A stretch of DNA of 32,000 bases from Gammaproteobacteria bacterium (lineage in GTDB: Bacteria > Pseudomonadota > Gammaproteobacteria > SZUA-229): positions 1 through 32,000 of the forward strand of contig QIHT01000241.1 in NCBI GenBank assembly GCA_003229115.1, given 5' to 3'. Numbering within the stretch: position 1 is the first letter of the stretch; each line of letters begins with the position of its first letter. Shown here in pieces: positions 1 through 32,000 of the stretch. A model generated the notes under the pieces. It ran no database searches, was not told where the DNA came from, and saw only the letters and a list, made by a program, of their open reading frames with translations. The position numbers and the translations under genes are program-made.

Positions 1-1443
1 ATCGGCGGCGGACCGGGTGGTGAAGATTGTGCCCGTGACCTGGTACAGCATGGTAAAAAGGTGGCCATGATTAATGACTCAGCTTTCCCGGGTGGCGAGT
101 GTTTATGGCGTGGTTGCATTCCATCAAAGGCATGGCGTGCTGCGGCAGATCGTGTTCGTGAACGTGCCCATGACAATCTACTCGGGGTTGGTGGTACTAA
201 TAAACCCATACTGAGCTGGCCGAAGCTGGAGAAACATCGTCGTGGTGTACTTGAAACCCGTGGCGGTATGGCCCTGAAAACAGACAAGGGCGTCAAGATA
301 AATGTAATACAAGGTTTCGCACGTTTTACCTCTGACCATAGTATCGAGATTGATACATCGGGTAATACCGATGATCCCCATGCACGGGCAGAATACGGCA
401 CCAGCAAAAAGAAACAAAAAACGATTACCTTTGGCGCCGCAGTGATTGCCACCGGGGCCCCGCCTTTTGTGCCACCGATTCCTGGTGCCGACAATAAAGG
501 CGTACTGACTTCTGATACGGTATGGAATTTAAAAAAAGCACCTGCAAAAATAGGCGTGATTGGCGCCGGTGCAATTGGCCTGGAAATGGCGCAAATATTT
601 TCTGATTTTGGTGCCAAGGTGACTGTTCTGGAAGCACAGGATCGTCCCCTGGCCGAAGTCGAGCCAGAAATTGCCAGGACCCTGGCCACGCTCCTGAACG
701 AAAAAGAAAAAAATCTTACTGTGATTACTGCTGCCAAGGCGAAAAAAATCAGCGGCAAACCAGGCGCCATGACTCTTGCCTACGAAGATGCGGAAGGTAA
801 AAATAAAAATTTCAAATGCGATTACGTCTTGATTGCGACGGGCAAACGACCCGTGCTAGAGCCATTACAGCTGGATAAAGCCGGCATCAAAACCGACAAG
901 GGCGTAATAATTGCCGATAATTATTGCCGTACCAATGTCGCCAATATTTTTGCCGTAGGTGATGTCATTGGTGGTTTGATGCTGGCGCACACCGCTGGCC
1001 AGCAGGGCAGGGTGGCGGCGGGTTTACTCACCGACGAACCCTTTGCCTACGATCAGGACAAGGATTGCGGCGTCATATTTACCCGACCACAGGCAGCATT
1101 TGTCGGTTTATCGCTTGAGCAGGCCAAAGAAAAAGGTATAGATGCGGTTGAGGTAAAAGTGCCCATGAGCATTGATGCCAAGGCGATGATTACTGGCGAG
1201 ACTGATGGATTGATCAAAATGGTTGTCGACAAGGCCAGTGAACGGGTTGTTGGCGTGCATTTTCTGACTGACCATGCGGATACCCTGATTGGCGAGGCCG
1301 TAATGATGGTGGCCGGTGACATGACCCTGGAGCAGGTTGGTCGCGCAATTCATCCGCATCCAACTCAAACTGAGCTGTTCGGTGATATGGCCCGCAGATT
1401 ATCATCGAGACTCAGACGCAGCAAAAGAAAAACAAAAGCTTGA
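1..1443 (+). CDS. Class I pyridine nucleotide-disulfide oxidoreductase, dihydrolipoyl dehydrogenase family (5-prime partial; frame open from nt 1)
   Basis: Frame 1 is open from nt 1 and encodes IGGGPGG (FAD GxGxxG) ahead of the tracked Met. Redox-active CLWRGCIPSK motif, second dinucleotide fold GAGAIGLE, and C-terminal HPHPTQTE His-Glu motif. Unusual basic tail RRLSSRLRRSKRKTKA. Confidence 0.85.
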   Translation: MGGGPGGEDCARDLVQHGKKVAMINDSAFPGGECLWRGCIPSKAWRAAADRVRERAHDNLLGVGGTNKPILSWPKLEKHRRGVLETRGGMALKTDKGVKINVIQGFARFTSDHSIEIDTSGNTDDPHARAEYGTSKKKQKTITFGAAVIATGAPPFVPPIPGADNKGVLTSDTVWNLKKAPAKIGVIGAGAIGLEMAQIFSDFGAKVTVLEAQDRPLAEVEPEIARTLATLLNEKEKNLTVITAAKAKKISGKPGAMTLAYEDAEGKNKNFKCDYVLIATGKRPVLEPLQLDKAGIKTDKGVIIADNYCRTNVANIFAVGDVIGGLMLAHTAGQQGRVAAGLLTDEPFAYDQDKDCGVIFTRPQAAFVGLSLEQAKEKGIDAVEVKVPMSIDAKAMITGETDGLIKMVVDKASERVVGVHFLTDHADTLIGEAVMMVAGDMTLEQVGRAIHPHPTQTELFGDMARRLSSRLRRSKRKTKA

Positions 1444-1466
1444 TCGCTGTAGGCTTATTGACCAGC

Positions 1467-1500
1467 AAAAACCACGCCTGAGAAGTCAGCGTGGTTTTTT
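1467..1500 (+). terminator. Rho-independent terminator after the flavoprotein gene
   Basis: aaaaaccacgc / gcgtggttttt inverted repeat with an 11-nt loop, followed by a T-run, about 25 nt after the stop codon. Confidence 0.75.
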
Positions 1501-1600
1501 ATTGCTTGTTTAAACTGCTTAAACGGGGATTTTTCGTTATAATTCACGACTCTGAAATCAGAAAATCATGTAATTTAAGCGCACAAGGCAAAGAAGTTTA

Positions 1601-2821
1601 ATGGGTGAAGTGAAAAAAGTGGTACTGGCTTACTCGGGCGGACTGGATACATCGGTCATTCTCAAGTGGTTACAGGAAACCTATCATTGCGAGGTGGTGA
1701 CATTTACTGCCGATATTGGTCAGGGCGAAGAGGTCGGGATTGCCAGGACCAAGGCCGAGGCCCTGGGCGTAAAAGAAATTTACATTGAAGACTTGCGCGA
1801 GGAATATGCTCGTGATTATGTTTTCCCCATGTTTCGCGCTAACGCTATTTACGAAGGCGAATACTTGCTGGGCACTTCTATTGCCCGACCGCTGATTGCT
1901 AAAAGGCTGGTCGATATTGCCAGAGAAACAGGCGCCGATGCTATCTCCCACGGCGCGACCGGTAAGGGAAATGACCAGGTCCGTTTTGAGCTCGGCGCTT
2001 ATGCGTTAATGCCCGACGTAAAAGTCATCGCACCCTGGCGAGAATGGGATTTAAATTCTCGGCAAAAACTTCTGGATTACGCAGAGAAAAATGGCATTGC
2101 CGTAGAAATGAAACAAGGTAAAAAATCACCTTACTCTATGGATGCTAACTTGCTGCATATTTCCTACGAGGGCGGCATCCTGGAGGATCCCTGGGCCGAA
2201 CCAGAAGATGACATGTGGCGCTGGACTGTTTCGCCTGAAATGGCGCCAGACAAACCCGTTTACATCGAGCTGGAATTTGCTGGCGGCGACATTGTTTCAA
2301 TTAATGGTAATAAAATGACGGCTGCTACTGTTATGGAAACACTCAATACCCTTGGTGGCCAAAACGGTATTGGCCGTGATGACATTGTTGAAAACCGTTA
2401 CGTGGGCATGAAGTCTCGCGGTTGTTATGAGACACCTGCGGGCACAATTATGCTCAAGGCTCATCGTGCCATGGAATCGCTGACCCTTGATCGCGAAGTC
2501 GCGCATCTTAAGGATGAGTTAATGCCTCGATATGCCAGTTTGATTTATAACGGCTACTGGTGGAGTCCGGAAAGAAAAATGTTACAGACAATGATTGACG
2601 AGTCACAGGAAACTGTCAATGGCAAGGTGCACCTCAAATTATACAAAGGTAATGTCACTGTAGTCGGCAGAATGTCGGTTACAAATAGTTTGTTTGATTC
2701 AGAAATTGCAACATTTGAAGATGATGCGGGCGCTTATGACCAGGCTGATGCAGCAGGATTTATTAAATTAAATGCATTGCGTATGCGCATTGCAGAAAGA
2801 TTGAAGCAGCAGAGCAAGTAA
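1601..2821 (+). CDS. argG: Argininosuccinate synthase
   Basis: 406 aa. N-terminal [12 protein letters not shown]-pyrophosphatase motif. Full-length resemblance to type 1 ArgG ([27 protein letters not shown]). Confidence 0.97.
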
Positions 2822-2932
2822 TCTGCTTATATTAACCCTTTATCTATATGAACTGGTTATATGCAAAAGCACTGGGTAATGATGCGCCTAAACAGGATGA
2901 ATCAGGTAAAATGACTTATTTTTTTCAATTGG

Positions 2933-5437
2933 ATGCTAATGGTTAAAAGTTTCTCTCCAGGCCAGGCAGTGGATCTTGAAAAGAATCCGGAAATTTTTAA
3001 AAAAATGACGGAAACGGTCAGCTGTGGAATTTTTATTGCTCGCCAGGGGTTCCTTTATGTTAACCCGGCTACCGCTGAATTTTCCGGTTACTCAGAAGCC
3101 GAATTACTTTCCATGTCTAACTGGGCAGAGTTAATACATCCTGATGATAAAGAATGGGTTGTTAAGAATGGTTTGGCGCGTTTGCAAGGAGAAAAAATCC
3201 AGCGACGATACGAGTTCAGGATTATTCATAAGAATGGCAGTGTTCGCTGGCTTGACTATACGGCCGATTCAATAATTTATGATGGTGTCCCCGCTATTAT
3301 TGGGACAGGATTTGATATTACTGAACGCAAAAAAATAGAAAAAGAATTGCGGTATTCCGAAGACCGGTTTAGCAAAGCTTTTCGTTCTACCCCTGCCCTG
3401 ATTGGCATTGTTTCTCAGGATGATGGTCGATTTATTGACGTTAATAAAACTTTTCTGGATGCCTTTGGTTATGAGCGCAGTGAAATGATTGGCAAGACTT
3501 CACTTGACCTGGGTTTGTGGCAAAACTATGAGATGCGCAACAAAATAGTTGAAAAAATTAAAAGCAGTGGGTCGCTGAAAGGACTGGAAGTACCTTATGT
3601 CGCAAAATCAGGTGAAGTGATACAGTTATTAGGCTCTGTCGAGCCGATAAAAATTGATAACGAGCCATGTTTGCTCGTAGTTGCCCAGGACATTACCGAG
3701 AAAAAACGTGCCGAAGCAGAATTACAAGAGGAAAAAGAGCTAGCCCAGATTACACTGGAATCAATCGGCGATGGCGTTATTACAACCGATACTGAAGGCA
3801 ATGTGGAATACATAAACCCGGTTGCAGAGCAATTGAGTGGCTGGAAAAATGAACAGGCAAAAGGCAACCCGGTCGAGGATGTTTTACATTTAATCGATGA
3901 AACAAAACGTGAGCCGATACGTTCTCCGATTGCTGATTGTATTTCCAGGGGACATAGCATCAGGCTCAGAAAACAGCCCTTATTAATAAACAGGCAAACT
4001 GGCACAGAATACTCTCTTGAGATAATAACCTCACCGATTCAAAACAACAAAGGGGAGAACAAAGGTGCTGTCCTTATTTTTCATGATGTTACTGAGCTGA
4101 TAGGTATGGCTCGGCAGTTATCATACCAGGCTACTCATGATGATATGACTGGCCTGATTAATCGTCGTGAATTTGAAGATCGTCTTGAGTCGGCGTTACG
4201 TCAGGCGAAAGACACAAAAAGTACCCATGCCATTGCCTATCTTGACCTGGATCAATTCAAGGTGGTGAATGATACCTGTGGCCACGCCGCTGGCGATGAG
4301 TTGCTTAAGCAATTAGGAAATGTGCTGCAGTACAGGATGCGAGATAATGACACCCTGGCCAGGCTAGGCGGTGACGAATTTGGCATTCTGCTAGCTAACA
4401 TACAACCGCGACAGGCAGTGCGAAGAGTTGAAGAGTTGCACCAGTCAATTGGGAAATTTCGTTTTGAGTGGGAAGACAAGGTATTTGAAGTGGGCGCCTG
4501 TATTGGCCTGGTATCGATTACCAGTGAAAGCGGCACCCTGGCTGATGTCATGAGTGCAGCTGATTCAGCCTGTTTTGTGGCCAAAGACAGTGGTCGCAAC
4601 AGGATACATGTTTATAAGGTTAATGATAAGGATATTGCCAAAAGACAGAATGAAATGCAGTGGCTGCAAAAAATCACCCGGGCATTCGAGGAAAAAAGAT
4701 TTATGCTTTATTATCAGCCGATAAAGCCTCTGTCAGCACACGCAAAAGATGCTGGTACACATTGCGAGTTCTTATTACGGATGATTGATGATTCAGGAAA
4801 TCCGGTTTTGCCTACCGGTTTTATTGCAGCAGCCGAGCGCTACCAGCTAATGCAAACAATTGATAAATGGGTCGTCGAAGCAGCATTTGAAGCACTGACA
4901 AATGAAGAGTTGGCTGCTGATTTAAATTTTAAAACCTGCGCGATTAATTTATCAGGCCAGTCATTTAGCGACGACTCATTCTTGCAATACGTAATAGAGA
5001 AATTAAAAGATTCACCAGTTGATCCGAAACGTATATGTTTCGAAATTACCGAAACTGCAGCGATCGCCAATATAAATCATGCAATGAAATTCATTAACAG
5101 TCTGAAAGACCTGGGCTGCCTGTTTTCACTTGATGATTTTGGCCGGGGCTTAAGTTCTTTTGGTTATTTAAAAGATTTGCCGGTTGATCACTTAAAAATA
5201 GATGGCAGTTTTGTCAGGGATCTCGCCCACGACCCCATCGATTATGCGATGGTAGAGGCAATCAACCAGATTGGTCATGTCATGGGCATTAAAACTATAG
5301 CCGAACATGTTCAGACAAAAGCGGCCCTGAAATTACTGAACAACCTGGGAGTGGATTATATACAGGGATCTATCATAGCTGACCCCAAACCTATAATACC
5401 AATATCGGTTACTCACCCCCTGATAAACCCTGTCTGA
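2933..5437 (+). CDS. Multi-PAS/PAC GGDEF-EAL c-di-GMP signalling protein
   Basis: 834 aa. Three PAS/PAC-like segments. Intact GGDEF motif (RLGGDEFGILL). EAL domain with YYQPI, EFLLR (EAL variant), EITET, DDFGRG and KIDGSFV motifs. Confidence 0.93.
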   Translation: MLMVKSFSPGQAVDLEKNPEIFKKMTETVSCGIFIARQGFLYVNPATAEFSGYSEAELLSMSNWAELIHPDDKEWVVKNGLARLQGEKIQRRYEFRIIHKNGSVRWLDYTADSIIYDGVPAIIGTGFDITERKKIEKELRYSEDRFSKAFRSTPALIGIVSQDDGRFIDVNKTFLDAFGYERSEMIGKTSLDLGLWQNYEMRNKIVEKIKSSGSLKGLEVPYVAKSGEVIQLLGSVEPIKIDNEPCLLVVAQDITEKKRAEAELQEEKELAQITLESIGDGVITTDTEGNVEYINPVAEQLSGWKNEQAKGNPVEDVLHLIDETKREPIRSPIADCISRGHSIRLRKQPLLINRQTGTEYSLEIITSPIQNNKGENKGAVLIFHDVTELIGMARQLSYQATHDDMTGLINRREFEDRLESALRQAKDTKSTHAIAYLDLDQFKVVNDTCGHAAGDELLKQLGNVLQYRMRDNDTLARLGGDEFGILLANIQPRQAVRRVEELHQSIGKFRFEWEDKVFEVGACIGLVSITSESGTLADVMSAADSACFVAKDSGRNRIHVYKVNDKDIAKRQNEMQWLQKITRAFEEKRFMLYYQPIKPLSAHAKDAGTHCEFLLRMIDDSGNPVLPTGFIAAAERYQLMQTIDKWVVEAAFEALTNEELAADLNFKTCAINLSGQSFSDDSFLQYVIEKLKDSPVDPKRICFEITETAAIANINHAMKFINSLKDLGCLFSLDDFGRGLSSFGYLKDLPVDHLKIDGSFVRDLAHDPIDYAMVEAINQIGHVMGIKTIAEHVQTKAALKLLNNLGVDYIQGSIIADPKPIIPISVTHPLINPV

Positions 5438-5463
5438 ATAAATTTTAATATTAAAGAATAGTT

Positions 5464-5847
5464 ATGCGCATACTTCACGCTATGATGCGGGTTGGAAACC
5501 TGGAACGATCGATAGCCTTTTATCAAGATGTGCTGGGCATGTCTGTGCTCAGAAAAAAAGATTATCCTGATGGTAAATTTACACTGGTTTTCATTGGTTA
5601 CGGGCCTGAATCTGAAGGTGCAGTGATAGAGCTGACACACAACTGGGATACTGATGCCTACGAACAGGGAAATGCTTTTGGCCATATAGCCCTGGAGGTA
5701 GACGATGCCTATGTGGCATGCGACAAGATACGTGCCCTGGGTGGTAACGTTGTACGGGAAGCAGGGCCTATGAAGCATGGATCAACCGTTATTGCCTTCA
5801 TAGAAGACCCCGATGGCTATAAAATAGAATTAATTCAGAAAAAGTAA
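5464..5847 (+). CDS. gloA: Lactoylglutathione lyase (glyoxalase I)
   Basis: 127 aa. [20 protein letters not shown] start and [18 protein letters not shown] motifs typical of Ni-type GloA. Confidence 0.93.
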
Positions 5848-5868
5848 TAAATAATAAATATAAAATGG

Positions 5869-6102
5869 TTGAAAAAAAATATGAAATGGCTGGATAAAAT
5901 TGGTTATACGCCTCTGGTTGTGGTTGCAGTATTGCTTGGTTTGGCGCCGTTATCTCCTGAACCACATTTATGGCAAAAACTAAAAATGTTAATGGATGGT
6001 ACGCTGGTCAAACCTCTGGATATGTTTGATTTATTTTTTCACGGCACCGCACCTCTCTTGTTAATTTTAAAATTATCAAAATCAATCATCAAGTCCGGAT
6101 AA
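5869..6102 (+). CDS. Small hypothetical membrane protein (start more likely ATG at 5881)
   Basis: One clear hydrophobic helix (TPLVVVAVLLGLAP) and a second hydrophobic stretch (APLLLILKL). Same strand as, and just upstream of, the glycosyltransferase gene. No recognisable family. Confidence 0.5.
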   Translation: MKKNMKWLDKIGYTPLVVVAVLLGLAPLSPEPHLWQKLKMLMDGTLVKPLDMFDLFFHGTAPLLLILKLSKSIIKSG

Positions 6103-6114
6103 AGATAACAGTTT

Positions 6115-6852
6115 ATGAAACCTGCTGTTAATACAAACGCTCGATTGCCAACTATTTCTATCGTAATCCCTGTCTATAATGAAATTAAATCCATAGAAAA
6201 ATTTATAAATAACTTCTTTAGCATCGCCGAGGATGTGGACCAAGTCGTAATTGTTGATGGTATGAGCAGCGATGGCACGTATGACAAACTGAAATCAATG
6301 CTGGCGGCCCGTCCAGACAATCATCATATATGTTTATTGCAGTCAGAGCCTGGTCGAGCCAGGCAAATGAATGTTGGCGCAGAAAAATGTTCTGGTGATG
6401 CCATCGTATTTTTACACGTTGATACGACATTGCCAGGTGATGGCATTGCCTTGATTCAGGAAAAATTAAATGATGGTGCTTACTGGGGACGGTTTGATGT
6501 CAGGCTGGACGCCGAACCAGTAATGTACAGAGTCATCGAAACCATGATGAACTGGCGATCGGCATGCACGAGTATCGTGACTGGTGACCAGGCAATTTTT
6601 ATCAGGACTGATGTGTTTAAAATGATAGGCGGTTTTCCTGTTATACCTTTGATGGAAGACATAGCCATATCAGATCGACTGAAAACAGTAGCAGCGGCCA
6701 AGCGTATTAAAAGTCGTGTATTGACGTCTGCACGCAGATGGCAGGCACAGGGTGTTTGGTCGACAATTTTACTAATGTCAGTGTTTCGCCTTGGTTATTG
6801 GTTCGGCATAAAGCCGGAACGCCTGGCGCGCTGGTATTATAAAACCAGTTAA
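6115..6852 (+). CDS. Family 2 glycosyltransferase-like protein of the rSAM/selenodomain-associated (arsenosugar-type) class
   Basis: 245 aa. ISIVIPVYNE start, DGxSxDGT and LHVD (DxD-like) motifs of GT2. Abuts the next gene (stop 6850-6852, next ATG at 6853) and lies opposite an ArsS-type radical SAM gene. Confidence 0.8.
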   Translation: MKPAVNTNARLPTISIVIPVYNEIKSIEKFINNFFSIAEDVDQVVIVDGMSSDGTYDKLKSMLAARPDNHHICLLQSEPGRARQMNVGAEKCSGDAIVFLHVDTTLPGDGIALIQEKLNDGAYWGRFDVRLDAEPVMYRVIETMMNWRSACTSIVTGDQAIFIRTDVFKMIGGFPVIPLMEDIAISDRLKTVAAAKRIKSRVLTSARRWQAQGVWSTILLMSVFRLGYWFGIKPERLARWYYKTS

Positions 6853-7488
6853 ATGCCCAATCCTGCGCTCGTAATATTTGCCAAGCAACCTGTTCCTGGA
6901 AAAGTAAAAACGCGGTTAGCGAAACACTGTGGTGATGAGGTGGCAGCGGAAATTGCCTCGGTATTACTAACGGAAACGATTAAGTTGTGCGCCCAGGCCT
7001 GGCCGGGCCCGCAAACATTATATTGTTGGCGAGATCCCGATCACGATTTATTCAGGCATCTGTCAGGGAAGTACAATATCGACCTGGCAAGTCAATGCCC
7101 GGGCTCGTTGGGAGACAAAATGTTTGACGCGTTGTTAACCGAGAGCAAACGTTATGGCAGTGCTGCGGTAATGGGTACAGATGTACCGCATTGTTCGGAG
7201 AAAATATTGCGCCAGGCTTACGGGTTATTGTCAGCGGGAAAGTCAGTCATTGGCCCTGCCAGTGACGGGGGTTATTATTTCATTGGTTTGCAACATCCCG
7301 ACAAAAAACTTTTTGCAGGACTCAATTGGGGCGGTGAGAATGTTTTCGACGAGACATTAACTCGTGCCAGGGACATTGGCACATCATTTGATAAATTAGA
7401 GGTATTACGGGATATTGATAATTGGCAGGACCTGGTAAATGCCTCTTTAAAAGTGCCATGCTTGAAAAAATTCGTGGGTGAAAGCTAG
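6853..7488 (+). CDS. DUF2064-type (CofC-like) transferase, rSAM/selenodomain-associated class
   Basis: 211 aa. LVIFAKQPVPGKVKTRL N-terminus and GxDxP / DGGYYFIGL motifs typical of DUF2064 nucleotidyltransferase-fold proteins. Confidence 0.8.
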   Translation: MPNPALVIFAKQPVPGKVKTRLAKHCGDEVAAEIASVLLTETIKLCAQAWPGPQTLYCWRDPDHDLFRHLSGKYNIDLASQCPGSLGDKMFDALLTESKRYGSAAVMGTDVPHCSEKILRQAYGLLSAGKSVIGPASDGGYYFIGLQHPDKKLFAGLNWGGENVFDETLTRARDIGTSFDKLEVLRDIDNWQDLVNASLKVPCLKKFVGES

Positions 7489-7510
7489 TCGTCTTGAAAA
7501 CAGAACCAGT

Positions 7511-8500
7511 TCAGGCCAACGCACCACCGCAACTACTACCCGCGCCTGCTGTGCAACCAAAACAGTGATCACCCACACCTATATCTTTTCCATTCAGACT
7601 GTAATCAGTCATATCCCAGAGCTGCACAGCTGTATTAGCTGACATTGGCAGGTTTATCATTTGGTTGAAATCACAGTCATAAACGTACCCTAACCAGTCG
7701 ACGCTAATGAGGTGCCGGCACATAAGACCGGGAATAGTCCCGGCATTAAAATTATCACTGAGTAATTTTTGGTAGGTATCGACTTGTCCGCTTTTCTCAA
7801 GATAGTGTTTGAACCTGCTAATCGGCAGGTTAGTTATAGTCAGTAAATTTGAAAACGAAATATCAGAATCTTCAGTAAGTCGTAGTCGATAATCATGCTC
7901 GAGTTCCCCCTGGTCTGGCGGCAGCGAAGCACCTCCCGGGTTGTAGACAAGATCAAGTTGGAGCGCCTCGTGCTTTCCATAACCTGCAGCATTAAGTTGT
8001 TTTAATGCCGTAATGCTTTTATCAAAAACACCCTTGCCCCGTTGGCTGTCGACATTGTCTTTCGTATAACATGGCAAAGAACAAACCAGTCTGATTTTTC
8101 GCTCTGCATACCAGCTCACCATATCTTCATAACCAGACTCCAGGAGAATGGATAAATTGCAGCGAGAGGTTACCTGTACTCCGTTATCTATAAATGCATC
8201 AACCAGTTTTTTAAAGTCCGGGTTCATCTCCGGGGCGCCACCGGTCAAGTCAACTTTTTGAATGCCCGCTTTTTTTGACCAATCCAGGATTTTCTCCATG
8301 GTATCCCAGGTCATAATTTCTGTACGTTTTGGACCTGCGTCGACATGGCAATGATTACAAGCCTGGTTGCAAAGTTTACCAAGATTAATTTGCAGCTCTG
8401 AAAGTTTTGCGCGGGTAAGCGGCCATAAGCCATGATCCTGCAGGGCTTCAGAAAAACCGATTAAGTTATTTTCAGGAATTTTATTGAGAACAGTTGCCAT
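7511..8500 (-). CDS. arsS: Radical SAM/Cys-rich domain protein, ArsS-like (Cys form, no in-frame TGA)
   Basis: 329 aa. CNQACNHC (CxxxCxxC) radical SAM cluster motif near the N-terminus. C-terminal Cys-rich tail HCFGCTAGAGSSCGGALA. Confidence 0.85.
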   Translation of the reverse strand: MATVLNKIPENNLIGFSEALQDHGLWPLTRAKLSELQINLGKLCNQACNHCHVDAGPKRTEIMTWDTMEKILDWSKKAGIQKVDLTGGAPEMNPDFKKLVDAFIDNGVQVTSRCNLSILLESGYEDMVSWYAERKIRLVCSLPCYTKDNVDSQRGKGVFDKSITALKQLNAAGYGKHEALQLDLVYNPGGASLPPDQGELEHDYRLRLTEDSDISFSNLLTITNLPISRFKHYLEKSGQVDTYQKLLSDNFNAGTIPGLMCRHLISVDWLGYVYDCDFNQMINLPMSANTAVQLWDMTDYSLNGKDIGVGDHCFGCTAGAGSSCGGALA

Positions 8501-8523
8501 TTATATTTACCAGCGCTGAATGG

Positions 8524-8555
8524 AATAAAACCCCTGCGTGATAACTCAGCAGGGG
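8524..8555 (-). terminator. Rho-independent terminator ending the peptide-to-DoxX operon
   Basis: On the minus strand: cccctgc, an 11-nt loop, gcagggg, then ttttatt. Lies about 40 nt after the DoxX stop and before the arsS-like start. Confidence 0.6.
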
Positions 8556-8592
8556 CAATATTGGTGAATAATAATAATTAAATAAAATCAAT

Positions 8593-9183
8593 TTACTTTT
8601 TGAAATAATTAGCTATCCAGTAATCGGCACTAACATAACGACCACTGCCTATGAAGAGCAAAACAAGCAACATAATAAAGTAAGTAGCGGCAAACTCAAT
8701 ACCATTATTCAAAATAACAAAATTTCCTTTTTCAGTAAGCCAGTCATAGTTGCCATATTCCTGCAAAAGGCCTTTTGCGGCCTGCAAACGTTCACTCGCA
8801 GCAATAGTACGTTCAGTAGCAAACAAGCCACTGCCTTCGGCGATTGCCAGCCAACCATGCTGCCAGTGAACTGAAGCAGCTGCGACAACCATGGTGAACA
8901 TTAGTGGAATCGAAAACCAGCGTACGCCCAGGCCAAATAACAAGGCAAGCGAACCAACCAGTTCAGTCAATGTGGCAAGCCAGGCCAATAATGCCGGCAG
9001 CGGCAGCCCCAGGCCCCATTCCGGGTTACCAAACCATTCGATGGTACTTTCCATGGAGCCGAGCTTATTATTTCCTGCCATCCAGAAAACAGGGAACAGG
9101 TACAAGCGCAATGCCAGCGGTCCCAGAAAATCAACTACCCTGGTTTTGTTTAATAATTCTTGTGCTTTTATTAAATAGTTCAT
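8593..9183 (-). CDS. DoxX family membrane protein
   Basis: 196 aa with four hydrophobic segments. LRLYLFPVFWMAG and LTELVGSLALLFGLG motifs as in DoxX/DoxD-like proteins. Confidence 0.85.
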   Translation of the reverse strand: MNYLIKAQELLNKTRVVDFLGPLALRLYLFPVFWMAGNNKLGSMESTIEWFGNPEWGLGLPLPALLAWLATLTELVGSLALLFGLGVRWFSIPLMFTMVVAAASVHWQHGWLAIAEGSGLFATERTIAASERLQAAKGLLQEYGNYDWLTEKGNFVILNNGIEFAATYFIMLLVLLFIGSGRYVSADYWIANYFKK

Positions 9184-9305
9184 TTAATTTCTCCATCTGG
9201 TACTGGGCTAGTTTATTTTTCTTATCGATATCTAATATCTGACTCGGCAGTGTTGAATTGGTTCCATGAGGCCATTGTATTCACCAGAATAATCACGAAT
9301 AATTA

Positions 9306-10811
9306 TTATTTTGGTGGACTAATTTCTGGAAATACCTCATCAAGACCAACCGAGCGTCCATTTCCCAGGGACAGGCGTGCATGGTAACGACGTAATTTCC
9401 GTGGATCATTGACCCCGCAAGAATGGGCAATAATACCTACTTCGTGCACTATATTTTTTGCATAGTGGGCCACGCGTACCGCCTTGGTTTTGGGTACCAG
9501 GCCTTTTTGTAATCTTGGATTATGGGTAGTAATACCAGTTGGGCAGGTATCTTTATTGCATTGCAGTGCCTGTATGCAGCCGAGGGCAAACATAAACCCG
9601 CGAGCCGAGACAATAAAATCTGCACCGGCACAAAGTGCCCAGGCCATGTCAGTGGGCGTAATTAATTTCCCGGAGGTAATAACTTTAATCCTGTCTCTCA
9701 GGCCGTGTTCACAAAGTTTATCCAGGACCCGTGGCAACGCTTCACGTACAGGCAGGCCCATGCTGTCAATAAGGCTCATGGGGGCAGCACCGGTACCACC
9801 TTCACAGCCGTCAATGGTAATAAAATCTGGCGCACACTCTTTGCCTTGTTTATTTATTTCAGCAAAAAAATTATCCAGCCAGCCATAAGCCCCAATGACC
9901 ATTTTTATACCTGTTGGTTTTCCCGTCACTTTACGCACATGGGTTATCATAGCCAATAAATTTGGTACTGAATTAATTTCCGGGTGGCGGTTGGGACTGA
10001 TAGAATCTTCATGGTGAGGAATGCCCCGGATGCTGGCAATTTCCTTGTTGACCTTAATGCCGGGCAGGATTCCGCCCTTGCCGGGTTTTGCTCCCTGGCT
10101 CAATTTAATTTCAAACATACGAACTTGTTGATGAGCGGCAATCGTACGTAACTTTTCATCATCAAGTTTTCCATTGTCATCCCGCACGCCGTACTTGGCC
10201 GTACCAATCTGGAAAACAATATCGGCGCCACCTTCCAGGTGATAGGGAGACAAACCACCTTCGCCGGTATTCATCCAACAACCGGCCATGCGTGCGCCAT
10301 TAGACAGGGCCAGCACTGCAGGTTTGGATATGGCGCCAAAACTCATGCCGGAGATATTAAATAATGATGATGTGGTGTAGGGCTGGTTACAGTCTGGACC
10401 AATAGTGACAGGTTTTGCTTCAACAACGTCCTGTTCCAGTGTCGGAAATGGACAATTAACAAAATATACCGTGCCTGCCGGTTTCAGGTCCCTGGTTGAA
10501 CCAAAAGGCACCGTGCTATCTGTATTCTTGGCGGCATTATAAACCCAGGTTCGTTCAGCCCGGTTGAACGGCATTTCTTCACGGTCCATGGCAAAAAAGT
10601 ATTGTCGAAAAAATACACCCAGTTGTTCAAATAAAGATCGGAAACGACCAATAACCGGAAAATTTCGCCTGATGGCATGAGTTTTTTGCGAGACATCAAC
10701 AATGAAAATTATGATTATTGCCAATACGATCAGGCCAATAACAAAAACAAAGGTGTATACCAGCACCTCGAGGGTAGAGAAAAGCAGTTCGTGGGTTTCG
10801 GGAGATAACAT
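9306..10811 (-). CDS. FMN-binding glutamate synthase family protein (GltB FMN-domain-like) with N-terminal membrane anchor
   Basis: 501 aa. N-terminal TM helix (VYTFVFVIGLIVLAIIIIFIV). Then ISGMSFGA, NTGEGG, IKLSQGAKPGKGGILPG, DGCEGGTGAAP and GKL motifs characteristic of the glutamate synthase FMN domain. Confidence 0.88.
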   Translation of the reverse strand: MLSPETHELLFSTLEVLVYTFVFVIGLIVLAIIIIFIVDVSQKTHAIRRNFPVIGRFRSLFEQLGVFFRQYFFAMDREEMPFNRAERTWVYNAAKNTDSTVPFGSTRDLKPAGTVYFVNCPFPTLEQDVVEAKPVTIGPDCNQPYTTSSLFNISGMSFGAISKPAVLALSNGARMAGCWMNTGEGGLSPYHLEGGADIVFQIGTAKYGVRDDNGKLDDEKLRTIAAHQQVRMFEIKLSQGAKPGKGGILPGIKVNKEIASIRGIPHHEDSISPNRHPEINSVPNLLAMITHVRKVTGKPTGIKMVIGAYGWLDNFFAEINKQGKECAPDFITIDGCEGGTGAAPMSLIDSMGLPVREALPRVLDKLCEHGLRDRIKVITSGKLITPTDMAWALCAGADFIVSARGFMFALGCIQALQCNKDTCPTGITTHNPRLQKGLVPKTKAVRVAHYAKNIVHEVGIIAHSCGVNDPRKLRRYHARLSLGNGRSVGLDEVFPEISPPK

Positions 10812-10866
10812 TTTTTGCGGCCGCCTTTTACTTATAGTTTTATGACAGACATTTGGTAATAGAGTT

Positions 10867-11643
10867 CTATGTAATTTTTTTAATTTTTGTGCCTAAAATA
10901 ATATCGCGCTCATAAAGATCCGCAAAAATAGTTATACCGCCATTGACGACGACATCCGGGTCCGGGTGTTGCATCTCTTTGGCAACAGTCTCGAGTGCTT
11001 GCCTGCCGGTCATGAATTCATTTTCACTAAAAAGTTGCAGCAATCTTTGAGTCGCCGAATTAATTTCCAGAAAATGGACGGCATCATTTTTATCACGATA
11101 CACAACAATATGGGTTAAAGTTTCACCCGCCTGTGTTGGCTGATTTTCTTTGCTGAGTTGATGTACGGGGAACTTGTAACTCAGTGGCATAGCCAGGGGA
11201 GAAACGGCCGGGATGTCTGCAAATATATCACCATCACGATTTATGGCCTGCCAGTCAGGCTCTTCCTCAGAAAGTGACAGCACCAGCTCCATCCATTCAT
11301 AGTGGGCAAGCTCAAGCATAAACGGCGGGTCATCAGGATCAGTTCCCCGTTCGTTTTGCAGGTAATCGACAAACTCGGCCGGCATTTTGGGGAAATAAGG
11401 GGTATGGGCAAGGTGACGTGAAAAATAATCACGTATCATGGCCATCCAGCGGTCATCGCTTGTTAGTTCCTTTAGCACGGGAAAGCTGCTGGACATAAAA
11501 TCTTCAACGTTGTTAAAAAATAATTCCCGGTAAACGGCCATGCGGGTCTCGTCGACATCGGCTGGTGTAGCATTTCGTTCCGGATCGCGGATATTGGCCG
11601 TGAACTCATATTGCTTGCGAATGAAGGCTGGCTGGTCAGTCAT
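10867..11643 (-). CDS. hvfC: DUF2063-family partner protein (HvfC/BufC/MbnC-like RiPP maturation subunit)
   Basis: 258 aa. N-terminal QxxFxxxIRDPE...YRELFFNN pattern of DUF2063. Starts 2 nt after the DUF692 gene ends. Confidence 0.8.
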   Translation of the reverse strand: MTDQPAFIRKQYEFTANIRDPERNATPADVDETRMAVYRELFFNNVEDFMSSSFPVLKELTSDDRWMAMIRDYFSRHLAHTPYFPKMPAEFVDYLQNERGTDPDDPPFMLELAHYEWMELVLSLSEEEPDWQAINRDGDIFADIPAVSPLAMPLSYKFPVHQLSKENQPTQAGETLTHIVVYRDKNDAVHFLEINSATQRLLQLFSENEFMTGRQALETVAKEMQHPDPDVVVNGGITIFADLYERDIILGTKIKKIT

Positions 11644-11645
11644 TA

Positions 11646-12509
11646 TTAGACCCTGTGAGCAAGACGGGCAACACGCTGGTTAGCCCATTTTTCCTGAGAT
11701 GCCTTGATTCGATCTATTTCTCCCAGGAGTTCTGGTAACGGCGGAATGTTAAAATCACGTTCCAGCAGGGTAGGGGCGACACCAAAGGTTTCGTAAGCAA
11801 CATCGAGTAAATCCCAGACGTTACCAATGATTGGTGCGCCATGGGTATCAACCAGTAAGTCCTCGGCCTCTTCATAGTGACCGGCAATATGCATATAGGC
11901 AATGCGCTCACCGGGTAACGCCTTCAGGTAGGCCACGGGGTCATATTTGTGGTTAATACTATTAACGTAAATATTATTTACATCCAGCAATAAATCACAG
12001 TCAGCTTCTTTGATGACTGCGTTAATAAAATCAATTTCTTCCATCTCCTTGCCGGGTGCCGCGTAGTAAGAAACATTTTCAATGGCCATGCGCCGACCAA
12101 TGATGTCCTGTACTTGTTTGATGCGGCCAACGACATGTTTGATAGCTTCTTCAGTAAAAGGGATGGGCATCAAGTCATAAAGATGACCGTCGTCACTACA
12201 GTAACTTAAATGTTCCGAGTAACATTTTATTTGATGGATATCCATGAAGTTTCGTACTTCACGGACAAAATTTTCATCCAGGGGGGTCGGCCCGCCAATT
12301 GAAAGTGACAAGCCGTGGGTAACAAAGGGGTATTGCTCCGTAAATTTTCTCAGTTCTTTTCCGTACTTGCCGCCAATGCCTATCCAGTTTTCAGGCGCCA
12401 CTTCCAGGAAGCTTACTTGCTCCGGAGAAAACTCAGCCAGCGGGCCCATGAGGGCCCGCTTGAGTCCGAGTCCGGCACCCTGTACAGGGAATTTGCCAGG
12501 TTGCGACAT
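11646..12509 (-). CDS. hvfB: DUF692 multinuclear non-heme iron oxidative enzyme (MNIO; HvfB/BufB/MbnB-like)
   Basis: 287 aa TIM-barrel-like protein. Has HGLSLSIGG, SEHLS, ENVSYY, DVNNIYVN, IAGH, DTHG and LERD motifs of DUF692. Starts 8 nt after the peptide gene. Confidence 0.9.
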   Translation of the reverse strand: MSQPGKFPVQGAGLGLKRALMGPLAEFSPEQVSFLEVAPENWIGIGGKYGKELRKFTEQYPFVTHGLSLSIGGPTPLDENFVREVRNFMDIHQIKCYSEHLSYCSDDGHLYDLMPIPFTEEAIKHVVGRIKQVQDIIGRRMAIENVSYYAAPGKEMEEIDFINAVIKEADCDLLLDVNNIYVNSINHKYDPVAYLKALPGERIAYMHIAGHYEEAEDLLVDTHGAPIIGNVWDLLDVAYETFGVAPTLLERDFNIPPLPELLGEIDRIKASQEKWANQRVARLAHRV

Positions 12510-12517
12510 AACAGATC

Positions 12518-12847
12518 TTATTTCTTGTCGCCGCAGCTACCTTCTTTTCCTTTTCCTTTCTTGTCGCCGCAGCTTCCTTCGTTCATGCCTTTCTTCATTT
12601 TCTTGTCACCGCCGCACTTGCCTTCACCGCACTTGCCATCTTTTTTGGCTTTTTTGCCATCGTGCTTGCCATCCTTGTCTTTCATACCGCCACAACTACC
12701 TTCAGCGACTTTCATGTAACCTGAGCCAAGATCAGTGGTTGTAAACGGATTGCTGGCAGCATTAGCAACTGGCAGGCTGGATAAAGCGGCTACAACACTA
12801 ACGCCTACTGCGGCTGCGATTGGGGATAATTTCTTTGTTTTAGACAT
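12518..12847 (-). CDS. hvfA: Secreted Cys/Lys-rich RiPP precursor (HvfA / bufferin-like metallophore peptide)
   Basis: 109 aa. AGGAG RBS 7 nt upstream of the ATG. Sec signal peptide with an A-x-A site (PVANA|AS). NPF..DLGSGY segment. Five Cys, each in an x-G-(S/K)-C-G motif: EGSCG x3, DGKCG and EGKCG. Very Lys/Gly/Asp-rich core. Confidence 0.8.
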   Translation of the reverse strand: MSKTKKLSPIAAAVGVSVVAALSSLPVANAASNPFTTTDLGSGYMKVAEGSCGGMKDKDGKHDGKKAKKDGKCGEGKCGGDKKMKKGMNEGSCGDKKGKGKEGSCGDKK

Positions 12848-13083
12848 TTAAAAACTCCTGTTAAGTATCAATGATTTGTGTTTCCTTTCTAGGTCACCGC
12901 AGTTAGTCAGTGCCTAGGGCGGACAACTCTAACCCGATTCATCTGAATTCGGAAGTAGCTTATAAGTCTCCGCTACCAACACTCTGACCGACGGTGTCTG
13001 GCATAGTTCAAATTCCGCGTGAAAATATTGGGTTATTCCGGGGCATTATCAGGGTTATTTTTGCAGGGTTGTCTACTAGTACG

Positions 13084-13232
13084 CCTTATACAAACCCAGG
13101 ATCGTTGAGTACTGGTACAGGTGGTTGGCGTTATCCAGTGGGCCTTTTTCCCCATTGCCATAAAAACCAATTATTGGCAGGCGTTGATAACGGGACTTGA
13201 GCTGATTCAGGTCACGGTCGTGGTTACCAAAA
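13084..13232 (-). pseudogene. Displaced 3-prime fragment of the FIST gene (left copy of a 149-bp direct repeat)
   Basis: 130/149 identical without gaps (manual alignment) to 13918-14066 inside the FIST CDS. Minus-strand frame reads FGNHDRDLNQLKSRYQRLPIIGFYGNGEKGPLDNANHLYQYSTILGLYKAY*, against FGNRDRDLDQLKSRYPGLPIIGFYGNGEIGPLDNANHLYQYSTILGLYKEAPSKS* in the intact gene. An in-frame TAA lies just upstream of the homology. Confidence 0.75.
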
Positions 13233-13254
13233 CATTAAGGGGTCACTTTGAGAT

Positions 13255-13545
13255 TTAGAGGTGTTTCATTGGATCCATGCGTTGGTGAAGCACTCGCACA
13301 ATCGTGATGCCGTGGGGCTGTTTCACGTAGTACAGAATATGGTTTTCATAGGGAAAGCTGAGTAGCCCTTCAGATATGGCTTCCCGTTTGATTCCCAAAT
13401 CGGGATTGTCGGCAAGGAGTTGTCCACGGGCTCCCACTCCATCGAGATAGGCGAGGGTTTGTGATTCCCCCCATTGTTGGAGGCTATAGTCGATGATGTC
13501 TTTAAGATCGTGTTCGGCTTTTTCTGCAAATTTAAAATCAGCCAC
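13255..13545 (-). CDS. Type II toxin, RelE/ParE family
   Basis: 96 aa. Size, an 8-nt overlap with the upstream antitoxin gene and ParE-like sequence (DLKDIIDYSLQQWG, ILYYV....I.IVRVLHQRMD). Confidence 0.85.
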   Translation of the reverse strand: MADFKFAEKAEHDLKDIIDYSLQQWGESQTLAYLDGVGARGQLLADNPDLGIKREAISEGLLSFPYENHILYYVKQPHGITIVRVLHQRMDPMKHL

Positions 13546-13798
13546 TTACCCGTTTCCGTAGCTTGTCCATGACGGTTTTGCCATCCGTGATCTTACCGGC
13601 TTGCAGGTCGGCGATACCTTCCTGGATTGCCACTTTCAGATGTTCCTCTTTCAGTGCTTCAAACTGAGCATATTCCGAAGCCGAGATCACCACGGCAACG
13701 GGTTTGCCGTTTCGGTTGATTCTGACGGGACCATGCTGTGCTTTAATGAGGACTTCACCGAATTCACGTTTGGCATCACTGGCGCTGAGTATTTCCAT
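13538..13798 (-). CDS. Type II antitoxin, Phd/YefM family (start moved to ATG 13798; the track starts at TTG 13810)
   Basis: MEILSASDAKREFGEVLIKAQHGPVRINRNGKPVAVVIS is a typical Phd/YefM N-terminus. GAGG RBS 6 nt upstream of the ATG at 13798. Confidence 0.85.
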   Translation of the reverse strand: MEILSASDAKREFGEVLIKAQHGPVRINRNGKPVAVVISASEYAQFEALKEEHLKVAIQEGIADLQAGKITDGKTVMDKLRKRVSG

Positions 13799-13809
13799 AA
13801 CACACCTCA

Positions 13810-13839
13810 AATTAATTAAATTGATTAATTTAATTAATT
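13810..13839. promoter_or_regulatory. Putative TA operator: 13-bp perfect inverted repeat aattaattaaatt-gatt-aatttaattaatt
   Basis: Perfect 13-bp arms at 13810-13822 and 13827-13839, separated by 4 nt, about 12 nt upstream of the antitoxin ATG. Confidence 0.55.
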
Positions 13840-13897
13840 CTAGGCTTTCCGGTATGCCAAGTCCAGCTGTTGTTTTGTATGACCGATCCTGCTGCGG

Positions 13898-15025
13898 TCA
13901 GGATTTGGATGGAGCCTCCTTGTACAGCCCAAGTATCGTTGAGTACTGGTACAGGTGGTTGGCGTTATCCAGTGGCCCAATTTCACCATTGCCATAAAAG
14001 CCAATAATGGGCAGGCCCGGATAACGGGACTTGAGCTGATCCAGGTCACGGTCACGATTACCAAAAAAATGCGGCCCCCGTCCCATACAGGGAAATAACA
14101 AGGCAAAATCGGGGTCGGCGCCGAGCTGGCGGCCCGCACTGGTAATGGTTTGTTTAATGTCTCGTTCCGCCACCAGGGCATCGCGCATGCCCCAGAACAG
14201 GCGCTCGCCCGAACGGGGTTTGTCAGATAGCGTAATCGAACGATCACTGAGGTTGGCCGAGACAATATGGCTCAGGCGATAACGGCCTTCCTGGATGGCA
14301 GTTTCAGGATCGCCGAAGGTGAAGCCCCCGGTGAGTAAATGAAATGGCAGGGTTTTTTGTTTACGAATAGTGTCAGGCAGTGATTGTACCAATACATTTA
14401 AAGCCGGGTAATTGCCCATTTTCAGGACATCAAAACCCGCTACCTCGCCGACCTCGATGGGTGAGGTCAAAGCCCGCACCCCTTGCGAGGCGGTGATAAT
14501 ACCGGTCACGCCTTGCAATGAAGCCTCTGCCTGGCCTGCTTCAACGAGTCGACTGTTCGACCAGACCTTGAAGGGGCCTTGGCCAAAAATATCGCCGGAG
14601 ACAGCGCCAATACGGGCGGCAGGTATATCCAGCCAATCTGAATTCATGCCGGCGGGGGTACAGAAACTTAAAATATCCAGTTCATCATCATTACGATTGG
14701 GCGCTAAATCCAGGTGTAGGTCGCCACCGAAAACCATGGCGGCCGCGGCCGGGCTATCCAGGATCCACTCCTGATCGGTCAAGATACCGGCGCCGGTACA
14801 GCCAATCACCTGCATGCAACCGGCAGCCCCAGCAGCAGCCCGGATCGCCAGGCTGGGGTCCGGCGCGAACTCCGGTGTCAGCAACAGCAGCACGCTATTG
14901 GCACGTTTTATACCCGCTTTCGCAAGCGCCTGTTTGACGGCCCTGGCGGCGTGTTCCGGGTAAGGCTCGTCGCCATGACTCAGGCCGGTCGCAACCGGTA
15001 CTTGCGCGGTGTTAGCCGTATTCAT
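13898..15025 (-). CDS. FIST N/C-domain sensory protein
   Basis: 375 aa. The C-terminal LLFPCMGRG...GFYGNGEIGP pattern is typical of FIST_C. ATGA start/stop overlap with nth upstream. Confidence 0.8.
   Translation of the reverse strand: MNTANTAQVPVATGLSHGDEPYPEHAARAVKQALAKAGIKRANSVLLLLTPEFAPDPSLAIRAAAGAAGCMQVIGCTGAGILTDQEWILDSPAAAAMVFGGDLHLDLAPNRNDDELDILSFCTPAGMNSDWLDIPAARIGAVSGDIFGQGPFKVWSNSRLVEAGQAEASLQGVTGIITASQGVRALTSPIEVGEVAGFDVLKMGNYPALNVLVQSLPDTIRKQKTLPFHLLTGGFTFGDPETAIQEGRYRLSHIVSANLSDRSITLSDKPRSGERLFWGMRDALVAERDIKQTITSAGRQLGADPDFALLFPCMGRGPHFFGNRDRDLDQLKSRYPGLPIIGFYGNGEIGPLDNANHLYQYSTILGLYKEAPSKS
13918..14066 (-). repeat. Right copy of the 149-bp direct repeat (functional 3-prime end of the FIST gene)
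   Basis: See 13084-13232. 19 substitutions and no indels between the copies. Confidence 0.8.
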
Positions 15026-15657
15026 GGCTCTACTTTATCGCCAAATTCACATAAATCATAGATGGTACAGCTGCCACAACGGGGTTTTCGGGCCACACAG
15101 GTATACCTGCCGTGCAGAATCAGCCAGTGGTGGGCATCTTGCTTGTATTCATTGGGGATATTTTTTTCCAGCGCTGCTTCTACGGCCAGCACATTTTTGC
15201 CAGGCCCCAGGCCGGTGCGATTGGCAAGGCGAAATATATGGGTGTCGACCGCAATCGTCGGCAAGCCAAAAGCCGTGTTCAGCACGACATTGGCTGTTTT
15301 GCGGCCAACACCGGGCAGGGCCTCGAGGGCTTCTCGATTTTTCGGGACCCGGCCACCATGCTGGTCGCGCAGTATTTTGCAGGTTTTCATGATGTTCGCG
15401 GCCTTGGTGTTATAAAGGCCAATGGTTTTGATGTAGGATTTTAGTTTGCGCAGGCCAAGTGCATGCATTTTTGCCGGGGTGCCTGCTGCTTTAAATAATG
15501 CCGGTGTCGCTTTGTTCACCCCTTTGTCCGTGGCCTGGGCAGACAACAAAACGGCAATCAGTAACTGAAAGGTGGTGTTGTATTGCAGCTCGGTAGTCGG
15601 AGTCGGGTCAGCAGATTTAAGAATTTCAAACAGCTTGCGGCGATTAACGGGCGTCAT
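15022..15657 (-). CDS. nth: Endonuclease III
   Basis: 211 aa. HhH-GPD motif (LPGVGRKTANVVL) and C-terminal 4Fe-4S loop CVARKPRCGSCTIYDLC. Confidence 0.95.
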   Translation of the reverse strand: MTPVNRRKLFEILKSADPTPTTELQYNTTFQLLIAVLLSAQATDKGVNKATPALFKAAGTPAKMHALGLRKLKSYIKTIGLYNTKAANIMKTCKILRDQHGGRVPKNREALEALPGVGRKTANVVLNTAFGLPTIAVDTHIFRLANRTGLGPGKNVLAVEAALEKNIPNEYKQDAHHWLILHGRYTCVARKPRCGSCTIYDLCEFGDKVEP

Positions 15658-16337
15658 GGCTTGTTTTTATCCTGCTCGGGCTCGGCCACTTTATTTTTTA
15701 ACAGGGCCGCCTTTTTTTGTTTACTCCTTAACACGGCATCATTTATTTCAGCCTTGATACGCGCCTGATCCAGGTCAGCAGTGGTTTGTTTTTGTGCTCG
15801 TTTTTGTTGTGACGCTATGTTCCCAAGCCGCGCCAGTCGTTGCTCCGTCCGGGCGCGAAATTTTGTCGTGTCTTCGCTGCCATATTCTGGCCAGCGGTTG
15901 CCAGCCGCGGGTGGCAAGTCATAATCCCGGGTCAATATGCAGTCCATGGGACAGGGGGGTACACAACAATCACAGCCGGTACATTCGTCTTCGATAATGC
16001 TATGCATGAGCTTGCCGGTGCCGATAATGGCATCCACCGGGCAGGCCTTGATACACAAGGTGCACCCGATGCATCGTGACTCATCTATATAGTATAAACG
16101 CCGCGGCTGGTGCGGGCCCACCTCGGGGTCGAGTTTGGTCTCGGGCAAACCCAATAATGTCGCCAGACCGGTCATGGTGATGTCATCACCAGGCGGGCAG
16201 CGATTAATCCCGGCTTCACGGTTGTAAATCGCCTCGGCATAGTCCATGCATCGCGGGTAACCACATGCGGTGCACTGGGTCTGCGGTAACCAGTCGTCAA
16301 TGTCCTGGATAAGTTTAATATGATTTGTTGCTGGCAT
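15654..16337 (-). CDS. RnfB/RsxB-family polyferredoxin lacking the membrane anchor
   Basis: 227 aa. N-terminal CTACGYPRC...C cluster motif plus two CxxCxxCxxxCP ferredoxin motifs (CIGCTLCIKACP, CTGCDCCVPPCP). 4-nt overlap with nth. Lys/Gln-rich C-terminal tail. Confidence 0.8.
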   Translation of the reverse strand: MPATNHIKLIQDIDDWLPQTQCTACGYPRCMDYAEAIYNREAGINRCPPGDDITMTGLATLLGLPETKLDPEVGPHQPRRLYYIDESRCIGCTLCIKACPVDAIIGTGKLMHSIIEDECTGCDCCVPPCPMDCILTRDYDLPPAAGNRWPEYGSEDTTKFRARTEQRLARLGNIASQQKRAQKQTTADLDQARIKAEINDAVLRSKQKKAALLKNKVAEPEQDKNKP

Positions 16338-16430
16338 AGGCTACGAAGTATGGCGGCGCCAGTCTGGGCGCGCAACTATTCAAATAAGTCTATAATGACA
16401 ATTTCTTCGTGACTACAGTAAGATCATAAT

Positions 16431-17720
16431 ATGAGCGGCAAGTTGTTATCCGATAACCTGACTCGATATATCAAACGGTCAAGAAAAGCCACGACCATTT
16501 TATTTACAGACATTGAGGCCTCAACCCAATATTGGGATCGACACGGAGATGTAAAAGGACGACTGTTAGTGGATCGTCACAATCGCCTCGTGTTCCCGGC
16601 TATTCGCCATTTTAGAGGCAGGATTATTAAGACTATTGGTGATGCCGTGATGGCCAGGTTTCGTAGTCCGGAGCAGGCAGTTTTTGCGGCCATTGCGATT
16701 CAACAGGCGCTGGCAGAGGAGCGTGGTAAAGACAAAAAATTCAAACTCAGAGTCCGGATAGGTATCCATACGGGTAAAGCCATAGTTGAACATGGCGATG
16801 TTTACGGTGATGTCGTTAATGTCGCTTCACGGGTGGAGAGTCGAGGTAAAGGTGACGAGATACTGGTTTCTGCAAGCACTGCCAGTAAGCTAAAAAATTC
16901 GGATTTTGGTCTTACCAAAAAAGGCAGCTTTGTTCCAAAAGGCAAGAAAAAATCCATGGTGCTTTATCGCTGCCAGTGGCAGGGTCATCCCAGCCTTATC
17001 GAAAATATTACATTTAATCTATTTCTGCCGCTGGTAAAACGGCAAAAGGCAGAGCTTATGGTTTTTTTGGCAACTGGTTTGGGCATGTTTTATTTTGTAT
17101 ATCTCAATTATTTTCGTTACTTACTGTCAGATTCAGAAACCCGTGCCTTGCTGACGTTAAATCCGCAGGATCTCTTGGCAGTACACCCCCTGGCGCCATC
17201 AGCGCTTATATTTTTTGTACTTGCTATCGTTTATTTTATTGTCAGTATGCAGTCTGTTCCTCACAGTATGTTGCGTATCTTAAAGGGAGGGTTTGGATTA
17301 ACAATCGGTTTTTTTATATTTTTTCTGCCTCAAAAATATTTTCCACTGCCCATTGATCTGGAACTGAGAAAACCTGTTTACGAGTCCAGCCATCTTTTTG
17401 TGGAAGTAACCGGGGAAAATGCAAAATTGTATACCAGGCCGTCTATTGGGAGTGATGTCGTAAGAGAAGTGAAAACAGGGCAACTATTATTGCTCACCGA
17501 CGTTAGTCGTGCGGGTGGAATGGTATGGAACAAAGTGCTTGTTGCTAAAAAACAATATGCATGGATGCCAAGAGTCATTCCACCCAGGATAGGCGTTCCA
17601 TCCCAGAGGATGTCCGTCGCCTATAAATTTTATTTTCGTCGTGCAGATCTTTTTGCCTGGTTGTTTGGGTTGGTCGGATTCGCCTGGGGTTATCTTAATT
17701 TTCGGTTAAGACCAACATAA
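16431..17720 (+). CDS. Class III adenylate/guanylate cyclase with C-terminal multi-TM region and SH3b-like domain
   Basis: 429 aa. CHD motifs ILFTDIEAST, KTIGDAVMARF, RIGIHTG and VNVASRVES. Then about 4 hydrophobic helices, an SH3b-like segment (AKLYTRPSIGSDVVREVKTGQLLLL...WNKV...YAWM) and a final TM helix. Confidence 0.88.
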   Translation: MSGKLLSDNLTRYIKRSRKATTILFTDIEASTQYWDRHGDVKGRLLVDRHNRLVFPAIRHFRGRIIKTIGDAVMARFRSPEQAVFAAIAIQQALAEERGKDKKFKLRVRIGIHTGKAIVEHGDVYGDVVNVASRVESRGKGDEILVSASTASKLKNSDFGLTKKGSFVPKGKKKSMVLYRCQWQGHPSLIENITFNLFLPLVKRQKAELMVFLATGLGMFYFVYLNYFRYLLSDSETRALLTLNPQDLLAVHPLAPSALIFFVLAIVYFIVSMQSVPHSMLRILKGGFGLTIGFFIFFLPQKYFPLPIDLELRKPVYESSHLFVEVTGENAKLYTRPSIGSDVVREVKTGQLLLLTDVSRAGGMVWNKVLVAKKQYAWMPRVIPPRIGVPSQRMSVAYKFYFRRADLFAWLFGLVGFAWGYLNFRLRPT

Positions 17721-17723
17721 CAA

Positions 17724-19771
17724 CTATTTTACCCGCATACCCGGTTGGGCGCCGTCATCGGGGGACAAAATCCACAGGTCTTTTTTACCAGGACCAGCAG
17801 CCAGGACCATGCCTTCAGATAAACCAAAGCGCATTTTACGCGGGGCCAGGTTGGCAACCATGACCGTCAGTTTGCCTTCCAGGTCTGCCGGGTCATAGGC
17901 CTCTTTAATCCCGGCAAAGACATTACGGGTCTCGCCGCCAATATCCAGTGTCAGTTGTAATAATTTATCTGCGCCTTCTACGTGGGCCGCTTTAATTATT
18001 TTCGCGATGCGCAAATCAACTTTTGCAAACTCGTCATAACTAATCTCATCCTTGATCGGGTCAGCGGCCAGTGGGCCGGTTGTTACGGTTGTTGCAGTGG
18101 TTTCTTCGGTCATGGTTAATCCTTCTTGAGCGGCTGTGAGCATGGCTTCGATTGATTTGGGTTCAATACGTTTTGCCAGGTGTTTAAACTTGTTGATAGA
18201 GGTTGGGAATGTTTTTCTGTCTTCCCAATTAAATTCTCGATCAAAACCGAACAATTCACGGGCAACACAGCCGGTGAGTGCAGGTAATATCGGTGTGAGC
18301 CAAATAGAGATGAGATAAAAGGAATGCAAACTGCGTGAGCAGACTTGATGCAATTTATCTCTTTGATCCGGGTCTTTTGCTAGCACCCAGGGCTCGTGTT
18401 TATTAATATATTCATTCGTAACATCAGCAATGTGCATGATGCTGCGTACTGCTTTGCTATATTCTCGCTGTTCAAAGGCTTCGAGAATTGAATCGCTCTC
18501 ACCACCTGTTGCGATTGGGTCAGTCATGTCAGATTCTGGTAGCAACTTGCCATCAAAATATTTACCAATAAAATTCGCCGTGCGACTGGCGATGTTGACA
18601 TATTTTCCAACCAGGTCACTATTTATCCTGGCAGTAAAATCATCAAAGTTAAGATCAATATCTTCAATACCATCAGACAACTTGGCGGCATAGTAATAAC
18701 GCAAGTATTCCGGGTTCAAATGATCGAGATAAGTGCTGGCATTAATAAACGTACCCCGTGACTTGGACATTTTTTTACCGTTGACGGTTAAAAAACCATG
18801 GGCATAAATGGCCGTGGGTATTCGATACCTGGCTATTGGCAGGATTGCAGGCCAGAACAGGGTAGAATATCTTTACCAATAAAATGATAAAGCTCGGTAG
18901 TGTCTTGTTTCCACCATTCGTCAAAATCCAGTCCCTTTTTATTGCACAGATCTTTAAAGCTGGCCATGTAACCCATGGGGGCATCGAGCCAGACATAAAA
19001 ATATTTACCCGGTGCATCGGGGATTTCAAATCCAAAGTAAGGCGCATCGCGGGAAATATCCCAGTCCTGGAGGCCGGCCTCCAGCCACTCGTTCATTTTA
19101 TTGGCCACTTCCGGTTGCACATGTTCTTCCAGAAAATTGCGTAACTGATCTGTGCATTTTGAAATTTTGAAAAAGTAATGCTCTGACTCTTTTTCGATGG
19201 GTTTGGCGCCAGTGATCACTGACACCGGGTTTTTTAATTCAGTGGCGTCATAGGTGGCGCTACACACTTCGCAGTTATCGCCGTACTGATCTTTGGCATC
19301 GCAGTTAGGGCAGGTGCCCTTAATAAAACGATCCGGTAAAAACATTTTCTTATCGGGATCGTAAAACTGGTTTATCGTTTTGTTTTCTATGTAACCTGCA
19401 TCTTGTAGTGACTTATAAATTGATTCAACAAATTCACGGTTTTCATCAGAGTGGGTGCTGTAATAATTATCGAATTGCACACCAAAGGCCTGAAAATCGG
19501 CCTGGTGTTCAGCATTCATTTTTTCGATCAGTGCTTCCGGAGTAATGCCTTCCTGCTGGGCCCGCAACATCACCGGCGTGCCGTGGGCATCATCGGCGCA
19601 GACGTAATAAATCTCATGGCCTTGCATGCCCGGGAAACGCATACGCAGAAAACGCACCCAAATATCGGTCTGGATGTATTCCACCAGGTGTCCCAGGTGA
19701 ATGGCACCATTGGCATAGGGCAGGGCGCTGGTTACCAGGATTTTTCGCGGTTTGTTAGCGGCTTGGGTCAT
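17724..19771 (-). pseudogene. metG: Methionine--tRNA ligase, disrupted by a frameshift near 18861-18865
   Basis: ORF 18833-19771 encodes the MetRS N-terminal half (HLGH motif, Zn knuckle CPNC...CEVC) up to HFIGKDI. ORF 17724-18770 encodes the C-terminal half (KMSKS, anticodon-binding and tRNA-binding domains). The second frame already reads [10 protein letters not shown]...[15 protein letters not shown] from 18872. Only 5 nt lie between the Ile codon of GKDI and the LFW codons, where E. coli MetRS has 5 codons (VYFHS). Confidence 0.9.
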
Positions 19772-20101
19772 GGTTCAGTTATATATAGTATTGGGTCAGA
19801 TGATCTTTTTAATCAATTAAAAAAGCTGCGCCTTTGGCCCAGCTTTGCACGCTAGAATCCCTTCGGGTTACTCAGGTCGCGCGCTAAAGTACCAGTTTTG
19901 GCCATTAGCAGCCAGCGCGATTCCTGATAAATACGACCGGGCCAGTGGTGACGGTAAAAGCAGAATGCCAGCCTCACTACAGGGGATTTATCACTTAAAT
20001 CAGGGTTTCTGGCATGACTTTCACCTGCCCCCAGTGTAGGATTGCGACCCCATTGAAATGAATACTTGACCAATTTAGTACAGATTACGGGAGAACAAAG
20101 A

Positions 20102-21193
20102 ATGGCAGAGATTTCCAAGCAACAGATCGAAACGGCCCTGGCAAAGGTCATCGATCCCTACCTGGAGAAGGACCTGGTTCAGGCCAAGGCCGTCAAGAAT
20201 ATCGCGATTGATGGCGGCAAAATTACCATCGATATCGAGCTGGGATATCCCAGCAAAGGCACAAAAGATGAGCTAGCTGCCAACCTTGAGAAAAAAGTTG
20301 CTGCCGTAGAGGGCGTGTCAGACGTCGCCTTTAATATCTCAAGCAAAATCGACTCCCACGCGGTCCAGCAAGGGGTCAAGCCTATAGAAGGCATCAAGAA
20401 TATTATCGCCATTGCCTCGGGCAAGGGCGGTGTCGGTAAATCTACCATGGCCGTTAATTTGGCCCTGGCATTGTCAGTCGATGGCGCCAGTGTTGGCCTG
20501 CTCGATGCAGACATCTACGGCCCCAGCCAGCCTCGTATGCTGGGTTCTACCGCCAAACCGGACAGTGTCGATGGTAAAACCATGGAGCCGGTTGTCAGCT
20601 ATAACTTGCAAACCATGTCTATCGGTTACCTGGTAGATGAAGAAACCCCCATGATCTGGCGTGGCCCCATGGTCACCCAGGCACTGGAACAGTTGCTGAA
20701 AGATACCAACTGGAAAGACCTGGATTACCTTATTATTGATTTACCGCCAGGTACCGGCGATACCCAGCTGACCCTGGCCCAGAAAGTACCGGTTAGTGGC
20801 GCCGTGATTGTCACCACACCCCAGGACATTGCCTTGCTGGATGCCCGCAAGGCCCTGAAAATGTTTGAGAAGGTGGAAATACCGGTTCTGGGAGTGATCG
20901 AGAACATGAGCACCCATATTTGCAGCGAATGCGGACACGAGGAACATATTTTTGGACAGGGCGGTGGTACCAGCATGTCAGAGCAATACGACGTGCCCTA
21001 CCTTGGTAGCCTGCCCCTTGATATTCGTATCAGGGAAGAAACCGATGCCGGCAAACCGACCGTGGCCGCCGAACCCGAAGCCGCGATTAGCAAAACCTAC
21101 CGCGATATCGCCCGCCGGGTCGCCGCCAAACTGGCGATACAGAAAAAAGACTATGCTTCAAAATTTCCGAATATTGTGATTCAGAATAATTAG
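20102..21193 (+). CDS. apbC: Fe-S cluster carrier ATPase ApbC/Mrp (start at ATG 20102; the track starts at TTG 20066)
   Basis: Deviant Walker A ASGKGGVGKST, CxxC motif (CSECGHEE) and N-terminal DUF59-like domain. GGGAGA RBS 7 nt before ATG 20102. Divergent from metG, as in E. coli. Confidence 0.93.
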   Translation: MAEISKQQIETALAKVIDPYLEKDLVQAKAVKNIAIDGGKITIDIELGYPSKGTKDELAANLEKKVAAVEGVSDVAFNISSKIDSHAVQQGVKPIEGIKNIIAIASGKGGVGKSTMAVNLALALSVDGASVGLLDADIYGPSQPRMLGSTAKPDSVDGKTMEPVVSYNLQTMSIGYLVDEETPMIWRGPMVTQALEQLLKDTNWKDLDYLIIDLPPGTGDTQLTLAQKVPVSGAVIVTTPQDIALLDARKALKMFEKVEIPVLGVIENMSTHICSECGHEEHIFGQGGGTSMSEQYDVPYLGSLPLDIRIREETDAGKPTVAAEPEAAISKTYRDIARRVAAKLAIQKKDYASKFPNIVIQNN

Positions 21194-21219
21194 CAAGTCG
21201 GGAAGTATTTTGCGCGAAC

Positions 21220-21246
21220 AAAAGGCCGGTTCTCCGGCCTTTTTTA
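21220..21246 (+). terminator. Rho-independent terminator after apbC
   Basis: aaaaggccgg-ttct-ccggcctttt perfect 10-bp stem followed by a T-run. Confidence 0.8.
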
Positions 21247-21354
21247 TTGCCCTAAGATTGTATGTCCATGCGGTGTAATAAGAGAAATGCGATTGGAAAC
21301 TGTTCTGGAGTGACATTGAAATATTATGCGTCATTGGTAATGATGTATTATTTG

Positions 21355-21383
21355 TTGACATCGGGTTAGTTTTCGATCATAAT
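21355..21383 (+). promoter_or_regulatory. Candidate sigma70 promoter of the restriction-modification operon
   Basis: TTGACA (21355-21360), a 17-nt spacer, then CATAAT (21378-21383), about 30 nt upstream of the first hsdS-like start. Confidence 0.5.
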
Positions 21384-21413
21384 ATATGCATCATCGTTTA
21401 TGAAGGAATATTT

Positions 21414-22010
21414 TTGAAACTCGCTGAACTTACAACCATATCCGCTGGGCACCCATTTAGAGGGAAAATACCAGAAAAATCCGGTAGCGGTATCCGTGCA
21501 GTGCAGATGAAAGACATCTCTATTGATCAGGGGGTTTGCTGGGATAGTGTTATCGAGACAGAGCTTGCTGGCAAAAAACAACCTGACTGGCTAATAAATG
21601 GCGATATCCTTTTTGCTGCCAGAGGCTCGCGTAATTATGCCGTTCTGATTAATCAGGTTACAGGACAGGTTGTTAGTGCCCCGCATTTCTATATTTTACG
21701 TGTGAATGAGTCATCGCTTATGCCAGAATTTCTGGTCTGGCAGCTCAACCAAAAACCCCTGCAAAACTACTTTGACAAGTTAGCCCAGGGAAAATTAACC
21801 AAGAGTATTACACGCTCAATGCTAGAACACGCTGAAATCACCGTGCCACCACTAGAGAAGCAAACACAAATATTAGGATTGCATAAAACCTTGTTACAGG
21901 AAAAAAAGCTTTATGCCGTACTTGGCAGCAACGCAGATAAATTAATGAATTCGATTGCCAACGAACTTGTGGCAGGTAAAACACTACCGTTAAAAGGAAT
22001 GAAAATATGA
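21414..22010 (+). CDS. hsdS: Half-size type I restriction-modification specificity subunit (single target-recognition domain; TTG start)
   Basis: 198 aa. One TRD (GDILFAARGSRNYAVL, PHFYILRV, FLVWQL) followed by one conserved helix region (VPPLEKQTQILGLHKTLLQEKKLY). Stop overlaps the hsdM ATG (ATATGA). Confidence 0.7.
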   Translation: MKLAELTTISAGHPFRGKIPEKSGSGIRAVQMKDISIDQGVCWDSVIETELAGKKQPDWLINGDILFAARGSRNYAVLINQVTGQVVSAPHFYILRVNESSLMPEFLVWQLNQKPLQNYFDKLAQGKLTKSITRSMLEHAEITVPPLEKQTQILGLHKTLLQEKKLYAVLGSNADKLMNSIANELVAGKTLPLKGMKI

Positions 22011-23575
22011 GCACAACTATAAGCCCCAATCCGATTAGTCAGGACGCAATCAATAAAGCCCTATGGGGGGCGTGCGATACATTCCGTGGCACGGTCAGCG
22101 CCGATACCTATAAAGACTTTATCCTGACCATGTTATTCCTGAAATACATCTCGGATGTTTGGCAGGATCATTACGACAAATACCAGCAAGAGCATGGCGA
22201 CGAACCAGAACTCATTGTTGAGATGATGAAGAATGAGCGCTTTGTGCTGCCCGAAGGTTCAAGCTTTTACACCCTCTATGAAAAGCGTCATGAGCCGGGT
22301 AATGGTGAGCGTATCGACCAGGCGCTTCATGCATTGGAAGAAGCCAACGGTACCAAGCTCCGCGACGCATCAAAATCAGTGTTCCAGGATATAAGCTTTA
22401 ACACTGATAAGCTCGGTGAAGAAAAGCAAAAAAACACTATTCTTCGCCACCTGCTGGAAGACTTTGCCAAAGATGAGTTGAACCTTCGCCCCAGCCGTGT
22501 CGGCTCACTTGATGTTATCGGCAACGCCTATGAATATTTAATTAAGCACTTCGCCGCTGGTGGTGGGCAAAAAGCAGGGGAGTTTTATACCCCTCCCGAA
22601 GTATCTGACCTGATCGCAGAATTACTAGACCCACAAGAGGGCGACACAATCTCTGATCCGGCTTGTGGTTCTGGCTCATTGCTTATGAAATGTGGGCGTA
22701 AGATTAAAGCGCGTTTCAACAGCAAAAAATATGCGCTCTACGGGCAAGAGGCCATCGGTTCTACCTGGTCACTGGCCAAGATGAATATGTTCCTGCATGG
22801 GGAAGACAATCACAAAATCGAATGGGGCGACACTATCCGCAATCCAAAGTTATTGGATAAGAATGGTGGCTTGATGCATTTTGATATTGTCACCGCCAAT
22901 CCGCCATTCAGCCTCGATAAATGGGGCCATGATGAAGCGGATCATGATAAATATGGTCGTTTCCGTCGTGGCATACCACCAAAGACCAAAGGTGACTACG
23001 CCTTTATTCTGCATATGATCGAAACAATGAAACCCGCCTCGTCATCAAAACTGGGGGGACGCATGGGCGTGGTGGTTCCCCATGGTGTTTTGTTCCGTGG
23101 CAGTTCCGAAGGGAAAATTCGCACAAAATTGATTGAGGAAAACTTGTTGGATGCAGTGATAGGCTTGCCTGAAAAACTCTTTTACGGTACGGGCATACCC
23201 GCAGCGATTCTGATCTTCCGCAAGAATCGTCTTTCCCGCGAAGGCGGGAATCCAGGGGTTTTATTCATTGATGCCAGCCGCGAATGCAAAGCAGGTAAAA
23301 ACCAAAACCTGCTCACGCCAGAGAATATTGAAAAGATTGTTACGACCTATAAGGCGCGTAAAAGCGTCGATAAATACGCCTATCTGGCCAGTTTTGAAGA
23401 AATCCAGGAAAACGACTTTAACCTTAATATCCCGCGTTATGTTGATACCTTTGAGGAGGAAGAAGAAATTGATCTGATGGCAGTGCGTAAGGATAGGGAG
23501 GAATTGAAGGCGCAACTAGCTGAGCTGGAAACCGAAATGGATGGTTATCTAAAGGAGCTGGGTTATGGTTCCTGA
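22007..23575 (+). CDS. hsdM: Type I restriction-modification N6-adenine DNA methyltransferase subunit
   Basis: 522 aa. HsdM N-terminal domain, AdoMet motif DPACGSGSLL, catalytic NPPF (VTANPPFSL) and C-terminal coiled coil. Confidence 0.95.
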   Translation: MSTTISPNPISQDAINKALWGACDTFRGTVSADTYKDFILTMLFLKYISDVWQDHYDKYQQEHGDEPELIVEMMKNERFVLPEGSSFYTLYEKRHEPGNGERIDQALHALEEANGTKLRDASKSVFQDISFNTDKLGEEKQKNTILRHLLEDFAKDELNLRPSRVGSLDVIGNAYEYLIKHFAAGGGQKAGEFYTPPEVSDLIAELLDPQEGDTISDPACGSGSLLMKCGRKIKARFNSKKYALYGQEAIGSTWSLAKMNMFLHGEDNHKIEWGDTIRNPKLLDKNGGLMHFDIVTANPPFSLDKWGHDEADHDKYGRFRRGIPPKTKGDYAFILHMIETMKPASSSKLGGRMGVVVPHGVLFRGSSEGKIRTKLIEENLLDAVIGLPEKLFYGTGIPAAILIFRKNRLSREGGNPGVLFIDASRECKAGKNQNLLTPENIEKIVTTYKARKSVDKYAYLASFEEIQENDFNLNIPRYVDTFEEEEEIDLMAVRKDREELKAQLAELETEMDGYLKELGYGS

Positions 23576-24770
23576 TGGTTGGGATATTCAAACAATCGCA
23601 GATATAGCTAAAGTTACGTCAGGAGGAACTCCAAGCCGTAAGAATGATGCGTATTGGGAGGGTAATATTCCTTGGGTTACGACTGCTGAAGTTCATTTTA
23701 ATACTATTGTAGATTCAGAGCAGAAAATAACTAAATCTGGGCTTGATAATTCTTCTGCCAAGTTATTTCCTTCAGATACCATCCTAATGGCTATGTATGG
23801 TCAAGGAAAAACTCGTGGGCAGGTGGCAAAGCTAGGTATAGAGGCGAGTACTAATCAAGCTTGTGCCGCCATCTTACTCAAAGATAATTTAAGCACGGAC
23901 TATTATTACTTATTCTTGCAAAGCCAATATAAGAATATTCGAAATTTAAGTAACTCGGGTGGACAGAAAAACTTGAGTGCGTGTTTAGTCAAGTCCATTA
24001 AAGTTCCTGTTCCACCGCTACTTGAACAAAAGAAAATCGCCAAAATCCTATCAACATGGGATCGAGCGATTGAGGTAACAGAAAAGCAAATCAGCAACAG
24101 TCAGCAACAAAAAAAGTTCCTTATGCATCAACTCCTCACCGGAAAAAAACGCCTTCCCGGCTTTAGTGGGGAGTGGGAAAAAAAAGTTCTTTCCAAGATA
24201 GCAGATATTGTGATGGGCTCGTCACCTAAGTCTGAGAGTTATAATAATCACGAAAAAGGCTTGCCCTTGTTACAGGGGAACGCAGATATAAAAAATAGAT
24301 TATCTGCTCCAAGAGCCTATACATCCCAAATAACTAAGGAATGTCTAGTTGATGATATTTTGCTTAGTGTTAGAGCGCCTGTTGGCGAAGTTTCTCGTTC
24401 AATTCATCACGCGTGTATCGGGCGAGGTATAGCGGCAATAAGAGCCAAAGAAGATACATCTCAAAATTATCTATATCAATGGCTATTGTACTTTGAACCA
24501 AAATGGGAAAAGTTGTCACAGGGGAGCACATTTGAAGCTGTTAATAGTAACGATATTAAAACATTGTATATTGATGTCCCTCAAAAAGAAGAACAACAAA
24601 AAATAGCTTTAATCCTTTTCTCTGCCGATAAAGAAATTGAAACCCTAAAGCAAAAACTTGAATGCGTCCGCCAAGAGAAAAAGGCACTAATGCAACAACT
24701 CCTCACCGGCAAACGCCGCGTGAAAATTGATGAGGATGATGTTCCTATCAAGGAGGTTGTGCGTGCCTGA
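23565..24770 (+). CDS. hsdS: Type I restriction-modification specificity subunit (two TRDs)
   Basis: 401 aa. Starts MVPDGW. Two TRDs, each followed by a conserved repeat (PPLLEQKKIAKILS...LMHQLLTGKKRL and PQKEEQQKIALILF...LMQQLLTGKRRV). 11-nt overlap with hsdM. Confidence 0.92.
   Translation: MVPDGWDIQTIADIAKVTSGGTPSRKNDAYWEGNIPWVTTAEVHFNTIVDSEQKITKSGLDNSSAKLFPSDTILMAMYGQGKTRGQVAKLGIEASTNQACAAILLKDNLSTDYYYLFLQSQYKNIRNLSNSGGQKNLSACLVKSIKVPVPPLLEQKKIAKILSTWDRAIEVTEKQISNSQQQKKFLMHQLLTGKKRLPGFSGEWEKKVLSKIADIVMGSSPKSESYNNHEKGLPLLQGNADIKNRLSAPRAYTSQITKECLVDDILLSVRAPVGEVSRSIHHACIGRGIAAIRAKEDTSQNYLYQWLLYFEPKWEKLSQGSTFEAVNSNDIKTLYIDVPQKEEQQKIALILFSADKEIETLKQKLECVRQEKKALMQQLLTGKRRVKIDEDDVPIKEVVRA
24752..24768 (+). 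repeat. Junction repeat copy 1 (GGAGGTTGTGCGTGCCT: RBS + GTG start)
   Basis: Matches 25830-25846 (GGAGGTTGCGAGTGCCT) at 15/17 positions. Both copies contain the stop-proximal codons of the upstream gene plus GGAGG, 6 nt and GTG-CCT of the downstream gene. Confidence 0.7.
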
Positions 24771-25848
24771 TATTATTTCATTCGCAGATGCTATTGCAGA
24801 CTCAGAGCAATATAAAAAACGTCATTTGTTGTTAGGGAATGGCTTTAGTATTGGCTGCCGTGCCGACATATTCCATTATGAGTCTCTCTTTGGGGAAGCT
24901 GATTTTTCGGGTATGCCTGAGGCGAAACAGGTTTTTGAGTCTTTGCAGACCCAGGATTTTGAAGTAGCAATTCGAGCGCTTGAGAGTGGCTCAAAAATTC
25001 TTCCTGTCTATGCGCCCAATGATGTCGCAAGTGTTCAGGCAATGAGCAAACACGCTATTGCTCTCAAAGATTTACTGGTGGCCACAATCGCTGGTAATCA
25101 TCCACCCAGCCCTAATGCTATAGACAATCAAGAGTTTTGGGCTTGTCGAAATTTTTTGAGTAATTTTCTTGCGCCTGATAAAAGCGGGTATGTATTCACC
25201 CTGAACTATGATCTGCTTCTGTATTGGGCATTAATGCATAGCGACAATCTTTTTGACGAGAAGACTGTTGAGCTTAAAAAAAATGATGGCTTTGATAATG
25301 ATGAAGATGACCCGGATGCTGATTATGTTGTCTGGCAAGGTGAAACAGCTGCGCATAGTGCAAATGTCCTTTTCCTGCATGGCGCGCTTCATCTTTTTGA
25401 TTCGGGCGCAGAGCTTCAAAAATATACCTGGGTTCGCAAGGGTGAGCCACTGGTAGATCAAGCACGTAGCGCAATAACTGCAAATAAATTTCCACTTTTT
25501 GTGGCCGAAGGCACGAGCACCCAGAAGAAAAACAAAATTCGTCACAATGCATATTTATATCAGTGTTTCAAGGTACTGACGGCCAATGCACAGACTGGCA
25601 CACATTGTTTTTTCATCTTTGGCCATTCATTGGCTGATAATGACGATCACATTCTTAAGCGTCTTGGCAAAGGTCGTTTCAAAAAATTATATGTAGGTAT
25701 TTTCGGAGAAGCAGATAATCCAGAAAACAAAAAAGTAATTGCGCGTGCCAACGCTATAGCGGCGCTAAGGCATAATCGATATCCGCTTGAAGTTGTCTTT
25801 TTTGATTCTGCTTCTGCCAATGTTTGGGGGGAGGTTGCGAGTGCCTAG
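24763..25848 (+). CDS. DUF4917-like protein with SIR2-type motifs (candidate NAD-consuming defence effector); start at GTG 24763
   Basis: AGGAGG RBS 6 nt before GTG 24763. The protein begins MPDIISFADAI. Contains LLLGNGFS (GxGxS-like), TLNYD and LHG motifs, in the order and spacing seen in SIR2/SIR2_2-type domains. Overlaps the hsdS stop. Confidence 0.75.
   Translation: MPDIISFADAIADSEQYKKRHLLLGNGFSIGCRADIFHYESLFGEADFSGMPEAKQVFESLQTQDFEVAIRALESGSKILPVYAPNDVASVQAMSKHAIALKDLLVATIAGNHPPSPNAIDNQEFWACRNFLSNFLAPDKSGYVFTLNYDLLLYWALMHSDNLFDEKTVELKKNDGFDNDEDDPDADYVVWQGETAAHSANVLFLHGALHLFDSGAELQKYTWVRKGEPLVDQARSAITANKFPLFVAEGTSTQKKNKIRHNAYLYQCFKVLTANAQTGTHCFFIFGHSLADNDDHILKRLGKGRFKKLYVGIFGEADNPENKKVIARANAIAALRHNRYPLEVVFFDSASANVWGEVASA
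25830..25846 (+). repeat. Junction repeat copy 2 (GGAGGTTGCGAGTGCCT)
   Basis: See 24752-24768. Confidence 0.7.
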
Positions 25849-26296
25849 AAATATATCCATCAATAATAATAAGATGTACTACGTTTCGGCTTTTTTCTTG
25901 AATTTCCGTGTAAGACACTACATTTCATGTAACACAGTCGCCACGTTTAATTCTTATAGGGATAACACACAACATTGGTGGTTTTCTATTATTAATGATG
26001 TGCTGCAAATTATTGACGAATGGGATACTAGTGCATATAGTAATACCACAACTCTCCCCTTGCAGGGTTATTCATTTAACTACTGTTCGGGGCGGAAAAA
26101 CCGCCTTTTGGGCGGTTTTTTCATTTCTATTCGTAAATCAAATAAAGGTCATCCCGTTCGGCTGGTTGATTACCAGCTGAGTAATAATTCTGTTTGGACA
26201 AGAAAGCGCATTACAAGTGATGCGTTAGTGAATGCCTGCGTAGCGCTGCGGCATAAACATGGTAACGTAAAAATTACACTGGGGGATTGGAAATGA
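25841..26296 (+). CDS. Doubtful hypothetical ORF (151 codons from GTG 25841)
   Basis: For: open frame, GGAGG + GTG initiation context identical to the upstream gene, and a stop overlapping the rhuM ATG (ATGA). Against: no recognisable family, odd Asn/Ser/Tyr-rich composition and a strong terminator-like hairpin in its middle. Confidence 0.25.
   Translation: MPRNISINNNKMYYVSAFFLNFRVRHYISCNTVATFNSYRDNTQHWWFSIINDVLQIIDEWDTSAYSNTTTLPLQGYSFNYCSGRKNRLLGGFFISIRKSNKGHPVRLVDYQLSNNSVWTRKRITSDALVNACVALRHKHGNVKITLGDWK
26091..26121. terminator. Bidirectional terminator-like hairpin (ggcgg-aaaaa-ccgcc-ttttg-ggcgg-tttttt)
   Basis: aaaaaccgcc/ggcggttttt 10-bp stem with a 5-nt loop and a T-run on the plus strand. 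The alternative ggcgg/ccgcc pairing gives a hairpin plus T-run on the minus strand too. Confidence 0.6.
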
Positions 26297-27354
26297 GTAA
26301 AGATGGCTTCAACACCCAGTATCCTTCATTGAGCATACAAGATGAAGTTACCGATTTTCTGTTGTACACCGCCCCTAACAGTAAAGTCAAAGTTGAGGTT
26401 TTACTCAACAATGAGACCTTATGGCTGACACAGAAACGCATGTCTGAATTGTTCAATGTGGGTGTGCCAGCAATATCTAAACATCTAAAAAATATTTTTG
26501 ATACCAATGAGTTAGAGCAAGTTGCAGTTATTTCCATTTTGGAAACAACTGCCGAAGATGGAAAAAATTACCAAATCAAATATTACAACCTGGATGCTGT
26601 TATATCGGTTGGTTATCGGGTCAATTCAGCACAGGCAACCCAGTTTCGTATCTGGGCAACCCGGCTAATTAAAGAGTACATCATCAAGGGTTTTATTATG
26701 GATGATGAGCGTTTGAAAAACGGGCGCTATTTTGGCAGGGATTATTTTAAAGAGCTGTTAGAACGTATCCGTTCTATCCGTGCCAGCGAACGACGTATTT
26801 ACCAACAAATTACCGACATCTTTGCTGAATGCAGCATCGATTATGATCCAAAATCAGAAACCACGCGGCAATTCTATGCCCATGTACAGGATAAATTTCA
26901 CTATGCCATAACCGGGCAAACTGCTTCAGAGATTATATTTAACCATGCCGATGCCAGTAAGCCGCTGATGGGCATCAGGGCATATAAAAACTCACCCGAT
27001 GGTCGTATTCTCAAATCTGACACAACCATTGGTAAAAATTATCTACAAGAAGACGAGATTAAAAAATTGGAGAGAACGGTATCCGGTTTCTTTGACTATA
27101 TCGAAGGGATTGTAGAGCGTCGAACCAGTTTCACCATGGAAATATTTGCAGAGAGCGTGAACAAATTTCTGGATTTTCATGAATATAAAATCCTCGAAGG
27201 CCATGGAAAAATCACCCGCAAACTGGCAGAGCAGAAAGCGCTGGAGGAATACGAAAAATTTAATAAAACTCAGAAAATAGAATCCGACTTTGATAAAAAA
27301 ACCAAAGCACTGTTAAAAAGTGCACAGGAAAATAAGGGAGAGGTTGGTGAGTAG
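26293..27354 (+). CDS. rhuM: RhuM-family protein (track start 26287; ATG at 26293)
   Basis: About 353 aa. Strongly RhuM-like: LWLTQKRMSELFNV, YYNLDAVISVGYRVNS..ATQFRIWAT and ERRIYQQITDIF. Sits in the usual position between hsdS and hsdR. Confidence 0.85.
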   Translation: MSKDGFNTQYPSLSIQDEVTDFLLYTAPNSKVKVEVLLNNETLWLTQKRMSELFNVGVPAISKHLKNIFDTNELEQVAVISILETTAEDGKNYQIKYYNLDAVISVGYRVNSAQATQFRIWATRLIKEYIIKGFIMDDERLKNGRYFGRDYFKELLERIRSIRASERRIYQQITDIFAECSIDYDPKSETTRQFYAHVQDKFHYAITGQTASEIIFNHADASKPLMGIRAYKNSPDGRILKSDTTIGKNYLQEDEIKKLERTVSGFFDYIEGIVERRTSFTMEIFAESVNKFLDFHEYKILEGHGKITRKLAEQKALEEYEKFNKTQKIESDFDKKTKALLKSAQENKGEVGE

Positions 27355-27377
27355 TGTGAGTCATAGTGGGTATGTCT

Positions 27378-27457
27378 GGTTCCCACACTCCCGCGTGGGA
27401 ACCGATACGGCAGCTGAATTTAGCCAGTCTATGCATTCCCACGCAGGAGCGCGGGAA
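27378..27457. repeat. REP-like palindromic elements (two hairpins) in the rhuM-hsdR spacer
   Basis: ggttcccac-actcccgc-gtgggaacc (27378-27403) and ttcccacgc-agga-gcgcgggaa (27436-27457, one mismatch). Both share the TTCCCAC/GTGGGAA core. Confidence 0.5.
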
Positions 27458-27480
27458 CGAGAGCTAGAGGGGCAATTGCC

Positions 27481-30400
27481 ATGTCTGTAACGCTCCCTAA
27501 ATTCCAGGAAGAATACAGCGCGAAGATTCCGGCATTAACGCTGCTTCATAATCTTGGTTGGATTTTTTTATCACCTGAGCAAGCTTTGTCTTCTCGTAAT
27601 GGCAAAACGAGCGAAGTGGTTTTGCGTGAAGTGTTGCGAGAAGAGCTTCGCAAACGTCGTTTTACATTTGCCGGGAAAGAGCGAGTTTTTTCTGAAAATA
27701 CAATTGATAACGTGATAGCTGAGTTATGCTCACCGGCTTTGAATGAAGGCCTGAGTATCGCCAATGAAAGAATCTACAACCATTTGCTTTATGGACTATC
27801 GGTTAAAGAGTTTATTGACGGCAAGAAAATCAATCCCACAATACAGATTATCGACTGGGACAATGTTGAAAATAACAGCTTTCTTTTCACTGAAGAGTTT
27901 AGCGTTTTACGCACAGGAGGTTTTGAGTCCCGCAGGCCGGATATTGTCTGTTTTGTGAATGGCTTGCCATTCGCTGTTATCGAGGCGAAGCGTCCTGATG
28001 GTCATGCTAAGAAAGGCCCAACTATTGACGAAGGTATTTCGCAAAATATTCGCAATCAACGCAATGATGAAATCCCTCATTTATTTTCCTACGTGCAGCT
28101 TCTTTTTTCAATCAATGGGGCAGAGGGTCGTTACGGTACACAGGGTACACCATATAAATTTTGGGCACCCTGGCGTGAAGAAGATATTAGCGAAGGAGAA
28201 TTCTATCGGCTTAAGAATAAGCCTTTGAGTTCTGAGGCTAAAGACACTTTGTTTTCGCATCGACCCAAGCAGGATCGTGAGTGGTATGAAAACCTGATTG
28301 CTGGTGGCGAGCTGGCGGTCACAGAACAAGACAAAATACTTGCAAGTATTCTTTCCCCATCACGGCTGATAGAAATGACAAGATATTTCGTACTGTTTGA
28401 TAAGAAAATCGGCAAAGTGGCTGCCCGTTATCAGCAGGTATTTGGTATTAAGCGCTTAATTGAGCGAATAAACACAAAAGATAATAAGGGTGCGCGCCAG
28501 GGCGGTGTGATATGGCATACCACGGGCTCTGGTAAATCTTTTACCATGGTCTTTTTATCGAAAGCACTTATTTTACATAGCACGCTGAAACAATGCCGCA
28601 TTGTGGTTGTGACTGATCGTGTTGATCTGGAAGGACAGTTAAGCACGACATTCAGTACAGGTGGTGAGCTTGCCAGCAAAAAAGACAAGGCAGCGGCGAT
28701 GGCAACATCGGGCAGAAGACTTGCCAAACAGATTTCCCAAGGCAATGAACGAATAATCTTTTCCATCATTAATAAATTTGCTGTTGCTGCCAAAATGCCA
28801 GAGTGCCACAACCCAAGTTCTGACATTATCGTGCTTATTGATGAAGGGCATCGTTCCCAGGGCGGTGAAAACTTTGTCCGTATGCGCCATACACTGCCTA
28901 ATGCCGCTTTTATTGCGTTTACAGGCACGCCATTATTAAAAGACGATAAAACAGAAAATAAATTTGGCCCGATTGTTCATGCCTACACCATGCAACGAGC
29001 GGTTGAGGATAAAGCCGTTACGCCATTGCTTTATGAGGAACGCATTCCTGACCTTGATGTGAATGAACGAGCCATTGATAGCTGGTTTGACCGGATTACT
29101 GAGGGCTTAACAGAAAAGCAGAAGACAGACCTGAAAAAGAAATTCGCCAAGAAAGGGCACCTCTATCAATCCGAAGATCGGATTCGTTTGATTGCTTATG
29201 ATATTGCCAATCATTTTGTGAAGAATATTGATGAAGGATTAAAGGGGCAGATTGCTTGCGATAGTAAATTATCAGCCATTAAATATAAGCAATTTATAGA
29301 TGAGCTTGGCTTGTTTGAGACTGCTGTTGTCATGTCTGCACCGGATACCCGAGAAGGAAATACGGATGTTGATGAAGCCACTATTCCAGAAGTAGCAAAA
29401 TGGTGGAAGGAAAATGTGGGCTCACAGGACGAGAAGATTTATACCAGGAATATAGTCAAACGATTTGAAGAAGACGATGATCCTAAAATACTCATTGTTG
29501 TCGATAAATTACTCACTGGATTTGACGAGCCGAGGAATACGGTTCTCTACATTGATAAACCCCTCAAAGAACACAACCTGATTCAGGCTATTGCGCGGGT
29601 TAATCGTTTGCACGAGAAAAAGAAATTTGGCTTGCTCATCGATTATCGCGGTATTTTAGCCGAACTGGATACGACAATAGCGAAATATCAGGACTTGGCA
29701 AGTCGCACCCAAGGTGGATTTGATATTGCAGACCTTGAAGGTCTCTATCAACAAATGAGCACCGAGTATAAAAAACTCCCACACTTGTATAACGATCTAT
29801 TGGCAATATTCAAGAATGTTAAAAATAAAGGCGATATTGAACAGCTTCGTCAGGTTATAGTCCCTAAAGTAGAAGAACAGTATAGCGAAATGGTAGATGT
29901 AAATTTGAAAGTACGTGAAGATTTCTATGATCGATTAAGTGAGTTCGCCAGTTGCTTAAAAGTGGCCTTGCAATCTGCCAGTTTTTACGAGGATAAAAGT
30001 TTTACGGAGCAAGATAGAAGACACTATAAGGAAACCGTTAAGCAATATTCATCATTGCGCCAACTTGCCAAAGCGGATGCAGGTGAAACCGTCGATTACG
30101 ATGAATATGCCGAGAAAGTGAAAAAGCTGATGGATAAGCATGTAGTGGGCGTTGAGGTTAAAGAGCCAGACGGGGTTTATGAAGTTGGCAAAATGGGTAA
30201 AAAATCTGATCCGAAAGACTGGTCAGACGACAAAACCCGGAATGAAACCGATATTATAAAAACGCGCATTACTCGCATGATCGAGCAAAGTTTACGCGAT
30301 GATCCTTATGCCCAAGAAGTTTTCTCTAAACTGCTTAAACGGGTAATAGAAGAAGCAGAAACACTGTTCGATCATCCTTTGAAACAGTACATGCTTTTCA

Positions 30401-30762
30401 AGGAGTTCGAGGAAAAGGTCGAAAAGCGTGAAGTCGATGGCTTGCCAGACAGATTTGCAGATAATAAACACGCTCAAGCCTATTACGGTATTTTGAAAAT
30501 GGTTGTTGGTGAAAATATTTCTTCTATTGATGAAGCGTTATCAGATCGATGGGTAGGGCTTTCTTTCAATGTAGACGAGATTATTACCAATGCTATAGCC
30601 GAACACTCAATAAATCCTCAGAACATTGAATCCGAAATTCGAAAAAAACTCCTCCCCATGATTTTTGGCGAGTGCAAAAAAGTCGGGTCGGGTATGGTTC
30701 AGGCAAAGGTAATGATTGAAAAAATTGTACAAATTGTGCGTGTGGGATTGAGCCGCGTATGA
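27481..30762 (+). CDS. hsdR: Type I restriction endonuclease subunit R
   Basis: 1093 aa. N-terminal PD-(D/E)xK nuclease (RPDIVCFVNGLPFAVIEAKRP), helicase motif I TGSGKS, motif II DEGH and motif VI QAIARVNR. Confidence 0.95.
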   Translation: MSVTLPKFQEEYSAKIPALTLLHNLGWIFLSPEQALSSRNGKTSEVVLREVLREELRKRRFTFAGKERVFSENTIDNVIAELCSPALNEGLSIANERIYNHLLYGLSVKEFIDGKKINPTIQIIDWDNVENNSFLFTEEFSVLRTGGFESRRPDIVCFVNGLPFAVIEAKRPDGHAKKGPTIDEGISQNIRNQRNDEIPHLFSYVQLLFSINGAEGRYGTQGTPYKFWAPWREEDISEGEFYRLKNKPLSSEAKDTLFSHRPKQDREWYENLIAGGELAVTEQDKILASILSPSRLIEMTRYFVLFDKKIGKVAARYQQVFGIKRLIERINTKDNKGARQGGVIWHTTGSGKSFTMVFLSKALILHSTLKQCRIVVVTDRVDLEGQLSTTFSTGGELASKKDKAAAMATSGRRLAKQISQGNERIIFSIINKFAVAAKMPECHNPSSDIIVLIDEGHRSQGGENFVRMRHTLPNAAFIAFTGTPLLKDDKTENKFGPIVHAYTMQRAVEDKAVTPLLYEERIPDLDVNERAIDSWFDRITEGLTEKQKTDLKKKFAKKGHLYQSEDRIRLIAYDIANHFVKNIDEGLKGQIACDSKLSAIKYKQFIDELGLFETAVVMSAPDTREGNTDVDEATIPEVAKWWKENVGSQDEKIYTRNIVKRFEEDDDPKILIVVDKLLTGFDEPRNTVLYIDKPLKEHNLIQAIARVNRLHEKKKFGLLIDYRGILAELDTTIAKYQDLASRTQGGFDIADLEGLYQQMSTEYKKLPHLYNDLLAIFKNVKNKGDIEQLRQVIVPKVEEQYSEMVDVNLKVREDFYDRLSEFASCLKVALQSASFYEDKSFTEQDRRHYKETVKQYSSLRQLAKADAGETVDYDEYAEKVKKLMDKHVVGVEVKEPDGVYEVGKMGKKSDPKDWSDDKTRNETDIIKTRITRMIEQSLRDDPYAQEVFSKLLKRVIEEAETLFDHPLKQYMLFKEFEEKVEKREVDGLPDRFADNKHAQAYYGILKMVVGENISSIDEALSDRWVGLSFNVDEIITNAIAEHSINPQNIESEIRKKLLPMIFGECKKVGSGMVQAKVMIEKIVQIVRVGLSRV

Positions 30763-31508
30763 GAAATTTAGTCACACCAGCAACGGGTTCAATTCAATAT
30801 GGAGATACATCCATTAATTTTTCTATAGAACCCAGAGCAACAGACACTCCAAAAGTCTTGATAAAAGTGCATCCAGATTGTCGTGTAGTCGCACATGCTC
30901 CGCCAAGGGCTTCTCATGATGAAATTTTACAGGCAGTAAAGAAGAGGGCACGATGGGTTTGTAAACAGATGCATTACTTTGACAAACAGCGCGAAAATAT
31001 TCTCCCACGGCGTTATGTCAGCGGTGAAAGTCATTTTTATCTTGGACGCAGACATTTGTTAAAGGTTAAGGCGGCAGCTAATTGCGTCCCTAAGGTGAAA
31101 TTGTTGCAGGGTGTTTTAGAAGTGTGGGCACACAAAACAAAACCAGAACAAACAAAATCTATGCTTTTTGACTGGTATAGAGTGCGCGCTAGAGATGTAT
31201 TTGATCGTAGACTGGAAGAAGTTGTTTCTAAAACATTATGGGTAAATGATAAACCATCTATACGACTTTTTTCTATGCAGACACAATGGGGCAGTTGTTC
31301 ACCGAAAGGGCAGTTGACACTTAACCCCCATCTGGTGAAAGCCCCGAGGGACTGTATTGATTACGTGCTTCTCCATGAGCTTTGTCATATTGCAGAGCAT
31401 AATCATAGCGAACGATTTTATCGGCTAATGAAGCAAGTCATGCCTCACTGGGAGAAAGTAAAAGAAAGGCTCGATGGTATGGCATACTTTTATTTGAATG
31501 ATACATAG
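30759..31508 (+). CDS. YgjP-like (DUF45/SprT-like) zinc metallopeptidase
   Basis: 249 aa. QWGSCS and YVLLHELCHIAEHNHSERFY (HExxH) motifs. 4-nt overlap with hsdR. Confidence 0.85.
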   Translation: MRNLVTPATGSIQYGDTSINFSIEPRATDTPKVLIKVHPDCRVVAHAPPRASHDEILQAVKKRARWVCKQMHYFDKQRENILPRRYVSGESHFYLGRRHLLKVKAAANCVPKVKLLQGVLEVWAHKTKPEQTKSMLFDWYRVRARDVFDRRLEEVVSKTLWVNDKPSIRLFSMQTQWGSCSPKGQLTLNPHLVKAPRDCIDYVLLHELCHIAEHNHSERFYRLMKQVMPHWEKVKERLDGMAYFYLNDT

Positions 31509-31604
31509 CTAATCAGACAATTTGTCTGTTGTTGCCAGTTCTGTATGTCAAAGCTGGCTCGTCGTGGACATCCCTGATCTGGCAACCGTCGTTTAGATCT
31601 CTGG

Positions 31605-31636
31605 ATTCCGGGTCTTCACTTCGCTGCGCCCGGAAT
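31605..31636. repeat. REP-like hairpin attccggg-N16-cccggaat
   Basis: 8-bp perfect inverted repeat in the spacer between the ygjP-like gene and the hipA stop, followed by tgacgg. Confidence 0.45.
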
Positions 31637-31663
31637 GACGGGGTTTCTTCCCCAGCTATTAGA

Positions 31664-32000
31664 TTATAATTTAGTACGATGTTGTTTTTTTATATCCAGG
31701 CTGATGTTTTTATTTACACCCGCCTTATTTGCAAATTCCTGCCACTTATCAACGGCAGTCATAACTTCATCCAGGATTTCTTCTGGCCTGGAGAGGCTAA
31801 TAGATTTTCCAGTCTTGATTAATTCTTTTTTGGTGAAGTGATCACGTTTCCCGTTCACACTCATTTGGTGTTGATTAGTCCACTTGCCAGCCGGGTTGTG
31901 TGAGTACATCACGTCATAAGCAGGTGATAACTTCCATTTCCCATTGGGGTCCATTAAAAATGAAATATTTTTAGTGTGATCATCTTGATTGCGCGCAATG
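31664..32000 (-). CDS. hipA: HipA-family kinase toxin, C-terminal part (gene continues past the window end)
   Basis: The frame stays open to nt 32000 and reads IARNQDDHTKNISFLMDPNGKWKLSPAYDV, matching the HipA_C catalytic region (DDH.kN..fl....w.LsPaYD). Confidence 0.8.
   Translation of the reverse strand, partial: IARNQDDHTKNISFLMDPNGKWKLSPAYDVMYSHNPAGKWTNQHQMSVNGKRDHFTKKELIKTGKSISLSRPEEILDEVMTAVDKWQEFANKAGVNKNISLDIKKQHRTKL

Follow-up and report, generated by a model that had tools for sequence, protein, structure and literature searches.

The locus that we studied in the window (the whole stretch of 32,000 nucleotides that was analyzed) is best explained as a five-gene operon, hvfA-hvfB-hvfC-FMN gene-hvfX, with an ECF-sigma-type promoter at its start and an intrinsic terminator at its end. 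As judged from sequence, this reading, taken jointly with a peptide metallophore as product and a redox partnership between the FMN protein and DoxX, has a somewhat better than even chance of being correct. The core of the operon is of an already known type, and the distinctive part of the locus is its 501-aa FMN enzyme.

Organization of the operon and identity of its core

A preliminary description of this DNA had proposed five co-directional genes on the minus strand, and all five ORFs are present where it placed them. In operon order, they encode an hvfA-like precursor of 109 aa (12518..12847), the MNIO (DUF692) peptide maturase HvfB of 287 aa (11646..12509), the DUF2063/RRE partner protein HvfC of 258 aa (10867..11643), a membrane-anchored FMN/[3Fe-4S] protein of 501 aa with a Glu_synthase domain (9306..10811) and the DoxX-family membrane protein HvfX of 196 aa (8593..9183). 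The precursor ATG is preceded by AGGAG at a distance of 8 nt, and that of hvfX by GGAG at the same distance. The successive gaps measure 8, 2, 55 and 122 nt, and no terminator was found within them; the 122-nt gap before hvfX also lacks any stable structure. The previously noted terminator (8524..8555, minus strand) has a folding energy of −19.6 kcal/mol (z = −3.87), which only 1 of 200 shuffles equaled, and UUUUAUU follows directly 3′ of the hairpin. A simple hairpin scan misses this element, because the scan takes loops of 3–8 nt only.

The candidate ECF-sigma-type promoter (12986..13009, minus strand) reads GAACTA-N16-GTC followed by AGA, and is located roughly 140–160 nt 5′ of the hvfA ATG. 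Among 58 independent metagenome loci, 31 have AAC-N17-GTC at most 300 nt upstream of hvfA, compared with 0 on the reverse strand and a mean of 3.7 (maximum 9) in shuffles. The consensus across metagenome hvfA loci is GAAACTTT-N14-GTCnTA, and 12 of 15 genome loci have the motif too. Hvf-type operons are under ECF control in Haemophilus and Neisseria (PMC7907618). In the window, an ECF-like motif also directly precedes the FMN gene, but other loci do not conserve it.

The core very likely belongs to the published oxazolin/Buf_EGKCG (HvfABCX) family as one of its ordinary members, since HvfB, HvfC and HvfX exceed curated cut-offs and the precursor has a Sec signal, the NPF...SGY leader and five motifs. 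HvfB scores 443.9 bits with NF003818 (cut-off 360), HvfC 300.3 bits with NF050145 (cut-off 142) and HvfX 235.6 bits with NF050144 (cut-off 80). The domain assignments of the preliminary description hold in the corresponding Pfam matches: MNIO (PF05114, 1.4e-105) for HvfB, DUF2063 (PF09836, 2.9e-25) with NGO1945_C (PF22106, 5.7e-28) for HvfC, and DoxX (PF07681, 1.5e-20) for the last gene. These matches are much stronger than chance would give. We rejected assignment of the MNIO to BufB (272.8 against a cut-off of 310) or MbnB (43 against 325). These scores and the conserved precursor support the view that the locus is an HvfABC/bufferin-type RiPP metallophore operon with added FMN enzyme and DoxX genes.

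The Sec signal of the precursor is typical, with cleavage at …LPVANA|AS, and the peptide contains exactly five Cys, one each in the motifs EGSCG, DGKCG, EGKCG, EGSCG and EGSCG, in agreement with the initial account. With an HMM derived from 35 canonical EGKCG precursors, its leader obtains 59.2 bits, compared with 13.2 for the best among 1000 shuffles. The peptide aligns with orthologues, which keep the Cys motifs as well as the leader. It falls under both cut-offs of the NCBIfam HvfA models (19.9 vs 95 and 18.1 vs 19.5) because its five Cys occur in mixed EGSCG/DGKCG/EGKCG motifs rather than in three AEGKCGEGKCG repeats. The suggestion that a short precursor with mixed motifs sets this locus apart did not hold up: H. 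influenzae HvfA is 95 aa long (PMC11252979), precursors in the family range from 31 to 506 aa (PMC12452194) and about 18% of the motifs among 66 related precursors are EGSCG. In both respects the precursor is typical of the family.

The closest known counterpart, hvfABCX of nontypeable Haemophilus influenzae (oxazolin; PMC11252979, bioRxiv 10.64898/2026.07.17.739211), has the same four gene families, a Sec-exported precursor of ~100 aa with repeated (E)G(K)CG motifs and, presumably, the same ECF control. However, DoxX is first in the Haemophilus operon (PMC11252979) and last in the window, the Haemophilus precursor carries the three AEGKCGEGKCG repeats, and no FMN/[3Fe-4S] gene is present there. 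A survey of about 2,000 Buf_EGKCG/oxazolin precursors (PMC12452194), which have Sec signals and come chiefly from Pseudomonadota, found the same core, with MNIO, DUF2063 and DoxX in varying combinations.

In bufferins Buf1 and Buf2 (bufABCD; PMC11626156), an MNIO and a DUF2063 protein likewise convert Cys to thiooxazoles in a copper-binding peptide that Sec exports, with DoxX as an accessory gene. They differ in that the MNIO of the window is under the BufB cut-off and its precursor has no DUF2282 or BufA2 match in profile searches. In methanobactin MbnABC, too, an MNIO and a partner oxidize Cys in a ribosomally made peptide and so form a copper-binding heterocycle, but the partner is MbnC, the leader peptide is not a Sec signal and the chemistry is oxazolone/thioamide.

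The earlier proposal that Cys residues become metal-binding heterocycles stands as regards a Cys-modifying core, although its chemistry must be corrected. The Hvf modification, once taken for oxazolone/thioamide, is now assigned as 5-thiooxazole (bioRxiv 10.64898/2026.07.17.739211, 10.64898/2026.06.05.730506). DoxX is not needed for peptide modification (PMC11626156; PMC11252979), and its deletion in Caulobacter gave no copper phenotype (PMC11626156).

A stand-alone relative of the glutamate synthase FMN domain

The fourth gene had been described as encoding a membrane-anchored protein with an FMN glutamate-synthase domain, as is borne out by a match to PF01645 (1.2e-87) and an N-terminal hydrophobic helix that is conserved among homologues. 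The protein aligns with the FMN TIM-barrel region of the glutamate synthase large subunit (GltB/GltA; 7mfm, 1ea0, 1ofd); the match to GltA (PDB 7mfm, 6.4e-36) spans QGAKPG and CxxxxxCxxxxCP. Both proteins have QGAKPG, an arginine after it and the Cx5Cx4CP 3Fe-4S motif. Unlike glutamate synthase, the FMN protein lacks the amidotransferase, central and GXGXG domains and a beta subunit, has the membrane helix, and carries two pocket changes (E to K245 and Q to I248). It was rejected as a glutamate synthase, given a score of 126 with the GltB model against a cut-off of 1047. By its sequence, the protein is a stand-alone relative of the FMN domain.

In 83 homologues, Q239, K242, R262, GGTGAAP and C412/C418/C423-P are invariant. 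With no variation in the Cx5Cx4CP motif or in the residues of the FMN/2-oxo-acid pocket, and with a conserved membrane helix, the protein probably has redox capacity. Basic residues follow the helix, which places the catalytic domain in the cytoplasm. In two syntenic relatives, identity is 92% (L161) and 81% (L162), a degree of conservation equal to that of HvfB.

We found no mention of a Glu_synthase/FMN gene beside such clusters in the searchable literature, nor in the text and accessible supplements of PMC12452194. That study counted unknown genes only within 10 bp of a known gene, a rule that the FMN gene would fail with its gaps of 55 and 122 nt.

Association of the FMN gene with DoxX and MNIO clusters

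We surveyed the neighborhoods of the 80 closest FMN homologues (one per species genome, the best 80 of at least 597 relatives), using a simple ORF caller followed by profile searches for MNIO, DUF2063 and DoxX. Within 7 kb, an MNIO or its DUF2063 partner occurs in 26 loci and DoxX in 32, and in 25 of the latter 32 DoxX is co-directional with the FMN gene and less than 350 nt from it. The two genes overlap in two loci (L050 and L009), and no FMN-DoxX fusion occurs in the best 120 homologues. Where at least 5 kb is available on both sides (44 loci), DoxX is found in 20 and an MNIO in 18 (41%); for a random gene, we would expect the latter below about 1%, a rough estimate that was not computed.

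The five-gene order of the window is kept in three relatives (L161, L162 and L001), the last of which has 73% FMN identity. Other arrangements occur, so that the orders at FMN loci comprise A-B-C-FMN-X, FMN-X-B-C, B-C-X-FMN and A-TPP-ALDH-FMN-X. The partner cluster is either of the HvfB/EGKCG type or of the true BufB/DUF2282 type, as in L062 (whose MNIO scores 362 bits with BufB, cut-off 310), L063, L069 and L079, and cluster-linked FMN genes are dispersed over the FMN tree. The preliminary description had regarded the FMN gene as an extra that sets this locus apart. The gene does recur with clusters, chiefly with DoxX, but it is present in only ~8% of close HvfB loci, being missing from 33 of 36 informative ones. 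Since 26 of the 44 full-flank FMN loci in turn have no MNIO within 7 kb, neither gene needs the other nearby.

The FMN loci that lack an MNIO speak for the chief rival explanation, which makes the FMN protein a common metabolic enzyme, a membrane-bound dehydrogenase of amino acids or 2-oxo acids. It would act alongside a TPP enzyme and an aldehyde dehydrogenase (ALDH), possibly from glutamate through 2-oxoglutarate and succinate semialdehyde to succinate, and would share with the hvf genes no more than a neighborhood and, in the window, a transcript, without adding anything to the metallophore. A TPP gene flanks the FMN gene in 14 of 80 loci and an ALDH gene in 11; the former encodes an acetolactate-synthase-like enzyme (NF006187, 796 bits, cut-off 509), and the nearest solved relative of the latter's product is ALDH21. 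Such recurrent neighbors point to small-molecule metabolism. The residues with which glutamate synthase binds 2-oxo acids do not vary in the FMN protein, whose 64–74% identity across classes is housekeeping-like, and in L003 and L075 the gene stands by itself behind prfB-lysS, a setting that suggests that it functions independently. On the other side, mere co-location leaves several findings unexplained. In the window the gene is placed within the cluster, with hvfC and hvfX as its neighbors, and FMN-DoxX is kept there although TPP and ALDH are lacking. At least four gene orders keep the gene together with DoxX and MNIO, it is associated with two MNIO subfamilies (~35% identity) in both Gamma- and Alphaproteobacteria, and the MNIO frequency given above exceeds the rough expectation. 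We give the dehydrogenase explanation perhaps a one-in-four standing, and, from genomic context, consider it fairly probable that the FMN gene is functionally coupled to DoxX and the cluster.

A possible membrane redox module

The first steps of the mechanism are established for the family and carried over to this locus by homology. Cytoplasmic HvfB, a multi-iron MNIO, and its RRE partner HvfC would bind the NPF..SGY leader of HvfA. In each of its five (E/D)G(S/K)CG motifs, the Cys would become a 5-thiooxazole by four-electron oxidation, with an expected change of −4 Da per Cys. Sec would then export HvfA and, with its signal peptide removed, the product would be a periplasmic Cu(I)-binding metallophore. 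In the part that we propose anew, the FMN protein, tethered by its single helix at the cytoplasmic face of the membrane, would be the redox partner of HvfX. It might oxidize a cytoplasmic substrate of the 2-amino or 2-oxo acid type, with glutamate as the obvious candidate, and electrons could flow from FMN via the 3Fe-4S cluster, with DoxX or the quinone pool as acceptor. Reducing power reaching the periplasmic face might convert Cu(II) to Cu(I), the form to be captured, or hold the thiolates of the thiooxazoles in the reduced state.

As a best guess, we favor a membrane redox module, made of the flavoprotein and DoxX, in the service of a periplasmic metallophore, and its electron-conduit mechanism is put forward tentatively: we infer the substrate, the direction of electron flow and the FMN-DoxX contact. 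Other EGKCG clusters contain, in a minority, oxidored_molybd or ferric-reductase genes (PMC12452194). These are likewise membrane redox modules. In Fre-MsrQ-MsrP, a cytoplasmic flavoprotein and a membrane redox protein send electrons to the periplasm, and DoxD is part of thiosulfate:quinone oxidoreductase. By analogy, these systems would share the proposed logic, from a cytoplasmic flavin enzyme through a membrane partner or the quinone pool to periplasmic stress protection. However, there is no relationship in sequence to Fre or MsrQ, and FMN-DoxX electron transfer is a proposal.

The electrons might instead go to the maturase. The FMN/[3Fe-4S] protein would then be a dedicated cytoplasmic reductase that brings the HvfB iron to its mixed-valent Fe(II)/Fe(III) state, keeps HvfA Cys reduced before modification, or both. 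In vitro, HvfBC needs DTT or ascorbate for its iron cofactor and the Cys thiols, and the active state is mixed-valent diiron, but the catalytic cycle restores that state without external electrons (bioRxiv 10.64898/2026.07.17.739211). The protein does have a one-electron carrier, the 3Fe-4S motif, and a cytoplasmic catalytic domain, and its gene directly follows hvfBC in the window. Yet the closest and most order-invariant neighbor of the gene is DoxX rather than HvfB, FMN-DoxX pairs occur with no MNIO within 7 kb (L009, L029 and L050), most HvfB loci do without the gene, and reducing a soluble enzyme requires no membrane anchor. Such a role seems improbable.

We give still less weight, as a long shot, to a tailoring enzyme that acts on the peptide, for example by additional oxidation or reduction of heterocycles or neighboring residues before export. 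Flavoenzymes such as azoline dehydrogenases tailor other RiPPs, and the FMN gene lies within the biosynthetic operon. Nevertheless, the fold and invariant pocket correspond to a small 2-oxo-acid/imino-acid site rather than to a peptide-binding enzyme, and profile searches found no RRE or peptide-binding domain in the protein. Moreover, the motifs of precursors do not differ systematically between loci with and without the FMN gene, and many FMN homologues have no precursor nearby.

Returning to the proposed partnership of the FMN protein with DoxX, the recurrence of the FMN gene beside DoxX in many other bacteria may offer a hint as to what DoxX does.

The core operon and its precursor peptide

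All five minus-strand genes lie exactly where the preliminary description had placed them. The gene for the precursor, hvfA (12847..12518, minus strand), has an AGGAG 8 nt before its ATG and is separated by 8 nt from hvfB, the MNIO gene. The gaps that follow are 2 nt between hvfB and hvfC, 55 nt between hvfC and the FMN gene (10811..9306, minus strand) and 122 nt between the FMN gene and the DoxX gene, hvfX; the two longer gaps contain neither a terminator nor a stable structure. The terminator seen at the end of the operon (8555..8524) is a hairpin of -19.6 kcal/mol (z = -3.87) with a U-run directly after it. A search of the whole window with Rfam at gathering thresholds found no RNA family, the ~140-nt hvfA leader included.

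NCBI curated models, which are more specific than Pfam for the core genes, agree with the families that had been assigned by eye. HvfB is an MNIO of the HvfB subfamily (NF003818, 443.9 bits with a cut-off of 360; PF05114 MbnB_TglH_ChrH, 1.4e-105), and scores below the BufB cut-off (272.8 vs 310 bits) and far under that of MbnB (43.4 vs 325 bits). HvfC consists of a DUF2063 N-domain and an RRE-like C-domain (NF050145, 300.3 bits with a cut-off of 142; PF09836 and PF22106, NGO1945_C). HvfX belongs to the DoxX family (NF050144, 235.6 bits with a cut-off of 80), and also matches the Pfam DoxX model. In contrast to the bufferin operons BufABC (Buf1/Buf2), the window lacks an MNIO of the BufB subfamily, and its precursor has no Pfam, DUF2282 or BufA match. 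Unlike methanobactin MbnABC, it has a partner protein of the HvfC type, not MbnC, and a precursor with a Sec signal where methanobactin has the leader-core peptide MbnA.

The 109-aa precursor carries the expected Sec-type signal, with cleavage between ANA and A, and five Cys in the motifs EGSCG, DGKCG, EGKCG, EGSCG and EGSCG. It scores below the cut-offs of the HvfA equivalog NF050188 (19.9 vs 95 bits) and of the KCGExKCG_twice domain NF050137 (18.1 vs 19.5 bits), because it has a single tandem KCGEGKCG unit. These models are geared to repeats like those of Haemophilus, and the misses weaken the label "HvfA equivalog", not family homology. Since the Pfam and NCBIfam precursor models gave no hit or sub-threshold hits, we built a leader HMM from the signal and leader region of 35 canonical precursors from independent metagenome loci, each with at least two EGKCGEGKCG. 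The window leader scores 59.2 bits with this model, against 13.2 for the highest of 1000 shuffles. In the orthologue alignment, N33-P-F, S42-G-Y and the G-x-C-G units are invariant, and the number of Cys varies from 5 to 12. On sequence grounds, we assign the window precursor to the published Buf_EGKCG/oxazolin family.

The precursor had been thought to stand out as short and mixed in its motifs, which is not so: its length and its share of EGSCG are both ordinary for the family. Among the motif variants, EGSCG ranks second in frequency (83 of 470 motifs), and the canonical precursors measure 100-150 aa. H. influenzae HvfA has 95 aa (PMC11252979), and lengths in the Buf_EGKCG family range from 31 to 506 aa (PMC12452194).

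HvfBC of H. influenzae modifies the Cys of EGKCG repeats in a peptide that, once mature, binds copper (PMC11252979). Initially described as oxazolone/thioamide, the modification has now been reassigned to 5-thiooxazole, whose formation is a four-electron oxidation that uses a mixed-valent diiron cofactor and requires HvfC (bioRxiv 10.64898/2026.07.17.739211). Family chemistry predicts that each Cys of the window peptide would become a 5-thiooxazole, with a loss of 4 Da, and that the mature peptide would bind Cu(I). Established features of the family are the functions of HvfB and HvfC, export through Sec, copper binding and ECF control; by homology, they would apply here too. The core operon is of an already known type, with thousands of such clusters catalogued; a survey of ~2,000 Buf_EGKCG precursors describes clusters of precursor, MNIO, DUF2063 and DoxX genes (PMC12452194).

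A candidate promoter and the surrounding genes

A motif of the form AAC-N17-GTC (consensus GAAACTTT-N14-GTCnTA) occurs at most 300 nt upstream of hvfA in 31 of 58 metagenome loci centred on HvfB. On the reverse strand it occurs in 0 of 58, and shuffles yield 3.7 on average and 9 at most. It is also upstream of hvfA in 12 of 15 genome loci. The distance to the hvfA start codon is mostly 65-190 nt, and the copy in the window is at 13009..12986 on the minus strand. This conserved motif has the form of an ECF-sigma promoter and is a candidate hvfA promoter. Its form agrees with the RpoE2/SigE control of homologous operons in Haemophilus and Neisseria (PMC7907618). The window contains no sigma factor gene, and a sigma-70 promoter scan found fewer sites than in shuffles and was uninformative.

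We also considered whether the FMN gene and hvfX have an ECF promoter of their own. A GAACT-N16-GTC match at 10844-10867 (minus strand) falls exactly in the gap between hvfC and the FMN gene. Upstream of FMN genes elsewhere, this motif shows no enrichment (it occurs in 2 of 78 loci, where shuffles predict 4.4 and the reverse strand has 6), and it is also missing in two related loci in which the FMN gene leads the operon (L015 and L016). The match is probably due to chance.

One related locus (L060:5585-6121) is of an FMN-X(-B-C) type, in which the FMN and DoxX genes precede the maturase genes. Its hvfA and FMN genes are separated by a GC hairpin with a T-run, which resembles a terminator and may be an attenuator that sets the ratio of precursor to enzymes. 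The window has no such hairpin, because hvfB starts 8 nt after hvfA.

A ParE/Phd toxin-antitoxin pair (13255-13810, minus strand) lies between a FIST gene and hvfA. It is flanked by a 149-nt direct repeat (13084-13232 and 13918-14066, 87% identical), a duplication of the FIST gene's 3′ end. Both the insertion and the duplication are present in the related locus L161 and absent in L162 and L001; the pair was therefore inserted recently, a short way before the candidate hvfA promoter.

Directly behind the hvf terminator is an arsenosugar-type trio (6115-8500) of a radical-SAM ArsS (7511-8500; TIGR04167, 436.8 bits), a TIGR04282/DUF2064 glycosyltransferase-like protein (6853-7488) and a GT2 glycosyltransferase (6115-6852). 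The trio also neighbours the operons of L161 and L162, and L001 has ArsS and the DUF2064 protein. Elsewhere in the window, the methionyl-tRNA synthetase gene (17724-19771, minus strand) is split into two ORFs of 312 and 348 aa in different frames. The break is near 18865, where the conserved GKDILNFHALFWPA region seems to lack ~10 nt; MetG of L161 is intact, with 674 aa. The split reflects either an error in the assembly or a pseudogene. A type I restriction-modification system (21414-31508) comprises hsdM (22007-23575), hsdS (23565-24770) and hsdR (27481-30762), with DUF4917, an unannotated ORF and RhuM-family genes inserted between hsdS and hsdR. A short extra HsdS-like ORF is at 21414-22010, and the gene after hsdR encodes a YgjP-like metallopeptidase.

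The FMN gene and its association with DoxX

The assignment of a glutamate synthase domain to the 501-aa FMN protein was correct (PF01645, 1.2e-87, residues 136-467). The protein aligns to the FMN domain of the glutamate synthase large subunit (7mfm, 6.4e-36), over a span that includes the QGAKPG loop, the arginine after it and Cx5Cx4CP, the motif that ligates the 3Fe-4S cluster in GltS. In 83 homologues, Q239, K242, R262, GGTGAAP, C412, C418 and C423-P are invariant or conserved. So is a single hydrophobic helix at the N-terminus, with basic residues after it, from which it follows that the catalytic domain would be cytoplasmic and tethered to the membrane.

Homology to solved GltS structures fixes the predicted fold, and the residues of the FMN/2-oxoglutarate pocket and Cx5Cx4CP are shared with GltB; FMN and a 3Fe-4S cluster are the predicted cofactors. 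However, GltB comprises amidotransferase, central, FMN and GXGXG domains and works with a beta subunit or ferredoxin, whereas the FMN protein has the FMN domain only. As it contains no other GltB domain and scores 126 bits with the GltB model NF008730, whose cut-off is 1047, it is not a glutamate synthase. At least 8,000 proteins match the family at E<=1e-20, annotated just as "FMN-binding glutamate synthase family protein". Fusions to DoxX or other domains are absent from the 120 best homologues, which are all single-domain proteins of ~500 aa.

The neighbourhood survey proposed in the preliminary description found the five genes and the flanking synteny kept in L161 and L162. The FMN protein is 92% and 81% identical in these loci, on a par with HvfB (95% and 82%) and above HvfC (88% and 68%).

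Beyond these loci, relatives were sampled as the best 80 FMN homologues, one per species genome and 64-74% identical, using tblastn and profiles built from the data; genes came from a simple ORF caller, and many contigs are truncated. Of the 80, 26 have a gene for an MNIO or its DUF2063 partner no more than 7 kb from the FMN gene, and 32 have one for DoxX. If the count is restricted to the 44 loci that extend 5 kb or more on both sides, 18 have an MNIO and 20 have DoxX; MNIO proximity by chance would be below ~1%, which is a rough estimate, not a computed one. DoxX is co-directional with the FMN gene and at most 350 nt away in 25 of the 32, and overlaps it in L050 and L009. The tightest linkage of the FMN gene is with DoxX.

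The gene order varies. With A, B, C and X for hvfA, hvfB, hvfC and hvfX, the order A-B-C-FMN-X of the window recurs in eight loci (L001, L005, L007, L017, L025, L035, L048 and L053). L004 and L013 have A-B-C-(TPP)-(ALDH)-FMN-X, where TPP is an acetolactate-synthase-like enzyme and ALDH an aldehyde dehydrogenase. The order is FMN-X-B-C in L015, L016 and L128, and B-C-X-FMN in L021, L052, L088 and L110. L009 has A-TPP-ALDH-FMN-X with no MNIO nearby. Four loci (L062, L063, L069 and L079) have a bufferin-type partner cluster, with a DUF2282-like precursor and an MNIO, which in L062 exceeds the BufB cut-off (362 vs 310 bits).

In a neighbour-joining tree of the FMN proteins, genes linked to clusters are spread throughout. 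A single inherited synteny block (prfB-lysS-hvf-FMN) was rejected as the cause of the association, because the linked genes are scattered on this tree, show four or more gene orders and accompany two MNIO subfamilies. From the side of the maturase, sampled as the best 80 metagenome relatives of HvfB, the FMN gene is present in 3 of 36 informative loci, a count that leaves out L081, the contig of the window itself (VAPH01047640.1; 99.9% identity over 4.8 kb). The FMN gene is therefore a minority accessory of Hvf and Buf clusters, yet a recurrent one that is independent of gene order.

The other recurrent neighbours of the best 80 FMN genes are the TPP enzyme (14 loci; NF006187, 796 bits) and the ALDH (11 loci; closest solved relative ALDH21); all else is housekeeping synteny. 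Examples in which they stand beside the FMN and DoxX genes are L013:3852-5486, L004:5486-6925, L062, L069, L009 and L128. Neither was found when searched for in the window. These neighbours hint at 2-oxo-acid chemistry tied to the FMN enzyme. A purely metabolic enzyme that merely shares the hvf neighbourhood is a possible explanation, and one we would not call probable.

In L009 (3493-8952), a precursor with EG(A/S/T)CG repeats is followed directly by TPP-ALDH-FMN-DoxX, and 7 kb on each side contain neither an MNIO nor a DUF2063 gene. Either the maturase is encoded elsewhere or the peptide is used unmodified.

A possible redox module for the periplasm

The core operon is known, and the FMN extension is provisionally new. 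FMN, flavin, glutamate synthase and PF01645 are absent from the main texts of PMC12452194, PMC13097082, PMC11252979 and PMC11626156, and from the supplements of the first two. "Glutamate synthase" does not occur in the MNIO literature searched, the only two papers that name DoxX together with glutamate synthase have no bearing on the subject, and a search for "FMN-binding glutamate synthase family" retrieved no functional study. Provisionally, then, the extension is unreported in the MNIO, bufferin and oxazolin literature, with subscription papers mostly outside the search. The survey of PMC12452194 joined genes into clusters by a 10-bp intergenic rule, which would have left out the FMN gene here.

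In Caulobacter, neither modification nor copper protection requires DoxX (PMC11626156, PMC11252979). Our best guess is that the FMN protein and DoxX act together as a membrane redox module. A more tentative proposal, put forward as a possibility rather than an expectation, is that they form an unrecognised two-component oxidoreductase. It would take electrons from an amino acid or 2-oxo acid of the cytoplasm, with glutamate as a possible donor, be coupled to quinone or the periplasmic face, and have been recruited repeatedly by Hvf and Buf clusters to supply periplasmic reducing power. The 2-oxo/2-amino-acid-type pocket suggests a small cytoplasmic substrate, of which glutamate would be the simplest guess. 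In related loci, the TPP decarboxylase-like enzyme and the ALDH could remove the 2-oxo acid. The 3Fe-4S cluster would pass electrons to DoxX or quinone. The module may serve the periplasmic metallophore through reduction of Cu(II), or else maintain the thiolates of the thiooxazoles in the reduced state. The Fre-MsrQ-MsrP system is a parallel to such an arrangement. Another is provided by the few EGKCG clusters with oxidored_molybd (molybdo-oxidoreductase) or ferric-reductase genes (PMC12452194).

The reducing power could also be meant for the maturase. HvfBC needs a reductant in vitro (bioRxiv 10.64898/2026.07.17.739211), and the FMN protein might be the reductase that primes HvfB. However, the linkage centres on DoxX, and we regard this role as improbable. 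That the FMN protein tailors the peptide is very improbable.

The membrane module proposed for the FMN protein and DoxX bears on two questions of the field, namely the function of DoxX in bufferin and oxazolin clusters, and how Cu(I) is supplied to a periplasmic metallophore or its reduced state maintained. Their order-independent pairing gives DoxX a concrete candidate partner that is open to expression and testing, and shows that surveys with a 10-bp intergenic rule can overlook conserved accessory genes. It also gives the very large, uncharacterised "FMN-binding glutamate synthase family" its first functional context. If the proposal is true, it would be the first functional assignment both for the DoxX of these clusters and for this large orphan flavoprotein family.

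Follow-up and report, generated by a model that had tools for sequence, protein, structure and literature searches.

Results

A type I restriction–modification operon with two cargo genes

The window, a 32,000-nucleotide stretch of gammaproteobacterial DNA (contig QIHT01000241.1), contains a type I restriction–modification (R-M) operon whose genes follow the order seen in its R-M lineage, namely a half-size hsdS, hsdM, hsdS, cargo, hsdR and a gene for a YgjP-like peptidase (Table 1). The slot between hsdS and hsdR holds two cargo genes, the first encoding a DUF4917 protein and the second a protein of the RhuM family, for which a single PDC-S05 gene has been reported to give ~1000-fold protection (preprint 10.1101/2024.09.26.614923). 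The outer genes recur in related loci. The half-size HsdS-like gene, whose stop overlaps the hsdM start, precedes hsdM in 42/69 and 16/18 of these loci. The YgjP-like gene overlaps the stop of hsdR with its start and comes directly after hsdR in 36/36 and 17/17 of them, making it a constant member of this R-M lineage.

Table 1 Features of the R-M operon and of the DUF4917 gene (window coordinates).
Feature	Coordinates	Strand	Details
Half-size HsdS-like gene, 198 aa, one target-recognition domain	21414–22010	+	Pfam Methylase_S E=1.2e-6; PADLOC Specificity_I
hsdM, type I methyltransferase subunit	22007–23575	+	Pfam N6_Mtase E=4.4e-103, HsdM_N; PADLOC MTase_I
hsdS, full-length specificity subunit, two target-recognition domains	23565–24770	+	Pfam Methylase_S E=9.4e-51, 2 stretches; PADLOC Specificity_I E=6.6e-125
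Shine–Dalgarno AGGAGG of the DUF4917 gene	24751–24756	+	Inside hsdS 3′ end; 6-nt spacer to GTG 24763; sequence reading
DUF4917 / PDC-S21 gene	24763–25848	+	361 codons plus TAG stop, GTG start; single-domain SIR2-fold protein
G25-N-G-F-S29, NAD-phosphate-binding loop after strand β1	24835–24849	+	Invariant in 81 homologues; aligns to GTGTS of SIR2_2 protein
N148-Y-D150, predicted catalytic Asn/Asp	25204–25212	+	Aligns to N163/D165 of PsSIR2 (8w9l)
H206-G207, predicted catalytic His	25378–25383	+	Aligns to PsSIR2 H212; invariant in 81 homologues
Second copy of the hsdS-tail junction sequence	25830–25857	+	Copy 1 at 24752–24779; forms last DUF4917 codons (...GEVASA*)
Spacer / open frame orfX (25841–26296)	25849–26292	+	Promoter-like site 26013–26041; terminator-like hairpin 26094–26122
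RhuM-family gene (PADLOC PDC-S05), second embedded cargo	26293–27354	+	Pfam Virulence_RhuM E=1.4e-101; PDC-S05 E=1.1e-146
hsdR, type I restriction/translocase subunit	27481–30762	+	Pfam HSDR_N, SWI2_SNF2, T1R_D3-like, ResIII; PADLOC REase_I 1426 bits
YgjP-like (WLM/SprT-like) metallopeptidase	30759–31508	+	Pfam YgjP-like E=2.4e-54

The DUF4917 gene begins within the 3′ end of hsdS. The initial annotation had placed its start at a GTG preceded at 6 nt by AGGAGG and overlapping the hsdS stop, and our reading of the sequence agrees on each point, with the hsdS stop TGA at 24768–24770 and an overlap between the two genes of 8 nt (GTGCCTGA). This start is backed by homologues with the same start position, which use GTG in the related loci L004 and L046 and ATG in L005. 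Translational coupling to hsdS inside the operon, also part of that annotation, is supported by conservation of the arrangement, the hsdS overlap being kept in 20/23 embedded homologues; an overlap with hsdR occurs in ~10.

The tail of HsdS (...KEVVRA*) is encoded by a junction sequence that recurs at the 3′ end of the DUF4917 gene. The two copies form repeat D5 (28 nt at 75%), and a degenerate pattern with 15 specified bases, GGAGGTTGNGNGTGCCT, has two matches in the window and none in 100 shuffles. The hsdS-like tail of the DUF4917 gene is common to L005 and absent from L004 and L046. The second copy suggests a recombination joint at the 3′ end of the gene, which may represent a way in which cassettes are stacked.

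The two cargo genes are separated by a spacer with an open frame, orfX, which we considered as a conserved partner gene and rejected. It has no match in Pfam, PADLOC, NCBIfam, plasmids or E. coli, it is missing from the closest loci L004 and L046, with L005 sharing only its first ~130 nt, and it contains a terminator-like hairpin that is the strongest of the region in a scan for promoters and terminators. A search of Rfam returned no known RNA in this spacer.

The first cargo gene belongs to a catalogued family of defence candidates

The protein described initially as DUF4917-like proved to be a full-length family member, with Pfam DUF4917 (PF16263) matching at E=7.6e-64 (216.5 bits against a cutoff of 28) and residues 22–355 aligned to positions 1–311 of the 311-position profile. 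In PADLOC, it matches PDC-S21 through the models PDLC04960 (E=8.7e-121) and PDLC04961 (E=1.7e-67). What defines PDC-S21 is its embedding in loci of BREX, DISARM or type I R-M systems (Payne et al., bioRxiv 10.1101/2024.01.29.577857), and the window gene resembles its family both in being a single-gene candidate and in its type I R-M embedding, with nothing that separates it from the other members. We detected 5673 homologues at E≤1e-5; nearly all homologues are 330–380 aa long. NCBIfam has no model for the protein, and a single-sequence search of PDB chains gave chance matches only. No DUF4917 relatives were found in phage genomes (tblastn) or among viral predicted structures (BFVD), implying that the family is not phage-borne.

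The view that no such coupled arrangement had been characterised is outdated, because PADLOC lists the family as the embedded candidate PDC-S21, and SliP of Campylobacter jejuni, a DUF4917 protein from a type I R-M operon, has been studied biochemically. The window gene is therefore a member of an already catalogued family of embedded defence candidates, and its finding is confirmatory rather than surprising. Our literature searches found no paper naming PDC-S21, none testing DUF4917 against phage, no report of NAD+ turnover or of a phage phenotype for any PDC-S21 gene, and nothing relevant on SIR2 proteins embedded in type I R-M loci or on SliP in phage defence; the accessible parts of the supplements of Payne et al. 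(10.1101/2024.01.29.577857) name neither DUF4917 nor PDC-S21.

A SIR2-like fold with a complete predicted active site

Three motifs listed in the initial annotation occur in the order given there, LLLGNGFS at residues 22–29 (nt 24826–24849), TLNYD at 146–150 (25198–25212) and LHG at 205–207 (25375–25383). Across 81 homologues of 32–89% identity, residues G25, N26, G27, F28, S29, Y149, D150, H206 and G207 do not vary, and the conservation of N148 is 94%. A profile-to-PDB alignment places N148, D150 and H206 on the published catalytic residues N163, D165 and H212 of PsSIR2, these matches being sub-significant (E=0.3) and used for residue correspondence only, and hhalign against a SIR2_2 protein aligned all three motifs (E=2.6e-5, probability 75%). 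The reading of these motifs as a SIR2-family NAD-binding pattern with catalytic Asn and His is thus supported by profile alignment, and also by the AlphaFold2 model and the Foldseek comparison described below.

The homology between DUF4917 and SIR2 is visible only by profile–profile comparison and in structure, and the window protein matches neither Pfam SIR2 nor Pfam SIR2_2 at E≤0.01. The unmatched Pfam models and the weak sequence matches to SIR2 proteins of the PDB are observations that speak against the explanation we favour in the Discussion.

In the AlphaFold2 model, which is confident (pLDDT 94.6, pTM 0.92), the protein folds into a single Rossmann domain, and a helical ‘small’ domain forms an insert that follows the NAD-binding loop. 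This architecture, together with the uniform length of the homologues, bears out the earlier remark that the protein has no obvious separate sensor domain. The zinc-binding Cys4 module of canonical sirtuins is absent: no CxxC pair is conserved in the 81 homologues, only C128 (80%) is conserved among the four scattered cysteines of the window protein, and the small domain is all-helical in the model.

A Foldseek search of the PDB returned, as its top 29 matches (E≤1e-3), chains that all belong to entries of the SIR2-HerA antiphage system (best E=7e-11, TM 0.5–0.62), with DSR2 (E=3e-3) and classical sirtuins (E=2e-3 or worse) ranking below them. The best structural match is the SIR2 subunit of SIR2-HerA (Nezha), a protein of ~360–400 aa whose Asn/Asp/His triad is aligned with that of the window protein and which has the same layout of a large and a small domain, both proteins being devoid of the zinc module. 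The two nevertheless differ, with an identity of ~14% and with the window protein reaching Pfam DUF4917 instead of SIR2_2. SIR2-HerA also has its HerA ATPase partner encoded next to it, whereas Pfam detects no HerA domain in the operon neighbours in the window (hsdS, the orfX spacer, RhuM and hsdR); true SIR2-HerA pairs are an alternative cargo of the same slot in other genomes.

Other defence proteins, DSR1, DSR2 and ThsA of Thoeris, have in common with the window protein the SIR2 catalytic domain and the expected logic of NAD+ depletion. DSR2, however, has ~1000 aa with a large C-terminal sensor domain, and ThsA has a SLOG domain and a TIR partner, whereas the window protein is a single domain of 361 aa. 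Pfam detects no TIR or SLOG gene within the R-M operon (21414–31508).

The slot between hsdS and hsdR is a hotspot for defence cargo

Sampling the same R-M lineage by way of HsdM gave 47 loci, of which 44 have a filled hsdS–hsdR slot and just one carries DUF4917. The cargo of related loci includes SMODS with SLATT (CBASS-like), SIR2_2 with HerA, TIR, McrBC, GmrSD, KAP NTPase and RhuM genes, and E. coli relatives of the lineage have yet other cargo in this position. The slot is hence a general hotspot for many autonomous defence systems, in which DUF4917 is one interchangeable ‘passenger’.

DUF4917 genes were likewise found in several settings. Homologues with as little as 40% identity to the window protein are found in this slot of this R-M lineage, so that the association recurs across 40–90% identity, and another homologue is located after a pair of HsdR and an M/S fusion. 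At 62–65% identity, homologues of the same length as the embedded ones lie outside any R-M operon; ~8/29 close homologues, and the majority of the distant ones, stand alone or in other defence islands. Solo and embedded genes are interspersed in a neighbour-joining tree, showing that the DUF4917 gene has moved repeatedly in and out of R-M operons. Even so, the recurrent slot association, together with codon overlaps at either end of the gene, is a closer tie than plain hitch-hiking would call for.

For many family members, the surroundings are a plasmid or a defence island, and R-M genes are absent from the vicinity. Neighbours of the more distant homologues include retron Eco8, ABC-3C, HEPN, Gabija-like, Shedu, GmrSD and TIR genes, and on conjugative plasmids DUF4917 genes stand among DUF2958, DUF736, ParB and zincin-like (ArdC-like) genes. 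One homologue, 39% identical, is located inside an acyl-CoA β-oxidation operon, a hint that some members of the family may have roles outside defence.

Discussion

The only DUF4917 protein to have been characterised is SliP (Cjj81176_0779), whose operon also contains a type I hsdR; the purified protein lowers NAD+ ~2-fold in vitro, and the substitutions G24A and G26A in its G-N-G motif reduce activity (PMC10421069). It shares with the window protein the Pfam family, the G-N-G loop and the setting in a type I R-M operon, a likeness at the level of family, motif and gene context. Since this homologue consumes NAD+, and since the active-site set of the window protein is complete (GNGFS loop, N148/D150 and H206), we propose NADase chemistry, and the window protein is probably NAD-consuming. 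The explanation that we favour, and hold to be fairly probable, is that of a stand-alone SIR2-family effector of the abortive-infection type, which would destroy NAD+ and travel as a passenger in the hsdS–hsdR cargo slot.

In this passenger model, the DUF4917 gene shares a transcript with the R-M genes and is coupled to hsdS translation, such that the effector is made whenever the R-M system is made. It may then serve as a second line, destroying NAD+ once a phage escapes restriction. Until that point, its own small domain could hold the enzyme inactive, and activation might come from a phage-derived cue or from oligomerisation, following the pattern of other defence SIR2 enzymes.

The position of the gene invites a comparison with prrC, which encodes an anticodon nuclease acting as an abortive-infection effector. 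In the EcoprrI locus, prrC stands between hsdS and hsdR and is expressed together with the R-M genes, and it serves as the model of R-M guarding. By this reading, a SIR2-like enzyme would be held inactive by binding to HsdM2S or HsdR, and it would be freed, with NAD+ depletion as the result, once the R-M enzyme is disabled by an anti-restriction factor of a phage (Ocr, ArdA or Stp-type). Its position between hsdS and hsdR is that of prrC, and the codon overlaps with both genes, the 40%-identical homologues in the same slot, the homologue behind HsdR and the M/S fusion, and the operon of SliP with hsdR are all in line with guarding, which would moreover explain the lack of a sensor domain. The same slot, however, is a generic hotspot holding complete autonomous systems, DUF4917 is rare in it, solo homologues of equal length at 62–65% identity are common and nested among the embedded ones, and many relatives have no R-M genes nearby. 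The R-M complex, which the initial annotation had raised as a possible trigger, has no specific support in that role, and the hotspot nature of the slot, the single DUF4917 locus among 47 and the mixed tree weaken the idea. PrrC itself, which combines an ABC-ATPase with a tRNA nuclease, is unrelated in fold and chemistry, and it is almost exclusively embedded in type I R-M loci (Payne et al., 10.1101/2024.01.29.577857), whereas DUF4917 is frequently solo, which sets the family apart from the PrrC type. Taken together, these data make guarding of the R-M system an unlikely reading.

Quite unlikely, in our assessment, is a sirtuin-type protein deacylase acting on bacterial or host proteins, with a function in regulation or virulence and none in phage defence. 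This is the activity claimed for SliP, whose study reported lysine deacetylation stimulated by NAD+ and Zn, along with a virulence phenotype, and which its authors read as a flagellum-secreted histone deacetylase and virulence factor, not as a defence protein (PMC10421069). The catalytic Asn/His set is common to deacylases and NADases, and a deacylase would make sense in the β-oxidation operon of one homologue. Against this stand the small-fold changes of the SliP assays, obtained with a commercial HDAC kit (PMC10421069), the lack of a zinc-binding Cys4 module, with a single conserved Cys column, and the nearest structures, which are defence NADases at E=7e-11 compared with 2e-3 or worse for sirtuins. 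The genomic context of the family is overwhelmingly that of defence islands, R-M operons and mobile elements, and a host-directed role is unlikely for the window protein because the closest relatives of its organism in collections are environmental metagenome-assembled genomes.

ADP-ribosyltransferases occur among the SIR2-family enzymes, and plasmid leading regions offer an analogy for the conjugative-plasmid neighbourhood (DUF2958, DUF736, ParB, ArdC-like) as one of establishment or anti-defence genes, but ADP-ribosylation of phage or host targets, an anti-defence or establishment function on mobile elements, or an accessory role in modulating R-M is very improbable here, given that nothing specific in the window favours it, that neither phage-encoded homologues nor viral fold matches were found, and that plain NAD+ hydrolysis would account for the conserved triad just as well.

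If DUF4917 proteins are shown to be defence NADases, as the passenger model predicts, they would be among the smallest SIR2 effectors known and, having neither a partner gene nor a sensor domain, would pose a clean question of how such an enzyme is kept off and switched on; the published reading of SliP as a secreted histone deacetylase would also be challenged. Were guarding true instead, NAD+ depletion would take the place of tRNA cleavage, and SliP would be recast as a defence protein. Our analysis further documents a well-defined cargo hotspot in a widespread type I R-M lineage, located between its hsdS and hsdR genes.

The DUF4917 protein is a divergent SIR2 branch

The DUF4917 gene encodes 361 residues and starts at a GTG with AGGAGG six bases upstream, the gene overlapping the end of hsdS by eight bases. 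This arrangement, read from the DNA in the initial annotation, is confirmed in the sequence, and the start is backed by close homologues that begin at the same position, with GTG in two loci (L004 and L046) and ATG in a third (L005). A full-length match to Pfam DUF4917 (E=7.6e-64) agrees with the earlier family assignment, and PADLOC classes the protein with its phage-defence candidate PDC-S21 (E=8.7e-121).

Features of the R-M operon and its surroundings in the window
Feature	Position	Strand	Remarks
Methionyl-tRNA synthetase gene	17724–19771	−	two ORFs, 18833–19771 and 17724–18770; 62-nt gap
Half-size hsdS-like gene	21414–22010		one target-recognition domain; overlaps hsdM start
hsdM	22007–23575
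hsdS, full-length	23565–24770		stop TGA 24768–24770
AGGAGG	24751–24756
hsdS-tail similarity	24752–24779, 25830–25857		28 nt
DUF4917 gene	24763–25848	+	GTG start at 24763; Pfam, PADLOC
hsdS–hsdR slot	24770–27481
orfX	25841–26296		formal 151-aa ORF
Spacer	25849–26292		444 nt without assignable function
Sigma-70-like promoter	26013–26041
Terminator-like hairpin	26094–26122		strongest of the region
RhuM-family gene	26293–27354		PADLOC PDC-S05
REP-like elements	27375–27401, 27436–27462		27-nt arms
hsdR	27481–30762
YgjP-like metallopeptidase	30759–31508		WLM/SprT-like signatures; overlaps hsdR stop
HipA-like ORF	31664–31954	−	C-terminal part only

The three motifs noticed initially are present: LLLGNGFS at residues 22–29, TLNYD at 146–150 and LHG at 205–207. 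Homologues are numerous (5673 at E≤1e-5, in 2403 clusters at 50% identity), and family members are almost all single-domain proteins of 330–380 amino acids. Across 81 aligned members (32–89% identity) there is no variation at G25-N-G-F-S29, Y149, D150, H206 or G207, and conservation of N148 reaches 94%. An AlphaFold2 model built from this alignment (pLDDT 94.6, pTM 0.92) consists of a Rossmann sheet into which an all-helical segment (about residues 39–136) is inserted. Searching the PDB with Foldseek returned 29 matches at E≤1e-3, every one a chain of SIR2-HerA antiphage entries (top match 8su9_D, E=7e-11, TM 0.58–0.62), with DSR2 and classical sirtuins ranking next at E 2e-3 or worse. A Pfam scan gave no direct match of the window protein to the SIR2 or SIR2_2 models. 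A profile search of PDB sequences, at a non-significant E=0.3, aligned NYDLL and LHG with TTNYDLL and LHGS of PsSIR2 (8w9l), with N148, D150 and H206 corresponding to N163, D165 and H212, its published catalytic residues (PMC11472057); hhalign of the family profile against the SIR2_2 protein of a SIR2-HerA pair aligned all three motifs (E=2.6e-5). Together, the conserved motifs, the structural model with its Foldseek matches and these alignments therefore support a SIR2 fold and active site, as the check by HMM and structure prediction suggested in the initial annotation was meant to establish. The protein is thus a divergent SIR2 branch, nearest to defence NADases.

The hsdS–hsdR slot is a hotspot for defence cargo

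Related loci were sampled through the DUF4917 protein (34 genome loci) and through HsdM (80 metagenome loci at 81–91% identity and one E. coli relative). About 21 of the 34 share the order half-hsdS, hsdM, (RhuM), hsdS, DUF4917, (0–6 kb insert), hsdR, YgjP peptidase; their sources are Alpha-, Beta- and Gammaproteobacteria, a Lentimicrobiaceae MAG and a Thermodesulfobacteriota MAG. Of 23 embedded DUF4917 genes, 20 begin before the hsdS stop has ended, with overlaps of 1, 4 or 8 nt, and in about ten the DUF4917 stop overlaps the hsdR start too; the translational coupling first proposed from the window is therefore real and conserved. Homologues only 40% identical (in loci L130 and L137) occupy the same slot with overlapping codons, which counts against pure hitch-hiking, and another follows a pair made up of HsdR and an M/S fusion. 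The family is repeatedly drawn to type I R-M loci. RhuM accompanies DUF4917 in about 15 of the 23 embedded loci, compared with 10 of 47 in the HsdM sample, the counts being uncorrected for shared ancestry; it lies between hsdM and hsdS in most DUF4917-bearing relatives and is a second embedded cargo in the window. One locus (L011, 1–1972) carries tandem DUF4917 paralogues, 74% and 32% identical to the window protein.

Both hsdM and the hsdR start are present in 47 loci of the HsdM sample, 44 of which carry 0.3–6 kb of cargo between hsdS and hsdR (three carry none); DUF4917 is cargo in one. A Pfam census of 74 cargo ORFs from this sample comprised RhuM (7), SMODS+AGS_C with SLATT_6 (CBASS-like; 6), SIR2_2 (4), with HerA (3), TIR (3), a novel STAND NTPase (4), AAA_15/21 ATPases (3), McrBC (2), KAP NTPase (2), GmrSD (2) and UPF0149/SEC-C (PDC-S12; 3), among others. 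With nearly every slot filled by varied defence cargo, the hsdS–hsdR interval is thus a general hotspot in which self-sufficient defence modules settle. Across the loci of this R-M lineage (L045–L125), cargo is nearly always in operon orientation, and the hsdM–hsdS interval forms a second, smaller slot.

Most related loci (42/69 and 16/18) also have the half-size hsdS-like gene, whose sequence varies widely (23–79% identity). The YgjP-like metallopeptidase follows hsdR in all related loci examined (36/36 and 17/17) and seems to belong to this type I R-M lineage as an integral component; elsewhere, SprT/WLM relatives act as proteases of DNA-protein crosslinks. The intergenic REP-like elements between RhuM and hsdR are paired GC-rich palindromes with 85% complementary arms.

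DUF4917 is a predicted NAD+-consuming effector

PADLOC PDC candidates, most of them untested, were nominated through 'guilt by embedding' in BREX, DISARM and type I R-M loci (Payne et al., bioRxiv 10.1101/2024.01.29.577857). RhuM (PDC-S05) expressed alone gave about 1000-fold protection in a study whose tested set did not include PDC-S21 (preprint 10.1101/2024.09.26.614923), and our literature search found no paper using the latter name. The sole DUF4917 protein studied is C. jejuni SliP, whose gene lies in an operon with type I hsdR; the purified protein lowered NAD+ about two-fold, and its activity was reduced by G24A and G26A (PMC10421069). The G-N-G loop is common to SliP and the window protein. 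The coupled R-M and SIR2-like arrangement is hence less unfamiliar than initially supposed, since databases or papers already record the fold assignment, the family and the embedding itself.

We consider that the DUF4917 protein is probably an autonomous effector of SIR2 type that consumes NAD+, travels as cargo and is expressed together with the R-M system. It would provide a second layer once restriction fails and, by analogy with PsSIR2 and ThsA, would be held auto-inhibited by its own small domain. How a SIR2 protein without a sensor is triggered is of interest, as are the predicted defence role and its conflict with the interpretation of SliP.

A PrrC-like guard sensing attack on the R-M enzyme is unlikely; by tblastn, homologues at 62–65% identity showed no type I R-M gene within flanks of ~10 kb, their neighbours being HEPN and GmrSD genes, a kinase/helicase pair, an integrase or genes of ordinary metabolism. 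More distant homologues lie among toxin-antitoxin genes on Leptospira plasmids, in a Vibrio cassette array, in conjugative-plasmid regions with ArdC-like peptidases, near Shedu, between a type III-like R-M and a Gabija-like pair, or adjoining retron Eco8 and ABC-3C, ABC-3C and HEPN, TIR and PLD genes, or a GmrSD-HNH gene. In a neighbour-joining tree of 52 sequences, embedded and solo forms are interspersed, so the gene has entered and left R-M operons several times.

Less likely still is genuine protein deacylation, the activity claimed for SliP, which its authors read as a flagellum-secreted histone deacetylase without considering phage defence (PMC10421069); the 81-member alignment shows the Cys4 zinc module of deacetylating sirtuins to be absent from the DUF4917 protein. 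Other NAD chemistry or roles are the least probable. Separately, a 39% identical homologue (L131, 7001–8104) is tightly packed in a fatty-acid beta-oxidation operon, in the order acyl-CoA dehydrogenase, DUF4917, thiolase, enoyl-CoA hydratase, 3-hydroxyacyl-CoA dehydrogenase, a setting that hints at a possible metabolic, deacylase-like role for some family members.

A duplicated hsdS tail closing the DUF4917 gene

The last 19 nt of hsdS, GGAGGTTGTGCGTGCCTGA (ending ...KEVVRA*), have a second version, GGAGGTTGCGAGTGCCTAGA (ending ...GEVASA*), at the 3' end of the DUF4917 gene, giving the protein an hsdS-like C-terminal tail. A degenerate pattern of this tail has two matches in the window and 0 in 100 shuffles, and the duplication includes the Shine-Dalgarno sequence of the next gene. 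L005 has the same tail and about 130 nt after it, followed by an Abi_2 gene in place of RhuM; L004 and L046 are without the tail, ending ...WGND* and running straight into hsdR. The simplest reading is that a segment of another operon, comprising an hsdS tail and downstream cargo, recombined behind the DUF4917 gene, and the duplicated tail resembles a joint left by recombination during cargo stacking.

The stop of orfX overlaps the RhuM start (ATGA), and this frame had no homologues in Pfam, PADLOC, NCBIfam, plasmids or E. coli. The spacer, which had no Rfam match, contains a good promoter-like site with the terminator-like hairpin downstream of it, and may represent a small RNA, a leader or the boundary of a cassette.

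The operon lies on a chromosomal island adjoining mrp and metG; the island's closest relatives are in metagenome-assembled genomes, of which one bears the label Gammaproteobacteria. The catalytic-domain model of the split methionyl-tRNA synthetase is partly missing, which points to a frameshift, sequencing error or pseudogene, and the short ORF matching HipA, a toxin kinase, is probably a fragment at the island edge.
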